A stretch of 64,000 nucleotides of DNA from assembly GCA_964535955.1 (NCBI GenBank), contig CAZHVK010000004.1:6222-70221 (forward strand). Direction: 5' to 3'. The position numbers were made by a program, and so were the translations under genes. The notes below the pieces were generated by a model. The model saw only the letters and a program-made list of their open reading frames with translations, did not search any database and was not told the DNA's origin. Positions 1-64,000 of this stretch are shown here, piece by piece. Origin of the DNA: an uncultured Methanosarcinales archaeon (GTDB taxonomy: Archaea > Nanobdellota > Nanobdellia > Woesearchaeales > CAXGTL01). Within the stretch, counting starts at the first letter, position 1. The number at the start of each line of letters is the position of its first letter.

Positions 1-152
1 TTTAACAATATTCATGAATATACCTCTTTTTTGATTATTTAAGTAATTTTAATGATATTATATATATAAATGTTTTGTATAATACCAAATATCCAAAAAT
101 CACAAAAAACACACCATTACATTTAAATACAACTATAACACAATATATCAAT

Positions 153-2123
153 ATGTCAAACAAATACTATATAACAACTGCAATTGATTATCCAAATGCA
201 GCTCCGCATATGGGCCATGCATTTGAGAAATACATAGCAGATGCTTTAGCTAGGTGGAAAAGATTCTTAGGTAGAAAAGTATTCTTTTTAACAGGCACTG
301 ATGAAAATACACAACATATGCAAAAAGCAGCACAAAAAGCAAAAAGAGACACAAAAGAGTTTGTTGATGAAAATGCAAAGGTTTTCATAGACTTTTGTAA
401 AAAACTTAACATAACAAATGACAATTTTATAAAAACTTCAAATCCTCAGCACAAAAAAGTTTGTCAATCAGTGTTTAAGATAGTATTTAACAAAGGCGAA
501 ATATATAAAGGTCATTATGAAGGGTTTTTTTGCGACAGATGCAACACATATTTGACAAAAAAAGATTTAATAGATGAAAACCTTTGCCCAACACACAAGA
601 TACCTGTGCAAGTATTAACAGAACCAGCATATTTTTTCCAAATGTCAAAATATCAAAAAGATTTAATCAAATTTCTTAAACAAAACAAAGATTATATTTA
701 TCCAGAATTTCGGAGGAACGAGATCTTATCTAGACTCAATGATGGTCTAAGAGATTTATGTGTATCAAGATCAACCATTGATTGGGGAATTACCTTACCA
801 AATGATCCAGAGCATGTAATTTATGTATGGTTTGATGCATTGATAAATTATTTATCAGGAATTGATTATCCTAATGATACATACAAAAAATTTTGGCCAG
901 CAGATGTGCATGTGATTGGTAAAGACATTTCTTGGTTTCATACAGTTATCTGGCCCATCATGTTGATTGCAGCTGGCATTAAGCCAGCAAAACAAGTTTA
1001 TGTTCATGGTTTTATTAATGACGCAAATGGAGAAAAAATGTCTAAGACAAAGGGTAATGTAATAGATCCAGTCAAAATAATCAACAAGTACAATGCAGAT
1101 ACACTAAGATATTATTTATTAAGATCAATTCCAGCAGGACAAGATGGGAATTTTAATGAACAAGATTTAGTGCAAAGGTATAACACAGAACTAGGCAATG
1201 AATTAGGCAACTTAGTAATGAGAATCACAGCTTTGATTAAAAAGAGTTTCAACTTATTAATACCAAAAGCAGATTCAGATGAACTATTTAATACAAAAGA
1301 AATATTAGACCAATTAGATAAGTATATGGACAAATTCGAATTTAACAATGCAATTGATCTGATCTGGAAACTAATAAAAGTAACAAACAAATACATTAAT
1401 GACAAAGAACCATGGAAGATTGTAGACAAACTAGAACTTAGTAAAGTAATTTATACAATCACAGATTCATTAAGATTGATTCATATGCTGTTATATCCAT
1501 TTTTACCAGAAACAGCATTAAAAATAAGACAACAATTAAAATTTCATGAACCTAAGCTACAGAATTTTAAATGGAACTTACTTTCTACAGAGATCATATT
1601 AGAAGCAAAACCTTTGTTTCCAAAGATGGAGTACAAGGAAGATCTCGGTAAAAGGGTTTTTCCACTCTTTTTAAAAGTAGGCAAGATATTAGAAGTGCAG
1701 GACCATCCAGGCGCAGACAAACTTTATGTATTAAAAGTGCAGACAGACAAAGAGATAACACTTGTAGCAGGTATCAAACAATGGTATACAAAAGAACAAT
1801 TACTCGGCAAGAACTTAATAGTAGTTTCTAATCTAAAGCCAGCAAAACTTCGTGGTGTTAAATCAGAAGGCATGTTATTAGCAGCTTTAGAAGATGAGGA
1901 TGGGAAATCAGGCGAAGTTATCACAACAGATGCTAAGGCAGGGTCTGTTGTAGAAATCCCTGGCTATGAAAACAAGAAATCAAGACTTGATTACAAAGAT
2001 TTCCAAAAGATAAAGCTAAATATCAAAGACAACAAACTTTACTATAACAACAAGATTCAGTTAAAGATAGGTAAAAAAGAGATATATACTGAAAAGATAA
2101 AAGATAGTAATCTAGTGGAATGA
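153..2123 (+). CDS. metG: Methionyl-tRNA synthetase with C-terminal EMAP/Trbp111-like tRNA-binding domain
   Basis: Class I motifs HMGH (PHMGHAFEKY) and KMSKT (EKMSKTKGN); C-terminal KVGKILEVQDHPGADKLYVLKV tRNA-binding fold. Track ORF starts at 75, but the conserved N-terminus MSNKYYITTAIDYPNA begins at the ATG at 153. Confidence 0.9.
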   Translation: MSNKYYITTAIDYPNAAPHMGHAFEKYIADALARWKRFLGRKVFFLTGTDENTQHMQKAAQKAKRDTKEFVDENAKVFIDFCKKLNITNDNFIKTSNPQHKKVCQSVFKIVFNKGEIYKGHYEGFFCDRCNTYLTKKDLIDENLCPTHKIPVQVLTEPAYFFQMSKYQKDLIKFLKQNKDYIYPEFRRNEILSRLNDGLRDLCVSRSTIDWGITLPNDPEHVIYVWFDALINYLSGIDYPNDTYKKFWPADVHVIGKDISWFHTVIWPIMLIAAGIKPAKQVYVHGFINDANGEKMSKTKGNVIDPVKIINKYNADTLRYYLLRSIPAGQDGNFNEQDLVQRYNTELGNELGNLVMRITALIKKSFNLLIPKADSDELFNTKEILDQLDKYMDKFEFNNAIDLIWKLIKVTNKYINDKEPWKIVDKLELSKVIYTITDSLRLIHMLLYPFLPETALKIRQQLKFHEPKLQNFKWNLLSTEIILEAKPLFPKMEYKEDLGKRVFPLFLKVGKILEVQDHPGADKLYVLKVQTDKEITLVAGIKQWYTKEQLLGKNLIVVSNLKPAKLRGVKSEGMLLAALEDEDGKSGEVITTDAKAGSVVEIPGYENKKSRLDYKDFQKIKLNIKDNKLYYNNKIQLKIGKKEIYTEKIKDSNLVE

Positions 2124-2214
2124 TTCTTAACAAACAATATATTTTAAAACATATATATCTTAAATACTCCAAAACCCAAACCTTTAAATTAATATAACAA
2201 ATATCTATTAAATA

Positions 2215-2487
2215 ATGAAAAAAACCAAGATAACAACCAAAATAAGGAACAAAATCAAAATAAAGCAAAAAACATTGATCAAATACGGAGCATTTCTTAT
2301 AATCATTAGTTTTTTTTTAACAGCTGTTAGTATTTTTTCAGTAGCTGAAAACCCGACATCACTTGATAGCTGGCTAAAAGGATTATTATTCTATAGCCTA
2401 GGCTGGGCATTATTATTAACAGGTGGTTTTATAACAGGCAAGTATAGTTTTAAATATTTGAATAAATATATGAATAATAAGAGGTGA
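2215..2487 (+). CDS. Small membrane protein (2 predicted TM helices), hypothetical
   Basis: ORF with K-rich N-terminus then two hydrophobic segments; no recognisable family. Confidence 0.4.
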   Translation: MKKTKITTKIRNKIKIKQKTLIKYGAFLIIISFFLTAVSIFSVAENPTSLDSWLKGLLFYSLGWALLLTGGFITGKYSFKYLNKYMNNKR

Positions 2488-2494
2488 AATTAAT

Positions 2495-3184
2495 ATGAAC
2501 CATATAAAAAACATTTTCAATAAAAAAATAGATGATTGGACACATAACAAATTCATAAGGTATAGTCTTGGTGAATTTACAAAAGAATTATTTGTTATAA
2601 AAATTACAGGCAAAAACATAACAGTGCAATCAGGTGCTGAGTATCTTGATTCTATGTGGGATTTGTTTTCTAAGTTAATCAAGTCAGATGTTGAGCTAAA
2701 AGGTGTGATTGTTTCTAAAGCAGATATTGTAAAGGATTTAGAAGATTTTGGAATAGAAATAAAGAAAAAAGTTGGTAAAAAATATACAATTGAGACAAAA
2801 CTAGATGCAAAGAAATTCAAAGAGTTCATTGAAAAGTTTAATCAATATGCTTTATTATTAAAACTAAAGTCAGATGTTTATATATTGAATGTTAAGAAAT
2901 CTTTGCCAAAACCAGGCAAAGTTTTAGAAAAGTTCTTAACTGCAAAATTTGCTAAGGATGATCTAAAGTTTTTAACAGATGAATTTTTATTTGATACTAA
3001 AGTTGATAAATTTAAGAAAGTTGAAATTAAGCATACTTATGTGATTGAAAACATAGATGTACCAAAACAATATGAAAATGATCCTGCAATGGCTCGTTTA
3101 AAAGCAATCAGAATAGGAAAAATTATTAGAGAAATTAATCTCGATGGAAAAATTACAAAATCTGAAATACAAATGAAAGTTTAG
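2495..3184 (+). CDS. Hypothetical protein (229 aa)
   Basis: Intact ORF preceded by RBS GAGGTGA (aagaggtgaaattaatATG); no motif recognised. Confidence 0.55.
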   Translation: MNHIKNIFNKKIDDWTHNKFIRYSLGEFTKELFVIKITGKNITVQSGAEYLDSMWDLFSKLIKSDVELKGVIVSKADIVKDLEDFGIEIKKKVGKKYTIETKLDAKKFKEFIEKFNQYALLLKLKSDVYILNVKKSLPKPGKVLEKFLTAKFAKDDLKFLTDEFLFDTKVDKFKKVEIKHTYVIENIDVPKQYENDPAMARLKAIRIGKIIREINLDGKITKSEIQMKV

Positions 3185-3232
3185 AGCAATAACTCTCTTT
3201 TTAACTCGTAATATTTACAGAATATGTTATAT

Positions 3233-3382
3233 TTATCCAGCTTCTTCCCAGCCCTGCATAAATGCAGCTTCTACAGGGGTAATCTCATCATTATCCAACA
3301 TTTCTTGGACATTATCAAGGAAATCTTCTGTTTTATCTTTACTAATATCTAATTCTATTTCTTTTACAATATCAAATACCAT
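3233..3382 (-). CDS. Small acidic protein (49 aa), hypothetical; not in the ORF track
   Basis: Minus-strand ORF MVFDIVKEIELDISKDKTEDFLDNVQEMLDNDEITPVEAAFMQGWEEAG with a very strong RBS GGGGGTGGA 4 nt upstream of the ATG. Confidence 0.4.
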   Translation of the reverse strand: MVFDIVKEIELDISKDKTEDFLDNVQEMLDNDEITPVEAAFMQGWEEAG

Positions 3383-3521
3383 ATATCCACCCCCAAACTA
3401 TACTAATTAGTAATACAAACATTTAAATATATATACTTTCTCCATATAGTATATATGCATTATATTGTTACTGAGGAGTATATGTCATTTTTATTTATAA
3501 ATATTTGTAAAATCTTGGTTG

Positions 3522-3627
3522 GTGCAACCCGCCAATTTGGCAAGTGAACCAATATTAAATTCGTAAGAAGATAGTAGGTGCCTCAATAATGTTCGCATCA
3601 AATGAGGCAGGTGAACGAGGGTTGCAC
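3522..3627 (+). ncRNA. GC-rich structured element, divergent member of the repeated multi-hairpin family (see 10296, 18925, 49714)
   Basis: 9-bp closing helix gtgcaaccc/gggttgcac enclosing hairpins gcc-aattt-ggc and tgcctca[17 nt]tgaggca, followed by ggtgaacga. GC about 50% against a roughly 30% background. Ends 30 nt before the ATG at 3657. Confidence 0.35.
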
Positions 3628-3656
3628 TAACGCAGTAAAATCTGGGGGGATTGAAT

Positions 3657-4604
3657 ATGGTAGAATTTAGAAAATTAATTGCATTTGGAAAATCATCTTA
3701 TGTAATCAGTTTACCTAAAAAATGGATAGAGAGGAATAAGTTGGACAAGGGTGATACAATCTTTATCGAGGAGAAATCACACTCACTTACATTAAGAACA
3801 AAACAAGAAGAATCAGATGAATCAAAAAAAGAGATTACAATAAATGTAGACAATGTTCCTCTTGATTATATTAAAAGAAAGATTGTTAGTTCATACATAA
3901 ATAATTACAAGAGCATTAAGATTACAGGAAAGACACTAAAAGATAAATACAGTAAAATAAGGGATTATCTTCACGATCTAATGGCTTTAGAAATTCTTGA
4001 ACAAAGTGCTGATGTAATTGTTGCAAAGGATTTTATTAATATGAATCAAGTTTCTTTGTTAGGTTTTATCAGGAAGATAGACAATATTACAAGATTTATG
4101 ATGAATGATTCAAAAACATCTATTATAGACAATAAATATGAAAATATTTATGAAAGAGATAAAGATGTTAATAGAATTGGTTTCTTAATATATAGGACAA
4201 TTAAATTTGCTTTGATTAATCCTTCTATGTGCAAAAAACTAAATGTTGAACCAGTTGATTTATTATATTATTGGGTCATAACAAAGCAGATAGAATTTAT
4301 AGCTGATGAATGCAAAAGAATTGCAAGAGTTATGAGAGATATTCACATAAATAAACAGTTAAAAGATGAAATAATCAAGATTTATGAACAAATCCAGAAA
4401 TTTTATGCAGATATAATGAAGGCATATTATACAAAGAATGAAGAAGAAGCTTATAAGATTGCTGCTAAAAAGAATGGAATTTTAAAAATAGTTGATGATT
4501 TTAATAAAAAATATCAAAATAAGAAGAATATTCCTGTTTTATGCGATAAATTCAAGAATTTGATTGCTAATATACATATAGCAGGAAGAATGATTTACAC
4601 ATAA
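3657..4604 (+). CDS. Putative transcription regulator: N-terminal AbrB/SpoVT swapped-hairpin domain fused to a PhoU-like domain
   Basis: N-terminus GKSSYVISLPKKWIERNKLDKGDTIFIEE resembles the AbrB/SpoVT DNA-binding motif; the remainder is helical, PhoU-like. ATG at 3657 with a GGGGGG RBS (the track's TTG at 3651 is unlikely). Confidence 0.6.
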   Translation: MVEFRKLIAFGKSSYVISLPKKWIERNKLDKGDTIFIEEKSHSLTLRTKQEESDESKKEITINVDNVPLDYIKRKIVSSYINNYKSIKITGKTLKDKYSKIRDYLHDLMALEILEQSADVIVAKDFINMNQVSLLGFIRKIDNITRFMMNDSKTSIIDNKYENIYERDKDVNRIGFLIYRTIKFALINPSMCKKLNVEPVDLLYYWVITKQIEFIADECKRIARVMRDIHINKQLKDEIIKIYEQIQKFYADIMKAYYTKNEEEAYKIAAKKNGILKIVDDFNKKYQNKKNIPVLCDKFKNLIANIHIAGRMIYT

Positions 4605-4769
4605 ATAGAGAATAAAGATTATAATCTTCACTTTAAAATAGTGAAAAAAACCATATCTTTATATATTAGTGTGCGTATTCTATATATGAATTAGGGGTAT
4701 AAGTAGTTGGGAGTATGTTTTAAAGAATAATTGATATAGAAAACATACCTCTGCATAATACTTAAAAAA

Positions 4770-6875
4770 ATGCAACAAGTTAAACAATTTCAATATTCAG
4801 AAGGGCTTGAAGGAATCATTCAAGGTAGTGGATTAAATGATACCATGTCTATTAATTATTATTTATCTCTTTTATTTAAAGGTATTATTAGATTACCATC
4901 AGATACAATAGATACTGTAGAATTTGTAGATACAACTTCTGGTGTTTCTTATGAAACATATATTACTTCTGGCGGACCTGTTAAACAGATTACAGTAAAT
5001 GTTGATGGTGTTCCTTATTTTAGTATTAAGATGTATGTGGTTGATTATGAGACAGTTCATACTACAGATAAAAATTTAGAACACAAAATTAACAAGACTC
5101 TTGGTGATATTGTTAAAGGTAATTCACATCAACAAATGAAAGACTTAGCATCTTCATTTAGAGCAACAACAGAAAATATTGAAAATGAACTTGATTTAGC
5201 TTATAGAGAAACAGCAACTTATCTAAATAGTAATGATGAAGATGTAATTCCTCTTTTAGGTTATGAACTTAATAGAAGAGCAAAAATATATGACACAAAT
5301 AATGGCTCATATGAATCAAAAACTGCATTTTTTGAAATCTTTCCTTATATCTATAAAACAGATTATAAATTAGATTCTATAATGGTTTTCTATGATGAGA
5401 CTATTAAAGAGATAAGTGAAAGAATAAAAACATATGAGCAAGAATATCTTCAAAAGAACGATCAAATAATAAAATTAGTTTTAGATTTTATTAAAGATAA
5501 TGAAGGAATATATGATCATCCAGATTGGATAGCCTTTTCAGATAAAGTACGTAAACAAAAAGGTTTTGATTTTTTAAGTGATGGAGAAATTGGTCTTATT
5601 GCAGAGTTTGTAAAAAAGATATATAGGTTTGAGAATGAAGAATTTGATGAACTTTTAAGAACTAATAATTTTGAAAGATTAAAAAATACAGATAAAGAAA
5701 AAGATTATCATGTAAACCCAATCTCTTTCAAATATGAGGAATATAAAGATAAATTATTAATAGCAAAAAAAAAGAGAAAAGATATTATTGATACAATTCC
5801 TAAACGTGTTGCATCTTTCCAAAAAAAATGGACAGATAATAAAAATAAGATAGAAGATGATCTTAACAATTTCAAAAAAGAATCAATACATATTCTTTCC
5901 AGGTTGATTACATTAAGTAATGATGAAGAAAACGAATTATATGAAGAAAATAAATTATCTTTGACTAATTTTAAAAAACGTAACGCGACTCATGTTGGAA
6001 GGATTTGTAGATATGTTAAATATATTGTTGGTTGGATGATAAAAGACCAATTTTGGGATAATCTTCATAGTTCATATAAATCCCCTCAAGTTAACAATTT
6101 CACACTTTCTAAAAATTTAAGAAAAAAGTTATTACATACAGATAATTTAGTAAAAAGTGTTAAGAAAACTTTGATGGATAGAAAAAATACTGTTGTATCT
6201 CATGAAGATCTAAGACCGCACCATATCTTTGTTCAAACCCAGGCAAAACAATATCAACAGGAACTTACTAAAAAAATTACTGTTTTTGACTTAAATAGTG
6301 TTGAAGAACAAAGAATTGGTCGTGATATTGTTGAAATATTAACAAGCACTTTTATTGATTTAAGTTATAATAAGACAGATGAGCAACTGGAAAAATATTT
6401 AAAAAGATTCTATCTAGGTAAAAAAAGTGACTTATTGACAGAAGATGTAAAGAATAAATATATGAGATCATTTTATTGGTTAAGATTTGTTTCAAGACTT
6501 GGAAAAGCAGGAATTACAGCAAACACAAGAATGAAAAATGTAAAAAATATTTACAGACCAGAAGTTATTAGGGATCCTGATTTAGGTGCTGATTATGATA
6601 GACTTGTTGATATCAATCCTTATCATGACCCAGATTATTTTATAAATTATCAGCTTACTAAATTAGAAGAAGATATTGAAACTGTACTAAATTCTTCAAC
6701 AAGGCCTTCTTATTTCAAAGGAAGATATGGTGATATCTCTGCAATAAGAGAATTTAAAAATATACTCTCTAATATCCGTTTTAAATATAAAGGACATAAC
6801 AATGCTCTTAATTTTTTTAAAAGAAAAGAATCAAAAAAATCTTCTCTTGCAAGTTTAATTAAATATAATTTATAA
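4770..6875 (+). CDS. Large hypothetical protein (701 aa)
   Basis: Long intact ORF, no motif recognised; 2-nt gap to the downstream PHP gene suggests an operon. Confidence 0.55.
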   Translation: MQQVKQFQYSEGLEGIIQGSGLNDTMSINYYLSLLFKGIIRLPSDTIDTVEFVDTTSGVSYETYITSGGPVKQITVNVDGVPYFSIKMYVVDYETVHTTDKNLEHKINKTLGDIVKGNSHQQMKDLASSFRATTENIENELDLAYRETATYLNSNDEDVIPLLGYELNRRAKIYDTNNGSYESKTAFFEIFPYIYKTDYKLDSIMVFYDETIKEISERIKTYEQEYLQKNDQIIKLVLDFIKDNEGIYDHPDWIAFSDKVRKQKGFDFLSDGEIGLIAEFVKKIYRFENEEFDELLRTNNFERLKNTDKEKDYHVNPISFKYEEYKDKLLIAKKKRKDIIDTIPKRVASFQKKWTDNKNKIEDDLNNFKKESIHILSRLITLSNDEENELYEENKLSLTNFKKRNATHVGRICRYVKYIVGWMIKDQFWDNLHSSYKSPQVNNFTLSKNLRKKLLHTDNLVKSVKKTLMDRKNTVVSHEDLRPHHIFVQTQAKQYQQELTKKITVFDLNSVEEQRIGRDIVEILTSTFIDLSYNKTDEQLEKYLKRFYLGKKSDLLTEDVKNKYMRSFYWLRFVSRLGKAGITANTRMKNVKNIYRPEVIRDPDLGADYDRLVDINPYHDPDYFINYQLTKLEEDIETVLNSSTRPSYFKGRYGDISAIREFKNILSNIRFKYKGHNNALNFFKRKESKKSSLASLIKYNL

Positions 6876-6877
6876 AA

Positions 6878-7993
6878 ATGACTAACTTAGAAAAACCCTA
6901 TGATTGCCATGTACATTCTAGCAATAGTGATGGTGAGAAAACTATAGGTAAGATTGCTTCTGAAGCTTATAAAGCTGGCCTTGGAGGATTTATGCTGACA
7001 GATCATGAAACAATTGCTGGTGTTAAAGGATATCTAGGAATTAAAGATTCATTTCCTGTTCCTATGATTGGTGGTCTTGAAGCTGCAACACACATGATGA
7101 TTAAAGGGCATAGAATCACTTTTGAGATTAAAGCAGCTTTTTTTAATCCTAATAATCGTGATTTAGAAGATCTTTTATTATTTCTTCGTTATCATAGAAT
7201 TGTTAGAATAAATGAGATGGTTGATCTTGTTAATAAAGAATGCTGCGATGTTTCTAAAGGACAAAAACCAATAATCTTTAACGAACTTTTATCATCTGAC
7301 CAATGGGCAAAATATTTTAGATGCAGATACAATTTTGAAAGATTTTTTGAATCACAAAAAAGAAGTTTAATTAAGAAATTTAATGGTGAAGAAATATTTC
7401 TTAATTATTTACCACTTGCATCCTTGTTTTCAGTTGGAAGAAACCATCTTGCAAAAAAAATGGTAAAACATGGATTTGTTACAAATACTGATCAAGCTTT
7501 TAAATCTTTATTAAATCCTATTTATCAAGGAGAGGACCATAATTGCTTTACAGATAGATACACAAAACATGTGGAGTATACTACAAACATTATTAGAAAT
7601 GCAGGTGGATTATGTGGCCCTTGTCATCCAGGCACAATACATAAACAATATGAAAGAATAGGAATAACACTTGATGATATTTATTCTGCTTTTTTGCCTT
7701 ATTTTGAAGAGGGAGTTTTTACATTTATTGAGTCTGAATATGAATATTGTGAGACAAATAAACTAGGCATAACTCCAAAAGAAAAAAAAATGTATAATGA
7801 TTATTGGAAACAAAAATGCAAATATCATGGTTGGCTTGAATGTAATGGTAGTGACACTCATGGAAAAAAAAATGGAGTTAAAATAGGAAGATATCATACT
7901 CCTTATGAAACTATTGTAAGACTCAAAGAAATAGCATCAGGACAACATAAATCAAAAAAAGAAGAAAAAATAAGTTTAAATAATCAAAATTAA
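6878..7993 (+). CDS. PHP-domain metal-dependent phosphoesterase
   Basis: N-terminal PHP signature YDCHVHSSNSDGE...MLTDHETI, plus later H/D/E-rich segments and a Cys-rich region (GGLCGPCHPGT). Confidence 0.7.
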   Translation: MTNLEKPYDCHVHSSNSDGEKTIGKIASEAYKAGLGGFMLTDHETIAGVKGYLGIKDSFPVPMIGGLEAATHMMIKGHRITFEIKAAFFNPNNRDLEDLLLFLRYHRIVRINEMVDLVNKECCDVSKGQKPIIFNELLSSDQWAKYFRCRYNFERFFESQKRSLIKKFNGEEIFLNYLPLASLFSVGRNHLAKKMVKHGFVTNTDQAFKSLLNPIYQGEDHNCFTDRYTKHVEYTTNIIRNAGGLCGPCHPGTIHKQYERIGITLDDIYSAFLPYFEEGVFTFIESEYEYCETNKLGITPKEKKMYNDYWKQKCKYHGWLECNGSDTHGKKNGVKIGRYHTPYETIVRLKEIASGQHKSKKEEKISLNNQN

Positions 7994-8140
7994 AGAATAA
8001 AAAATAGAAATAAAGAAATAAAAATAACAAAAAAATAATTCTGAAAAACAAAAAGAAAATAATTAAAAACTAAAATAAATAAAAAACAAAAAAAGAAATA
8101 AAAATAAAATAAAAATTTTAAATAACTTTTAAAAAACTTA
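7994..8140. repeat. About 150-bp near-pure A tract (low-complexity aaataaaaa iterations) between convergent genes
   Basis: Seen directly. On the minus strand it is an oligo-T run downstream of the 8230..8391 gene, consistent with an archaeal oligo-T terminator but unusually long. Confidence 0.6.
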
Positions 8141-8155
8141 AAGATCTTTTGTCAT

Positions 8156-8175
8156 CAACGGTTACGCCCGTTGAC
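8156..8175. terminator. Hairpin tcaacgg-ttacgc-ccgttga between convergent genes
   Basis: 7-bp GC-rich stem with 6-nt loop adjacent to the A/T tract; likely a bidirectional terminator. Confidence 0.35.
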
Positions 8176-8229
8176 ATCAACATTAAGTACTATTACTCAT
8201 TTCATTCGCAATAGTACGAATCACTTTTC

Positions 8230-8391
8230 TTACAAATCTTTTGCCATAACTGTTCTTCTACTATTACCTTCTGCTCTTTTACAAGCTGCTTTTAACATTT
8301 CTTCGCATTTCATGTTTAGAGCCATAGCAACATCACTTGAAACATTAAATCCTTTGCATGCGTCTTTAATTTTTGCTTTTACAATTAACAT
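8230..8391 (-). CDS. Small histone-fold-like protein (53 aa); not in the ORF track
   Basis: Minus-strand ORF MLIVKAKIKDACKGFNVSSDVAMALNMKCEEMLKAACKRAEGNSRRTVMAKDL with RBS AGGTGA 6 nt upstream. C-terminal R-R-T-V-x-x-x-D resembles the R-K-T-I-x-x-x-D end of archaeal histone HMfB. Preferred over the overlapping + strand ORF 8171..8416, which has no RBS. Confidence 0.45.
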   Translation of the reverse strand: MLIVKAKIKDACKGFNVSSDVAMALNMKCEEMLKAACKRAEGNSRRTVMAKDL

Positions 8392-8533
8392 CTATATCAC
8401 CTCTCATAGACTTTAACTATGTTTTTTTGTTTTATATAAACTAAATTAAAAAAAATCGAACTAATATATAAAGCTTTTCAACAAAGTATTTAAATTCAGG
8501 CTTGTGAGGCTTTGAGAGTGACGAATTCCATGC

Positions 8534-10228
8534 TCACTTATGAGTAAACCAGAACTTTATTTTTTGTTCTTTATCAGAAATTTCATCTAGCCTACAAAAA
8601 CCAAACCTTTCAAACTGAATAACATTATCAACAGATAAATCACGAATTCCTTGTTCAGCTATGCCATTAACAACAGAAGTATCAGGCATAAAAATCTCAA
8701 CATCAACATGCTCATAATTCTTAGGCAGCCAGTGTATGATCACACCTTTATTCTTAGCATCTTTAAAATCATGATGGTCAGTTGAAACAAATTCAAACCC
8801 ATCACCTTTCTTTATAAAATTAATACAATCCATTAACCTGTGCACCTTTCCAGGAACCAATCTATCATAATCTTGAGAAGAAATCAAAAACTCATAACCA
8901 GTTAAAAAATCACGACAACCTCGTTCTTTAAAACTAGGATGCAGACACATCTCAACATTTTGTTCAGGAGCATTTCTAATAATAATTTCTTTAGGATTAT
9001 AAATAAAAAAATATCTATTAGCAGACCTATCAAGCAATCTACGGTTAAACACACTAAGATCATCAAATGTTAACTCACTCTCAGTTTTATTTATGCCTGT
9101 GGACAAAACAAAGTCCCATATAGCTTTTGGTTGATAACCACGGCGACGTAGAGCAGCCAATGTTGTAAGTCTAGGATCATCCCAACCCATAAATTCACCA
9201 TCCTCAATACCTTGTCTAATTTTTCTTCCTGATGATGGCACACCTTTTAGATTAAACCTTGCAGCTTCATATGTTTTAGTAATTTTTAATCCTAATTTTT
9301 CCTGAATCCATCTTTGCAGTTCTGTCCTCATCTCAAATTCTTTTGTCCTTATTCTAATATCTATCTGTGAATATGAATCCATTATAGCACTTTGAAAATC
9401 ATAATTAGGCCACACCCTGTACTTTCTGCCTAGCCTAGGATGTTCTTTATCAATTATTCTAAAGATGATAGGATCTCTCATTGTAGAATTCTTATGACTA
9501 AGATCAATCTTAAATCTAAGAACTGCTTTTCCCTCATTATAGGTGGAAAATGTTTTCCAAAACTGAAGATTTTCATCAACACCTCTATCACGACATTTGC
9601 AAGGTTCTGATTTCATCCTATTTTCTTTTATTTTTTCTTGTTCACAAAAACACATATATGCTAAACCATTTTTAATCACTTGTTCTGCTTTTTTATAAAA
9701 CATCTCCATATGATCAGATGCATAGATCAGTTTATCCCATGACGCACCTAACCATTTATAATCATAAAGCATCATATCATAAAACTTTTTTATAACAGTA
9801 GCAGGATTGGTATCTTCAAACCTAAGAATAAATTTACCTTTATGTTTTTTAGCAAGTTCATAATTAACAGCCAGTGACTTTGCATGTCCAAGATGTGTAT
9901 ATTTTTCAGGCCCAGGTGGAAATCCAGTTGTTAAAGGACCTTCTGGTAAATTCAAAAACTCGAATATGTCTCTTTCTTTTTTCTCCTTCTTAACTAACAT
10001 TTCAGGTGCAATCTCTTGTAATTTAGCAATCTGATTATCAGGTTTCATAGAATTAACAGTTTTAACAATCCTATTAACTTCTTTACCAATCTCCTTCATC
10101 TGCTTCTTAAGTTCAGTATGATCACCAAGAAGTTTGCCAATTATAGCTCCAGGACTGGCTTTTCCTTTGAACTTGACAGCATTTTGTAATGCGAATTTCA
10201 ATATTAATTCTTCTATCTCTTTTTTCAT
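8534..10228 (-). CDS. gltX: Glutamyl-tRNA synthetase, archaeal/eukaryal type (non-discriminating GluRS likely)
   Basis: Class I catalytic core with HIGH-type motif YTHLGHAKS and GlxRS-like anticodon-binding beta-barrels. Start is the ATG at 10228 (MKKEIEELILKF, RBS AAAGGTG); the track's N-terminal extension to 10414 runs into the structured repeat element. Confidence 0.85.
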   Translation of the reverse strand: MKKEIEELILKFALQNAVKFKGKASPGAIIGKLLGDHTELKKQMKEIGKEVNRIVKTVNSMKPDNQIAKLQEIAPEMLVKKEKKERDIFEFLNLPEGPLTTGFPPGPEKYTHLGHAKSLAVNYELAKKHKGKFILRFEDTNPATVIKKFYDMMLYDYKWLGASWDKLIYASDHMEMFYKKAEQVIKNGLAYMCFCEQEKIKENRMKSEPCKCRDRGVDENLQFWKTFSTYNEGKAVLRFKIDLSHKNSTMRDPIIFRIIDKEHPRLGRKYRVWPNYDFQSAIMDSYSQIDIRIRTKEFEMRTELQRWIQEKLGLKITKTYEAARFNLKGVPSSGRKIRQGIEDGEFMGWDDPRLTTLAALRRRGYQPKAIWDFVLSTGINKTESELTFDDLSVFNRRLLDRSANRYFFIYNPKEIIIRNAPEQNVEMCLHPSFKERGCRDFLTGYEFLISSQDYDRLVPGKVHRLMDCINFIKKGDGFEFVSTDHHDFKDAKNKGVIIHWLPKNYEHVDVEIFMPDTSVVNGIAEQGIRDLSVDNVIQFERFGFCRLDEISDKEQKIKFWFTHK

Positions 10229-10295
10229 TACAACACCTTTTTTTATGATATTAAGAACAAAGAACCCTTTATATATAAATATTGCTACGGGAAGT

Positions 10296-10457
10296 ATGTG
10301 CATGGCGTCCGTCATAAATGCAGAGCATTTATGATCGTGCTCAGAAATGTTCCATTTCTGACATGTAAGACAAGTGAGCACCCCTCTGATTGTCAAAGGA
10401 TCAGGACTTTCCATACAAAACTATTGCACTTGGAAAGTGCGAACGAGCCATGCACAT
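10296..10457 (+). ncRNA. Structured repeat element copy 1 (162 nt): closing helix plus three hairpins; candidate novel ncRNA or structured MITE
   Basis: atgtgcatgg...ccatgcacat closing helix; hairpins tcataaatgc/gcatttatga, gtgctca[cagaaatg-ttc-catttctg]acatgtaagacaagtgagcac, ctttcca/tggaaag, then tgcgaacga. Near-identical architecture at 18925..19087. Confidence 0.5.
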
Positions 10458-10646
10458 GCTCTAACTCTCTAGAAAACACCTTAAAAACTCTCAAAATATA
10501 CTACCAATAAAGAGTAACATTTATAAAGGATAACCCATTCCCTACATAGTATAGCAAAAGAGGTTCTATGATATTAACATAATATATTTGAACATAATAT
10601 ATTAACACAATCAATAATCAATATAAACAGTGCGGGGTGCAATATA

Positions 10647-11234
10647 ATGTTAGGTATTGAACAAAGTTATGAAACAGACATAAAAAACATATTACAATTC
10701 AGAGATCTTTTTGATCAAAACAATCAAATAAAACTTTATGAATTTAGTGAGATTGTAAATTATTTTTTTGACAGATATGTGCATAAATCTTGGGAAAAGC
10801 AAAAACAAACATTTTTTCAAAGAATACAACAAGGAATATCAGACTTCTCAAAAAGCCTTGATCAAAGAATAGATGATTCACTTAACAAGATGAATTGTCC
10901 AAGAGATTTGATCGAAGAGCTTGATAATAATGCATTCTTAGTTAATCTTGAAGCAAGGGGTTATGAATTTCCAGAAGTTGTACAAGAATTAGAAGATAAA
11001 GGTTACATAAACAAGCAAAGAACAGAATTACTCATTGACCAATATCAAAAATACTTAAGATTCGGTGGTTTTTATGATGAGATGAATGCAACTTTTAACA
11101 TGGTCAACACTGCATTAACAGGTGTAAGTGATGTAGATCTCTCTGGAAACCCATCAGAATCAAGAACTAGTATTAGAAATCCAAGAAACAAAAAAGTAAT
11201 TTCAGTAGATTTTAAAAATAAAAGAAAAAAATAA
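10647..11234 (+). CDS. Hypothetical protein (195 aa)
   Basis: Intact ORF, RBS GGGGTG upstream; no motif recognised. Confidence 0.5.
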   Translation: MLGIEQSYETDIKNILQFRDLFDQNNQIKLYEFSEIVNYFFDRYVHKSWEKQKQTFFQRIQQGISDFSKSLDQRIDDSLNKMNCPRDLIEELDNNAFLVNLEARGYEFPEVVQELEDKGYINKQRTELLIDQYQKYLRFGGFYDEMNATFNMVNTALTGVSDVDLSGNPSESRTSIRNPRNKKVISVDFKNKRKK

Positions 11235-11252
11235 AAAGTTTTTTTCTACTTT

Positions 11253-12140
11253 TTATCTAGGGAAACGACCATATGCTACATCCATATCATTTGCAGCTCT
11301 TGCTAATTTTGCAACACCCATAACACATTTATTTTTGGATATGCTTCCATCTTTTTCTATGACAGGGCACAAATAATTTAAATATTTCCCTTGTTTAACC
11401 AATATAAGCAATGTTTCTTTTATATTCAGAATCTCAAGTCTTGTTTGTTTTAAGAATTCTTCAACTTCTGGTGTTTTAGCCATATTCTTAATTGCTTCTG
11501 GTTTTAATTTTGGTGGTTGTGTTAACTTATTAATCAATATTATAACTGCTTTTACCACTTTTTGTGCATTTTTTACAATACTATAATTATAACCACCTGT
11601 TTTTGCTTTTTTTAGGCCAGCTATTATTTTATCCAATTCATCTAATAAATAAATATTTTCACCAACCTTAGGGCCTGATATATTCAACATTGGAAAAGTA
11701 AGATTATAATCCTTAGACATTTTCAATAAATGTCCTAAAAGCCCTTTTAAATCTTTTAATTTATCAATAGTAGGTCCTGGTCCTGTTGCAGCCCAATCAT
11801 CTTTACCAAATTTGGCAATAGCAACACCGATTATAACAGCCCTATTTTTATACAATTTCATCTCATTTAAAAAATTTCCAGCTTTTGCAAGTGCTTCACG
11901 TTCAGCAGCAATATGAACAATATCTTTTTCAATCAATGCAAGAGCTTTTCTTTTCTCATTCCATGCTGTTGCTGCAGCTGCATAACGAGGCCCTTCACTT
12001 TGTGAACCTTCTACATATTTTTTAAACTTTTGCAGATTAAAATGAAATTTTGCAGAAATATTATATCCAGCTTTTAGATTTTTTACACCAATACCTCTTC
12101 TTTTAACCATTGTTGAAACAAAACTTCCAAACCATCCCAT
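11253..12140 (-). CDS. Hypothetical protein (295 aa), last gene of the minus-strand exosome operon
   Basis: Intact ORF downstream of rrp42; no motif recognised. Confidence 0.5.
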   Translation of the reverse strand: MGWFGSFVSTMVKRRGIGVKNLKAGYNISAKFHFNLQKFKKYVEGSQSEGPRYAAAATAWNEKRKALALIEKDIVHIAAEREALAKAGNFLNEMKLYKNRAVIIGVAIAKFGKDDWAATGPGPTIDKLKDLKGLLGHLLKMSKDYNLTFPMLNISGPKVGENIYLLDELDKIIAGLKKAKTGGYNYSIVKNAQKVVKAVIILINKLTQPPKLKPEAIKNMAKTPEVEEFLKQTRLEILNIKETLLILVKQGKYLNYLCPVIEKDGSISKNKCVMGVAKLARAANDMDVAYGRFPR

Positions 12141-12290
12141 TTTATATCACCTTTTTTTATTGATTTATTTAATAAAAAGACAATAGAAACACAATTCTAT
12201 CGCCTTTTATTCTATTTATGACTGATATATATATAAATATTTCTATAATTCACAACTATTACTATACAATCTCTAAACAATCAATCACAA

Positions 12291-13070
12291 TTACTTTGGT
12301 AAATACTTTCTCAGCTCATCACATTTCTTACTAGCCAGCTCAACCATTTCCATGATTTCCTCAGCACTCAAAGAATGATCTCCACCTTTCTGCATTGCAC
12401 ATATATCATTAGATTCATCAAAAGCAACTGTTAACCTTGCATCATAAACTTCTTCTTCATCAGGCAAAGGGTCAACAACAAAATTATCACCAATCTTCCA
12501 CACAGTGCATGATATTGGTTGATTATTAAGTTTTATTCCTTGTTTTGATTTTTCTTCATAATTAATCTTGTATACTCCATCTGTTTCTTCTAATCCAGGC
12601 AGCTCAGTGTCCATTAATGCAGCTAATGCACCTATTGCACTTGCATCAAACAAATTACCAGCAGCATTAATAGGAACAATATCAATTGCACAGACCCAGA
12701 CTTTTTCTCCAGATTTAATACACATGCTTTTAAAATCAAGACATTTACTTTCTCGAACACCACGATCAATTACACGAGCTAGTTCAATTGCTTCTATTCT
12801 TGGTGGTCCTGATTCAAAATCAGGTGAAGCAAGTGGAATTAATTCTGCACCAACCATTATAGTTCCTTGATCAGGAGAATCAGGATATGGTGACATTATT
12901 TCCATCTTAACACCAACAACAACAATAGTGTCACCTATTGTAACTCTTGCAGAACCTTCTGCACCTTCTGTCACACCTAGTTCTATTTTGATTGGTTTTC
13001 TATATTCATCATTCTTTCTTCCATCTAACCTAATATTTTGTTTTATTAGTTTGATTATGTGGTTTTTCAT
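12291..13070 (-). CDS. rrp42: Exosome complex RNase PH-like subunit Rrp42
   Basis: RNase PH fold, N-terminus IRLDGRKNDEYRKP; position after rrp41 in the conserved archaeal operon. ATG at 13070 with RBS GAGGTGG 5 nt upstream (the track's 13079 is a GTG). Confidence 0.8.
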   Translation of the reverse strand: MKNHIIKLIKQNIRLDGRKNDEYRKPIKIELGVTEGAEGSARVTIGDTIVVVGVKMEIMSPYPDSPDQGTIMVGAELIPLASPDFESGPPRIEAIELARVIDRGVRESKCLDFKSMCIKSGEKVWVCAIDIVPINAAGNLFDASAIGALAALMDTELPGLEETDGVYKINYEEKSKQGIKLNNQPISCTVWKIGDNFVVDPLPDEEEVYDARLTVAFDESNDICAMQKGGDHSLSAEEIMEMVELASKKCDELRKYLPK

Positions 13071-13098
13071 AAAAACCACCTCTGGTTGTTTTTATGAA
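13066..13098 (-). promoter_or_regulatory. Intercistronic hairpin sequestering the RBS and start codon of rrp42
   Basis: mRNA-sense TTCATAAAAACAACCA-GAGG-TGGTTTTTATGAA; the 13-bp arms ttcataaaaac(a)acca / tggtttttatgaa are reverse complements and contain the SD and the ATG. Confidence 0.4.
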
Positions 13099-13134
13099 GC
13101 TTAAAAATCTTTAATTTTTTTTGTTTTGTAATAC

Positions 13135-13860
13135 TCATTTTGCCACCTCATACGCTTGTTTCAATGCCTTTTTCTGTACTTCATAGATTTCCATGCAAAC
13201 TTTTTTAGCCATTTCTAATGACTTTTTAAGTTGTTCTTTTTTAATTCTTCCATCTAATTGTAACAAAGTTACTTTACCAAGATTAGGCATCATTGCAACT
13301 GGTATATCTGTCACATGTTCATTATCAAATTTGTCAACAAATTCTGTATAATGTTCTTCTTTATAATCAAGATCAGCAACAATTGTATTATCAACTTCTC
13401 CAACACCTACTGCTGTAACCAAATCTTTCATTTGAAATCCAGCATGTGCTAAAGCCATTGATGCTGCACATATTCCAGCACATCTTGACCCTGCATCAGA
13501 TTGATCAATTTCAATAAATATATCAACCACTGCATTAGGAAACTCACTTAAATCAAGTGCAGGCAATAATGCTTTTTGTGTTACTAGTCCAATTTCTTTA
13601 GAACGACGATTTCCACCTGGCCTTATTCTGCCACCATTTGTTCCTGAGAATGGTAACATATTATAATTACATCTTAGCATTCCTTTTTCAGGATCTTGTA
13701 AAAATCTAGGATAAAGTTCTCTAGGACCATACACAGCAGCAATTGCTCTTGTTTTTCCTTGTTGAAACATTGCAGAACCAATTGCATTCTTTACAACTCC
13801 AACTTTTGCTTTTATTGGTCTTATTTCATCTAATTTTCTTCCATCTAAACGTTGTTTCAT
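13135..13860 (-). CDS. rrp41: Exosome complex catalytic RNase PH subunit Rrp41
   Basis: Phosphate-binding RLDGRKLDEIRP motif, RNase PH fold. ATG at 13860 with RBS GAGGTGG (the track's 13869 is a GTG). Confidence 0.85.
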   Translation of the reverse strand: MKQRLDGRKLDEIRPIKAKVGVVKNAIGSAMFQQGKTRAIAAVYGPRELYPRFLQDPEKGMLRCNYNMLPFSGTNGGRIRPGGNRRSKEIGLVTQKALLPALDLSEFPNAVVDIFIEIDQSDAGSRCAGICAASMALAHAGFQMKDLVTAVGVGEVDNTIVADLDYKEEHYTEFVDKFDNEHVTDIPVAMMPNLGKVTLLQLDGRIKKEQLKKSLEMAKKVCMEIYEVQKKALKQAYEVAK

Positions 13861-13886
13861 AAAAACCACCTCATGGTTTTTATGAA
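13856..13886 (-). promoter_or_regulatory. Intercistronic hairpin sequestering the RBS and start codon of rrp41 (same motif as at rrp42)
   Basis: TTCATAAAAACCA-TGAGG-TGGTTTTTATGAA: perfect 13-bp inverted repeat around the SD and ATG. Confidence 0.4.
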
Positions 13887-13928
13887 TTTCAAAATTTCAT
13901 TTTGAATTTTCATTTTAAATTCCTCCAT

Positions 13929-14726
13929 TTATCTCCTTTTATTAAATTTATTAAAAGACCTTGTATCTCTTCTCTGAGGTGGTCTATGATCATCTCTTTC
14001 CTCAGGTCTTGGATTAGAAATAATCTCTACTTTTTTTCCAGTCTTTTCTTCTAAAAATACTTTGATTCTATCTGTTAAACCTGCAAAATGTGATTCAGCT
14101 TCAATCTTTTTGATTGTTTCACTTGCTAATAATTCCATCTTAGGATCTTCTGCATTTAACCAAACCAATCCATTTTGTCCAACAATTATCTTACATTCAG
14201 TTGCATTCTTGATCATTGAGATCATTGAAGCATTTTTACCGATTATTCTTGGAACTTTGCAAGGAGTTATACTTAAAATCCTTCCTTCTCCTAGTCTCCT
14301 AAGACCTCTGTCTTTCATTGTAATATCAATCAAGTTTTGTGAAGTTATATTCTTTATTTTTGTAAGCATATAATCTCCTATATTAAAAAACCTAGTTAAA
14401 TCAGCATTCCTTGGTATAAATTGTGAACCTGCTTCTGCAATTGATAACATTGCACTATAAGCAGAATTAGTTTCAACTCTCCATCCACTAAAAGTTATGT
14501 CAAAAACTTTTACAATTATTCTGTCACCAACTTTAGGAATATATTTTCCACCAAGTTTGATTATCTTGATTGCTCTGCCTTCAACTGAAACCAAACCAAG
14601 TCGTGAGGCAATTATATAATCACCTTCTCTATATGTTCTTTGTCCAGGCAAAAAATCAAGACCTTGAGCTAATTTTTCTCCAGGAACAACAATGTCTTTT
14701 TCTTTTACTAATAATTTACTTTCCAT
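13929..14726 (-). CDS. rrp4: Exosome RNA-binding cap subunit Rrp4 (N-terminal domain, S1 and KH domains)
   Basis: S1-like region (GDYIIASRLGLVSVEG...) and KH-like GKNASMISMIKNATECKIIVGQNGLVWL; operon position. Confidence 0.8.
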   Translation of the reverse strand: MESKLLVKEKDIVVPGEKLAQGLDFLPGQRTYREGDYIIASRLGLVSVEGRAIKIIKLGGKYIPKVGDRIIVKVFDITFSGWRVETNSAYSAMLSIAEAGSQFIPRNADLTRFFNIGDYMLTKIKNITSQNLIDITMKDRGLRRLGEGRILSITPCKVPRIIGKNASMISMIKNATECKIIVGQNGLVWLNAEDPKMELLASETIKKIEAESHFAGLTDRIKVFLEEKTGKKVEIISNPRPEERDDHRPPQRRDTRSFNKFNKRR

Positions 14727-14805
14727 TTTCTTTTTTCCTCCAAATTATTTTTTATTATTATTTTCATTTTTCTTATTTTATTTATTCTTGTTTCCTCTTG
14801 TCAAC

Positions 14806-15537
14806 TTACCTCGTTCTAACAATTTTACTCTCAACCTTGCCATGAGTCATATTATTTAATTTTTCAAAAAACTCTTCTGTTAAGCCTGCTGGAATTTCAA
14901 TAATAGATGTTAACGATCCATCATTATTCCAATTCTCTTTTAATATTTTTGCAAAACTCTTAACAATTGAATAGGATTTTGCAGCATATTCAGTAGGAAT
15001 ACGCACTTCTATTTCTCTTATCTCAAACTTAATAGCAAGAATAGGTCTTAACTTTTCTAAGATTTCTTTAATTTGATCTTCAGCTTTTCTATATTCTTGC
15101 ACATGAACTTTAGCTTCTTTAAATGCATTTTCTATCCTTTCAATAGGATGTGGTAATTTTGTTCTTGGATCAATCCCATTTCTATGGATAATGTTTATAA
15201 TTTTTCTTTTTTTATCCTCAACCAATTTAGCACGATACTCAGCTGTTAATTGGATTTCTCCTTGTTTGATAATTATTTTTGCAACTTCATAAGGATCACT
15301 TGTTTCAAACACTGTTTTCATCCTATTTTCAGAAGCCAGCATTCCTTTTTTAGCATCATTAAACACTTTAGGTGCTTTTAATATCTCTCTTATATTGATA
15401 CTTTCATCACCTTGTTTAAATTTAACAGCTAAATCTGGATCAATATCTATTTCAAAGTTTTCACCATCTTTTTTAATTCTTGCAACATTAATATGTATTT
15501 TTTTTGTCAAGTCCAATGTTCCGCCTGCTTGTCCCAT
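14806..15537 (-). CDS. sdo1: SBDS/Sdo1 family ribosome maturation protein
   Basis: About 240-aa protein between psmA and rrp4, as in the conserved archaeal superoperon. ATG at 15537 (MGQAGG) with RBS GGGTGA (the track start at 15546 is a GTG). Confidence 0.65.
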   Translation of the reverse strand: MGQAGGTLDLTKKIHINVARIKKDGENFEIDIDPDLAVKFKQGDESINIREILKAPKVFNDAKKGMLASENRMKTVFETSDPYEVAKIIIKQGEIQLTAEYRAKLVEDKKRKIINIIHRNGIDPRTKLPHPIERIENAFKEAKVHVQEYRKAEDQIKEILEKLRPILAIKFEIREIEVRIPTEYAAKSYSIVKSFAKILKENWNNDGSLTSIIEIPAGLTEEFFEKLNNMTHGKVESKIVRTR

Positions 15538-15564
15538 ATTTATCACCCATATATATTTTTATAT

Positions 15565-16299
15565 TTATTTCTTCTTTTTAGCAGCTTTTACATATTTTTC
15601 TAATTCATTGTTTGCTATTTTTTTAAACTTGTTATCTTTTATAGATATAAATGCGCAATCTAGTCTATCCACATGAAAGTTTTTACCCAATGCTTTGATT
15701 AAAGCTCTAATTGCAAGTTTTATACCTTCATCAATCGTTAGATTTTCATTATACTGTTTTTGAAGTATTTCTTCAACTTCTAATTCAGATTCACCAATTG
15801 CACTTGCTTTATACCTAAAATAAATCCCTGTTGGATCTGTTTCATATAATTTAGGTTTTCCTTCATCAATTCCTGCAACCAAAATTGATACTCCAAAAGG
15901 TCTAAGCCCGCCTGATTGTGTAAAGATCTGTTTAACATTACACATATCCTTAACAATTGATAATACATCTACAGGTGAATCATATGTAACTCTGTGTTGT
16001 TGTGCTTTTAACTGTGCTCTTTCAATCAACACTCTTGCATCTGACAAAATACCTGATGCAGTGGAACCTATATGGTCATCTATCTGCCATATCTTTTCAA
16101 CAGCATCCTTTACAATCAAAGGATCAACTATTCTTTTATCAGTTACTAGTACAACTCCATCTTTACATATCATACCAATTGCAGTAGAACCTTGTCTAAC
16201 TGTTTTTTTAGCATACTCTACTTGTAATAATCTTCCGTCAGGGCTGAACATTACAGCTGCCCTGTCATATCCCATCATCTGATGTTCCATTGGTTGCAT
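15565..16299 (-). CDS. psmA: Proteasome alpha subunit
   Basis: N-terminus GYDRAAVMFSPDGRLLQVEYA is the proteasome alpha signature. ATG at 16299 with RBS GAGGTGG (the track's GTG at 16311 lies inside the RBS). Confidence 0.85.
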   Translation of the reverse strand: MQPMEHQMMGYDRAAVMFSPDGRLLQVEYAKKTVRQGSTAIGMICKDGVVLVTDKRIVDPLIVKDAVEKIWQIDDHIGSTASGILSDARVLIERAQLKAQQHRVTYDSPVDVLSIVKDMCNVKQIFTQSGGLRPFGVSILVAGIDEGKPKLYETDPTGIYFRYKASAIGESELEVEEILQKQYNENLTIDEGIKLAIRALIKALGKNFHVDRLDCAFISIKDNKFKKIANNELEKYVKAAKKKK

Positions 16300-16416
16300 T
16301 TTAAATTCCACCTCATATTTAGTTTATTTGATTTTTGATAATTATTAATTTTAAGATGCAACTTTTTTACGAGCGTAGCGAGGAAATTTAGTTGCATTTT
16401 TATTTCACCTCATATA

Positions 16417-16755
16417 TCACACAAAGTATTTACTCAATTTCTTTATACTTCCACTTGTCACAACACTTTTGACAATCAATTTCTTTCCACCTATTGATTT
16501 CACAAGTGCCAGACCTGCTTTTAATTCATTTACAAACTTATGATTTACTTTGATCATTCCATATGGAAATTTATATTTTTTATCAATAAACATAATACCA
16601 GCCTTACCATAACCTAATTCCCCTAAAAACCTAAGCAATACAGAATTAATATCCTTTTTAACATCTCTATAACTTAATTTATCTTTACTAATGATTTCAA
16701 ATACCACATATCTTTTCTTTTGCTTTAAGCTTGGTAATAATGGCTTACCTTTCAA
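16417..16755 (-). CDS. rnp2: RNase P protein component Pop5 (Rnp2)
   Basis: LLPSLKQKKRYVVFEI...LRFLGELGYGKAG...SGSIKKL matches the archaeal Pop5 pattern (LPPTLRDKKRYIAF...LGELG...VSGTIKRL); sits upstream of psmA as in the conserved operon. Confidence 0.7.
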   Translation of the reverse strand: MKGKPLLPSLKQKKRYVVFEIISKDKLSYRDVKKDINSVLLRFLGELGYGKAGIMFIDKKYKFPYGMIKVNHKFVNELKAGLALVKSIGGKKLIVKSVVTSGSIKKLSKYFV

Positions 16756-16886
16756 TTATAACACCTCTAAATGCCATATTATTAATTTTGTGAGAAAATA
16801 GTATTTTATTGTATCTCATCTTCTCATCTCTCTCGTATTTCAGTGAAAGTGGTTGTTGTTTATAAAAGTATCTATTTGTACAGAAT

Positions 16887-18179
16887 TCATATTTTAACCT
16901 TTCTAACTTCTTCACCTTTCAAATGAAAACAAGTAACACTATTAACCCTAACCCTAACAACATCACCTAATTCATAATCACCTTTTACAACTATAGGCCT
17001 ATATGCATAATTCCTTCCAACAAAAGTAGCCTCACCACCAATATCTTTACCAATATCATCAATTATGATATCTCCAACCCAATTATACCATTTCTCATTT
17101 ACCATTAAACCAATATTCTTAAACAAATCAAATAAATAGGAAGAACGTTTCTTGATATCAGCACCAGAAACCTTTTTCTTCATTCTAGCAGCTTTTGTAC
17201 CACTTCTTTGCCAATACTTAGAAATATTAATAATATCAGGATTCAACCAACGAACCAATCCAATTGTATCATTGAACTGAGACTCTGTTTCAGAAGGAAA
17301 CCCGCATATTATATCAGTTGCTATTGTTATTTCTGGAATTGCTTTTCTAAATGCACTCACAACAAACTTAAAATCATCAACAGCATACTTACGATTCATC
17401 TTAACTAAAACTTCATTATTACCAGATTGAATAGGAATATGCAAAAACTTAAACATCTTTTCGTTTTTGTATATGTCGATAAGAGGGTTTAAATGTTTCA
17501 AAACATGATTAGGGTTAATCATACCAAGCCTTATCTTAAAATCACCATGAATAGCAACTAATTGCCTTAACAATCTCGGTAAAGGAAAATCTATATCATA
17601 ACCATAAGCACCAGTATCTTGCGCAGTTATCCATATTTCTTTTACACCAGACTTAACAGCATGTGTTGCCTGCCTAACAATAGTATCAGGATCATATGAT
17701 ACTAAATGACCTCTAGCCTTTTTAACAATACAATAAGCACATGCACCTAAACAACCAGCACATATAGGAATGATTTCCACTACCTTATTCCTCCGAATCT
17801 TAGGTAAATTCAATCGAGGATTCTTATCATCAGCTATCAAATGCACAATATGATCATTAATAGTTTCTTCAACAACAGAAACAATATTACAAACTTGTTT
17901 AGGTGATATCATTGAATACTTTAAAAGCTGTTTAGGACTAGTCTTTGTAATACATCCTGCAACAATAACCATCTTACCAAGATTATTAACATTGTCTATG
18001 TACTTAAGTGCATTTGTTTCACTTGGGCCTTTAACTACGCATGTATTGACAATAACAACATCACAAGAATCTACAGAATCAACAATCACAAACTCTGCAT
18101 CAGCTAACAAACCAGCCATAACTTCTGAATCAGACCTATTAACACTACATCCAAATGTTTTTATGAATATTTTTGACAT
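16887..18179 (-). CDS. mtaB: tRNA methylthiotransferase (MiaB/MtaB family, radical SAM; e-MtaB type)
   Basis: N-terminal MTTase domain (FGCSVN...NTCVV), radical SAM CAGCLGACAYC (CxxxCxxC), C-terminal TRAM-like domain. Confidence 0.8.
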   Translation of the reverse strand: MSKIFIKTFGCSVNRSDSEVMAGLLADAEFVIVDSVDSCDVVIVNTCVVKGPSETNALKYIDNVNNLGKMVIVAGCITKTSPKQLLKYSMISPKQVCNIVSVVEETINDHIVHLIADDKNPRLNLPKIRRNKVVEIIPICAGCLGACAYCIVKKARGHLVSYDPDTIVRQATHAVKSGVKEIWITAQDTGAYGYDIDFPLPRLLRQLVAIHGDFKIRLGMINPNHVLKHLNPLIDIYKNEKMFKFLHIPIQSGNNEVLVKMNRKYAVDDFKFVVSAFRKAIPEITIATDIICGFPSETESQFNDTIGLVRWLNPDIINISKYWQRSGTKAARMKKKVSGADIKKRSSYLFDLFKNIGLMVNEKWYNWVGDIIIDDIGKDIGGEATFVGRNYAYRPIVVKGDYELGDVVRVRVNSVTCFHLKGEEVRKVKI

Positions 18180-18293
18180 AAATAAGTAAGAAAAGGCAAC
18201 AAAATATAAAACTTACCACAAAAACCCCAACCTTTAAATACCACAAAATCATAAAAACTCATATAGCAAACACTTTTACAGGGGGTGTATGAT

Positions 18294-18617
18294 ATGGATG
18301 AAAACACAGAAAACCAAGAAACATTAAAACTAGGTGGTAATATTGAACTTTCAGGCTTTAGATCATTGAATGGCGGCCAAATGATTATTCTTAAAAAAAT
18401 GGTTGGTAATTATGCAAGAAGATTAGCAGACAGATCATCAAATTTTGAATTACTCCATCTTCATATGAAAACAGTACATGAACGAGAAACATCAGAATTA
18501 TTTGAAATACACGGCAAATTAATAGACAATGGTAAACATTCAATATCTAAGGTAACAGAGCGTAATGTGTTTGTAGCAGTTGATTCTGCATTAAAAAAAC
18601 TAGAAGAGCAAGGATAA
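18294..18617 (+). CDS. Small protein with RaiA/HPF-like (ribosome hibernation factor) resemblance
   Basis: About 108 aa; IILKKMVGNYARRLADR ... VFVAVDSALKKLEEQ resembles the RaiA pattern (ITPAIRQHVADRLAKL ... MYTAINELINKLERQ). ATG at 18294 with RBS GGGGGTG (the track's 18285 is a GTG). Confidence 0.4.
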   Translation: MDENTENQETLKLGGNIELSGFRSLNGGQMIILKKMVGNYARRLADRSSNFELLHLHMKTVHERETSELFEIHGKLIDNGKHSISKVTERNVFVAVDSALKKLEEQG

Positions 18618-18618
18618 T

Positions 18619-18903
18619 ATGGTAGCTGAACTAAATACAACAATTGGATTATTAGAGCCAATTATAGGACCTATCACACAACTTGTTGATATTGTACAAT
18701 ACATTGTTGGTGGTATATTTGGACTTTATCTTATTCTAGTCATACTAAGATGGCATGAATCAAGAAGACTAGCTAATTTAATGAGAGATGTAAAAGCTGA
18801 ACTAAAAGCTTTAAACAAACATTTTGGTGTTAAGGTTAAGAAAACTAAAACACAAAAAGAGATTAGCAAATTAAAAAGATTTTTTAGAAAGAAAAGATCA
18901 TAA
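18619..18903 (+). CDS. Small membrane protein (94 aa), hypothetical
   Basis: One hydrophobic helix then a K/R-rich tail; overlaps the stop of the previous gene. Confidence 0.4.
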   Translation: MVAELNTTIGLLEPIIGPITQLVDIVQYIVGGIFGLYLILVILRWHESRRLANLMRDVKAELKALNKHFGVKVKKTKTQKEISKLKRFFRKKRS

Positions 18904-18924
18904 TTTTTCTTATTTTTATTTAAT

Positions 18925-19087
18925 ATGTGCATGGTGTCCTTCATAAATCGGAGATTTATGATCGTGCTCAGAAATGCTCTGCATTTCTGACATGTAAGAC
19001 CAGTGAGCACATCTCAGATTGTACAACGATCAGGGCTTTCCAAACAAGATAACTAATACATGGAAAGTGCGAACGAACCATGCACAT
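18925..19087 (+). ncRNA. Structured repeat element copy 2 (163 nt), 48 nt upstream of argS on the same strand
   Basis: Same closing helix atgtgcatgg/ccatgcacat and hairpins as copy 1. Loops differ, and one stem carries a compensatory swap (tcataaatc/gatttatga vs tcataaatgc/gcatttatga). Confidence 0.5.
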
Positions 19088-19135
19088 ACCTTTTTTAATA
19101 ACTTTTATAAACACCCAACACTTAACTATCTAAAT

Positions 19136-20839
19136 ATGGACTTTAAACAAAACATTATTGATGAAATAAAGAAAATAACAAAAGCAGAAACAGTAAAAGT
19201 AGAGATCCCTCCAGACAGAAAATTAGGTGACTATGCAATACCTTGTTTCCAATTCTCAAAATCATTAAAAAAAGATCCAAAAAGAATATCACAATATCTA
19301 AAATCAGAATTAAAAAACAAAATAAAAGGAATAAAAGAAATAAAAGTAATTGGTCCATACTTAAACTTCTTTGTTGACAAAACAATTTTAACAGAAAATA
19401 TATTAAAAGAGATTAATAAGGAAAAAGAAAAGTTTGGGATACAAAAAAAAACAAAACCAATAGTATATCTAATGGATGTTTTTCAGCCAAATACCCATAA
19501 AGCATTTCATATAGGACATATTAGAAATGCTGTTTTAGGAGAATCAGTAAGAAAATTATTAATTGCATCTGGTGATAAAGCAATTGCAGTCTCATACATG
19601 GGCGATGTTGGTGCTCATGTTGCAAAATGGATTTGGTACTTTAACAAATTCTATAAAGGAGACATTCCCAAAGAGAATATCAGTAAATGGGCTGGTTCTA
19701 TCTACACAAAAGCTACTCAAGAATCTCAAGATTCTGAAATTTATCAACAAGAAATACATGATGTTCATATAAGACTAGAAAATGGTGAAGAAAAATTAGT
19801 TAAACTATGGGAAAAAACAAGAAAATTGTGTTTAGACGATCTTTGGAAAATTCAAAAACAATTAGGTGTACATTTAGATGGACATATTTTTGAAAGTGAA
19901 GTTGAAAAACCTGGTAAGGAAATAGTAAATGATTTAATTAAAAAAGGAATTGCAGAAGAAAGTGAAGGCGCAATTGGAATTGATCTTAAAAAACAAAAAC
20001 TTGGTTTTTTCTTATTATTAAAAAGCAATGGTGCTAGTTTATATTCTACAAAAGATTTTGGATTAGCAGAATTAAAAAATAAAAAATACAAATTTGATAA
20101 GTCTTTGTATGTAGTTGCAACAGAACAAAACTTTTATTTTCAACAGTTATTTGCAGCACTAAAATTAATAAAACATCCAACTTCTGACAAAAATGTCCAT
20201 CTTAGTTATGGTTTAGTCATGCTTAAAGAAGGCAAAATGTCATCAAGAGCAGGAAACATAGTTCTTTATGAAGATCTAAGAGATCAGATGTTAGATAAAG
20301 CAATGCAGGAAGTAAACAAAAGACACAAAGATTGGGATAAAAAAAGAAGACAAGAATCAGCAAACAAAGTAGCATATTCTGCAATGAAGTTTGTCATGCT
20401 TAAGTATGATAGTATTAAAATCATTTCTTTTGACATAAATGAAGCAATGGATTTTGAAGGAGAAACAGGCCCATACATACAATATTCTCATGCAAGAATC
20501 TGCTCAATACTAAGAAAAGCAATTGGTAAGGAATTGAAACCAAACATAAAGATAGACTTTACTTTACTTAAAGAAGAATCTGAACACAAACTAATAACAA
20601 TATTATCAAACTTCCAAAACATTATCATAGACTCAGCAAACCATTACAAACCATCTATATTATGCAGATATCTGTTAGATCTAGCACAAGCATTTAATGA
20701 GTTTTATCATCAATGTGTTGTAGTAGACAAAGATAATATAGAACTTAGCAAATCAAGATTATTATTAGTTGACAGTGTAAGACAAGTTATTAAGAATGGA
20801 CTACTCCTTCTAGGTATTGAAGCTCCTATTGAAATGTAA
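19136..20839 (+). CDS. argS: Arginyl-tRNA synthetase
   Basis: Class I HIGH-type motif (PNTHKAFHIGHIRNA), KMSK-like MSSRAGN, C-terminal DALR anticodon-binding domain. Start is the ATG at 19136 (MDFKQNIIDEIKK); the track's extension to 19019 overlaps the repeat element. Confidence 0.9.
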   Translation: MDFKQNIIDEIKKITKAETVKVEIPPDRKLGDYAIPCFQFSKSLKKDPKRISQYLKSELKNKIKGIKEIKVIGPYLNFFVDKTILTENILKEINKEKEKFGIQKKTKPIVYLMDVFQPNTHKAFHIGHIRNAVLGESVRKLLIASGDKAIAVSYMGDVGAHVAKWIWYFNKFYKGDIPKENISKWAGSIYTKATQESQDSEIYQQEIHDVHIRLENGEEKLVKLWEKTRKLCLDDLWKIQKQLGVHLDGHIFESEVEKPGKEIVNDLIKKGIAEESEGAIGIDLKKQKLGFFLLLKSNGASLYSTKDFGLAELKNKKYKFDKSLYVVATEQNFYFQQLFAALKLIKHPTSDKNVHLSYGLVMLKEGKMSSRAGNIVLYEDLRDQMLDKAMQEVNKRHKDWDKKRRQESANKVAYSAMKFVMLKYDSIKIISFDINEAMDFEGETGPYIQYSHARICSILRKAIGKELKPNIKIDFTLLKEESEHKLITILSNFQNIIIDSANHYKPSILCRYLLDLAQAFNEFYHQCVVVDKDNIELSKSRLLLVDSVRQVIKNGLLLLGIEAPIEM

Positions 20840-21178
20840 TCAAGCAATCTTCTTATCTACATCACAATTATTTTCCCTAATCATGCTAACCAAGCCTTTA
20901 TAATTATTATTCTTATTTTTATTATATTTATAATCATTCTCAAATTTCACTTTAAAACATTCTTCACAATAATCCTCAGGCACTCCTGAATATAAAGGTG
21001 TACCAGCACCACTATAAGTTACATCAATACCTTCAAAAAACTCTTTATCTTTTAATATTTTATCTAGATCTAAAGGATATATTCTGACTAAAAATTTTAC
21101 ATCATTTATTGTAAGTTTTCCATATACTAATTCCAATGCAATTCCAGTTTCACAAATATGGTCTATAGATTCTGTCAT
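20840..21178 (-). CDS. Hypothetical protein (112 aa), convergent with argS with zero spacing
   Basis: Intact ORF; no motif recognised. Confidence 0.45.
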   Translation of the reverse strand: MTESIDHICETGIALELVYGKLTINDVKFLVRIYPLDLDKILKDKEFFEGIDVTYSGAGTPLYSGVPEDYCEECFKVKFENDYKYNKNKNNNYKGLVSMIRENNCDVDKKIA

Positions 21179-21290
21179 ACTTATTATAGTCTATTTTATG
21201 CTATTTAAATTAGATGTATTTAGAACATATACTCATATGGAAATAAAACATGTATTAGTAGAAAATATTACAAAAAAAGAATAAAAATAC

Positions 21291-23081
21291 CTACCTTGTA
21301 GGTCTATAACTTCTAGGTGATCTTGCTTTTGGTGCTTTATCAGCTTTAATCAATCTTTCTAAACCATTAAAAGCAGCATTTATTTCAGCAACATCTCCAC
21401 CATTTTGTTTATACTTTGACAAAGTATTAACTAATTTATCAATTATTTTGTTTTTGTCTTCTCTATCTTGCTTGTACAAATCCATCAATGTCTTTATTTG
21501 TTGTTCATATGCTCTTTGCATATCTAATTGTGATTGTGGATTATATTTACAACCAGGTTGAACAGCTCCTTGTTCAGGTGCTTGTGGTTCTTCAGGTTGT
21601 GCTTCTGGTTTTGCTTCAGGCTTTGCTTCTGGTGTCATTTCTGGTGTCACTTTTTGTCCATCTACATATACATTATTTACAATTGTTAATTGACTATCTT
21701 CAGCATTACCTTCGCCTGCTCCAACATCTTGGCCACTTCTTTCATAATCACTGATATCTTCAATTGTTTCTTTTACTTCTTGCCTTGAGTCTTCTATCTT
21801 GATTATTTCTTCTTCATGATAACCTAATGCCTCATCAACTTCTTCAAAATATACATCTACAACTTTTTCCACTGTTTTACCTTTTCCTGCTACAGAATCA
21901 TGGTCTTTACCAGTTTCTTTATAACAGCTAGTTGCACAAGATGATAAACCTATTAATGAACCTAGTGCTAATATTAATGCACTTATTTTAATACCTTTAC
22001 AAAATCTAGGATAACGATTTCTGATGTATTTAATTATTCCACCATCATCTCCATTACCACCATTACCATCTTTAATTGGTATTGGCATTTTCTTTTTATC
22101 AGTATATTTCTGTGAATCTTTAGCTTTTTCAACATCTACTGGCATTTTATTAGGCATTGGTGTTTTAACTTTACCTTTTACATCTTCTTTACTATGAGTA
22201 TCACTACCATCCCCACGAATTAATCCATATTCTTTTGCTTTTTGTTTCCAAAAAGAATCACCTGAAGCACCTACTACTTTTTCTATGTATGTTTTTTCTT
22301 TATTATCTTTATCTCTTTTCTTTATTGTTTCTTTAATCTCATCTACTTGTTCTTTGACATCTGGAAATACTTCTGTATCTTTATCTTTTTCTTCTGTCTT
22401 TCCATCTGTTTTTGCTTTTTTAGTACCTTTCATATCAATATTAGCAATTTTCTCTGATAATTCTTCACGTTGAGCTTTTCTTGTGCCAGTGTCTTTTTTA
22501 TCTTTTATATCTTTTTCTTTTTGTTGTTTCTTTCTTTCTTTTCTTTCTTTATCTCTTTGTTTTTGTTTTTCTTCTCTTTGTTTTCTTTCTTTTTCTCTTT
22601 TCTTCTTATTTTCTTCCCTTTTCTTCTTTTCTTGCTCTCTTTTCTTTTTATCTTCTTCAGCTTTCTTCTTATCTTGATCTTGTTTTGCTTTTTCAGCTTC
22701 TTTAGTTTTTGTCTTTTCAGTTTCTTTAGTATCTTTACCTTTTGCTTTTACTTGTTTTTCTGTTTCTAACTTTGCTTTATAGAAATCAACAAAATCACCT
22801 GGTTCTTGTTTTGCTCCTAACAAACCTGTTACATATTTATGATATTCATCATCTAATGATTCTCTAAGATCAAAATATTCTTCAAATGAACATTTTTTAA
22901 TTTCAGAACGATATTTGTTCCATTCTTGAACTCTATCTTCATATTTTTCATCAACTGCATTGTGGTCAATTGGATTTTGGTCAGCAATTTCTTCAAGTTT
23001 TTTTTGATTTTTAACATCTTCAAGTTTTTCTATTAATTCTTCTCCTTGTGATTTAGATTTTGTTTGATTGTTTTCAGTCAT
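21291..23081 (-). CDS. Membrane-anchored KE-rich/PEAK-repeat protein, paralog of the collagen-like protein
   Basis: Lys/Glu low-complexity block (KKREQEKKKREENKKKREKERKQREEKQKQRDKERKERKK), a TM helix (ALILALGSLIGL), then SCATSCYKETGKDH...DSRQEVKETIEDISDYER shared with 23222..24412, and PEAKPEAKPEAQPE repeats. Confidence 0.6.
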   Translation of the reverse strand: MTENNQTKSKSQGEELIEKLEDVKNQKKLEEIADQNPIDHNAVDEKYEDRVQEWNKYRSEIKKCSFEEYFDLRESLDDEYHKYVTGLLGAKQEPGDFVDFYKAKLETEKQVKAKGKDTKETEKTKTKEAEKAKQDQDKKKAEEDKKKREQEKKKREENKKKREKERKQREEKQKQRDKERKERKKQQKEKDIKDKKDTGTRKAQREELSEKIANIDMKGTKKAKTDGKTEEKDKDTEVFPDVKEQVDEIKETIKKRDKDNKEKTYIEKVVGASGDSFWKQKAKEYGLIRGDGSDTHSKEDVKGKVKTPMPNKMPVDVEKAKDSQKYTDKKKMPIPIKDGNGGNGDDGGIIKYIRNRYPRFCKGIKISALILALGSLIGLSSCATSCYKETGKDHDSVAGKGKTVEKVVDVYFEEVDEALGYHEEEIIKIEDSRQEVKETIEDISDYERSGQDVGAGEGNAEDSQLTIVNNVYVDGQKVTPEMTPEAKPEAKPEAQPEEPQAPEQGAVQPGCKYNPQSQLDMQRAYEQQIKTLMDLYKQDREDKNKIIDKLVNTLSKYKQNGGDVAEINAAFNGLERLIKADKAPKARSPRSYRPTR

Positions 23082-23221
23082 AAGACAACCCTCCTATAGT
23101 GGTTTTTTATATATAATAATATATAAAGAGAAATAACTTATTGTTTATAAATGTTTCGGAAAATTAACCATTATTAAGTGATAACACAACCTTAAATTAT
23201 GAATTTACCTAGTACAAGCCT

Positions 23222-24412
23222 TTATTCAGTATAATGGTCTGTTTTTACTTTTTTACCATCTATATATATATTATTGATTACTTTGAGTCTATTTTGTTTA
23301 TTGCCTTTTTTACCTGGTTTTCCATTACCTTTGACTGGTTTGTCATCATCATCTCTTTCATAATCAGCAATATCTTCAATTGTTTTCCTTACTCCTTGTC
23401 TTGAATCACCAATCTTATCTATTTGGTCATTGTGAAAATCTAATGCACCATCTACTGATCTAAAGTATTTCTTAACTTTTCTTTCAACTTTTTTACCTTC
23501 TCTTGCTACATAAGCATGATCTTTGCTAGTTTCTTTATAACAACTGGTTGCATAACATGAAAGTCCTACTAATAATGCTAATGCTAGTAATCCTGTTCCT
23601 ATTTTTGCTGTTTTATACAAACAAGGATATTGATTTTTGATGTATGCAAAGAGTCCTTTGTTATCTTTATCTTTTTTATCATCATCATTAGGTCTATATG
23701 GTCCAATTGGTCCTGGTAGTCCTTGTTCTCCTTGAATTCCTTGTGGCCCTTGTATTCCTTTTTCTCCAGGCTCTCCGTCCTTACCATCTACTCCAGACTT
23801 ACCATCTACTCCTGGCTTTCCATCTACCCCATGCTTTCCATCTACTCCTTGTTTTCCATCTACCCCTGGCTTTCCATCTTCTCCATCTTTTCCATCTACT
23901 CCATGCTTTCCATCTATTCCAGGTTCCCCTTTTTCTCCAGGTACCCCAGGATTTCCATCTACTCCTGGCTTTCCATCTATTCCAGGCTCTCCATCTTTTC
24001 CATCTGCCCCAGACTTTCCATCTATTCCAGGCTCTCCGTCCTTTCCATCTACTCCAGGTTTTCCATCTTTTCCTTTTTTACCTCTTGGTCCTGTTTTTCC
24101 AGGCTCCCCTTGTTCTCCTTGTGCTCCTGGATCTCCTTTAATACCAATTCTATTAATACCATCTTTATACAAACAAACAACAATTGATCCTAATGAATCA
24201 CGAAGTAATTTTCTATCTTGTAATTTTTTTTCTTTAATAACTTCATTAGCAAAATATTCAGGAACATGTGCTCTTTGAAAGATATCTACTTCATCTTGAG
24301 TAAATAAACCACTATACTTTGGTTGTTTTGTTTGTTTTTTAGAATCATCAATCCATTTATCTACTTTATCATCTAATGCTATTTTAAAATATTCTATTGT
24401 ATCTTCAGTCAT
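23222..24412 (-). CDS. Collagen-like triple-helix repeat membrane protein
   Basis: 50 uninterrupted Gly-X-Y triplets (GIKGDPGAQGEQGEPGKTGPRGKKGKDGKPGVDG...GLPGPIGPY), then a TM helix (LLALALLVGL) and a C-terminal SCYATSCYKETSKDH...DSRQGVRKTIEDIADYER module. Confidence 0.65.
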   Translation of the reverse strand: MTEDTIEYFKIALDDKVDKWIDDSKKQTKQPKYSGLFTQDEVDIFQRAHVPEYFANEVIKEKKLQDRKLLRDSLGSIVVCLYKDGINRIGIKGDPGAQGEQGEPGKTGPRGKKGKDGKPGVDGKDGEPGIDGKSGADGKDGEPGIDGKPGVDGNPGVPGEKGEPGIDGKHGVDGKDGEDGKPGVDGKQGVDGKHGVDGKPGVDGKSGVDGKDGEPGEKGIQGPQGIQGEQGLPGPIGPYRPNDDDKKDKDNKGLFAYIKNQYPCLYKTAKIGTGLLALALLVGLSCYATSCYKETSKDHAYVAREGKKVERKVKKYFRSVDGALDFHNDQIDKIGDSRQGVRKTIEDIADYERDDDDKPVKGNGKPGKKGNKQNRLKVINNIYIDGKKVKTDHYTE

Positions 24413-24512
24413 ATTTCATCCCCCTATCATAATTTAATAATAATATTTGAAATAGAAATATATAATTATATATAAATGTTTAGGTAAATTTACTACAAAA
24501 AAATAGTAAAAA

Positions 24513-24758
24513 CTAGTGTAAATAACGTCTCAAACCAACACCATCACAGAACAATACATCTATGCCATCAGCATGCAAAACACCATCTTTGATCTCATAT
24601 GTATCATCAACAGCATCTTGTGCATATTTTGAAACATTGTCTTTCATATAATCTAGAAATTCTCCATAATTATTTCCAATAGTATCTTCTATATGTTTTG
24701 GTTTAATATTAATTAAGTCAATTGAATACATAAAATCCCCCCTTTTTTCAGTTATCAA
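24513..24758 (-). CDS. Small hypothetical protein (about 70-81 aa)
   Basis: Intact ORF; start ambiguous (M1 or M10). Confidence 0.35.
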   Translation of the reverse strand: MITEKRGDFMYSIDLINIKPKHIEDTIGNNYGEFLDYMKDNVSKYAQDAVDDTYEIKDGVLHADGIDVLFCDGVGLRRYLH

Positions 24759-24968
24759 ATATAACTTAAATATATTTGTATATTTCAGTAAACACCCTAT
24801 TTAAAGGTGTGCTGTCACTAATTGGTAGAAAAAGACAAAAGATTTATATATTATTTAAACTTTCTTTATAACTAGTTGGTGACATATTTCAAAATTCATA
24901 AAAATTGGTGATTTCTAGATAAATAAAATAGAAAAATATATAAACTAGTATATCAATTAGTATACTAG

Positions 24969-26519
24969 ATGTGGTTTAAATTCACTATGCCAAAGAATAG
25001 AAAAGGAAAAGTACAAGATATTTACAGTATTAGTCAGTCTAGACTAGATGATATTCTAACAGAACTTAGTAAAGATGAAACAACAGACAATACAAAGACA
25101 AAGATCTGCAAAGATCATTTAGGAGATTTGATTGATTGGAAACATAAAGAAGCAGGAATTTGTCCGATTTATAATGAAGTAAAATTTTCTAAAGATTGTG
25201 ACCAAGAAGCTGTTAGAACATTTTATGCAAAATTAGGCTTAAAACCAGCAAACACATTTTTAGAAGAATTAAGATATGAAATAAATGATTATTCAATTGG
25301 CCATCTTTTGGTTGTTTCTCCTGAAAATTATTTATTATTACATGAAAGTTTGGAGCAGATGGGAAGTGACATAAGCAAGTACACAAATCTTAAAGTAAAA
25401 GGTTCTGGAATCTTTTTTGAATCTCTTGACCCTGGTAAAGAAATCCAAGTAGGAGCTGTAAAATGGAATGTAGGACAATTAGTTAAACATTTTTTAAATA
25501 AATATGCTTCATATTTCATAAACAACCTAAGCCCTGCAAAATTTGAAGACAAATTAGAGTTTGTTTCAGACTTAAATGCAATATTAGATTATCTAATCAC
25601 TACATTAGGTTATAATGATAAGATATTTGTTGATGCAGGTGAACTAGTAAATGTAAAAGACAATTTACTTGAGTCATACCAAAACATGGAAGAAAAACAT
25701 AAACAAGATTTTAAACTGATTGAACTAGGTATATCAAAATATTGTAATGGAGGTCCTATCATACCTAAAAAATATATGATCAAAATAAATGATCCTTGCA
25801 TATTACTTGACAAAATAAGAAAAGAGATGATTTATCTTAGATCAAAAGTATCAGAATCACTTGCATCTAAGAAAAGCGTAAAACCAAAGTCATTAGATGA
25901 AGCTTTGCATGAAAAACTAAGACAAGAAGAAGAAAAAAGTGCAATAAGATTTAATAAAAAACAATCACAAAAGCACAAAACAGCATACAATAATAATATT
26001 TTAACTCAACAACCAGCATATCATACACAAGGAATTGCAAATACAGTTGCAATGGAATTTTTCAGATTACCAAAAGATCAAAGAGAACCCATATTAGATT
26101 TAATAAACAAGCAACTTAAACATGTTTTCAAAGAAAATTATGAAAATCTTGAATTTTATCCTGATCATTATTCAAATATAACAAACTTTACATTAAAATA
26201 CCTTGGAGCATTAGTTGTAACTGCTAATTTTTATAAGAAAAAAAATAATGTAGTAGGAGAAATTAATTATAGAAAATTATTAGAACATGAAATCAATAAA
26301 AATCCTAATATCTTTTTTGGAGATTTTACAAAAACACCAAAAGACCCAAAAGATCTATTAAGATTAGCTTTAACAGGATTAAAACAACATGATAGGTCAG
26401 TTAATTTATCACAAGTACAGGAATCATATAAAACATTAAGCACACCAGCTGCAACAGGTGATGTTGATTCAATGTTAGCAGATTATTACAAAGAAAAACA
26501 ACTTAGTAAACATAGATAA
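24969..26519 (+). CDS. Hypothetical protein (516 aa)
   Basis: Intact ORF preceded by direct repeats and an inverted repeat in its promoter region; no motif recognised. Confidence 0.5.
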   Translation: MWFKFTMPKNRKGKVQDIYSISQSRLDDILTELSKDETTDNTKTKICKDHLGDLIDWKHKEAGICPIYNEVKFSKDCDQEAVRTFYAKLGLKPANTFLEELRYEINDYSIGHLLVVSPENYLLLHESLEQMGSDISKYTNLKVKGSGIFFESLDPGKEIQVGAVKWNVGQLVKHFLNKYASYFINNLSPAKFEDKLEFVSDLNAILDYLITTLGYNDKIFVDAGELVNVKDNLLESYQNMEEKHKQDFKLIELGISKYCNGGPIIPKKYMIKINDPCILLDKIRKEMIYLRSKVSESLASKKSVKPKSLDEALHEKLRQEEEKSAIRFNKKQSQKHKTAYNNNILTQQPAYHTQGIANTVAMEFFRLPKDQREPILDLINKQLKHVFKENYENLEFYPDHYSNITNFTLKYLGALVVTANFYKKKNNVVGEINYRKLLEHEINKNPNIFFGDFTKTPKDPKDLLRLALTGLKQHDRSVNLSQVQESYKTLSTPAATGDVDSMLADYYKEKQLSKHR

Positions 26520-26609
26520 TACTCAAATCAATTAAATACCAATAAAAATAATCAAATAACAATCAAAAAAACTATATTTTTATAAACAAAACAACTTCTA
26601 CCTACAATA

Positions 26610-27671
26610 ATGGCAAAAATTATAGCAATTGACGAAAAAATAATAAATAATCAATTTAATAGACAAATTGCTGAATGTATTGGATTATGGTTAGCAGAAG
26701 GAGATAATAAATGTACGAATGAAATTACATTCACTAATAATTGTTTTGATCTTATTAAACATTTTCATAATACAATAACTAAATTATTTAAAGAATATAA
26801 TTTCAATATAAGAATTTATGTTTATTCAAAAAATAAACTTAAAATAGACCTTCCTATAAAAGATTGCATAACTAAATATTATTCTGATAAACGGGCTAAA
26901 AAACCTTATTTTATTTGGAGAATTTGTTCTGTTAAACTGAACAGGAAATGGAAAAATATTGTTGAAGCATATAAGCCAAATTCAGAATTTTATCCTGAAA
27001 TCTTAAGAGGGTTTTTTGCTGGTGAGGGGAATATCAAGATAGGAAGCCACAATAGTAGAGTAATTAGGATAGCACAAAAAAACAGAGTAAAGTTCATAGA
27101 AAATATATTAGATTCCTTAAAAATAGAATACAAGTTTAAAAAAAATGAGAGAAGTTATTGCATATATCATAAGGATAATTGGGATATTTTTTCTAGATTT
27201 GGATTAGCAGATTTACATCCTATAAAAAAGAACAAATTCTATACTAATTATAATTTCAAAGAAGAACATTATAAACATAATTATCTTAAAAAAGAAGTAT
27301 TTAAAGAATTGGTTAGACCTCATACTACAATTGAATTATCTAAAAAATTTAATCGTTCACCAGCAAGAATCTGTGATATTGTAATAGAGCTTAAAAAAGA
27401 AGGTCTTATCACAAATTTTGGAGTCAAAAGTACTATGTATTGGATAAGAAATGATAAAAATTCTATAATTATATCACAAATTAAAGAGAAATATATAAAT
27501 ATAGTAAAAGAAAAACCATTATTAACATCTGAAATTGCTAAAACATTAAAAGTTGATTGGAAAAATGCATTCAAAAGATTGAAAGAACTTGAGAAATTAA
27601 AATTAGTACAACAAATTAACAAAAATGAATGGGGATATATTAAAACAAGTAAAAGGGTTATCGTAATATGA
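26610..27671 (+). CDS. Free-standing double-motif LAGLIDADG homing-endonuclease-like protein with two C-terminal winged-helix domains
   Basis: Two LAGLIDADG motifs: ECIGLWLAEGD and LRGFFAGEGNIK. C-terminal wHTH-like segments (TIELSKKFNRSPARICDIVIELKKEGLI; TSEIAKTLKVDWKNAFKRLKELEKLKLV). Stop overlaps the rnhB start (ATATGA). Confidence 0.65.
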   Translation: MAKIIAIDEKIINNQFNRQIAECIGLWLAEGDNKCTNEITFTNNCFDLIKHFHNTITKLFKEYNFNIRIYVYSKNKLKIDLPIKDCITKYYSDKRAKKPYFIWRICSVKLNRKWKNIVEAYKPNSEFYPEILRGFFAGEGNIKIGSHNSRVIRIAQKNRVKFIENILDSLKIEYKFKKNERSYCIYHKDNWDIFSRFGLADLHPIKKNKFYTNYNFKEEHYKHNYLKKEVFKELVRPHTTIELSKKFNRSPARICDIVIELKKEGLITNFGVKSTMYWIRNDKNSIIISQIKEKYINIVKEKPLLTSEIAKTLKVDWKNAFKRLKELEKLKLVQQINKNEWGYIKTSKRVIVI

Positions 27672-28324
27672 GCAAGGTCATAGCCATAGATGAGGCTGGT
27701 AAGGGTCCAGTAATAGGTCCACTTGTAATGACAGGTGTGCTTGTTGACGAAAAAGATTTAGACAAACTAAAAGTAATTGGTGTAAAAGATTCTAAACTAA
27801 TTCTTAAACATAAAAGAAAAGCAATGCTTGAACAAATTAAAGAAATAATCATAGATTATAAAACAATAATTGTGACAGCTGAAGAACTAAACCAAAGCAT
27901 GAAAAAGATTAATCTAAATCAGATAGAAGCAATAAAAGCAGCAGAAATCATTAATCATTTTAATAAAATCGATGTAGATACTGCAATCATCGACTGCCCG
28001 TCACCAAACATTGGTGCATACAAATATTATATACAAAAACATTTAGAAAGAGAAATAGACTTAAGACCAGAACACAAAGCAGATCTTAATTATGTATCTG
28101 TAGGAGCAGCTTCAATTATTGCAAAAACAACTAGAGATGATGAAATAGAAAAGCTAAAAAAAGAAGTAGGAACAGACTTTGGCTCTGGTTACACATCAGA
28201 CCCAAAAACACAAGCTTTTCTCAAAGATAATTTTGATAAACATCCAAACTTATTCAGAAAGCGCTGGTCAACATGGAAAAACCTAGACATGGCAAAGAAA
28301 CAAAGTAAGTTAGGAGATTTCTAA
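27668..28324 (+). CDS. rnhB: Ribonuclease HII
   Basis: VIAIDEAGKGPVIGPLV N-terminal catalytic motif, DSK, DCPSP motifs typical of RNase HII. Confidence 0.85.
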   Translation: MSKVIAIDEAGKGPVIGPLVMTGVLVDEKDLDKLKVIGVKDSKLILKHKRKAMLEQIKEIIIDYKTIIVTAEELNQSMKKINLNQIEAIKAAEIINHFNKIDVDTAIIDCPSPNIGAYKYYIQKHLEREIDLRPEHKADLNYVSVGAASIIAKTTRDDEIEKLKKEVGTDFGSGYTSDPKTQAFLKDNFDKHPNLFRKRWSTWKNLDMAKKQSKLGDF

Positions 28325-29322
28325 ACACCAATACTTACTAAAGCAGAAGCATTTGCTTTGATCTTATAAGTACTAAATATTAAATTTGGATTATCAAGTC
28401 TTAGATTTCTTAACTTTGAACACACTTTTTTATTTTCTAAAGTAAAAATCTTTCTGTTTCTTTCTATAAGATTATATACTTGTATATTATTTGATGATCC
28501 TAATACATATTCTTGTCCATAATTAATCACATCATACACCTTAAAACCAAATTTATTTATTAATCTTTTATTAAATTTGTTTCCTGTTAACAAACTAATA
28601 TAATCTATGCTTTTCAGTAATCCAGATTCACCAAATATATGAATTTGATTATCATCATTGAGAGATGAGTGTATTACTGGATCAGAATTAGCTGTCTTGA
28701 TGGCATTTGTCCTTTCTAAAGATTCAAGATTAATAAGATATAAACAACCTGTATTACATTCAACAAAAAGTACTTCATCATTATCAGCAAGAGATAAATT
28801 AGTTATACCAAAAAATTTTCTTCCTTTTTCTCTTTTTTGTCCAGAAAAATATGTCAACATTACTCCTTTCTGTTCATTTTTTTCTCTTAAATCAACATCT
28901 TGGATAAAAATCTGAGTACCATTAGAAAGATAAAATCTTTTGTTTAATTCATCATAACAATAACATTCAATAAATTTTTCCATAATTGTCTCATTTTCGC
29001 CTGATACAGGATCAAATGTTTTAAAACCTCTATTAGATATAATATAATATCTTTTATGAATCTTTTCAACACCTATTACATATTCATTTTCTTGAAAATT
29101 AGAATTATCAACAGCAACCAAACCAGAAAAACTACCATCTCTTGAAAAATATAAGTTTGGTTTTTCTTTTTTAAAATGTGTCATATTAGAATTAGCAGTT
29201 CCTACTAATAATCTCCCTTCTTCAATTATATCAATACTAGTCACAACTTGATTAAATGTCTTAAAATCTGTAACTTGTTTATGTTTTGCTAGTATTTTTT
29301 CTAATTCTGATTGAACATTCAT
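28321..29322 (-). CDS. Hypothetical protein (333 aa), possibly beta-propeller-like
   Basis: Intact ORF; beta-rich composition, no motif recognised. Confidence 0.45.
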   Translation of the reverse strand: MNVQSELEKILAKHKQVTDFKTFNQVVTSIDIIEEGRLLVGTANSNMTHFKKEKPNLYFSRDGSFSGLVAVDNSNFQENEYVIGVEKIHKRYYIISNRGFKTFDPVSGENETIMEKFIECYCYDELNKRFYLSNGTQIFIQDVDLREKNEQKGVMLTYFSGQKREKGRKFFGITNLSLADNDEVLFVECNTGCLYLINLESLERTNAIKTANSDPVIHSSLNDDNQIHIFGESGLLKSIDYISLLTGNKFNKRLINKFGFKVYDVINYGQEYVLGSSNNIQVYNLIERNRKIFTLENKKVCSKLRNLRLDNPNLIFSTYKIKANASALVSIGV

Positions 29323-29379
29323 ATATCAATAAAAGAATCACGGATTATTTATAAGAATTATTATATTGTAAGATACAGG

Positions 29380-30039
29380 TTAATCCTTAGCATCCCATTC
29401 CTTATAAAATTCTTTTAAAAACAACTGCATAAACCTTTGCCTGCGCAAAGCAATCTTTTTACCTGTTTTAGTATTCATCATATCTTTTAATAATAACAAT
29501 TTTTCATAAAAATGATTAATAGTGGGATCCATGTCTTTTCTATATTCATGAGACTTTCTGCCTAATTTTGGTTTAATATCAGGATCATACATTATCTTTC
29601 CTTTGCTTCCACCATAAGCAAATGTTCTTCCCACACCAATAGCTCCAATTGCATCCAATCTGTCAGCATCCTGTATAATCATGAATTCTTTTGATTTTTT
29701 TACTTTTTTTTTATCTAATGATTTTGAAAAAGACATATTAGCAATTATATGCATGATATGTTTTTTATCATTCTCTTTAATTTTCATCTTATCTAACCAA
29801 GAACCAATCATTCTAGGTGCAACTCTTACATCACCCTTATAAAACTTGGGATCACCAACATCATGCAACAAAGCAGCCATATCAATCACAAATCTATCAA
29901 CATTTTTCTCAGAATTAGCAATGTTATGAGCAAGTTTCCAAACACGATAAATATGCCACCAATCATGACCACAACTCTTATCTTTAAATTCTTTTTTAAC
30001 AAAACCAACAGTTTTTTTTATAACCCCTTTTTTATTCAT
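29380..30039 (-). CDS. HD-domain phosphohydrolase
   Basis: H...HD (HDWWHIYRVWKLAH, ALLHDVGD) and DADRLDAIGAIG motifs of the HD superfamily. Confidence 0.75.
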   Translation of the reverse strand: MNKKGVIKKTVGFVKKEFKDKSCGHDWWHIYRVWKLAHNIANSEKNVDRFVIDMAALLHDVGDPKFYKGDVRVAPRMIGSWLDKMKIKENDKKHIMHIIANMSFSKSLDKKKVKKSKEFMIIQDADRLDAIGAIGVGRTFAYGGSKGKIMYDPDIKPKLGRKSHEYRKDMDPTINHFYEKLLLLKDMMNTKTGKKIALRRQRFMQLFLKEFYKEWDAKD

Positions 30040-30043
30040 ATAT

Positions 30044-30706
30044 CTAACCTCCTATATTAAACAAAAAAATCTGCAAAACAAGCAATACAAATCCAAACCC
30101 AGCCATCAATCCATAATACAGTTTGTTCCAATGCAATATCTTGATACCATCAAAATTACCAAATGGAATTAGGTTGAATAAGCCAAGCCAAGTGTTAATC
30201 ATAAAGCCATACATAAATATTTTAGCAATAAATTCATTAGGAATAAAAGCAGCAGACCATATTGAAAATCCCAGAAACACAACAGCCATAACCAGGTTAG
30301 TCAAAGGCCCTGCTAATGAAATCTTTCCATTAACCCTATTATTTACATAACCAGAGATAATCACAGCACCAGGTGCTGCAAACACGATTCCAACAAAATA
30401 TGCAAGCACTAAAGCCATCCACAGCATGCTTCTATTTGCTCTAAATTCAGCAAAACAACCAAACCTTTGTGCAACAATTTTATGCCCGAGCTCATGAAAC
30501 ACAAACCCAGTACCCACTGCCACCAAAGATATTACAAGATTCTGTAAAAATTCCATAGAAAATATAGCACGAGTACCAAGTATAAATGCAAATGCAATAG
30601 ATATAAAGATCCAGGCTCTGATCAAATCATTTATCTCTTTCTCAGATGAAGTATAACCAAATATCTTATACTTTTTTCCAGCATATCTAAATGGGTCTTG
30701 GTGCAT
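30044..30706 (-). CDS. Membrane-embedded zinc metalloprotease, M50 (site-2 protease) family
   Basis: HExxH within a TM helix (FVFHELGHKIVAQRFG) and a second conserved TM motif NLIPFGNFDG (the LDG motif of S2P). Confidence 0.65.
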   Translation of the reverse strand: MHQDPFRYAGKKYKIFGYTSSEKEINDLIRAWIFISIAFAFILGTRAIFSMEFLQNLVISLVAVGTGFVFHELGHKIVAQRFGCFAEFRANRSMLWMALVLAYFVGIVFAAPGAVIISGYVNNRVNGKISLAGPLTNLVMAVVFLGFSIWSAAFIPNEFIAKIFMYGFMINTWLGLFNLIPFGNFDGIKILHWNKLYYGLMAGFGFVLLVLQIFLFNIGG

Positions 30707-30754
30707 GATAATGATTAAAATAATTTAATCATTTATATAATTTGTTAATAAATA

Positions 30755-32101
30755 TCACAAATTAATCTCTTTTTTATGTATCAAAAACAAAGCACAATAT
30801 ACTCTAGCCCAAAAATATGCTCTTGTTATTTTACAGTATTTATGATAATCATCTAAAGCTCCCCAATCTAATTTTTCTTGGGTTGTTTTATCATATTGAA
30901 GATGATAAAAATCATCTATCAAACATCCAATTTCCTTTGGTTGCCAACCATTTTCCATTAGATTTTCTGCAAATTTTATTAATACTTTTGGTTGTAAAGC
31001 TCTTGGACAAGGATATTCAATAAAGTTTTTAGTTTTATCACTTAACTTAGGATCTCTTTGTGCTCTGATAAAGGCTTGCCAATTAGCTAACCTTGGCATT
31101 TCATCAAAATCTTTATGATATCTGTATAAATCAGAAGCTTCATACTCATCCACAAGACTGTTTATTGAGTCATCATCTGCTTCAGGAATTTCTCCTGAAA
31201 AATTTTCAGCATGTTGAACAGCCATTTCTTTGTTCCACATACAATTAAGCAGATAATCCATATCTTCAATAAAAATATCCTTTTTACCTTTACCAAAATA
31301 TACTCCCATTATAATGTCTTGCAATGATTTTGCTGATCCTTGAATATATGTTCTTCTTTTTTTATGTAAACTAAATGGAGCTCTCATTATCCTCATATAA
31401 CCAGGATCACCGCAATCAGTTATATCTTCATTAACACACTTTTCTTCTGAATCACTAATTGTTATTGGTATCTCTTCGTATTTTTCAGCATGTACTAATG
31501 ATTTGAATGCAATATATTCTTTTAACCTACCCATGCCAGAAAAAACCAAACCAGCATCTACACCTGGTGCAGGATTTCTTTTTATATCATGAGGATCAGT
31601 AAAATCATATTTATCTGCTAATTCATCTTCAAGACAACCAATACTAGCAAGCCTGTTAAAAGCCTCAGTGCCTCTTCTTACTCTGAATAAAATATGCCAG
31701 CCTGAAGGAGTTAAATCAATCATGTGCGGAACTCCATGCTTTTTTAATAATTTAGATTCATATGATATTACAGGGAACAAATGATTATTAAAAAAATGTA
31801 ATTGTGAACCCACATTATAATAAAGATAATATGGATCTGCAAGAAATATCTCAGCATCTTTTGCAAATAATGCACTCTCTCCACCATAGCCAAATATTGG
31901 TATGTAAATTTCAAGATTTTGTTCTTGTGTTAAACTAGACAAGTTTTCTATTGATTCTGCTGTTACAAGTAAACCATTAGGATCCCAACCTCTAGCAATT
32001 AATTCTGTACCAGAACCAAGAGCCCAATTACATTTACCAAAAGAATTTCTTAATTTTGGAAAAATAGCTTCCTGATATTCTCTATCATCCACATCTATCA
32101 C
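30755..32101 (-). CDS. Archaeo-eukaryotic primase (AEP) superfamily protein, divergent paralog of 32140..33570
   Basis: Motif II-like PSGWHILFRV and motif III MRAPFSLHKKRRT (compare eukaryotic PRIM1 SPFCVHPKTG); the DxD motif I is not obvious. Confidence 0.5.
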   Translation of the reverse strand: MIDVDDREYQEAIFPKLRNSFGKCNWALGSGTELIARGWDPNGLLVTAESIENLSSLTQEQNLEIYIPIFGYGGESALFAKDAEIFLADPYYLYYNVGSQLHFFNNHLFPVISYESKLLKKHGVPHMIDLTPSGWHILFRVRRGTEAFNRLASIGCLEDELADKYDFTDPHDIKRNPAPGVDAGLVFSGMGRLKEYIAFKSLVHAEKYEEIPITISDSEEKCVNEDITDCGDPGYMRIMRAPFSLHKKRRTYIQGSAKSLQDIIMGVYFGKGKKDIFIEDMDYLLNCMWNKEMAVQHAENFSGEIPEADDDSINSLVDEYEASDLYRYHKDFDEMPRLANWQAFIRAQRDPKLSDKTKNFIEYPCPRALQPKVLIKFAENLMENGWQPKEIGCLIDDFYHLQYDKTTQEKLDWGALDDYHKYCKITRAYFWARVYCALFLIHKKEINL

Positions 32102-32139
32102 CCTTTAAAATTTATTTTTATTTAATTTTCAGCCAATAA

Positions 32140-33570
32140 TCAATATCTTAACTTAGTAAATGAAGGATTACTCATACCTACATAATATTGAACAAAGAAT
32201 GCCCTTACCCAACCAGCAATTCTCTTAACAGGACTTGATTTATAACCACCTAATATCTTAAGATGATCTAATTTTCCTGCTAAATACGCAACAATATCTG
32301 CAGGATGAACATCATGAGACAAAAACTTATCAGTTACAGCTTTTATCACATTAGGATTAAGTTGATCACCTGTGCATGTATTAAGTTTTGCTTCTAAATC
32401 AGGATGCAGCCTAATATGTTTAAGTTCATTATATTTTTTTGAAAACATTTGTTTATAATTACTAAACTCAAACATCTTCATTCCTTGATCAAATATTTGA
32501 TGAGCCTCATGAACATCACTTCCTAAATATGCTCTTACTAAATTTTCAACTCCCCATGACATTACAGGAAGATAAGTTCTAATTGAACCAGCATAATTAG
32601 CAGCATCATGATAATTATTTCTTCTTAATCTAAACAAATCATCTAAACTAATCTCATTACCATTACAAGGAGTAAATCTAGGAATAGCAATATTATAAGG
32701 TGTTTTTGCAGCTGTTTCATGTCCGACTTTCCATGGACTTGTCATATGTTTCTGGTGCAATGAAAATGGCAATCTTATATCTCTCATAAACATTGGATCA
32801 GCAAATGCACTTAGATCAACAGATATTACTACACCACCTTTTGCCCATTGATCACCTATAACAACAGGAAGTCTATTACCATATTTTCTTGCTCTTCGCA
32901 TTGCTTGTATTGACATAAACTCAATTAATTTTGACCAACCATCATTTGCCCATGCTTCATCATCAGTAACAATTCTTCTTCTTCTTGAACCATGTCTTCT
33001 ATATTGATTCTTTATTCTTTCTTCATGACTAACAAAACCTAAGCTTTGTAATAATTCATATGCATTTGAATTTGCATCATCTTTAGGAACTCTAAACCCA
33101 TAATGATAACCTTGTCCAGTTGCAATAACTAATGGAGAAAAACCATAATCTCTATAAACACTCATAAGTGCTTGATGAAATGGCTCCAAGTCCCAGAATA
33201 AACCAACCATATCTTTATAATTTGCTCCAGGATCATTATGATTAACTTTCTCAACATCTAATAAACATATAAGATTATCCTCATCATGCACTGATCTAAA
33301 AACATCAGATTTTTTATCAAGAATTTGGCCTAATTGCCATGGTTCTTTGCATGTAAAACCTTGTTTTACCCTTAACCCATATTCAACCAAATACATAGCA
33401 GTCATTAATTTTCCTAATTCTCTAAGATTTCTAGAATCTTTTAAAGGACCATAACCTTGTGGATATCCAATATCAGATCTTTCAATAATCCATGCAGGAA
33501 CACCACAATATTCTAACATTCTTTTTATAACTTCAGGATGTCTGTAATAATCATGTGCATTATTTGCCAT
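32140..33570 (-). CDS. AEP-family primase small-subunit-like protein (PriS-like)
   Basis: Motif I LLDVEKV (DxE), motif II TGQGYHYGFRV (SGxGxH), motif III IRLPFSLHQKHMT (R.PFS.H.K). Confidence 0.6.
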   Translation of the reverse strand: MANNAHDYYRHPEVIKRMLEYCGVPAWIIERSDIGYPQGYGPLKDSRNLRELGKLMTAMYLVEYGLRVKQGFTCKEPWQLGQILDKKSDVFRSVHDEDNLICLLDVEKVNHNDPGANYKDMVGLFWDLEPFHQALMSVYRDYGFSPLVIATGQGYHYGFRVPKDDANSNAYELLQSLGFVSHEERIKNQYRRHGSRRRRIVTDDEAWANDGWSKLIEFMSIQAMRRARKYGNRLPVVIGDQWAKGGVVISVDLSAFADPMFMRDIRLPFSLHQKHMTSPWKVGHETAAKTPYNIAIPRFTPCNGNEISLDDLFRLRRNNYHDAANYAGSIRTYLPVMSWGVENLVRAYLGSDVHEAHQIFDQGMKMFEFSNYKQMFSKKYNELKHIRLHPDLEAKLNTCTGDQLNPNVIKAVTDKFLSHDVHPADIVAYLAGKLDHLKILGGYKSSPVKRIAGWVRAFFVQYYVGMSNPSFTKLRY

Positions 33571-33805
33571 ATTTTTTACCTCATTAAAAATCTCTATAAA
33601 AATCTATAAAAACCATTTTTAAAAAATCACTAACTTATATATAAGCATTTATATTCTTTATATAATGACTAAAATGATGTAGAAAACTATATAAATCAGC
33701 TAAACATTTATATATATAATAACCTTCAAATATATAATAGTATAATAATCAATAAATTACTAATAAATAATCAATAAATCATTACAATATAATCAAACAC
33801 AAAAA

Positions 33806-35359
33806 ATGGCAGCAACATTATCTACTTATGGATTTAAAGAAGTTGATAAAGATCCTGATAGTCCTGATTTTCCAAAACCAGATAAAAAGTTTAAACTTAT
33901 CTGGGAAAGATTTTTTGCATCAATCGAAGAACCTTATTTCTTTGTTTTATCAACAATGAGGGATGCACTTGGGTGGACAGAGGTTGACAAAATTAAAGAT
34001 ATATTCTCAGCATCAGAAACATCTGCTTTCTATGGTTCAGTTGGTTCAAGATTATCTATTGCTCAAGATAGAGTAATGACATATTCTAAATCAATTGGAA
34101 TGTTTCTTACAGAATTGTTTAAGATGGCTCGGGAGCTAAGAATAATAGAACAAAGAATAGATTTAAATGAAGCCACTAATAGAGGTCAGAGATCAGCAGA
34201 CAAAGCATTAAAAGGTTTATGGGTAGATCTTGTGGATGGTGGTCCCAAAAATCCTAGTTCAATTATTTCTTTATCAAGAGAAGCTGGTTTTAGTGTATTA
34301 ATGGACTTATTTTTTGGAACATATATTCAATCACCAAAGGATCAAAAAGAAATAGGTAGTAAGGTTGATGAAGCTGTTAATAGGTTAAAATTTAATCAAA
34401 CAATGAAATCAGTATTAGCTAGAAAATTAGTAACATATCTTACTTGGAAACAAAGAACATTTGAAGAATTAAAAACTAGAAAACTATTCATGCAAAAACA
34501 TATAAGACAATATTATTTAACAATAAGAATGTATACTACTTGGTTAAGACCATACTTGACTCATGTAAAGAGGTTAGGTATGGATGAATCAAAATTATCT
34601 TCTCCAGACTTGGTTGCAGGTTTTGAAACTTCTATGACAGAACTTGAACTAATGTTTAAAAAACCAACAAAAAAAGGAAATTATTACTCAATTATAAATG
34701 TTCATTTCCTATTTAAAACACAGCCAAAAATGGATTTTCATCAAGATGGTTACCAACACAGAGGACCAATACATGTTGGGAAAGTTTATATCACTTTTAG
34801 AGGATATGTTTGGGATAAAAAACAAATAGAAGAATATAAAAAATTTAGAGCTGAAGAGGATTTTGAATTACTAGGAGCAATAAATGATGAAATAAAAGCT
34901 GCATTAGATAATTTAAGTGATGATATTAAAGATTTTATTTTTAATTTAGGAGAAAAAATATACAAAGAAATTGATGTGTTAATGCATGAGTTAAATATAG
35001 ATTATAATGAGGTTTTGCATTGGGAAAAACTCTACAAAAAAGCAAAAGAAGAAGAGGAATTTAAAGGGACTTTGAAAGAATATATTGAGAAAAACAAAAA
35101 ACATAAAAAAGACAAGATTAAATTGGGAAGTATTTTCGACCCTTTTAAACATCTTGTTAATGGTTTTTCAGAGATGATAACAGGAAAAGAAATATTTAGA
35201 TTTAAAGAAGAAGGTGACAAGAAAAAAGATACCAAGCCTACAAAAGCAGAAGCATGGCAGATGGAAAAAGAGAAAGAAGATGCAAAAAAAGCGATGTTAG
35301 GTCCTTTATGGAATATATTTAAAGTTTTTAAAAAAGCTCATGGTATGTTAGCATGGTAA
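33806..35359 (+). CDS. Hypothetical protein (517 aa), helical/coiled-coil rich
   Basis: Intact ORF divergent from the primase pair; overlaps the next ORF by 7 nt, suggesting an operon. Confidence 0.5.
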   Translation: MAATLSTYGFKEVDKDPDSPDFPKPDKKFKLIWERFFASIEEPYFFVLSTMRDALGWTEVDKIKDIFSASETSAFYGSVGSRLSIAQDRVMTYSKSIGMFLTELFKMARELRIIEQRIDLNEATNRGQRSADKALKGLWVDLVDGGPKNPSSIISLSREAGFSVLMDLFFGTYIQSPKDQKEIGSKVDEAVNRLKFNQTMKSVLARKLVTYLTWKQRTFEELKTRKLFMQKHIRQYYLTIRMYTTWLRPYLTHVKRLGMDESKLSSPDLVAGFETSMTELELMFKKPTKKGNYYSIINVHFLFKTQPKMDFHQDGYQHRGPIHVGKVYITFRGYVWDKKQIEEYKKFRAEEDFELLGAINDEIKAALDNLSDDIKDFIFNLGEKIYKEIDVLMHELNIDYNEVLHWEKLYKKAKEEEEFKGTLKEYIEKNKKHKKDKIKLGSIFDPFKHLVNGFSEMITGKEIFRFKEEGDKKKDTKPTKAEAWQMEKEKEDAKKAMLGPLWNIFKVFKKAHGMLAW

Positions 35360-35928
35360 TTAAAAAAGATATACTTAAAGACATTAATAAATTGTCCCCA
35401 GAAGAAAGACTAAAAAGATTAAAACAATTAGAAGAAGAAATAAAAAAAGAAGAAAAGATAACAGAGGGAATAATTGTTAAAGAAAGGGAAGTTCTAAAAG
35501 AAAAACAGATAACTGATGAAAGACTGGTACAAAATAGAAGAAAAAGAACAAAAGAAAAAAAAGATAAAGAATCAAAAACAATTACTTCTAAAAGCGAAAG
35601 CATCAAAGTAATAGAACCAAAAGTAACAGTATTAGAAGATGTTGTAGAACAAGAAAAAATATCACAACAACAAGAAATAAATATGGAAGAAGTTCAATAT
35701 CATGCAAAATTTATTACAGAAGTAGACCAGGCACTTGATAGAATGGAATACATGTCTAAGGAAAAGCTTGATCAATATTCAACACAAGCAAGAGACATAT
35801 ATGATAAATTAAATGATGCATATGAACACGCAGTAGGTTGGATGAGGGATGACATAAAAGCAGAAAAAGAACGTATGAAAAACATGTTTAAGTGGTGGAA
35901 AGATGAAGGGGATAAGTATTCTTCTTAG
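35353..35928 (+). CDS. KE-rich coiled-coil protein (191 aa)
   Basis: Charged heptad-like composition; co-oriented and overlapping with the upstream ORF. Confidence 0.45.
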   Translation: MVIKKDILKDINKLSPEERLKRLKQLEEEIKKEEKITEGIIVKEREVLKEKQITDERLVQNRRKRTKEKKDKESKTITSKSESIKVIEPKVTVLEDVVEQEKISQQQEINMEEVQYHAKFITEVDQALDRMEYMSKEKLDQYSTQARDIYDKLNDAYEHAVGWMRDDIKAEKERMKNMFKWWKDEGDKYSS

Positions 35929-35982
35929 GCCACCTCTTTTTCCGACATATTTATAAACCAACCCTTTCTTCTTCAGAATAAA

Positions 35983-36411
35983 ATGATAAAACAAGATCAA
36001 ACACAAAATAAAGAAGAACTTCAGCAGAGATATATGCAATTACAGTTGTTAGAACAACAAATTAAACAGGTTCAAAAACAGCTTCAGACAATAACAAGTC
36101 AATTAAATGAATTAGCTTATTCTGTACAATCATTAGAAGAGTTTAAAAATGTTAAGGTAGGATCTGAAATCTTTGTACCAGTTGTTACAGGAATATTTGC
36201 AAAAGCAGAGATTAAAGAGATTGAAAATGTTAACATAAATGTAGGAAGTAATATTGCTGTCAGCAAAAGTCTTGCTGATTCAAAAAAGATACTTGAAGAT
36301 CAGTTTCAAGAACTAGACAATATAAGAGTGAAACTCTCAAATGATTTGCAAAAGATGATTGCACAAGCACAATTATTGCAGCAACAAATAATGATTTCGC
36401 AAAAAACATAA
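35983..36411 (+). CDS. pfdA: Prefoldin alpha subunit
   Basis: Coiled-coil, two beta-hairpin segments (SEIFVPVVTG..., NINVGSNIAV...), coiled-coil; conserved archaeal pfdA-ftsY adjacency. Confidence 0.65.
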   Translation: MIKQDQTQNKEELQQRYMQLQLLEQQIKQVQKQLQTITSQLNELAYSVQSLEEFKNVKVGSEIFVPVVTGIFAKAEIKEIENVNINVGSNIAVSKSLADSKKILEDQFQELDNIRVKLSNDLQKMIAQAQLLQQQIMISQKT

Positions 36412-36469
36412 TCAGGTGAGCATATGTTTCAAAATTTTAATTTTGAAGCTGCGAATGAAACGGAGTGGA

Positions 36470-38260
36470 ATGAGCATGTTTAAATTCCTTAAAGAAAAAT
36501 TAAAAAATGTAGTCAATAAATTCAGTAGAAAGATTGATGAAGAAGGTGTAGAAGAAGTAGAAGAAGTGTCAGAAGTGGAAACTTCTGAGCATGATCAGAT
36601 GTCAGAAAAGCAGGGCTTTTCTGATCACACTCAGAAATCTAAGATTTCCGATGAATCTTCGATTTCTGACAAAGTAGAAGACAAACCAGAACAAATAGAA
36701 GAAATAAAAGAAAAAGAAAAAGAAGAAAAAGAAATAAAAGAAAAAGAAAAAGAAGACAAAAAGCAAGATAAACCTGGTGAAGAAAAAGAAATAAAAGAAA
36801 AACAAGAACAAACACAAGAACCAATTAAAAAAAAGATTTCTGAAGGAAAAACACCTTCCATATATGAACTTGCGCAAAGAAAAAAAGAAAAAAAAGTTCA
36901 GCCTAAAATCGAAGTTGTTACAAAACAAAAACAAGACATTGAAAAAGAACCAGAACAAATACCAAAACCAATACCAGAGATAAGACAGGCAATGCCCAAA
37001 CTTCCCACTCCTAAAAAACCAATTAAACAAAAACAAGAGCCTGAAAAAGTAATTAAAGTAATAAAACCATTTAAAGAGGAACCCAAACAAATACAAGAAT
37101 CTGCAGAAGAAGAAGAAGAGACAAAGCCAACAGCAGACCAGCTTATCAAACAAGTAGAAGAGGAAGATAAACCACCTAAAGAAGACAAGGATTTAACAGC
37201 AGATGAACTTATCAAAGAATCAGCTAAACTAGTATTACCAGAAGATAAGATTTTAACAGCAAAACAAATCCAAGAAAAGTTTGCCAAAGAAAGGGAAACA
37301 AAGAAAAAAGAAAAACAACTAGAACTAGAAAAACAAGTAAAAAAACCAGAGCTAGAGCCAGAACCAGAGGCAAAAGGCTTTTTCGAAAAAATAAAACAAA
37401 AATTTGTCACAAAAAAGATCAATGAAAAACAATTTGATGAAATATTTTGGGACCTTGAAGTTGCTCTGATGGAGAACAATGTTGCTTTAGAAGTTATTGA
37501 AAAAATAAAATTAGACCTTAAACAAAATCTTGTTGATCAGCCAATAAGAAGGGGCAAAATCCCTGTTGTCATTGAAAATTCTCTTAAAAATAGTATTATT
37601 GATTTATTTGATGTTGAAAAATATGATATTATTAACAAAATACAAACATACAAAGAAAAAGAAAAAAAACCTTTTATTATTTGTTTTTTAGGTATAAATG
37701 GTTCTGGAAAAACAACAAGTATTGCCAAATTTGTTCAATTATTAAAAAATAATAACTTAACATGTGTAATCTCTGCAGCAGATACATTTAGAGCAGCTGC
37801 AATACAACAATTAGAAGAACATGGTTCTAAATTAAACACAAAAGTTATAAAACATGATTATGGTGCAGATGCAGCAGCAGTTGCATTTGATTCTGTCAAA
37901 TATGCAGAAGCTCATAATATAGATGTTGTGTTGATAGATACAGCTGGCAGGATGCACAGTAATGTCAATCTCATGGATGAATTAAAAAAAATAATCCGAG
38001 TAAACGAACCAAACCTTAACATTTTTGTAGGAGAATCTATCACAGGCAATGATTGTGTTGATCAGGCAAAGAAGTTTAATCAAGCAGTCGGCATTGATGG
38101 CGTCATACTGACAAAAGCAGATGTTGATGAAAAAGGTGGTGCATCTATTTCAGTAAGTTATGTAACAAAAAAACCAATACTGTTCCTTGGCATAGGTCAA
38201 GGCTATAATGATTTAGAAGAATTTGATAAAGATAAGATCATAAATAATTTATTTGAATAA
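36470..38260 (+). CDS. ftsY: Signal recognition particle receptor FtsY with long acidic/KE-rich A domain
   Basis: NG domain motifs GINGSGKTTSIAKF (G1), DTAGR (G3), TKADVD (G4). Track start at 36416 is a GTG; likely ATG at 36470 or 36476 with RBS GGAGTGG. Confidence 0.85.
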   Translation: MSMFKFLKEKLKNVVNKFSRKIDEEGVEEVEEVSEVETSEHDQMSEKQGFSDHTQKSKISDESSISDKVEDKPEQIEEIKEKEKEEKEIKEKEKEDKKQDKPGEEKEIKEKQEQTQEPIKKKISEGKTPSIYELAQRKKEKKVQPKIEVVTKQKQDIEKEPEQIPKPIPEIRQAMPKLPTPKKPIKQKQEPEKVIKVIKPFKEEPKQIQESAEEEEETKPTADQLIKQVEEEDKPPKEDKDLTADELIKESAKLVLPEDKILTAKQIQEKFAKERETKKKEKQLELEKQVKKPELEPEPEAKGFFEKIKQKFVTKKINEKQFDEIFWDLEVALMENNVALEVIEKIKLDLKQNLVDQPIRRGKIPVVIENSLKNSIIDLFDVEKYDIINKIQTYKEKEKKPFIICFLGINGSGKTTSIAKFVQLLKNNNLTCVISAADTFRAAAIQQLEEHGSKLNTKVIKHDYGADAAAVAFDSVKYAEAHNIDVVLIDTAGRMHSNVNLMDELKKIIRVNEPNLNIFVGESITGNDCVDQAKKFNQAVGIDGVILTKADVDEKGGASISVSYVTKKPILFLGIGQGYNDLEEFDKDKIINNLFE

Positions 38261-38274
38261 AAGAGGTAATTTAA

Positions 38275-38844
38275 ATGAGAAGAAAAAAAACACAAAAATT
38301 CAATCTATTAAAAGAACTTAAAACATCATTCTCTATAATCACTTTAAAAAAAAAAACAATAAACCAAGTCGCAGACAATGGCTCAACATGGTTGGCAGTG
38401 ATTTTATTTGGTTTTTGGAGTTTAGTAGCAGGCATTATTATCCAAGATTATATGTCAGCAATTGGTTGGTTTGTTGAAGCAATATTCTTTACTTGGATCA
38501 TCACATTATTATATTATTTAGGTGGAATGTTATTCAAATCAAAAGCAGAATTCATGGAAATCTATAAACCATGGGGCTATGCACAGCTTGTTGTTGGAAT
38601 CAGTTTCTTAATCAATAAACTCTTTACCACTAATCTTGCATTACTAATATCTTTATTACTCGAAGTATGGTGCATAATCATTGCATACAAGATAATCAAA
38701 ACAGAATCCAGATTAAAGCCATGGAAAGCATTAATAATAGCATTAATACCAATCATAATCTTAATAATAATTGTAATGACAAACTCTTTGACTTTATTAA
38801 GTATTATTTTAGATTCAGGTTTGGTGAATGGGTTGTTGTTTTAA
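38275..38844 (+). CDS. Integral membrane protein (5 TM), hypothetical
   Basis: Hydrophobic helices; RBS AAGAGGTAA upstream. Confidence 0.5.
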   Translation: MRRKKTQKFNLLKELKTSFSIITLKKKTINQVADNGSTWLAVILFGFWSLVAGIIIQDYMSAIGWFVEAIFFTWIITLLYYLGGMLFKSKAEFMEIYKPWGYAQLVVGISFLINKLFTTNLALLISLLLEVWCIIIAYKIIKTESRLKPWKALIIALIPIIILIIIVMTNSLTLLSIILDSGLVNGLLF

Positions 38845-39527
38845 TAAAACTTAACCTTTCCTTCAAACAACACACCTTTCCTTAACTCAACAGGTCTCCA
38901 TTTATCAATAATCAATTTAGCATCTAACCAATTAGCAAGTTCTTTTGGATTACCAATAGTAGCACTGAGTCCAATAATCTGCACATTAGCCAACAGCCTT
39001 CGTAATATTGTAATCAGGATTTCAAGTGTTGGACCACGACCAATATCATTCAACAAATGTATTTCATCAATAACAACAACTCCAACATGTTTAAGCCAAT
39101 GCGCATGATGACGAATCAGGCTATCTAATTTCTCAGAAGTACATATTATTAAATCATAATTCGCAAGATGAGTTTCTTTTTTATCTAAATCACCTATTGA
39201 TAATGCAATATTACATAAATGAGAATATCTTTTCTTAAAATCTTTATACTTTTCTAATGCAAGAGATTTCAATGGAACTATATAAATACATTTTCCCTTG
39301 CTTTCAAGTATGGATTTTATCCCACACATCTCTGCAATTAGAGTTTTACCAGATGCAGTTGGTGTACACACAAGCAAATTCTTACCATCTAACAAACCAT
39401 TTTTTATTGCTTTTTTCTGGCAAGGCCTAAGCTCAGTAATATTACACTTATCCAAAACCTTGTACAACTCAGCAGGAATATGATCTTTGATAGATTTTAG
39501 TTTCATACATCTGGGAAAAGAAAACAA
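38841..39527 (-). pseudogene. Truncated Ski2/Hel308-type helicase: only the first RecA-like domain (228 aa)
   Basis: Motif I CTPTASGKT, Ia, motif II VVVIDEIHLL, motif III LSATIGN, then the ORF ends (..KVKFY*). No helicase domain 2 on this strand before the opposing gene at 38275..38844. Confidence 0.5.
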
Positions 39528-39530
39528 TAT

Positions 39531-42224
39531 TTAAGCTTTGGCATGATTATTTCCATTCCCCTTCAACTTCAGAGCAAACTTACCAATTTCCATCATAACA
39601 AATCCTAAGAAAGACACACCTAATATCTTAAGTATATCAATCCAAGCCAAAGCTGTTGTCCCAAACACTATCTGTGCAGGTCTCCAATAAATAACAATTA
39701 CCTGGACAATCAGTGAAATACACACAGCACCAAACAACCACATGTTTGAAAATGGATTTAATGTCTTAAGTGAAGGTAAAAGTGAACGACTACTCATCAC
39801 AGCAAACATCTGAAACATTACTAGAGTTGAAAAAGCAATTGTTTGTGCTTTAACCAAATCAATATCTTTGTATTGCAAAAATATTAAAAAAGTACCTATG
39901 CCCATTATAATACCAAACAATAATATTGATATCAATACCTTACCAGTAATTGGCTTTTCTTTTGGATCACGTGGCATTCTTTTCATGATACCTTCTTCAG
40001 GTGTTTCCAAGCCAAGACCTAATGCAGGCAAATCATCAGTCAATAAACTCATGAGCAAGATTTGTAATGGTAATAATGGTAATGGTAATTTTAATAATAC
40101 AGCTGTTAACACAGCAGTAACTTCTCCAGCATTACATGATAATAAATACTTAGCAGACTTGATCATCTTATCATATATGTCTCTTCCAACACCAATAGCA
40201 TTTACAATAGACGAAAAATTATCATCAACAAGTGTGGCTTCTGAAACTTCTTTAGAAACATCTGTTCCTGTTATACCCATTGCAATTCCAATGTTTGCTT
40301 TTTTCAAAGCAGGTGCATCATTCACACCATCACCAGTCATTGCAACAATATGTCCTTTTTTTTGCAAAGCATCCACAATACGAGATTTCTGTATTGGTAA
40401 TGCACGAGCAACAATCCTTATGTTTTCAATCCTTTCTTCTAACTCAGCATCTGTTATTTTATCCAGGTCTTCTGCATTAAGAACCAGATCTCCTTTTCTA
40501 AACAACCCAATCCTCTCAGCAATAGCTTTTGCAGTAACAGGATGGTCTCCTGTGATTATCATAACTTTGATTCCAGCTGCCCTGCATTGTTGAATAGATT
40601 TTTTGACTTCTTGTCTAGGAGGGTCAATCATTCCTGCTAATCCAACAAATATAAGTTTGTTCTCAATATTTTCAATTGAATATTTTTTAGTATTACCTAT
40701 ATCTTTGTAAGCAAAACCCAAAACCCTTAATGCTTTGATTGCAAAAGAATGATTCATCTTTAATATCCTTTGTCTATCTTTTTTAGTTAATTTTCTTATT
40801 CTTCCTTTTTCATATATTCTATCACAATCTTTTAAAAGAAGATCAGGTGCACCCTTAACATAAGCCTCAACCTTATTATTTAACTTATTTCTAAAGATAG
40901 TTGTCATTTTTTTTCTATTAGAATCAAAAGGCAGTTCTTCTACCATTGTAAAATGTTTATGTATGTATTCTTCTTTAACTCCTGCTTTTTTTCCAAGAAT
41001 AATTAAAGAACCTTCAGTTGGATCACCAATAATTTCATGCTTGCCTTTATTTATACTATACTTTGCATTATTACATAAGTAACCAATCCTTAATAATAAT
41101 TCCATTTGTTTTGAATTAATTTGTTTATTACCTGCAAAAAAACCTCCAATAGGTTTATAACCAGTTCCTGTTACCTTCATATGTTTATTATCAAAATAGA
41201 TATCAGTTACAGTCATCTCATTCTTTGTTATTGTTCCTGTTTTATCACTGCAGATAATTGTCGCAGACCCAAGACTTTCAGCAGCAGGCAGTTTTCTTAT
41301 CAACATATTATGTTTAGCTAACTTTTTTGTACCCATTGACAAACCAACAGTAACAATCACTGGTAATGAATTCGGAATAGTAGAAACAGTCAATGCTAAT
41401 GCAATTATCAGCATATCTGCAAATGACATTGCTCCTTGTAATAATCCTAACACAAAAACTAGCAAGATTAGCAGGATTGCGATTGCTCCTATCTGTGCAG
41501 CCATTTGTTCAAATTTCATTTGTAATGGAGTTTTAGCTGTTTTAGTTGTTTCTAATGATTTAGCAATCTTGCCAAACTCTGTTTTCATTCCTGTATTTGT
41601 GACAATGCTTAGACCTTTTCCATAAGTAACAATTGTGCTCATAAATGCCATATTTTCTTGATTAGCAATAGAAGTTCCAATTTCATATTTGGTAGTAATC
41701 TTTTTAGAAGGAACAGATTCTCCTGTAAGAGATGCTTCATCAATCTGTAAGCTGTGTGATTCAAATATCCTTGAATCAGCAGGAACAATCTCACCTTCTT
41801 CTAGAACAAGAACATCACCAGGAACAACATTTTTTGCTGGAATCTTCATCTCTTCTCCATTTCTAATCACTTTAGCAGTTGGTGCTGATATTTTTTTCAA
41901 TGCTTCTATTGCTTTCTCAGCCCTGTATTCTTGTACAAAACCAAGTATAGCATTTAATAATACTATTCCATACATTGCTATAGCTTCAATAGTTTCTCCT
42001 AATAATAATGATATCGATCCTGCAAAAATCAATAATGCTATCAATGAATTCTTGAATTGATTTAAAAAAAGTCCTAAAGCACTTATCTTTTTACCTTTTT
42101 TAAGTTCATTATGACCATATCTTTGTATTCTTCTTTTAGATTCTTTACTAGACAAACCAAACTTAGATGTGTTTAATAAATCAAACACCTTTTTTACACT
42201 TGTTGCATAATAATTATATTTCAT
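39531..42224 (-). CDS. P-type cation-transporting ATPase, type IIA (Ca2+ ATPase-like)
   Basis: CSDKTGTITKNEM phosphorylation motif, TGES actuator motif (LTGESVP), MITGD, GDGVNDAPALKKA; 10 TM. Confidence 0.85.
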   Translation of the reverse strand: MKYNYYATSVKKVFDLLNTSKFGLSSKESKRRIQRYGHNELKKGKKISALGLFLNQFKNSLIALLIFAGSISLLLGETIEAIAMYGIVLLNAILGFVQEYRAEKAIEALKKISAPTAKVIRNGEEMKIPAKNVVPGDVLVLEEGEIVPADSRIFESHSLQIDEASLTGESVPSKKITTKYEIGTSIANQENMAFMSTIVTYGKGLSIVTNTGMKTEFGKIAKSLETTKTAKTPLQMKFEQMAAQIGAIAILLILLVFVLGLLQGAMSFADMLIIALALTVSTIPNSLPVIVTVGLSMGTKKLAKHNMLIRKLPAAESLGSATIICSDKTGTITKNEMTVTDIYFDNKHMKVTGTGYKPIGGFFAGNKQINSKQMELLLRIGYLCNNAKYSINKGKHEIIGDPTEGSLIILGKKAGVKEEYIHKHFTMVEELPFDSNRKKMTTIFRNKLNNKVEAYVKGAPDLLLKDCDRIYEKGRIRKLTKKDRQRILKMNHSFAIKALRVLGFAYKDIGNTKKYSIENIENKLIFVGLAGMIDPPRQEVKKSIQQCRAAGIKVMIITGDHPVTAKAIAERIGLFRKGDLVLNAEDLDKITDAELEERIENIRIVARALPIQKSRIVDALQKKGHIVAMTGDGVNDAPALKKANIGIAMGITGTDVSKEVSEATLVDDNFSSIVNAIGVGRDIYDKMIKSAKYLLSCNAGEVTAVLTAVLLKLPLPLLPLQILLMSLLTDDLPALGLGLETPEEGIMKRMPRDPKEKPITGKVLISILLFGIIMGIGTFLIFLQYKDIDLVKAQTIAFSTLVMFQMFAVMSSRSLLPSLKTLNPFSNMWLFGAVCISLIVQVIVIYWRPAQIVFGTTALAWIDILKILGVSFLGFVMMEIGKFALKLKGNGNNHAKA

Positions 42225-42228
42225 TGAT

Positions 42229-43356
42229 TTATCCTCTTAAAACAGCAAGCACTATTTGTATAATAAAAAATACAATGGTTACACCAACCAGCACTTTTCC
42301 TTCAGTTTTTGTTAATATTAATTCCTTAATAAATTTTGATACTAAAAATATTGATATTAAAAACACAACACACCCTATTATAAAACTCATATAACTTATT
42401 CCACTCATATTTATTGGATTTATTAAAGCAGCAATTCCCAATACTAATGAAAAATTAACAATCAAGCTGCCAAATACATTTCCAATGCTTATGTTTTGCA
42501 TTCCTTTTAAAACAGATTTAATTCCTACTGTTAATTCTGGAATAGTTGTTGCTATTCCTAAAAATAATACACCTACAATAACATTAGGAACTTTTAACAA
42601 GTCACTTACTACATTAAGAGATTGTACCAAGATTTTCGTACTTAATAATATTGCAGCTATTGTTCCACCAAAAATAAATATATCTTTCCAAATATATTTT
42701 ATTTCTACATTTTTCTTTAATCTGCCTAAACTTCCTTGTTGTTTTATAAGTATGATCAGATAAAGAATAAAACCTAGAATTAGGATAATTCCATCAATAG
42801 ATGAAAAAACACCATCAATGCCTAGGATCAATGGTAATAATAAGATAGCAATCTCTTCAAAAAATGTTTTTCCAATTATACCTCTTTTTATTTTAATTCC
42901 TCCACTTAACCAAGCAATGATTCCAAGAACAAGAGTAATATTTATTATATTAGCACTTATTACATCACCTAATACATAACCACCTTTGCCTATAGATGAC
43001 GCAAAATAAGCAGTACTTAGTTCTGGAAGACTGGTTGCAATTGCAACCACTATAAAACCTATTACAAAATCATTTATTCCTGTTTGCTTTGAATAATGAG
43101 ATATTGCTTCTATTGCAAATCCAGCAGATTTCATTATAATGTAAATACTAATCAAGAACACAAAAAAGAACACAACCAATGGATGAATTTTAAACATTTC
43201 TTTTTTATCAAGATAACTAAACAAAAGAAGCAATGCTATAAAAAATCCAACAATATACCACGACAGTTCGTGTTTGGAATAGTGTTTGATTGGTGTTCTT
43301 TTGTTTTTAGTTTGTTTTTTATTCTTATTTTTGCTTAGCCTCTTTTTTTTCTTCAC
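42229..43356 (-). CDS. Na+/Ca2+ exchanger (CaCA family)
   Basis: Two alpha-repeat motifs ATSLPELSTAY and ATTIPELTVGI, with GNVFGSLIVN in TM-rich halves. Confidence 0.75.
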   Translation of the reverse strand: MKKKKRLSKNKNKKQTKNKRTPIKHYSKHELSWYIVGFFIALLLLFSYLDKKEMFKIHPLVVFFFVFLISIYIIMKSAGFAIEAISHYSKQTGINDFVIGFIVVAIATSLPELSTAYFASSIGKGGYVLGDVISANIINITLVLGIIAWLSGGIKIKRGIIGKTFFEEIAILLLPLILGIDGVFSSIDGIILILGFILYLIILIKQQGSLGRLKKNVEIKYIWKDIFIFGGTIAAILLSTKILVQSLNVVSDLLKVPNVIVGVLFLGIATTIPELTVGIKSVLKGMQNISIGNVFGSLIVNFSLVLGIAALINPINMSGISYMSFIIGCVVFLISIFLVSKFIKELILTKTEGKVLVGVTIVFFIIQIVLAVLRG

Positions 43357-43380
43357 TTTACACCTCTTTTTTAAAAAAAC

Positions 43381-44673
43381 TCAATACTTCACACTTTGCC
43401 CAATCTTAGGTGCATGAACTCTCTTAATTCCAATTGACCTGGCCCATTCAGCTAGATTCTCTTCAGACTCTGGGTCACCATGATTAAGTATCAACACATC
43501 AGGTTTAACATTTTTAATGTTTCTTTTTAAACCATTCAGACCAGCATGAGCAGAAAAATCATATTTCTTGATTAAACATTTAGGATAAACTTTGTTTCCA
43601 TCTAGATAAATAAAACCTTTTTCCACTAATGTTCTTCCACCAGTACCTTCTGCTTGATAACCTGTTAATAATATAGCATTGTTCTCATCATGCCAAAGAT
43701 ATTTTATATAATCAATTACAGGTCCACCTGAGACCATGCCAGATGTTGTAACAAATATTCCTTGAGACTTGATTGCATCACGTCTTTTATTAAACCCTTT
43801 CATAAACACAATCTTTTTATCAAATCTTCTTAATTTATCAATATTATGTGCAAATCTTCCTTCACGCAGTAATTTAGAATATACCTTTTTAGCCATTCCA
43901 TCTAAATAAATAGGAACATTTGTTTTTAGTTCTGATAATATTAATAATATTTCTTGAGCACGACCAACTGCAAATGCAGGTATTATCACAGAACCCTTAT
44001 TATTGATAACAGATTTGATTGTATTCAAGAAATCATTTTTCTGTTTTTCTCTATCAGGATGATTTCTATCACCATATGTTGATTCACTAATCATTATATC
44101 AATCTTTTCACCATAATTAATGTCAGCTTTTGGCATCAGCATTGTTTCATCAGTATTATAATCTCCTGTATAAAGAATAGTTTTTCCATCAACACGCAAC
44201 AAAATACTTGCACTTCCTGGTATGTGTCCTGCATCAAAAAACTTGAATTCACAATCTTTAAAAACATACTTTTTATTGTAATTAGTATTAATCATCTGAA
44301 ACAAAACATTGGTAACATTTTCTTTATCATATGCAGGATGCTTATCATTCAATATTTCTATTTTTAATGAATCTTTTAACAATAGTTTGCACAAAAACTT
44401 AGTCATACTAGTACAATAAATATCAGCATTCATACCTTTGTAATTGAACAAAGGTAGCGCACCACTATGATCAAGATGAGCATGACTCAAAAGCACTAGA
44501 TTAATATCTTCAACATTATTAATAACCTGTGGATATTCAGAATCTCTTTCAATTCCTTCTCCTTCTAATCCTAGTTTGATTCCAGCATCAAACAAAATTC
44601 TATTATTTTTAGTTTGAACTTCAACACAACTTCTGCCAATCTCTTTTGCAGCTCCATGTAATATTATTTTCAT
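43381..44673 (-). CDS. Metallo-beta-lactamase/beta-CASP family ribonuclease (aCPSF2/RNase J-like)
   Basis: HAHLDHSGALP (HxHxDH) plus beta-CASP region; about 430 aa. ATG at 44673 (MKIILHG) with RBS GAGGAGG. Confidence 0.8.
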   Translation of the reverse strand: MKIILHGAAKEIGRSCVEVQTKNNRILFDAGIKLGLEGEGIERDSEYPQVINNVEDINLVLLSHAHLDHSGALPLFNYKGMNADIYCTSMTKFLCKLLLKDSLKIEILNDKHPAYDKENVTNVLFQMINTNYNKKYVFKDCEFKFFDAGHIPGSASILLRVDGKTILYTGDYNTDETMLMPKADINYGEKIDIMISESTYGDRNHPDREKQKNDFLNTIKSVINNKGSVIIPAFAVGRAQEILLILSELKTNVPIYLDGMAKKVYSKLLREGRFAHNIDKLRRFDKKIVFMKGFNKRRDAIKSQGIFVTTSGMVSGGPVIDYIKYLWHDENNAILLTGYQAEGTGGRTLVEKGFIYLDGNKVYPKCLIKKYDFSAHAGLNGLKRNIKNVKPDVLILNHGDPESEENLAEWARSIGIKRVHAPKIGQSVKY

Positions 44674-44845
44674 GTTTATTTCCTCCTCATATAAAAATAT
44701 AAAAAAAATAAACCAGTGAGATGTTAAGAGCAATTTGCAGCTCCTACCACCCCTCACTGGAAAAGTTTTCCGCCAAACTTTTTGTCCCAGGACTATGACC
44801 TCTTTTTTATGAACCTCTTTTTTGAGTTTATGCCTCTTTTTTCCT

Positions 44846-45052
44846 CTACTTCCTCTTCTTTTTTGTAACCTCTTTTTTCTCTATGATAAGTGGCTCAAAC
44901 TCAATATACCACTTATTAGAATCAGGATCAAACTTGAATACAACATTTTGTTTCTTTGTTTTATCAATAGCAAATAACAAAGGCATTGGGATTGTTGTCT
45001 CATAAGAACTTCCACGCTTGTACAGTTTCCTTTTCAACTCAGTAGTTGCCAT
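44846..45052 (-). CDS. Stand-alone AbrB/SpoVT-like small DNA-binding protein (68 aa)
   Basis: GSSYETTIPMPLL resembles the swapped-hairpin motifs of the two AbrB-PhoU proteins in this window (SSYVISLPKKW, LTIYVPKKW). Confidence 0.45.
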   Translation of the reverse strand: MATTELKRKLYKRGSSYETTIPMPLLFAIDKTKKQNVVFKFDPDSNKWYIEFEPLIIEKKEVTKKKRK

Positions 45053-45361
45053 CTTGTCATCAAAAAATAAAAAAAAAGAGCAACTTTGTCTGCTGCCAGA
45101 AATCTAATTGAATTAAGTGTTTTTTAGGGGGTTGAAATCATTTGCACCAGTCAATATTGCTCCTCTTTAAATATAATATACTTATTAATAGTATTATTTA
45201 ATTACTAACTAATATATAAATCTTTCTATTTATTATTATACTTTGTAAAACACTTACAAAAATACTTATGTACTCTCGTAACTATCCCGTAGTAATCATG
45301 CCAATATTTATAAAGAACAAACAACTCCAATTCATATTATTATACTTGGAGGTTTGATAAT

Positions 45362-45586
45362 ATGGAATGTAATCCCAAAAAATTAACAATAGAAAAGGTC
45401 TTAGAAAGAATCAAAGAAGTACCTGAACTTTTAGGTGAATATTGTAGATTATTACAATCTGGTGATGTACGTGTTGCTGCAGTTGTTCCTGTAAAGAATT
45501 CATATGTTGCTTATTTAGAAGCAGTAAAAGATGGCAGGTATTTAACATCTAAGTCAATTTCAAGATCTATTGTAGAAGGAATATAA
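45362..45586 (+). CDS. Small hypothetical protein (74 aa)
   Basis: Intact ORF with RBS GGAGGT; no motif recognised. Confidence 0.4.
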   Translation: MECNPKKLTIEKVLERIKEVPELLGEYCRLLQSGDVRVAAVVPVKNSYVAYLEAVKDGRYLTSKSISRSIVEGI

Positions 45587-45595
45587 TTTTATTTC

Positions 45596-48076
45596 TTATT
45601 TTCCTCTACTATTCAGATCATCAATAAGGTCTACTTCATCTGGAAATTGATCTATATGTGTGTGTTTAGTAGAATCACCACCTAATAATGCGTCAAGTGG
45701 ATCTTGATCATCAATACCAAACAATTGATTCAATTTAGCTTCTTCATCTTGTGTATCTTGTTTTTTGTCTTGTTGTTCTTTTTTATCCAAACCAAAATAA
45801 TGATCTATCTTTTCTTGTGATGGTATATAATCAATTTCTTCTCCAGGCTCTCCTCCAGAAGCTTGAGCCAATTCTTCATTTATTTGATCAATTTCATCCG
45901 GTGTGTATTCTTCTTGTTTTGTTTCTGGCAAATACATTTCAGCTTCTTGTTCTAAGAGTTTTGTCATGCTTTGTTCTTTTTTATCTTCTATTTTCTTATC
46001 TCTTTGTCTTTGTTCAATTAGTTCTTGTGATAATGATTTATCTTTTATTATTGTTGCTGATTGTCTTTTCTTTATTATTAGACCACCCCTTCTCTTGTTT
46101 TCTCTTTCCTCTTCTTCATGCACTGCTTTACTTGACTCAGCAAACTGTTGAAGCAAACTTTGAAAATCATCATCACCATCATCCTCTTCTTCTCTTGCTA
46201 AAAGATTCCCAAAAGGAGAAGAACCTGGACTAAGACAAATAGAATGCAGATCATCTCCATAATCTTCATCATCACAAAAAACACTACTCAAAAAAATACC
46301 ACAAGGATCCATTTTTCCTGGTTCTGTTAATTGATCATCATCTAAACCAGACCCTCCAGACAACATATTTAAAAATTCATCTTCTTCATCAAGAGTAGGA
46401 AATTGTATTCCCTGCGGTTCATCATCACCACCATCATTCCCTTTAACCAATTTTTTATACTGATGCAGATCTTTTCTTAATGCATCCATTTTGTTCATTA
46501 TCTTCCTACTTAAGTGATTTTTTGCATTAATTTTCTTTAATTCACTTAATTCTTTACTCATCTTGTCTACATAATCAAACAAATTACTTTCTTTTGAAGT
46601 TACTCTAAAGCCAAAATTTTCATCAATAACAACTAATTCTCCTCTGTACAAAAGATTGTTTCCACACTTCACTAGAATACTTTGTCCAGCAAGTTGTTCT
46701 AATTTGAATTCAGAACCAATCTCTAGTTGTGAAGCTTGTTTTGAAGTCATATAAGTATGTCCAATTATTGCTCTTAATTCTGTACAAACTGAATTAATCC
46801 TGTCAACTGGTCTTAATTTATGGTCTCTGTCTCTAAAATTGACTATTTTTACTTTAAAATATTCATCTTCAACACCAAGCCTGCATTTACCAAGATACAG
46901 ACCACCTGCATAAATATCAAACTCTTCACCACACAATGTATCTAGTTCAATTACTGCTCCTGTACTAATCTCTTGAAGATCTTGCACAGGTCTTTCACTT
47001 CTTCCTGCTTCTATTTCTATTTTTAATGCTTGGCTACCAAATATTTCTTTATTTATCTTTGTCTTGGTCTCTCTACCATAAAACTTCTTTAAAAAAGGAT
47101 GTATTGGAAAACTCACATTTACAATTCCTTCTCTACAATCTGCTTTTTTAAAATATTCATTTGTTTTTTGTTTAAAGTATTCAATTTTGTCACTAAAAGT
47201 TAATTGTTTTCCTTCTTCATCGCTTTGCCTAATTCTATGTATACCATCACCTAATTTTTCTAAGAATATTCTTTCAATATGGGCAATAGTATCATAATCT
47301 TCCTTGATTTTATCCCAATTTTCTCTAAACACTTTTACAAACTGACAATTCAGCTCATATTCATCATCATCAAAACCAATTCCAACAAGAACCTTATCAA
47401 TATCATCATAATCATCAATCCCTTCTGCAGTTAATTTATCAAAATAATCAATACCAGAAGAATAATTAGTATGACACTGAAACTCATATGTCAATAATAA
47501 GACCATATCATTAGGATTATGTATCACCATCTTAGGATCTGTAAATAATTCAGACATTGTTACTTTTTCTTCTAATTTTATATTCTTAACCAATGTTTCT
47601 AAAAATGTTTTACATGTTTCTGATAATTTAGAATGCATATTTTCTAATCTTTTTGCACTTGTTTTTTCATCAAATGCATATAATGGTGAAAATGTATTTA
47701 CTAATCCTGCATTGAATTCTAAATAACCAGCATATTCTCCAATCTTAAATTCTTGTAGATAAGTAGGATTATTGATACTTCTTATAAATTCTTCATGTGT
47801 GATCTGATCAACACTTACTATGTCTAATCTAGAGACATAGACATTACTATGCTTATTTCTAAATTCTTTTAACATCTCTTTTTCAAAATATTCTCTACTC
47901 TTATTTGATAAATAATCAGATTGTCTTTTTGTAAAAAAATCAGGTCTTTTATAATCATAGATCTTTATTTTTCTATGTTTTACATCTTCTTTCATTTCTT
48001 CATCAGTCTTAAGATCACCTGTCTCAATTGCACTTAACAAAGCATCTATCTCATCTTGACATAGAATTTCAACCAT
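45596..48076 (-). CDS. FliM/FliY-like switch protein: CheY-binding N-terminal peptide plus two FliN/SpoA domains and a long acidic tail
   Basis: N-terminus MVEILCQDEIDALLSAIETGD matches the bacterial FliM/FliY LSQ(D/E)EIDALL peptide. SpoA domains: AVIELDTLCGEEFDIYAGGLYLGKCRLG and LEQLAGQSILVKCGNNLLYRGELVVIDENFGFRVT (compare T. maritima FliN ARGEVVVVDENFGVRIT). Confidence 0.7.
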   Translation of the reverse strand: MVEILCQDEIDALLSAIETGDLKTDEEMKEDVKHRKIKIYDYKRPDFFTKRQSDYLSNKSREYFEKEMLKEFRNKHSNVYVSRLDIVSVDQITHEEFIRSINNPTYLQEFKIGEYAGYLEFNAGLVNTFSPLYAFDEKTSAKRLENMHSKLSETCKTFLETLVKNIKLEEKVTMSELFTDPKMVIHNPNDMVLLLTYEFQCHTNYSSGIDYFDKLTAEGIDDYDDIDKVLVGIGFDDDEYELNCQFVKVFRENWDKIKEDYDTIAHIERIFLEKLGDGIHRIRQSDEEGKQLTFSDKIEYFKQKTNEYFKKADCREGIVNVSFPIHPFLKKFYGRETKTKINKEIFGSQALKIEIEAGRSERPVQDLQEISTGAVIELDTLCGEEFDIYAGGLYLGKCRLGVEDEYFKVKIVNFRDRDHKLRPVDRINSVCTELRAIIGHTYMTSKQASQLEIGSEFKLEQLAGQSILVKCGNNLLYRGELVVIDENFGFRVTSKESNLFDYVDKMSKELSELKKINAKNHLSRKIMNKMDALRKDLHQYKKLVKGNDGGDDEPQGIQFPTLDEEDEFLNMLSGGSGLDDDQLTEPGKMDPCGIFLSSVFCDDEDYGDDLHSICLSPGSSPFGNLLAREEEDDGDDDFQSLLQQFAESSKAVHEEEERENKRRGGLIIKKRQSATIIKDKSLSQELIEQRQRDKKIEDKKEQSMTKLLEQEAEMYLPETKQEEYTPDEIDQINEELAQASGGEPGEEIDYIPSQEKIDHYFGLDKKEQQDKKQDTQDEEAKLNQLFGIDDQDPLDALLGGDSTKHTHIDQFPDEVDLIDDLNSRGK

Positions 48077-48256
48077 TATTATCCCCTCACCTAAATATTT
48101 AGTATTTGTTTATTATGTTAATATTTTAATATATTAAATTCTTATTGTAATATATAATATTACTATGTTGACATATATAATTATTATATCTCTATATAGA
48201 TGTATATTCTAACCACTTTTAAAAGAATTATTATACTCTAGAATATATATAAAACA

Positions 48257-49663
48257 TCAAACAACCTTTCTCTTCTCAATATAGAAAATAGATAGATAAA
48301 CAGGCACAACTACTAAAACCAAAACAATTGCCATTACAGCAAACAACACCTGCAATGACATCAAACCCATAAAACTACCAAACTCAGCAACCAATGCACC
48401 TAATGGAACAAACACAACATAAGCCAAAACCATTAACAAAGTATAGCCTTGGAAATACCAATGACGCAATTCTGGTTCAATATTATTACTAAGTAATAAA
48501 CCAGTTGTTAAACCTATCATTGATCCACCTATAACAGAACAAACAATTGCCATTGAGATGTTGATTATTCCTGGTTTTAACCACATTGTCAAAGGAAGAA
48601 TAGCAATCAACATTGTACCAAACACAAGCGCAGGTATATTACCATATTGTTTAGATAATGCTTTTGCCATGTAGGTGGAAAAAAGAGAAGTGATTATAGG
48701 AACAGAAAACATTATAGCAACATTTAAAAAACCATTAAATGCTATATTTGTAAAGTATTGATAAATAAAAACACCATAATAGGTTATACCAATTGTTTGA
48801 ATAACACCAGTTATGGCTGTACCAATAGCAAGCATCATAACAACTTTATTCTTAAAAATTTGTCCTGACATTTTTCTTATAGATCTGAGTCTTTGTTTTA
48901 TCAATATAAATATTGATGTTGTTTCAATTTGCATCTTTGTTTCCATCAAATTTAATAAAATAAATACAGATATTAACAAACACAATCCAGCTGCACCAAA
49001 CACAATCAACACAATAATATTATTAGCATAATTAAATGCATTATACTTATTTAAGAAAAATCCGCTTAAGACCAGTCCAATCACAACAAAGAACAAACTA
49101 TATCCTCCAATCTTTGTCAATAATAAACTATCTGTTTTTTCTTCTGATTTTTTTCCAAAAGCAATGCTATAAATTTCGCCAATCAAAACATTGCCTAATG
49201 CTAATAATAATACACAAATGATTATAAGCCAGCTTAACTCATAAAATAAACCAACACCTATCAAACCAAGACAAAGTGCCATCATAATTCCTGTTATAAG
49301 AATCATTGTTTTACTAATCTTTTTTTTTTTAAACAAATCTTGTAAAAACATTGAAAACAACAAACTTAATATAACAGACAGTCCAACAGTAACACCTAAT
49401 ATAAAATACGAACTAGTCAATAAAAACAAAAATATATAGATAAATTGATCATTCCCAAACCCAGATGATAGTTTAAAAAACAATTCCCTTGTAAAAAACT
49501 TTTCAACAATATAAGACTTAGTGCTTATTCCAGTTTGTTTTTTAATAATCTTATCTACATCAGACTCAAGAAATCCTTTAGACAAAACCTCATATTTAAT
49601 TACTTCTGGTTTTGCTTTTTCAGATAACCTCTTTTTTATATACTCTTTAATATCTTCTGGCAT
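48257..49663 (-). CDS. Polytopic membrane transporter (MFS-like, about 12 TM) with cytoplasmic N-terminal extension
   Basis: Hydrophobicity pattern; no specific signature recognised. Confidence 0.55.
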   Translation of the reverse strand: MPEDIKEYIKKRLSEKAKPEVIKYEVLSKGFLESDVDKIIKKQTGISTKSYIVEKFFTRELFFKLSSGFGNDQFIYIFLFLLTSSYFILGVTVGLSVILSLLFSMFLQDLFKKKKISKTMILITGIMMALCLGLIGVGLFYELSWLIIICVLLLALGNVLIGEIYSIAFGKKSEEKTDSLLLTKIGGYSLFFVVIGLVLSGFFLNKYNAFNYANNIIVLIVFGAAGLCLLISVFILLNLMETKMQIETTSIFILIKQRLRSIRKMSGQIFKNKVVMMLAIGTAITGVIQTIGITYYGVFIYQYFTNIAFNGFLNVAIMFSVPIITSLFSTYMAKALSKQYGNIPALVFGTMLIAILPLTMWLKPGIINISMAIVCSVIGGSMIGLTTGLLLSNNIEPELRHWYFQGYTLLMVLAYVVFVPLGALVAEFGSFMGLMSLQVLFAVMAIVLVLVVVPVYLSIFYIEKRKVV

Positions 49664-49713
49664 ATGTTTATTTAATATTATTAGTATATATAAATGTTAC
49701 TATGGTGTGTAGT

Positions 49714-49823
49714 ATGTGTATGGTGTCTGTAAGACTAGTGAGTACCCACATAAATCGTAAGACTACTTGGGCTTTCAATACAATCAGAATAATACATTGA
49801 AAGTACGAACGAACCATACACAT
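49714..49823 (+). ncRNA. Structured repeat element copy 3 (110 nt, 5'-truncated variant)
   Basis: Closing helix atgtgtatgg/ccatacacat (two C-G to T-A compensatory pairs relative to copies 1 and 2); retains gtaagactagtgag, hairpin ctttcaat/attgaaag and gtacgaacgaacc. Confidence 0.4.
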
Positions 49824-49933
49824 ACTGTGTATACATATAATAAATACATGTAGAAACATTTAAATAAAACCTAAAGCCTAAACAAACAATAACAATATAA
49901 AATCATTATAAAACCAACAAAAGGTGATAAACT

Positions 49934-50482
49934 ATGTCAAATCAAGAAACATGTATATATTCAATATTAGCAATTATCTTTGCATTTGTATTATCCCCTC
50001 TAGGATTAGTATTTGGAATAATGGCTTTGGTTAAGATTCATAAAGATCCCAATTTAAAGGGAAAAGTGTTAGCAATCATTGCATTATTTATTGCTGTATG
50101 GGGTTGTTTTGTATGGTTTAGTTTGTTAGGTTCTTTGCTTTATTACGGAGTTCTGGACACAGATGTCTTTATACCTGAAAAATGTATTCTTGGGCCTGCT
50201 GGTAATATTGAATGCACTGAACCAGATTTAACTTCAGACGGAAGTTTATTGATCACATTAAAAAACACAGGTGGAATAGACTTAGAATCAGCAACACTAA
50301 GTATAGATGGTAAAGATTGTTCACCAAAAGACTTTGATTTTAAACACAATGAAGAACAGACATTTAACTGCCATGTTGAACCAGGAGAAACAGATCAAAT
50401 GGGTAAATTCAGCATGTCATTATTGTATGGAAAAGGAATAAAGAAATCAATGAGAGGCGATTTGGTAGCAACTTATAATTGA
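49934..50482 (+). CDS. Membrane protein (2 TM) with C-terminal extracellular domain, hypothetical
   Basis: Two hydrophobic helices then a Cys-containing soluble domain. Confidence 0.5.
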   Translation: MSNQETCIYSILAIIFAFVLSPLGLVFGIMALVKIHKDPNLKGKVLAIIALFIAVWGCFVWFSLLGSLLYYGVLDTDVFIPEKCILGPAGNIECTEPDLTSDGSLLITLKNTGGIDLESATLSIDGKDCSPKDFDFKHNEEQTFNCHVEPGETDQMGKFSMSLLYGKGIKKSMRGDLVATYN

Positions 50483-50527
50483 TTTTGTTTTTTTTATTTT
50501 TATTATTTGTTTTTGTTATGTTTTTTC

Positions 50528-53782
<3,255 letters not shown>

Positions 53783-54082
53783 TCAAACTTTCATCTGCCA
53801 TTTTCAATTAAATAAGTATCTCGCAAAACACAACCCCGTCGAGAATCATATAAATATGGAGTACTCAATCCTTTATAAACTTATCGTTGCTAAAATGCCT
53901 TCACAAGCCCTCTAATGCTGGGATTCAAGCATTTAAGGGGTTTGGAATGGTCTTATTTTGAACATTTAATCCCTATTGAGTGACAAACCAATCAAAACCT
54001 TTAAATACTGATAAAAATCTCCATTCATATAGTAAAAAAGAGGTTCTATAGTAAGTTGTAATATGTAAGGAGGTAAAGTAAA

Positions 54083-54352
54083 ATGACTTCAAGAGGAGGA
54101 TTATATGCAATGGTTTTTGTTACTATGTTAGCTTCAATGTCATCTTGTGCAAGAACTTGTGATATAAAAGATGATGTAAAAAGAGTTCAACATGAACTAA
54201 GAGCTGTCAAAGACTTACAAGTAGCACAAGCATTATCAGGATCAACATTAGAAGTGACTACTTTGAGAGAAGTGGAACAAAGAGGAGAATACAAACCAGA
54301 ACCATTTATTGTAATAGGATCAAAAGGCGGAAAAGAGTATACATATCCTTAA
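54083..54352 (+). CDS. Small secreted/lipoprotein-like protein (89 aa)
   Basis: Signal-peptide-like MVFVTMLASMSSCA then a charged domain; RBS AAGGAGGT upstream. Confidence 0.45.
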   Translation: MTSRGGLYAMVFVTMLASMSSCARTCDIKDDVKRVQHELRAVKDLQVAQALSGSTLEVTTLREVEQRGEYKPEPFIVIGSKGGKEYTYP

Positions 54353-54481
54353 TTTTTTTATTTTGTCAAAAACAAACAAAATCAAAGAAAACTTTATATA
54401 TATTAAACAACCTCTCTATGAATACAAAAAGAGTATTCTAGATAGACATTATTCATAATCAAGACACAGGGGTGTTTTCAA

Positions 54482-56707
54482 TTGAACACAGAATCTATTG
54501 AAATACAAAATAAGAGCAAAGCATTACGAGAATCTCATGGCTTAGAATGGCTTGCTTTTAATCTATCAAAAGAACAACCTGATATAGAACAAAGACTTTC
54601 TCATTTAGACAATGATCCTGAAATAGACATAATAGAAGCATTGGTTGACAGTGGTTATGAACCAATTCTTGAGCCATTTCCAGGAAGCGGAAAGATGAAG
54701 GATTGTTATTTTGTATATCAGGATAAGAATAAAAAGCACAAAAGAGTTGCTGTTATTGATAAACCATTAAAAGATCTTTCTGAAAAATCAAGAAAAAACA
54801 AACAAAAAGGAAATGATGTTGAAAACGAAGGAAATATCTTAAGAAATATTTCAGATCGTAAAGAACATTATATAATTGATTATTATCACAAGATAAAACT
54901 TTCAGATGGCCGTTATATGCATATTATTGAATATTTTCCAGGAGAGCCACTGTTTGATTATGTGAAGAAAAATGGTCCTTTTTCAGCAAAAGGATTTGAA
55001 CAAGTTGCAGACAAACTATTAGTAGCTATAAGTCATGTTTATAATGATGGATATCTGCATAGAGACACTCACACAGGAAATATATTAGTTAGAGAAGATA
55101 AAGATGGATTTGATGCAAGATTAATAGATTTTGGAAATGCATCTGACAAAGAATCTTTAGAACAAAGGCTTTGTAATTCAACAGCAATGTCTTCAATAAT
55201 AGCAATGCCTATTGTTGATCCTTTTACAATCAGTGGTTTAACATCAGAACCAATCAAATATTCTGTTGCATCTGAGCTTTATGCACTAGGTACTGGATTA
55301 TACTATGCTTTAACAGGCAAAGATATTTTTTATTTTAATAAACAAACAGGAGAAGCAAGAGTAAGAAAAACAGATAAAAACTTATTAGATGAAAATGGAT
55401 TGCTTGATATTGAACTTTATGAACAAGAACTTGCTAATGCTTTAGATGATTTACCCAAAGAAGTAAGAAAATATTCAGAAATCTTGTACAAATTATTAAG
55501 TCTAGAAAGCAGGATGGAGAATCCTGAGGAAAATGCTTTTTACAAATCTGTGGATAAGAACAAAGAAAGTATAAACCCTTTTGAAACTCTTATACAGGAA
55601 TATAATGAGATTAAAGATTATGATCCAGATAAATTACAACAAGTATTAGGCAGTGCAATTGATAATACTCATAAATTACAAGATCTTTTAGATCAAAGAA
55701 AACAGATAATCAATAAAGGCAAAGAAAAGAAGTCATTCTTTAGCAGAATCTTAGGTAACAAGTATGCACTTGCAGCAGGAGCAATTGGTTTGATTGGTTT
55801 GCTTGTGTTTGGAAAGGATTATTTAAAGAAAGACAGCCTAGTTTTTGACCACCCGCCTATTGCAGAGGCTTCACAAACAATAACAGAACCAGCAACAGAA
55901 CAGGAAAACAGACCTATAATAGAAGAAAAACAACCAGCACAAGAACAAGAAGAATCAACATTAGAACAAACATTAAATGATCATTATGGTTTACAAGCAA
56001 TGAAACAAAATATTAAAAAACATGCTTATGTTAATACTGGAAAAGGTGATTGGAAATATGTAGATGTTCATAATGGTCTGGATCGTTATCAAGATACAAG
56101 AAATGGCACAATAGTTTTACTTAGTAAGTTTGGTATTGTAGATGATTTTTTCTTTCCAACTGCTGTAAATGAAATAATAACAGATGCTTATATGCATTTG
56201 GATGATCATTCTTGGAGACATGTAGGTAATATACATTTTGAAGAACACGGAAATCTAAACCGTTACCAACATAAGAAAACTGGTAATGTAGTATGTATAA
56301 ATAAACTTGGAATTATAAGAGAATATTTTATTCCAACAGCTGTTGATGAAATAGAATATGATGCTTATATTGATACTAGCAAATCCAGTCATTGGAGATA
56401 TGTAGACAAAATATATTTTGAAGAACATGGCAATTTAGACCGTTATCAAGACAAGGACAATGGTTCTGTAATTTGTATAAATAAACTTGATATTGTAAAA
56501 GAATATTTTATTCCAACAGGTTTTAATGATATAAAATATGATGCTTATATGTGTCTTGACTCTAATGATTGGAAGAATTTGGGTAAGATACAAAGTGAAA
56601 AGCATGGCACTCTAAACCGTTATCAGAATAAAGAAACAGGTACAATAGTCTGTATAAATAGACTTAGCATTTTAAAGGATTTCTTTATACCAACAAGTGT
56701 GAATTAA
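54482..56707 (+). CDS. Hanks-type Ser/Thr protein kinase, TM segment, and four tandem ~58-aa C-terminal repeats
   Basis: Kinase motifs RVAVIDKP (VAIK-like), HRDTHTGNILV (catalytic loop), LIDFGNA (DFG). TM helix ALAAGAIGLIGLLVFG. Repeats contain H-x-G-x-L-x-R-Y-Q and (E/D)(Y/F)F(I/F)PT motifs. TTG start at 54482 with RBS AGGGGTG. Confidence 0.7.
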   Translation: MNTESIEIQNKSKALRESHGLEWLAFNLSKEQPDIEQRLSHLDNDPEIDIIEALVDSGYEPILEPFPGSGKMKDCYFVYQDKNKKHKRVAVIDKPLKDLSEKSRKNKQKGNDVENEGNILRNISDRKEHYIIDYYHKIKLSDGRYMHIIEYFPGEPLFDYVKKNGPFSAKGFEQVADKLLVAISHVYNDGYLHRDTHTGNILVREDKDGFDARLIDFGNASDKESLEQRLCNSTAMSSIIAMPIVDPFTISGLTSEPIKYSVASELYALGTGLYYALTGKDIFYFNKQTGEARVRKTDKNLLDENGLLDIELYEQELANALDDLPKEVRKYSEILYKLLSLESRMENPEENAFYKSVDKNKESINPFETLIQEYNEIKDYDPDKLQQVLGSAIDNTHKLQDLLDQRKQIINKGKEKKSFFSRILGNKYALAAGAIGLIGLLVFGKDYLKKDSLVFDHPPIAEASQTITEPATEQENRPIIEEKQPAQEQEESTLEQTLNDHYGLQAMKQNIKKHAYVNTGKGDWKYVDVHNGLDRYQDTRNGTIVLLSKFGIVDDFFFPTAVNEIITDAYMHLDDHSWRHVGNIHFEEHGNLNRYQHKKTGNVVCINKLGIIREYFIPTAVDEIEYDAYIDTSKSSHWRYVDKIYFEEHGNLDRYQDKDNGSVICINKLDIVKEYFIPTGFNDIKYDAYMCLDSNDWKNLGKIQSEKHGTLNRYQNKETGTIVCINRLSILKDFFIPTSVN

Positions 56708-57621
56708 CTCTTTATAATACCAATCAAACTACCACTGCAGTGATAAAACATTCTTATAACATTTATCAAATAATGAATTACTTGTTTTTCATTATCTTTT
56801 TTAGAATCCAGACATTTCATGCCTAACTTGAATGCAAATTTATTCTCAATACTGTGTATGTCCTGCACAATGTTTGTGTCTTTTGTAACATATAATTTAT
56901 GCAATTTGTCTAATTCTTCTTTTGCAGCACTTAAAAACTTTTTAATATCTTTGTTCATATTTATTTTCCTGTCATGAACATGATTATTAAGAAACCCAAG
57001 ATTTCTTCCTGCAAGTGTGATATGTGACAAAAACAACCAATAAATAGGTGCTAGTTTGGTAGAAAATAAACCTTTTGAAATACACCTTCTCAGGAAATTA
57101 GCATATTTATGAACACTCCTAACAAGTTCTTCTACTTCTCTGAATTCTTGTTTATTTCTTTTTATGATGTTTTTTTCTAAGATTCTCATTATCTCTTTTA
57201 AAATAAAAAACTCTTTATTGATTATGTTATTAAAATTATCAATGCTTGGTTCTGTTATTGATTCTATAACATATTCCTTATCAGAACGGGATCTTACATC
57301 AAAACCAATGATTGCTGTTTCAACAATCTTTTTCACTGTCTTTATTACATTTTTATTTTCAAACCTGATCGTGATCTTGTCATATCCTTGTCTATAAAGG
57401 TTTGCAATAAACCTGCTGATCAAGCTTTTCTCAGCAATTGGTATGTCTATCACTATTTCTTGTTTTTGTTTCTTTTTTTTTGAATCTATTATTAATTTAT
57501 TATGTTCTTCATCAACCTCTACTTCATCTCCTGCTTTTAAACCAATCTTATCAATCCACTTCTTTGGAACATAGATTGTTAAGCCTCCTCCTCCGCCTTG
57601 TCTTATTAATTTTCTTTTCAT
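56704..57621 (-). CDS. AbrB/SpoVT-PhoU-like regulator (paralog of 3657..4604)
   Basis: N-terminus GLTIYVPKKWIDKIGLKAGDEVEVDEE parallels SYVISLPKKWIERNKLDKGDTIFIEE; helical C-terminal domain. Confidence 0.6.
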   Translation of the reverse strand: MKRKLIRQGGGGGLTIYVPKKWIDKIGLKAGDEVEVDEEHNKLIIDSKKKKQKQEIVIDIPIAEKSLISRFIANLYRQGYDKITIRFENKNVIKTVKKIVETAIIGFDVRSRSDKEYVIESITEPSIDNFNNIINKEFFILKEIMRILEKNIIKRNKQEFREVEELVRSVHKYANFLRRCISKGLFSTKLAPIYWLFLSHITLAGRNLGFLNNHVHDRKINMNKDIKKFLSAAKEELDKLHKLYVTKDTNIVQDIHSIENKFAFKLGMKCLDSKKDNEKQVIHYLINVIRMFYHCSGSLIGIIKS

Positions 57622-57794
57622 ATTCTATGTGGTAAGTAACACTCATTTATATATTTTTCGATTTTCATATCTATCATATCTTTCATATCACAAAGATATT
57701 AATACTCCCTTTACCTTCCTTTTTACTAGATAGATGTGATCAATCACCCCTAAAAAAAAGAGTTCTTGATAGATTATTATTAGGAGGAACAAAA

Positions 57795-57998
57795 ATGAAA
57801 CCAAAACCAACAGGTATGAAAAAGATTGTGATGTGTGCAATAGGAGCATATGCATTAACTAGATTTATGTGTCCTTATTTTGAGATTTTTCCTAATTTTG
57901 ATTATGATAAAAAAACAAAAGTATACCAAACAAAACAAGCACAGGACACGGTTGATAAGCCATTATGTGGCATTACAACTGAATATGACAGAGGCTAA
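57795..57998 (+). CDS. Small Cys-containing protein (67 aa), hypothetical
   Basis: ORF with RBS GGAGGAAC upstream. Confidence 0.35.
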   Translation: MKPKPTGMKKIVMCAIGAYALTRFMCPYFEIFPNFDYDKKTKVYQTKQAQDTVDKPLCGITTEYDRG

Positions 57999-58042
57999 AA
58001 AATGAATAATCAAGAAAAGATAACCAAGGAGGCTGAAACAAA

Positions 58043-58927
58043 ATGAGCTTAACAAAAATATTAACAACAACATTATTAGTAGGTGGTATGATGTTTAATT
58101 ACATAGTCAGACCAGCACTAGCTAAAAACCAACCAGTACAAATTGCTGTAATTGATTATAATTCAGAACTAGAAAAATTAGATGAATTATATGGCAAAGC
58201 AAGAACACATGGTGAAAGGGATAAAATAAGTGAATTAATAACAAAATACAAGAGCATTAAATTACTAAGCATTGGTCTTGATGAATTAGAAAGATCAATT
58301 GGTGATGTTGAAAAACTAGAAAATGAATTAAGTGATATTGTTAGTGGAAATGATACTGACAACAACAACCAAGGCAATTATACAGACAATACAGTTCCAG
58401 AGCCTAAGGAAGTGTATGATAATTATGTAGATGATATTCTAAACCCAGAAATAGAACAATCAGAAGAACTAGATATATTTCCAGAAGAGACAGAACAAGA
58501 AACACAATATGATACACAACCAGAAGAAGAACAAGAAACACAACAAGAGCTCAAAGAATATCCATTAGGTGTTCTTATTTTAGAAGATGTATATTTAGAT
58601 AAAATAATGAATATACCAGACCAGCCAAAAGCAGTAAACCCTGCTCATAATTTTTGTTTACAAAGAGATGTTGCAGACATGATTATAACAACATATGCAT
58701 GTGAACTTGAGCATGGAAGACATGTAGAAAAACAAGGAGATACAATCAAGGTAAAGATTTCAGGAAATGTTTCTGGTGAATATTGTCTAAAAGCAAGAGA
58801 CAATCTGATTAAAGCGCTAGAATCAAGATACACAACAGAAGAAGTACAGGAACTTGCAAAGACAAACCCAGGTATTAGTATTTTGTTTCCTATAATATCT
58901 CCGTACATACCATTAGAAGGTGAATAA
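58043..58927 (+). CDS. Secreted acidic protein (294 aa)
   Basis: Signal peptide ILTTTLLVGGMMFNYIVRPALA then D/E/Q/T-rich regions; RBS AGGAGG. Confidence 0.5.
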   Translation: MSLTKILTTTLLVGGMMFNYIVRPALAKNQPVQIAVIDYNSELEKLDELYGKARTHGERDKISELITKYKSIKLLSIGLDELERSIGDVEKLENELSDIVSGNDTDNNNQGNYTDNTVPEPKEVYDNYVDDILNPEIEQSEELDIFPEETEQETQYDTQPEEEQETQQELKEYPLGVLILEDVYLDKIMNIPDQPKAVNPAHNFCLQRDVADMIITTYACELEHGRHVEKQGDTIKVKISGNVSGEYCLKARDNLIKALESRYTTEEVQELAKTNPGISILFPIISPYIPLEGE

Positions 58928-59597
58928 AATGGAAAACTTAGAAGAAAGAATGAAAAAACATAACAAACCACTTCACGAAGGTGATAATACTGGTAGGACA
59001 TTATTAGTCTTATGTGCAGGCATAGCAGCAATCGGATCTTGGTGGGTCTATGGGTTTGTATTAGATGATAAAGATGTTCCTTATGAAAGAGAAATAAAAC
59101 AGATTGTTAGAGAATACAAATCAGACAAACAACAAGAATCTCCTTTATTTCCAGAATCACAACCAATTGATTCTGAAGGTGTATATGAAGGAGATATCTC
59201 AGGTGGATCAGGAATTCCTCAGTCTGTTTATGACAAAGAAAAAACTGATTATGAAAACCAAGGAGCTCTTTTCTTGAATGAAACAACAGGTGAACTTATC
59301 AGAGTAAATGAGAAAGGCTTTATTGTTTCATATGACAAACCAGAAGCAGTTAATGAATTAATGATTGGTGGTTATATCAGTGACCACAAGCTATTAAACG
59401 AATGGGAAGAAAAGACACAAGACGAACAACAAGATATTTATTTTTTCCAGAACCTTACAGATGGTACAATAATCTCAGTAAACAAACATTACAGAATACA
59501 ATCAATAGAAGAACCTCTAAATTCAGACACTTTAGAAAAAGGTGTTTACATCAATGATAACACACTATTGAATGAATGGGAACATATTGAAGAATAA
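58920..59597 (+). CDS. Single-pass membrane protein with internal duplicated motif (225 aa)
   Basis: TM helix LLVLCAGIAAIGSWWVYGFVL; duplicated ..D(H/N)(K/T)LLNEWE.. motif. Confidence 0.5.
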   Translation: MNKMENLEERMKKHNKPLHEGDNTGRTLLVLCAGIAAIGSWWVYGFVLDDKDVPYEREIKQIVREYKSDKQQESPLFPESQPIDSEGVYEGDISGGSGIPQSVYDKEKTDYENQGALFLNETTGELIRVNEKGFIVSYDKPEAVNELMIGGYISDHKLLNEWEEKTQDEQQDIYFFQNLTDGTIISVNKHYRIQSIEEPLNSDTLEKGVYINDNTLLNEWEHIEE

Positions 59598-59609
59598 AGG
59601 TGAAACAAA

Positions 59610-60401
59610 ATGAATAAAAATATAAAAAATCTCGGAAAAACAGTATTAGGCTTGACAACTTTAGCAGCTTTATTATATGTTAATCCTATAAATGCAAAAG
59701 AAAACTCAGCTAATAAAAATCCAAGACCTAGGAAATGTATAAGTTATTCTTCTGTCGGTGGAACTAAAGAAAAAGCATTTAAAATTAATAATGCACAGGG
59801 AGAACCAGTTCTTCATAAAGGCTCATTACTTGTACATCTTGTTAAAAATTCAATGCTTTTTGTCGTGATTGATGGTTGTAAATATGAAATCCATGAGACA
59901 AGTGGAAATGATAAACCAGATTCAGCAAAAGTTTTGCAAGACAAGAAACATTATGCAACACAAGGACAATTGGCAACAGAAAATAAATATGGTGATTTTT
60001 ATAGGAGGATAAGAGATGGCGTTATTAAAGAATATGCTGATAATTTGATCAGAATCCTGAATAATGAGGAAGAACCAGAACACCTTACAATTGATAATAC
60101 TAGTTATAATTATTTTAGTGCAGAAGACGAAGAGATCATAAATATTTTTGCCACTGATAAAAATGGAACAAGATATAGTTTTTGTGCAAATCTCTCTGAC
60201 AAAAGTGTTCGAGATTTTAAAGTTGACAATAAAATAGACAGGATAAGTATAGACATACAAAATAACTATTCAAAAGATGTTCAAGGATTACTTGTAGGAA
60301 TAATTGATTCTGCTATTGGTTATAAAGAAAAAGAAAAAGAATCACAATCTCAGAGACATGATCAAATACAGCAAGAGATCCTAGAACAATTCGGATATTA
60401 G
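59610..60401 (+). CDS. Secreted protein (263 aa)
   Basis: Signal peptide LGLTTLAALLYVNPINA; RBS AAGGTGA. Confidence 0.5.
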   Translation: MNKNIKNLGKTVLGLTTLAALLYVNPINAKENSANKNPRPRKCISYSSVGGTKEKAFKINNAQGEPVLHKGSLLVHLVKNSMLFVVIDGCKYEIHETSGNDKPDSAKVLQDKKHYATQGQLATENKYGDFYRRIRDGVIKEYADNLIRILNNEEEPEHLTIDNTSYNYFSAEDEEIINIFATDKNGTRYSFCANLSDKSVRDFKVDNKIDRISIDIQNNYSKDVQGLLVGIIDSAIGYKEKEKESQSQRHDQIQQEILEQFGY

Positions 60402-60412
60402 GTGAATAAAAA

Positions 60413-60670
60413 ATGTCAGACAACACTCCAGAAAAATACATTGCAGTAATGAAGCCGTACATCAGCAAAGTAAAACAATATTTTTCAAAGGTTTTTACTG
60501 ATAATGGAGGTAAGATTCCTTTTAAAGGTTTATCAAGAGACCTTTATGATCAATTTAATATTTTGCCAATCAAAATAATACCTTCAGAAAATAAAAGACA
60601 AATATCAATACGCAGGGAAATGAAAATTCCATTATATCCTGTGATACAAGACTTTGTCTATCCAATATAA
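60413..60670 (+). CDS. Small hypothetical protein (85 aa)
   Basis: ORF with RBS TAGGTGA. Confidence 0.4.
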   Translation: MSDNTPEKYIAVMKPYISKVKQYFSKVFTDNGGKIPFKGLSRDLYDQFNILPIKIIPSENKRQISIRREMKIPLYPVIQDFVYPI

Positions 60671-60683
60671 GAGGAAATAAAAA

Positions 60684-62780
60684 ATGAAATACAGAAAAAC
60701 ATTAGGAACTGCAATTTCATTGCTAGCTGCACCTTTTTTATATTTTGCACAGCCAGCAAAAGCAGATACTTTTGATAAAGTAGTTTCAAAAAGCAATAAA
60801 GAATTCCAACAAAGTTTACAAAAAAGTAACAAAGAGTTTGATGAAAGATTGCAACAAAGTAACAAAGATTTTGAACAAGGATTGCAAAAGAGTGAACAAG
60901 AATTCCAAAAAAAATTAGAACAAAGTGACAAACAATACCAAGAACAATTACAAAAAAGTGAAAAAGAATTTGATGAACATTTAGAAAAAAGTAATAAAGA
61001 ATTTGAACAAGCTTTAAAAAAAAGCAATCTAAGATTTAAACAAGGACTTGAAAATACAAGAAAAAGGTTTGATGAAAAAATATATAATTTTCATAAAGAA
61101 TCGCAAGATGAGATCTCTGACTTAGAAAAAAAAATAAACACAAAACCTTTACCAGAAACATTTTATTATAATAACAATAGATATACACGTGTTCCACTAA
61201 AAAGATTAACAAAACCAGTAAGAAAAAAGACCACAATAAGAACAAGACCAAATAACAGAACAAATTCAACAAAAAACAGAAACACAACAACAAGAACTAA
61301 TAGATACAATCTACAACAGCAATTCAAGAAATTCAAACAATCATTAGACACAATCCTTGACAATGATGTAAAACCTTTATTTTCTACAGAAGAAGCATAT
61401 TCTTATTTCACACAACCAAGAGTCGGTGAAAAGAACAAAGTAGAGTTTGCAAAACAAGTGCACGATAAGTACAGCAAGGTATGGGCAAACAAGATGCACC
61501 AAGGTTTTCCATTGTTCAGTGCAGAGGATATCATACAATTATATAATCTAGGTAATGTTGATGACTTTTTTGCACACACAGACAAATTACTTGAATACAG
61601 ACCAGAACAAAACCAAGGAAATCCTTTTTTTCATGATGGTGAACAAATAATAAGATCTTATTTGAATAAAATGCCAGAAGAATTTATTGATGGTTGGATG
61701 AAAGTGATGGATAGATTGAATTTTGACTGTAAATTCTTAAACACAGCATGGGAATCAGGATTACATGCAGACAGTTACCTTGTAACAAAAGCATTAGCAT
61801 TAGGAGATGATAATGGCAGTCCTCTTTATAACAGGTATAATAAAGATGCACAAAGTTTGTTAGAACTGCATCAATTAGGTGCAAAAGCTGATATATTTGA
61901 TTTTTTTTCCCAGTTTAAGAGTGATAAAGGTTATTTTTTATTCAGACCACAGAGGATAAAAGAGATTGTAAAAAAAGGTTTTGACCTTGATGATGATTAT
62001 ATAAAACAATTACTAGAACTAGAACAAAGAAACAAAGAAAAACTTACAATAGGAGACATAGAAAGCGCAGCAGTAATCAAGAGCATGAATAATCCAAACT
62101 ATGTTTCATCATTATACAAGATCTTTAAAGAACAAGGAATTGATTACAAACTAAGTCTAGCAAAGATCAAAAGATATTGTCAATTAAACTTACCATTAAG
62201 AGACATCTTCTTTTATGACACAAGAAAACCAAATGCAGTGATTGTATTACCAACATCAGATCATAATGAGGCTTTTTATGGAGAATCTGGCAGAGATTTT
62301 ATCAAGTCTTTATTAAGACAATATGATGCACAGATAATAATTGCAGACACAGAACAAGATGTATATACTGGGTTAGACTATGTTCCAGATGTTTTGCTGA
62401 CAACCATCTCAGGCCATGGAACTCAAAAAACATTGTCATTAGGAGAAGCAGACCTAAGAATATATACAGGATCTGGTGACGAGACAAGGACTATTGACAC
62501 TTCTGATGTAGAATTATTATCTTATCTAAAAAAAACACACCCTAGGTCAGTTGTTTTATTAAGATCATGCCTAAATGGCAAAGGAAGACAGTATGAAGAA
62601 AACCTTGCTAATTTTACAGCAAAGTCAGGAAGAAAAGTCATCTCAGGAGATGATATTGCTAACAGAACAGAGATCACTTCATTATTTCCTTTTGACGCAG
62701 AAGTTTATCATCACGACAAAGAAACAGGAAGATACAGAAGAATTACATATAAGCCAGAGATTGGAGGAAAAATACAATGA
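60684..62780 (+). CDS. Secreted repeat protein with C-terminal His/Cys (clan CD, caspase/CHAT-like) putative peptidase domain
   Basis: Signal peptide LLAAPFLYFAQPAKA; about 8 x 11-aa SNKEF(Q/E)QxLQK repeats; basic N/T/R-rich linker; C-terminal TISGHGTQ ... VLLRSCLNGKG consistent with a His-Gly / Cys catalytic dyad arrangement. Confidence 0.55.
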   Translation: MKYRKTLGTAISLLAAPFLYFAQPAKADTFDKVVSKSNKEFQQSLQKSNKEFDERLQQSNKDFEQGLQKSEQEFQKKLEQSDKQYQEQLQKSEKEFDEHLEKSNKEFEQALKKSNLRFKQGLENTRKRFDEKIYNFHKESQDEISDLEKKINTKPLPETFYYNNNRYTRVPLKRLTKPVRKKTTIRTRPNNRTNSTKNRNTTTRTNRYNLQQQFKKFKQSLDTILDNDVKPLFSTEEAYSYFTQPRVGEKNKVEFAKQVHDKYSKVWANKMHQGFPLFSAEDIIQLYNLGNVDDFFAHTDKLLEYRPEQNQGNPFFHDGEQIIRSYLNKMPEEFIDGWMKVMDRLNFDCKFLNTAWESGLHADSYLVTKALALGDDNGSPLYNRYNKDAQSLLELHQLGAKADIFDFFSQFKSDKGYFLFRPQRIKEIVKKGFDLDDDYIKQLLELEQRNKEKLTIGDIESAAVIKSMNNPNYVSSLYKIFKEQGIDYKLSLAKIKRYCQLNLPLRDIFFYDTRKPNAVIVLPTSDHNEAFYGESGRDFIKSLLRQYDAQIIIADTEQDVYTGLDYVPDVLLTTISGHGTQKTLSLGEADLRIYTGSGDETRTIDTSDVELLSYLKKTHPRSVVLLRSCLNGKGRQYEENLANFTAKSGRKVISGDDIANRTEITSLFPFDAEVYHHDKETGRYRRITYKPEIGGKIQ

Positions 62781-63187
62781 ATAAAACAATAGGAAAAAGA
62801 CCAGAATCAATTGATAATAAAGTAGATAATCAAGTTGATGACAAATTAGATGATAACAAGACAAAAGCTTACAATGCTTTGCAAAAGATAAATGATTCTT
62901 ATGACTCAATAAGAAAATCATTAGGAACATCTAATTTAATCATTGGTGCACTTTGTCTAGGTTATGTTGTTTTAGGAGCAATGAACCTTATAGCTCAAAA
63001 ACAAGAATTCCCAATTGTAAACACAGTTCAAGAAGGTTACATACCAACAGACAGGATAGAGATTGAAGTCAAAGACCTAGATGACAGAGATGAACTTCCA
63101 GAGTCTTATATCATTGTCAATGGAAGAAGGTATCATTTGAGTTATAAAGGAAATAAGTATGAAAATATTGATTTGTTGAAGTATTAG
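62777..63187 (+). CDS. Single-pass membrane protein (136 aa)
   Basis: TM LIIGALCLGYVVLGAM; start overlaps the previous stop (ATGA). Confidence 0.45.
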   Translation: MNKTIGKRPESIDNKVDNQVDDKLDDNKTKAYNALQKINDSYDSIRKSLGTSNLIIGALCLGYVVLGAMNLIAQKQEFPIVNTVQEGYIPTDRIEIEVKDLDDRDELPESYIIVNGRRYHLSYKGNKYENIDLLKY

Positions 63188-63197
63188 GTGGGAATAA

Positions 63198-63641
63198 GTG
63201 ACACTTGACAGATTACTCAAAACAAAGCAAAGAATAAGACAAAAACATAATCAAGAACCTTTTGAAAGAGAAACAGATGAAACTTATTCTATAGTTTACC
63301 AAACACAGATGTGCTGGTATGCTGGTATGGGACATCATACAGGCACAAGGCCAAGGATAAGATATGATATAAACAAACAAACAGGATTTGTAACAGTAAC
63401 ACACTATAGACAAACAGATAATTATGTCTTACCATCACCTGAGACAGCAATGCTCATGCCTTTTGAACCTCATAAAAGAAAAGTATATTCTACAAGAGAA
63501 TTTTATGAATATCTAGAAACAGGTGATCATACACTTGGAACAAGAGTATCAATACCTAGAAAAGAAACTGTAAAAGGCCAGATTCTAAATAGAAAAAAAC
63601 TATTAGCAGAATTAATAAAAAAACACAGGTTAAAAGAATGA
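63198..63641 (+). CDS. Hypothetical protein (147 aa)
   Basis: Intact ORF in the same co-oriented cluster; RBS TAGGTGGG. Confidence 0.45.
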   Translation: MTLDRLLKTKQRIRQKHNQEPFERETDETYSIVYQTQMCWYAGMGHHTGTRPRIRYDINKQTGFVTVTHYRQTDNYVLPSPETAMLMPFEPHKRKVYSTREFYEYLETGDHTLGTRVSIPRKETVKGQILNRKKLLAELIKKHRLKE

Positions 63642-64000
63642 CAAACTTCCTAACATCACAACAAACTTTAGAACAGATTTGTGATATTGAACCGTCTAAA
63701 GATCTAGGAAATGGTATTATGAAATCTGTACTAGGTTTACCTAGTGTAACTATTTCTACAATTGCATCAAAACACCTTATTTATGAAATAATATACACTA
63801 TAAGAAGAAATCCTATAATTTCTTCTTTATCTGATAAGATTGGTGAATGTACTATAAATGGTATTGGTTTTGTTTTACTTGGAGCAGTATTTCTAGGGGG
63901 TGTATATTGTTTATTAGATGCCACTTCATCTTTTTCATCAACAATGAAAAAAGAATCAAGTTCTGTGTATTATGTTAATCAAGGATATTCAAACAAAAAC
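63638..64000 (+). CDS. Membrane protein, partial (continues past the window end)
   Basis: ATG overlapping the previous stop (ATGA); hydrophobic segments; truncated by the window edge. Confidence 0.35.
   Translation, partial: MTNFLTSQQTLEQICDIEPSKDLGNGIMKSVLGLPSVTISTIASKHLIYEIIYTIRRNPIISSLSDKIGECTINGIGFVLLGAVFLGGVYCLLDATSSFSSTMKKESSSVYYVNQGYSNKN

Follow-up and report, generated by a model that had tools for sequence, protein, structure and literature searches.

The gene and its archaeal host

What is a protein built like the flagellar switch of bacteria doing in an archaeal chromosome, and does it belong there? FliM and FliN are not known to occur in archaea. The window that we analysed, a 64-kb stretch of a single contig, carries on its minus strand an open reading frame (45596..48076) that had been picked out in an earlier note made from the sequence alone, and we confirm it as a frame that starts with ATG and encodes 826 aa. 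The frame stays open for all 826 codons at 30% GC. A Shine-Dalgarno-like AGGTGAGGGG lies 6 nt 5' of the ATG, where the AT-rich intergenic spacer of 180 nt before the gene comes to its end. Scans for Rfam families, tRNAs, tandem repeats and promoters/terminators gave nothing relevant, and PADLOC returned one sub-threshold match for the whole protein (HEC-01A, E 0.0018, 15.9 bits).

The contig is archaeal, as the earlier note took it to be: the exosome/proteasome/SBDS superoperon is present, as is prefoldin, and the proteasome-alpha encoded there shares 87-89% identity with that of Woesearchaeota MAGs. A bacterial contig with a flagellar locus had been considered as a counter-explanation; we found archaeal housekeeping genes, among which the gene sits, and no flagellar genes in the 64 kb and its flanks. 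Archaellum and che genes, stated earlier to be missing nearby, and secretion genes are likewise absent from the 64-kb window and its visible flanks. Genes for potential partners (receiver domain, CheA, MCP, MinD/ParA, archaellum, ATPase) are not found in the 64-kb window, in a search that also took in ~5 kb past its left end, a short right-hand stretch and +-10 kb around P0092, the second archaeal locus described below. As for the neighbours named earlier, the MFS transporter and the beta-CASP RNase stand, and the 'AbrB-like' 68-aa ORF has no Pfam match.

An identical protein with the same neighbours is present on 7 contigs (ENA, JGI, Logan, NCBI), and the flanks on both sides are the same in ENA, JGI and Logan assemblies from several samples. 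A chimera is ruled out, as independent assemblies agree. The GC content and codon usage of the gene are indistinguishable from those of the adjoining archaeal genes; no gene of the window set has a smaller codon-usage distance (0.058), and its GC3 is 0.156. Codon usage is fully ameliorated to the host. Recent horizontal transfer is ruled out by this host-like codon usage and by saturated third-codon positions. Only 4 between-sample SNPs fall in the gene, 3 of them non-synonymous, which is too few for dN/dS. The gene is intact, host-adapted and long resident in the chromosome of a member of the Woesearchaeota (DPANN), a tiny archaeon of symbiotic type.

Domain architecture

HMMs, a PDB sequence search and the predicted fold firmly identify the window protein as a true FliM/FliN homologue. 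The HMM and structure searches agree with the homology proposed in the earlier note: PF01052 (FliMN_C) matches two stretches (E 1e-25, 89.9 bits versus a cut-off of 23.8), and Foldseek recovers FliM-M folds. The features are as follows, where P0002 is a bacterial FliM.

45596..48076, minus strand: whole ORF, 826 aa, with FliM-N peptide, FliM middle domain with insertion, two SpoA domains and acidic tail
48083..48092, minus strand: Shine-Dalgarno-like AGGTGAGGGG, seen directly in the DNA, with a putative function
48029..48067, minus strand: EIDALL docking peptide ILCQDEIDALLSA, residues 4-16, the CheY-P / FlhG binding motif of FliM and FliY
47468..47977, minus strand: FliM middle (CheC-like) domain, first part, residues 34-203, with motifs RKIKIYDYKRPD and SVDQITHEEFIRS, from BLASTP, PF02154, TIGR01397 and Foldseek
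47132..47467, minus strand: insertion inside the FliM middle domain, residues 204-315, ~112 aa, mostly helical and acidic
47045..47131, minus strand: last strand/helix of the FliM middle domain (EGIVNVSFP...) and linker, residues 316-344, aligned to EGIMNLCIPY of P0002
46829..47044, minus strand: SpoA domain 1, residues 345-416, FliN-type, with the family-specific motif YLGKCRL, pLDDT 85-90
46586..46801, minus strand: SpoA domain 2, residues 426-497, FliN-type, with the family-specific LRAIIGHTY and the FliN core GELVVIDENFGFRVT
46517..46582, minus strand: long helix after SpoA2, residues 499-520 (helix 160-181 of the tandem model, pLDDT ~86), absent in P0092
45596..46516, minus strand: acidic low-complexity tail, residues 521-826 and stop codon, ~306 aa, net charge -41
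46358-46381, minus strand: tail EIDALL-like motif 1, residues 566-573, from a pattern search
46148-46171, minus strand: tail EIDALL-like motif 2, residues 636-643, from a pattern search
45677-45700, minus strand: tail EIDALL-like motif 3, residues 793-800, from a pattern search

The FliM/FliY-type N-terminal peptide reported in the earlier note holds up at the level of sequence. LCQDEIDALL agrees with the consensus LSQ[DE]EIDALL at 9 of 10 positions and is the sole such motif in a six-frame translation of the window; residues 7-19 are helical in the structure model. Residues 1-47 are identical to P0002 at 41 of 47 positions, and the third-codon positions are saturated (9/26). Since so many residues have been kept although synonymous sites are saturated, the N-terminal helix is, by this comparison, under strong purifying selection. 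Between the window protein and P0092, 8 of the 13 peptide residues are identical, against a whole-protein identity of 22%. In bacteria, the EIDALL peptide binds CheY-P (PMC9126983; PMC6946799), and the FliM middle domain is a second CheY-P site (PMC9126983).

P0002, a bona fide bacterial FliM encoded in a fliL-fliM-fliY locus, shares 44% identity with the window protein over residues 1-201 (BLASTP, E 6e-43). PF02154 (FliM), a check suggested earlier, matches residues 40-128 at 25.4 bits, just under its cut-off of 27, and covers only profile positions 1-88 of 192. TIGR01397 (fliM_switch) aligns residues 3-118 with profile positions 1-111 (E 4e-20, 72.3 bits versus a cut-off of 219.6). Foldseek searches with an AF2 model, of moderate confidence in the middle domain and low confidence in the insertion, matched FliM-M crystal structures (TM 0.5-0.64, E 1e-5); the best matches were Salmonella FliM in C-ring cryo-EM maps, with full-length Salmonella FliM at E 5e-9. 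A strand at 315-324 is modelled at the end of the middle domain, and the insertion site falls exactly between P0002 residues 207 and 211. On the model, the FliM middle-domain fold is kept but interrupted by the insertion, a feature overlooked by the earlier note. The insertion has no match in Pfam; P0092 is interrupted at this point too, by an insert of comparable length whose sequence shows no recognisable resemblance (z = -0.8).

The GGxG motif is the contact of FliM to the rotor protein FliG. No GG.G occurs in residues 1-345 of the window protein, where YAFDEKT stands at the aligned position, and GGxG is also absent from P0092. Judged by the alignment, the motif coupling FliM to the flagellar rotor is lost, and the protein is therefore probably put to non-flagellar use. 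The CheC active-site pattern ([DS]xxxExxNx22P) is not found in residues 1-345 either; its sole match lies at residue 563, in the acidic tail. An active CheC/FliY-type phosphatase is ruled out, as the folded domain is without the motif.

A custom SpoA HMM placed the boundaries of the two SpoA/FliN-type domains announced earlier, both of which are supported by the PF01052 matches above cut-off. Both are FliN-type and neither is FliM_C-type, which had been overlooked. TIGR02480 (fliN) scores 74.3 bits, below its cut-off of 84.05; FliY models also match, and TIGR02551 (SpaO_YscQ) reaches 29.5 bits versus a cut-off of 100.8, alongside weak YscQ/HrcQ matches. SpoA2 matches T. maritima FliN (PDB 1o6a/1yab) in phmmer at E 2.6e-8. 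The earlier description of the two as nearly identical is limited to the core motif (YRGELVVIDENFGFRVT versus ARGEVVVIDENFGVRIT, 13 of 17 identical), because identity over the whole domain is only ~36-39%, and the T. maritima core quoted there had one residue wrong. A model of the tandem SpoA region (pLDDT 83, pTM 0.72) has as its best PDB match the engineered FliM(SPOA)::FliN fusion 4yxb/4yxc (TM 0.70-0.78, E 8e-11), and SpoA1 and SpoA2 are predicted to form a single-chain pseudo-dimer.

The C-terminal tail had been described as acidic, disordered and ~250 aa long; it is acidic (25% D+E) but ~306 aa long, and its composition suggests disorder. It has no match in Pfam, and the DNA encoding it contains no tandem repeats. 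Its three EIDALL-like motifs were assessed by composition and by a shuffle test, for a pattern picked post hoc. The tail and these motifs are absent from P0092.

A second archaeal protein

Our homologue search was exhaustive over 1.84 billion representatives, and among the matches listed only one other protein, P0092, has the same architecture. This very divergent archaeal relative, overlooked by the earlier note, is encoded on an archaeal contig with an archaeal replicative DNA ligase. It is collinear with the window protein at 22% identity and retains the EIDALL peptide, the split middle domain and both SpoA domains (z about 18). Y[LI]GKCRL and LRAIIGHTY stand at the same positions in the two proteins and are unique to the pair, and their SpoA domains are nearest neighbours domain by domain. 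Aligned alone to the bacterial FliM profile (hhalign), P0092 matches in the SpoA region only. We propose an archaeal FliM-FliN-like family consisting of the window protein and P0092, both of which are encoded in an archaeal genome and have, collinearly, EIDALL, a split middle domain and two SpoA domains with Y[LI]GKCRL and LRAIIGHTY. A conserved operon partner is ruled out: the two archaeal loci have in common the gene itself and a MazE-domain protein ~5-9 kb away.

The remaining matches listed are FliM/FliY/FliN-type, every one whose source is named is a bacterial FliM, and no bacterial protein among the matches listed exceeds 44% identity. Because all but one of the other matches listed are of this type and the named sources are bacterial FliM, a bacterial origin of the gene is the simplest reading of these comparisons. 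A scan of GTDB genomes with the protein, based on exact 8-mer patterns that distant relatives escape, found no relative. When metagenomes and viral contigs were scanned with the two-sequence alignment, ordinary bacterial fliM-fliY/N operons swamped the results through the unspecific QDEIDALL pattern; neither a local six-frame motif search nor tblastn with the parts specific to the family revealed another member, and nothing new came from word-indexed searches that took P0092 or the alignment as query. Among about 15 billion proteins, the family is known from two lineages only and is therefore not a core function.

Comparison with known systems

Bacterial FliM (PF02154 and PF01052; T. maritima 2HP7, Salmonella 8umd chain C) has the same EIDALL peptide, the RKIKIYDFKRPD and SVDQxTYEEFIRS motifs, the CheC-like middle fold and a SpoA domain after the middle domain. 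In contrast to it, the window protein is without GGxG, has a 112-aa insertion, a second SpoA domain, SpoA of the FliN type and a 306-aa acidic tail, and is found in an archaeal host without flagellar context; it also lies under the cut-offs of the curated FliM models (25.4 versus 27 bits; 72 versus 219.6 bits). Bacterial FliM-like proteins such as P0009, P0103, P0171 and P0220 have the domain order found here (EIDALL, FliM middle, SpoA, SpoA) with FliN-type SpoA, and P0009 is likewise without GGxG. They are at most 30-43% identical to the window protein, over local segments, and have no middle-domain insertion, tail, YLGKCRL or LRAIIGHTY. JGI entries among these two-SpoA proteins carry the annotation 'FliM', and P0009-type genes are located on a phage/plasmid-like element.

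The SpoA domains of FliN and FliY (T. maritima FliN 1o6a/1yab; H. pylori FliY 5xrw) share the fold and the core GE(V/L)VVIDENFG(V/F)R(I/V)T, whereas the CheC-type phosphatase motif of active FliY is missing from the folded middle domain here. The predicted pseudo-dimer superposes on the engineered FliM(SPOA)::FliN (4yxb, 4yxc), although the fusion here is natural and archaeal. SctQ/SpaO/YscQ proteins also carry tandem SpoA1-SpoA2 on the C-terminal side of a larger protein, with weak HMM matches and agreeing SpoA folds, but the window protein has FliM-like N-terminal two-thirds, no T3SS genes and no internal start codon before SpoA2. Archaeal CheC has the same fold as the FliM middle domain, and 3qta is among the Foldseek matches. 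CheF/ArlCDE, the archaeal CheY-to-motor adaptor, may be a functional analogue as a cytoplasmic receiver of a CheY-type signal; it is not homologous to the window protein, and no arl/che genes lie near the gene. Archaeal CheY normally signals via CheF, which binds CheY-P by another surface and mode (PMC9126983).

A putative non-flagellar scaffold and its alternatives

We tentatively read the single-chain FliM-FliN protein as a domesticated derivative of bacterial flagellar switch proteins: a non-flagellar scaffold whose EIDALL peptide captures a partner, most likely a phosphorylated CheY-like receiver. This is quite possible, and in it we infer both the partner and the output. The SpoA pseudo-dimer would serve for self-assembly or for attachment to a cytoplasmic partner, and the N-terminal helix would reversibly capture a small signalling protein. 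The likeliest candidate is a CheY-like receiver of a single domain, in its phosphorylated state: following the bacterial pattern, it would bind first to the peptide and next to the middle domain, and a signal would thereby be passed on to some target in the archaeon other than a flagellum. Three EIDALL-like motifs in the tail could raise the local capacity for the captured partner. The protein has gained the insertion in its middle domain and, in this lineage, the long acidic tail. The earlier note had spoken of an acquired CheY-output module redirected away from the flagellum; a bacterial origin is indeed simplest and the loss of GGxG fits, but no receiver gene occurs in the 64 kb or its visible flanks. 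Other points that count against our reading are the survey of DPANN genomes cited below, the different route, via CheF, by which archaeal CheY normally signals, the rarity of the family, the lack of the tail and its motifs in P0092, and the match of P0092 to the bacterial FliM profile in the SpoA region only.

The same scaffold could instead dock a MinD/ParA-type ATPase through EIDALL, as FlhG docks, and act in spatial positioning or counting with no phospho-signalling, which we consider unlikely. MinD/ParA ATPases are widespread in archaea, and the peptide is kept in both archaeal proteins. In bacteria, binding of the MinD-like ATPase FlhG requires the EIDAL motif and nothing more (bioRxiv 10.1101/2022.04.21.489128), and a comparative survey reported no chemotaxis system in DPANN genomes (PMC9680633); however, the FliM middle domain, dispensable for FlhG but a second CheY-P site (PMC9126983), is retained, and the window and visible flanks contain no MinD/ParA gene. 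The secretion-type sorting platform of the earlier note, for its part, was left with the tandem SpoA fold as its sole support, and we regard as highly improbable an SctQ/FliN-like adaptor that would tether a FliH/SctL-like stalk and ATPase to a membrane machine. SctQ/SpaO proteins likewise carry SpoA1 and SpoA2 in tandem on a single chain, the model resembles the FliM::FliN fusion bound to FliH(APAR) in 4yxc, and TIGR02551 and YscQ/HrcQ match weakly; yet the SctQ score (29.5 versus 100.8 bits) is far under the FliN/FliM scores, T3SS, FliH/FliI and other secretion genes are absent from both archaeal loci, and the conserved EIDALL peptide would be left unexplained. We know of no type III system in archaea.

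It is also very unlikely that the gene is a functionless remnant of a bacterium-to-archaeon transfer, drifting to loss. The extreme rarity of the family, the differing gene context of the two archaeal loci, the lost GGxG, the fast evolution of insertion and tail and the three non-synonymous SNPs out of four would fit such a history. However, the 826-codon frame is intact at 30% GC with a good Shine-Dalgarno sequence, codon usage is fully ameliorated, the N-terminal region is conserved despite saturated synonymous sites, and P0092, itself intact and collinear with an identity of 22%, preserves the peptide, the unique motifs and the two SpoA domains (z about 18). The chance that a bacterial fliM-fliN fragment was joined to archaeal DNA during assembly or binning is negligible: the unexpected taxonomy, and nothing else, would suggest it, while both flanks agree across ENA, JGI and Logan assemblies from several samples, GC and codon usage resemble those of the archaeal neighbours, and no bacterial protein among the matches listed is more than 44% identical.

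Beyond the domesticated scaffold with a CheY-like partner, which we tentatively favour, a broader and somewhat unlikely reading is that DPANN archaea exapted a C-ring block as a stand-alone signal-responsive scaffold, in which EIDALL would read a CheY- or MinD-like switch and SpoA would assemble on, or tether, an archaeal machine. That machine might be the motor of an archaellum or pilus, the stalk of an A-type ATPase or a host-contact apparatus. If the exapted scaffold is real, flagellar switch proteins would for the first time be seen at work away from the type III machines of bacteria, and for the first time in Archaea. The rarity of the family limits its interest, and it may be a lineage-specific curiosity. 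As an intact, host-adapted FliM-FliN derivative without FliG coupling but with a docking peptide under purifying selection, the protein shows that the C-ring module is able to persist and evolve without a flagellum or injectisome. It offers structural work a natural single-chain SpoA 'common assembly module', and its 16-residue peptide is a concrete handle on a signalling partner in DPANN, which are reported to lack chemotaxis and whose cell biology is almost unknown.

Domain organization and predicted fold of the archaeal protein

The gene encodes a long protein, at whose N-terminus LCQDEIDALL agrees with the FliM/FliY docking-peptide consensus at 9 of 10 positions, as the earlier note had read it; no other motif of its kind occurs when the window is translated in six frames. 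The ATG has a Shine-Dalgarno-like AGGTGAGGGG 6 nt on its 5' side, preceded by an AT-rich spacer of 180 nt.

45596..48076, minus strand: FliM/FliN-like protein, 826 aa, ATG start (ORF listing)
Residues 204-315 of this protein: insertion of ~112 aa in the middle domain (alignment with bacterial FliMs)

Pfam finds FliMN_C (PF01052) twice (89.9 bits, E 1e-25; cut-off 23.8 bits), bearing out the two proposed SpoA/FliN-type domains, and the first half only of the PF02154 FliM domain at residues 40-128, where 25.4 bits is slightly below the 27-bit cut-off. In NCBIfam, fliN, fliM_switch and several FliY models match, each under its equivalog cut-off; the fliM_switch match (E 4e-20) pairs residues 3-118 with profile positions 1-111. 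The second SpoA domain does resemble T. maritima FliN (1o6a/1yab; E 2.6e-8), but the core motif described as nearly identical is identical at 13 of 17 positions. Similarly, the tail is acidic (net charge -41) but spans residues 521-826 rather than about 250 aa, and a domain search of it gave no match.

Residues 1-203 align with FliM residues 1-207 and are 44% identical to P0002, a bacterial FliM from an ordinary fliL-fliM-fliY locus (48% GC). After the insertion, the alignment picks up with precisely the following strand of FliM (EGIVNVSFP versus EGIMNLCIPY). FliM contacts FliG via a GGxG motif, which alignment and motif search showed to be absent from the archaeal protein; the CheC/FliY phosphatase motif was not found in its folded part. 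Structure prediction retrieved FliM, FliN and FliM(SPOA)::FliN folds from the PDB. Specifically, an AF2 model of residues 1-521 (pLDDT 66) matches full-length Salmonella FliM in C-ring cryo-EM structures (E 5e-9), crystal structures of the FliM middle domain (TM 0.5-0.64) and FliN. A separate, confident model of residues 340-521 (pLDDT 83, pTM 0.72) best matches the engineered FliM(SPOA)::FliN fusion 4yxb/4yxc (TM 0.70-0.78, E 8e-11), from which SpoA1 and SpoA2 are predicted to pair inside one chain. By distance analysis, both are nearer to FliN-type than to FliM-C-type domains.

The gene resides in an archaeal chromosome and appears to be maintained

The host is an archaeon, in agreement with the earlier note, and the gene belongs to its chromosome. 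The window carries an archaeal proteasome-alpha / SBDS / Rrp4 / Rrp41 / Rrp42 superoperon, prefoldin-alpha adjoining FtsY, and further archaeal-type genes. Its proteasome subunit is 87-89% identical to those of Woesearchaeota/Nanoarchaeia MAGs, and the best 80 genome matches are essentially all DPANN, the 'uncultured Methanosarcinales' titles among them being labels given to records of similar MAGs. The identical 826-aa protein with the same neighbours is present on seven contigs (ENA, JGI, Logan and NCBI assemblies), and a contig from a second sample agrees with the window at 99.87% of positions across 3.2 kb. The GC content (30%) and codon usage of the gene are not distinguishable from those of host genes; GC3 is 0.156, and the codon-usage distance to pooled window genes (0.058) is the lowest in the window gene set. 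An assembly chimera is thus ruled out by the agreement of independent assemblies and samples, and recent import by the host-like composition.

The 826-aa ORF is intact at 30% GC, and its codon usage is fully ameliorated. Its first 47 residues are identical to P0002 at 41 positions (next best matches, 29-30/48), while the third-codon positions of this stretch are saturated (9/26 identical), which indicates that the docking region is held by strong purifying selection rather than being a recent acquisition. Together with an intact homologue at 22% identity, these features are evidence for a gene whose function has likely been maintained.

The second-sample contig just mentioned (scaffold L166, SAMN10231921) follows the window for 3181 nt at 99.87% identity and then diverges completely (3182-3281); the break falls after codon ~567 of the gene, so that the product has 571 aa (P0001). 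Either the scaffold end is an artefact or the strain lacks the acidic tail. Other features of the window are as follows.

23222-24412, minus strand: 396-aa protein with collagen triple-helix repeats (PF01391, E 2e-25), here in an archaeal genome
26610-27671, plus strand: 353-aa protein with a LAGLIDADG_3 trace and a TrmB / TFIIIC B-block-type winged helix
50528-53779, minus strand: GyrB (1083 aa) split by an intein (PF14890, residues ~459-880) with an HNH-like trace
58043-63641, plus strand, running past the window end: at least 8 tightly packed same-strand genes (products of 294, 225, 263, 85, 698, 136, 147 and 227 aa)

The proteins of the last cluster have no Pfam match, and several begin with signal- or anchor-like segments; it may be a cell-surface protein operon.

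A divergent archaeal relative and bacterial precedents

Scanned exhaustively with phmmer, 1.84 billion representatives gave 1247 matches, with only the protein's own cluster below 1e-30. P0092, a 524-aa protein, is collinear with residues 5-482 at 22% identity and has an LSQEEIDQLL peptide, a same-site insert of similar length and two SpoA domains. The motifs Y[LI]GKCRL and LRAIIGHTY have matching residue numbers in the two proteins and occur in none of the others among 252 collected proteins. Their docking peptides are identical at 8 of 13 positions; similarity is detected in the first half of the middle domain (z = 10.9) and the SpoA domains (z ~18) and is not detected in the insertion (z = -0.8). 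In distance analysis, each P0092 SpoA domain has the corresponding domain of the 826-aa protein as its nearest neighbour. From these sequence comparisons, the two appear to form a small archaeal family. Since P0092 taken by itself aligns with a bacterial FliM profile only over its SpoA region, the 826-aa protein is the link revealing the family's FliM ancestry.

P0092 is encoded on a 45.6-kb contig (L085; 34% GC) that has no motility or che genes. The contig also has genes for an archaeal replicative DNA ligase, which scores 462 bits against P. furiosus ligase 2cfm, for a pyruvoyl arginine decarboxylase and for a MazE-domain protein with two homologues in the window. This MazE/AbrB-type family (~305-317 aa) is the only one besides the FliM-like protein common to both loci. 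The domain is N-terminal, and one copy also has PhoU.

3651-4604, plus strand, window: MazE/AbrB-type protein
56704-57621, minus strand, window: MazE/AbrB-type protein
16978-17910, minus strand, L085: MazE/AbrB-type homologue near P0092 (28% identity, E 3e-20)
2270-2926, minus strand, L085: bacterial-type RsmI 16S rRNA C1402 2'-O-methyltransferase (TIGR00096, 232 bits)

RsmI likewise points to the acquisition of bacterial genes by these lineages.

Of the ~200 collected matches, 37 are bacterial 'FliM' proteins that, like the archaeal protein, have a pair of FliN-type SpoA domains, a bacterial precedent for its architecture. One FliM-like protein (P0009/P0228 cluster, 392 aa) has full PF02154 and two SpoA domains and has lost GGxG.

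L171 contig, 848-2026: P0009/P0228 cluster gene
L175 contig, 8592-9770: P0009/P0228 cluster gene
L176 contig, 6654-7832: P0009/P0228 cluster gene

These contigs (~33% GC) have numerous unknown small ORFs around the gene. Also nearby are genes for a D5-like primase-helicase (436 bits to PHROG DNA primase) and a DnaB-like protein, and for a double-AAA ATPase, Fic and an MmeI-type restriction enzyme. The contigs look like a phage- or plasmid-like element with a non-flagellar FliM, which might serve to move genes between domains or be the source of a CheY/FlhG decoy.

Candidate partners and proposed role

The lower C-ring and injectisome pods are built from SpoA pairs. The archaeal protein retains the EIDALL peptide, the middle-domain fold and the SpoA pair and has lost the FliG contact, so it is most likely a non-flagellar scaffold or adaptor. 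The SpoA module would self-associate or attach the scaffold, SpoA pairs being known to bind FliH/SctL (4yxc), and the N-terminal peptide would reversibly capture a small switch protein.

Bacterial CheY-P binds with high affinity to the EIDALL peptide and then engages the FliM middle domain (PMC9126983; PMC6946799). The loss of GGxG fits the non-flagellar part of the proposal of a CheY-output module rewired to a non-flagellar target; a CheY-like receiver is the leading, though tentative, candidate for the partner. The same peptide is necessary and sufficient to bind the MinD-like ATPase FlhG (bioRxiv 10.1101/2022.04.21.489128), and a MinD/FlhG-like ATPase is a less likely partner here. A classical chemotaxis role is disfavoured because chemotaxis systems are reported missing from DPANN genomes (PMC9680633) and archaeal CheY normally signals via CheF (PMC7289035; PMC9126983). 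The window and its visible flanks have no archaellum, flagellar or che genes, as first noticed. Also against such a role, genes for a receiver, che, arl, MinD or an ATPase partner were found neither in these regions nor at the P0092 locus. Some Woesearchaeota MAGs carry archaellum genes (PMC8407392) and CheY-like genes are present in ultra-small prokaryotes (PMC9938205), so a partner encoded elsewhere in the genome is possible.

The acidic tail has three EIDALL-like motifs.

46358-46381, minus strand: DEFLNMLS
46148-46171, minus strand: DDFQSLLQ
45677-45700, minus strand: PLDALLGG

They are enriched over shuffled tails (P ~0.003, for a loose pattern chosen after the matches were seen) and are not conserved in P0092, which lacks the tail. 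If real, they would make the scaffold or adaptor multivalent for its partner.

Two further genes were noted. The PF06745 domain family includes the archaellum protein ArlH, and a 266-aa KaiC/RadA-like ATPase of this family adjoins a beta-propeller protein with no arlI/arlJ alongside. The other gene, for a kinase, lies ~6.4 kb away from that of the FliM-like protein and runs in the opposite direction.

3062-3862, L169 contig, ~2 kb past the left window end: KaiC/RadA-like ATPase (PF06745)
54482-56707, plus strand, window: 741-aa eukaryotic-type Ser/Thr protein kinase (PF00069)

A full-text literature search found neither FliM together with Woesearchaeota nor a description of FliM or FliN in archaea, and one review says outright that archaea lack FliM (PMC7289035). 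The protein is clearly homologous to known families and falls outside FliM by curated cut-offs, the GGxG motif and flagellar context; we file it as an archaeal, non-flagellar, single-chain FliM-FliN derivative. Although the rarity of the family and a role that is so far proposed count against its significance, the protein would surprise motility and chemotaxis specialists and is experimentally tractable.

Follow-up and report, generated by a model that had tools for sequence, protein, structure and literature searches.

A dispersed family of branched, covarying elements in a DPANN archaeon: candidate small RNA genes that spread like miniature transposable elements

A non-coding sequence of somewhat more than 110 nt, located between a transporter gene and a divergently oriented gene that starts at 49934, resembles two longer elements elsewhere in the same 64-kb stretch of archaeal DNA (the whole of which is referred to here as the window), and a sequence-only reading had taken it for a truncated third member of their family. 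The question that this locus raises is whether it represents the remnant of a repeat or a complete gene for a structured RNA, and what kind of genetic element the family as a whole constitutes. As far as we know, DPANN archaea have tiny genomes for which almost no non-coding RNAs beyond the universal ones have been described, and we know of almost no regulatory or catalytic RNAs in these organisms.

The window is part of the core chromosome of an AT-rich (about 30% GC) DPANN archaeon, and encodes MetRS, GluRS, exosome, SBDS, proteasome alpha, an Rpp14 neighbour, ArgRS, RNase HII, prefoldin, FtsY, and GyrB with an intein. The proteins scanned in the 64-kb window included neither a reverse transcriptase nor a transposase, and no transposase was seen in approximately 10 kb of the adjoining contig. 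On basis of ArgRS, the nearest genomes are Woesearchaeota/Nanoarchaeota MAGs with identities of at most 55%, except for one partial match of 79%, and the DNA of the window recurs in many metagenome assemblies. Several GTDB/NCBI records named 'uncultured Methanosarcinales archaeon' (L029, L075, L033-L036, L040, and L044) contain DPANN-type syntenic genes at approximately 30% GC, and the Methanosarcinales label on such records looks wrong.

Several other genes in the window deserve mention in their own right. These include a gene for a protein of 826 aa that combines bacterial-type FliM/FliN C-ring domains with a long, acidic tail of low complexity, encountered here in an archaeal genome (45596-48076, minus strand), the intein-interrupted GyrB of 1083 aa with an Intein_splicing domain on record (50528-53779, minus strand), a collagen-triple-helix-repeat protein (23222-24412, minus strand), and a eukaryote-like Ser/Thr protein kinase (54482-56707, plus strand). 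Moreover, the 701-aa open reading frame at 4770-6875 is represented in some strains by two genes (395 aa plus 304 or 279 aa) with the same neighbours.

Members and architecture of the element family

Three-way alignment and covariance models placed 49711-49826 on the plus strand (copy 3) in one family with the elements at 10293-10460 (copy 1) and 18922-19090 (copy 2), both also on the plus strand, as had been proposed, and the similarity of copy 3 to this family is far beyond chance. The closing helix that had been noticed, ATGTGTATGG at 49714-49723 and CCATACACAT at 49814-49823 versus ATGTGCATGG/CCATGCACAT in copies 1 and 2, is present as described and reaches 3-4 bp further out than initially delimited, giving an element of 116 nt. 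The paired differences of copy 3 align in homologous columns, and this positional homology was what the proposal of compensatory change depended on: a C-G pair of the closing helix is replaced by U-A, and a C-G pair of the 3' hairpin by A-U, with one additional U-A pair in the latter helix. A third compensation, GAGCAC/GTGC to GAGTAC/GTAC (C-G to U-A), had been taken for motif variation. Both core motifs are indeed retained in copy 3, GTAAGACTAGTGAG at 49729-49742 and ACGAACGAACCATACACAT at 49805-49823, and these long motifs are confined to three sites in the window (10365/10439, 18994/19069, and 49729/49805), with 0.72 and 0.01 matches expected in whole-window shuffles for the GTAAGACTAGTGAG and ACGAACGAACCATACACAT patterns, respectively.

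Additional members were detected with two covariance models, one of the core (R1) and a second that was built from copies 3 and 4 (R2). With default filters R1 retrieved copies 1-3 only and had zero matches in 19 related ArgRS loci; with filters off, it detected copy 4 at 3517-3632 (plus strand, 40.7 bits, E 1.6e-8, GC 0.45). R2 detected copy 5 on the same contig, approximately 9.3 kb upstream of the window start (L080 735-847, 83 bits), as well as members in two other species, L082 551-668 (75 bits) and L083 3229-3342 (68 bits). Filter-off searches of approximately 226 kb of DNA from relatives, taken around the homologues of ArgRS and PhoU, yielded none, and copies were found at the two MFS loci only. 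A match of R2 at L079 9-74 was discarded, being a 30-bp perfect palindrome at a contig end and not a family member; this inverted repeat (L079 1-80), located at the contig's very end and matched weakly by the model on two strands, is probably an assembly artefact. Copy 3 scored 121.8 bits (E 2.5e-29) with R1 and 123 bits with R2, both of which contain copy 3 itself. The scores of 40.7 to 83 bits for the further copies outside the models' building sets are more telling, since these copies were found by models not built from them.

The minimum free energy fold of copy 3 shares the closing helix, and its folding-energy z-score versus shuffles is -3.9 (-7.2 and -6.2 for copies 1 and 2). Its GC content is 0.36 versus 0.28 in the surrounding 2 kb, and the elements range from 0.34 to 0.47 versus 0.28-0.31 for the genome. 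The sequence of copy 3 is identical across the 10 contigs of a strain comparison, and the strains added no covariation.

In total, five copies are known in this genome, four in the window and copy 5 outside it, and at least three related DPANN archaea carry the family, which as far as sampled appears restricted to one Woesearchaeota-like DPANN lineage. Two sequence clades can be distinguished: clade A comprises copies 1, 2, 3, and 5 and the L083 member (73-83% identical), clade B comprises copy 4 and the L082 member (74% identical), and identity between the clades is 57-63%. Relative to copies 1 and 2, copy 3 lacks the two 5' hairpins (P2 and P3), as had been observed: a 56-nt block is gone while the rest is colinear, and the three copies align without large gaps once this block is taken out of copies 1 and 2. 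The designation 'truncated' does not hold, since five of the seven known members (copies 3, 4, and 5, L082, and L083) have the short form of 109-118 nt and both clades are represented among them, which makes the short form the basic architecture, with copy 3 as a complete example. The extra hairpins occur in copies 1 and 2 alone, and this 56-nt pair is a derived insertion inside the hairpin P1b. The hairpins themselves (10311-10365 and 18940-18994; UCAUAAAUG.../UCAGAAAUG...) are alike, differing by a paired U-A to G-C change, and look like a tandem duplication of one hairpin.

The common fold and its covariation

A hand-made structural alignment of the seven members, checked against real coordinates, indicates that they share one predicted fold, a three-way junction of P1, P1b, and P4, with P4 branching into P4a and P5. 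The closing helix P1 measures 11-14 bp; in copy 3 its 5' strand AGUAUGUGUAUGGU (49711-49724) pairs with ACCAUACACAUACU (49813-49826), all 14 pairs covary across the seven members, and the helix is also obtained independently by RNAalifold. P1b directly abuts P1 and consists of 4 bp with a loop of 3-4 nt; in copy 3 it reads GUCU-GUA-AGAC (49725-49735), with covariation in pairs 2 and 4 (U-A to C-G and U-A to A-U), and it is the point at which P2 and P3 are inserted in copies 1 and 2. Junction J1 (N-A in the family, UA at 49736-49737 in copy 3), of which the second base A is invariant in 7/7, leads into P4. This helix has the order G-C, N-N, G.A, A.G, and then three Watson-Crick pairs, formed in copy 3 by GUGAGUA (49738-49744) and UACGAAC (49804-49810); the tandem G.A/A.G is invariant in 7/7, and five of the seven positions are canonical, four of those covarying. 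The P4a region (49745-49771), which includes a UC-GUAA-GA mini-hairpin that copy 3 has in common with copy 4 and L082, is less regular and is the least well defined part. P5 is a hairpin of 7-8 bp with a loop of 15-18 nt, in copy 3 CUUUCAAU/AUUGAAAG around a 16-nt loop (49772-49803), and 6/8 of its pairs covary across members. The P4 3' strand is followed by an invariant GA linker (together 49804-49812) that connects back to P1.

The initial proposal of a minimal core of roughly 110 nt is sustained as to size (approximately 110-116 nt suffices), and needs revision as to content: the closing helix encloses three stem-loops instead of one, and what had been read as conserved single strands is mostly paired, with GTC...GAC forming a 4-bp hairpin and GTGAG(Y)A/T(R)CGAAC the tandem-G.A helix. 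Moreover, GTAAGAC is no family-wide motif, being absent from copy 4 and L082.

Changes on both sides with pairing kept were found for 26/33 pairs of the hand-made alignment (9.7 +/- 2.1 in partner shuffles), and 203/221 cells are canonical versus 157 +/- 3.9 in the shuffles, with 0/2000 shuffles reaching either observed value; these figures derive from seven related sequences with limited statistical power, in an alignment partly fitted to the structure. Conserved G.A/A.G accounts for 14 of the 18 non-canonical cells. In model-fitted alignments, 16-17 of the 34 pairs are altered on both sides, versus at most 2 when partners are slid, and between copies 4 and 3 alone both sides have changed in 16/34 pairs. 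RNAalifold by itself predicts matching helices. P1 of L082 (UUGGUUCAAUCCUU) has almost no sequence in common with clade A, but its 14 pairs are all retained, which argues that P1 is a real helix, beyond a mere conserved repeat. Overall, the pattern indicates that selection acts on pairing rather than on sequence. The plus strand is taken to be the RNA strand because four G.U cells are tolerated and because the minus strand scores 10-21 bits only, versus 123-124 bits for the plus strand. An antisense target test of the variable P5 loop in 74 kb gave results no better than shuffles.

Insertion sites and the locus beside the transporter gene

Comparison with related genomes revealed that some copies reside at sites that are vacant elsewhere. 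L029 and L044 both lack copy 2, and deletion of 175 nt (18925-19099) restores colinearity with L029 and retains a single TTTAAT; the copy is flanked by the 6-bp target duplication TTTAAT (18919-18924 and 19094-19099), and the corresponding L029 site reads TATAAT. Copy 4, the divergent short form of clade B, is located 24 nt ahead of the start codon (ATG) of an AbrB/PhoU-like gene, in a spacer that is conserved in L075 and L073, where the copy is absent. The window contains 136 extra nt exactly between the TATA box and GGGGGG-ATG at this position, and deleting 3507-3642 leaves a gap-free match to L075. A 9-bp direct repeat, GTAAAATCT, flanks copy 4 (3507-3515 and 3635-3643; chance about 1.8% per site), and both repeats fall inside the 136 nt absent from L075. 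Flanking repeats are short or low-complexity at copies 3 and 5 (imperfect GTGTGT/GTGTAT at copy 3), and copy 1 has none; a target duplication appears convincing for copy 2 only. Judged from this synteny, copies 2 and 4 arose by insertion of DNA into AT-rich intergenic regions near promoters.

The P1 strands (11-14 bp) constitute inverted-repeat ends, and on the left side of copy 2 they lie at the exact end of the inserted DNA. The elements are 109-169 nt and non-coding, the sole internal reading frame displaying mostly non-synonymous changes between copies 3 and 5. In view of the short target duplication of copy 2, the family disperses like a miniature transposable element of which the P1 strands are the terminal inverted repeats. 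Each of the five copies in this genome has the orientation of the gene that follows it and lies 24-190 nt from the start of that gene, and copy 5 is separated by 6 nt from the stop codon of the preceding gene and by 48 nt from the start of the following one; this co-orientation would fit a cis-acting leader and selection on insertion orientation equally.

Two further observations concern the surroundings of copy 4. A strain polymorphism at 3530 (C to A, 3/6 contigs) breaks the innermost P1 pair (C-G to A.G). Upstream of the PhoU-like gene, a partly palindromic intergenic block, CATTTAAATATATATACYTTYTCCATATAGTATATAT, is strongly conserved in three distant genomes (3420-3505 in the window, L075 9895-9985, and L073 9885-9960), and it is probably a promoter or operator.

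The sequence-only reading had placed copy 3 upstream of the plus-strand gene at 49934, and that start codon is indeed 111 nt downstream, but the 5' side is the more informative. The divergent neighbour on this side encodes an MFS transporter (48257-49663, minus strand; Pfam MFS_1), with 47 nt between its ATG and copy 3. In sequence reading, a TATA-like box, TATATATAAAT (49686-49696), was recognised in the spacer that separates copy 3 from the MFS start codon (49663, minus strand), and it is possible that this is a shared or bidirectional promoter. MFS homologues in the two other species, one 66% and one 61% identical to that of the window and 64% identical to each other, carry the element 51 and 44 nt upstream, respectively, on the opposite strand. 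The motif GTATATATA(T)AAA is conserved at the equivalent place in L082 and L083, and their spacer between the MFS start and the element contains GTATATATATAAAGG. In these two species, the other neighbour of the element is convergent and is not the gene found there in the window, and T-rich sequence follows the element. Because that neighbour is convergent, the element cannot be a 5' leader there and must be a separate transcription unit. The conserved MFS arrangement in three species therefore identifies copy 3 as an old syntenic locus and not a recent decayed insertion.

The history of this locus is nevertheless not simple, since the element beside the MFS gene of L082 is a clade B member and those of L083 and this genome fall in clade A, a mismatch that plain vertical inheritance leaves unexplained; the element may have been replaced, altered by gene conversion, or inserted repeatedly at this one site. 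Separately, the 26 nt just upstream of the element are identical in L082 and L083 despite the clade difference. No homologues of the DUF4190 neighbour of copy 3 were close enough to provide an empty copy 3 site. A T-rich run follows the element in copy 2, L082, and L083 only, and is absent after copy 3; a T-run terminator is missing in four of the five copies of this genome. The start site predicted from the nearest TATA-like box falls a few bases inside P1, and TATA-like boxes are common in intergenic DNA of 30% GC.

Relation to known elements and candidate explanations

Rfam 15 gave zero matches on the window at gathering score, and relaxed searches gave no relevant match either (E<=10 around copies 2 and 3, E<=5 for the whole window, E<=5 for L082 and L083). 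The family has no counterpart in Rfam nor, to the extent that the literature could be searched, in published work. Pattern searches retrieved no further members: a strict pattern had zero matches in public genome contigs, a looser pattern matched 19 loci in metagenome contigs, none of them a family member and the best-looking being soil group II introns, and the two matches in viral contigs were both unrelated.

Several established classes were compared with the family and did not fit. Similar to the type III hammerhead, which is also often multicopy and linked to mobile DNA, the family combines a closing helix, a hairpin, a conserved purine-rich strand, a helix flanked by tandem G.A/A.G, and a GAA... 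strand back to the closing helix. Unlike the hammerhead, its core reads C-N-A-G-N-G-A ... G-A-R-C-G-A and not C-U-G-A-N-G-A ... G-A-A-A with a UH cleavage site, the essential G5 and A6 are out of place, and no model matches. 5S rRNA, which would require an unbranched helix IV-V arm and a helix II-III arm of approximately 35 nt, does not correspond to a structure with one arm that is a 4-bp hairpin and another that is branched, and RF00001 did not match at E<=10. C/D box sRNAs were dismissed because the core lacks box C (RUGAUGA) and box D (CUGA) and because the tandem G.A is located in a continuous, bulge-free helix, whereas a k-turn needs a 3-nt bulge. For H/ACA sRNAs, which would have a single-stranded ACA 3' of the lower stem and variable pocket strands, ACA is confined to P1 of clade A members and does not occur in copy 4 or L082, and the junction strands are the most conserved rather than the most variable. 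A riboswitch, which would be expected to recur in 5' leaders of genes with related functions and to possess an expression platform, fits poorly in that the downstream genes are unrelated and that L082 and L083 have no co-oriented downstream gene. By-eye checks of k-turn/k-junction registers, the H/ACA pocket, C/D boxes, the hammerhead core, 5S topology, integron attC R-boxes, and the IS200/IS605 target motif did not yield a fit for any of these.

Among mobile elements, eukaryotic SINEs are small-RNA-derived and form dispersed repeats with target duplications of variable length. The family resembles them as a small structured RNA gene doubling as a dispersed repeat, but no reverse transcriptase is present in the 64-kb window, there is no element-specific A-rich tail, and the inverted-repeat ends point to DNA transposition, unlike SINEs. 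An archaeal precedent is the MITE-like C/D box sRNA element of Pyrobaculum calidifontis, with 15 copies that have spread in a transposon-like manner in one genome and that were not detected in sister species (Lui et al. 2018, PMC6009581); that element has C and D boxes and guides, whereas the family described here has neither boxes, nor a k-turn bulge, nor a detectable antisense target.

The closest parallel in mobility is provided by prokaryotic MITEs, exemplified by QMITE2 of Coxiella, Correia, and ERIC, which are non-coding, multicopy elements of less than 500 bp in AT-rich intergenic DNA, with inverted repeats at their termini and short direct repeats on either side, and which can yield stably folding transcripts or reside within the transcripts of neighbouring genes (PMC10969869). 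The observed traits of the family, namely a size of 110-170 bp, absence of coding capacity, terminal inverted repeats of 10-14 bp, several copies in AT-rich intergenic DNA, and insertion polymorphism versus relatives with the 6-bp target duplication of copy 2, are the defining MITE features according to that review. The family could therefore be a purely selfish MITE, i.e., a non-autonomous DNA transposon served by a transposase elsewhere, in which P1 is merely the terminal inverted repeat, the RNA fold is incidental, and no RNA-level function exists. This is considered unlikely. Terminal repeats leave the covarying internal hairpins P1b, P4, and P5 unexplained, an invariant non-Watson-Crick G.A/A.G within a helix has no rationale at the DNA level, and the fold is a branched three-way junction instead of one long palindrome. 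Furthermore, the P1 sequence differs between the clades, although a common transposase would require its conservation, and there is no known parent insertion sequence nor a transposase in the window or seen in the adjoining 10 kb. The GC content exceeds that of the genome (0.30), while MITEs are typically AT-rich, the paralogues are not near-identical (73-83%), and one copy is in place across three species beside MFS genes of which the proteins are 61-66% identical.

A 5' leader module that regulates the co-oriented downstream gene in cis, for instance as a riboswitch aptamer, a self-cleaving ribozyme, or a stability element, would account for the orientation of 5/5 copies in this genome, for the position of copy 4 exactly between the ancestral TATA box and the start codon, for the lack of a T-run terminator in most copies, and for about a dozen invariant junction nucleotides amid variable helices, which is the usual look of aptamers and small ribozymes. 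It is judged somewhat less probable still than the selfish element, since the L082 and L083 elements face the 3' end of a convergent gene and have nothing downstream to control, the genes downstream of the copies have no relation to one another (they include an AbrB/PhoU-like regulator, ArgRS, a DUF4190 membrane protein, and genes of unassigned role), and no conserved expression platform was recognised. In addition, the conserved ArgRS TATA box is found downstream of copy 2, and T6 follows the copy, which places copy 2 outside the ArgRS mRNA. It is very improbable that the family derives from a group II intron, as a fragment or a modified form of the base of domain 2, J2/3, and domain 3 that might act in trans. 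The pattern GTAAGACNAGTGAG...CGAACGA did match soil group II introns exactly at D2/D3, with GUC-NGUAA-GAC ahead of the motif there as well, and in that soil intron lineage a short helix with a GUAA-type loop is likewise followed by a tandem-G.A helix branching into two hairpins. However, 19 loci (about 9 distinct sequences) is approximately the chance level, on a rough estimate, for a 20-base pattern with a 31-position gap, the intron matches all stem from one lineage, and the motif is missing at D2/D3 in 10/10 independent plasmid group II introns. Group II models of Rfam do not match the elements (E<=10), domain 5 is found nowhere in the window, the family has no D1, D5, or D6, and clade B lacks GUAAGAC; the homology was rejected as coincidence.

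The best reading of these data is that the family represents a lineage-specific small RNA gene under RNA-level selection, which also disperses like a miniature transposable element. The argument for an RNA gene is derived from the branched covarying fold, the invariant non-canonical pairs, the GC content above background, and the cross-species locus, and that for mobility from the inverted-repeat ends, the insertion polymorphism, and the target duplication. In its mechanistic form, to which a probability of approximately 0.55 is assigned, this reading holds that the elements specify an independently expressed structured sRNA of which the conserved junction binds a trans-acting partner, and of which secondary copies become leaders of neighbouring genes. 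Copy 3 would be a full-length gene for a structured non-coding RNA of approximately 115 nt on the plus strand, transcribed separately from the TATA-containing spacer that it has in common with the divergent MFS gene. The invariant junction nucleotides (the G-C pair, the tandem G.A, the linker GA, and the junction A), with the tandem G.A/A.G of P4 presumably forming sheared pairs, would serve as a putative binding surface for the partner, most likely a protein. Copies landing between a promoter and a start codon, e.g., copy 4, would then become 5' leaders. A bolder and rather doubtful suggestion is that the invariant three-way-junction core is the putative active site of a new class of small self-cleaving ribozymes or a new ligand-binding aptamer, carried by a mobile element that seeds promoter-proximal sites in DPANN archaea.

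The significance of the family lies in the combination of a well-supported structured RNA without an Rfam match, with compensatory evolution over at least three species and held beside one transporter gene, with its copying into promoter-proximal sites, one of which separates the TATA box of a conserved regulator gene from the start codon. Should the RNA be functional in its own right, it would constitute a new archaeal RNA class, of which natural short and long variants already define the minimal core. If the family is chiefly selfish, it would be a rare example among prokaryotes of a miniature element in which a branched RNA fold is selected for, raising the question of which intermediate or partner reads that fold. 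On either reading, copy 3 provides a concrete construct of 115 nt for testing.
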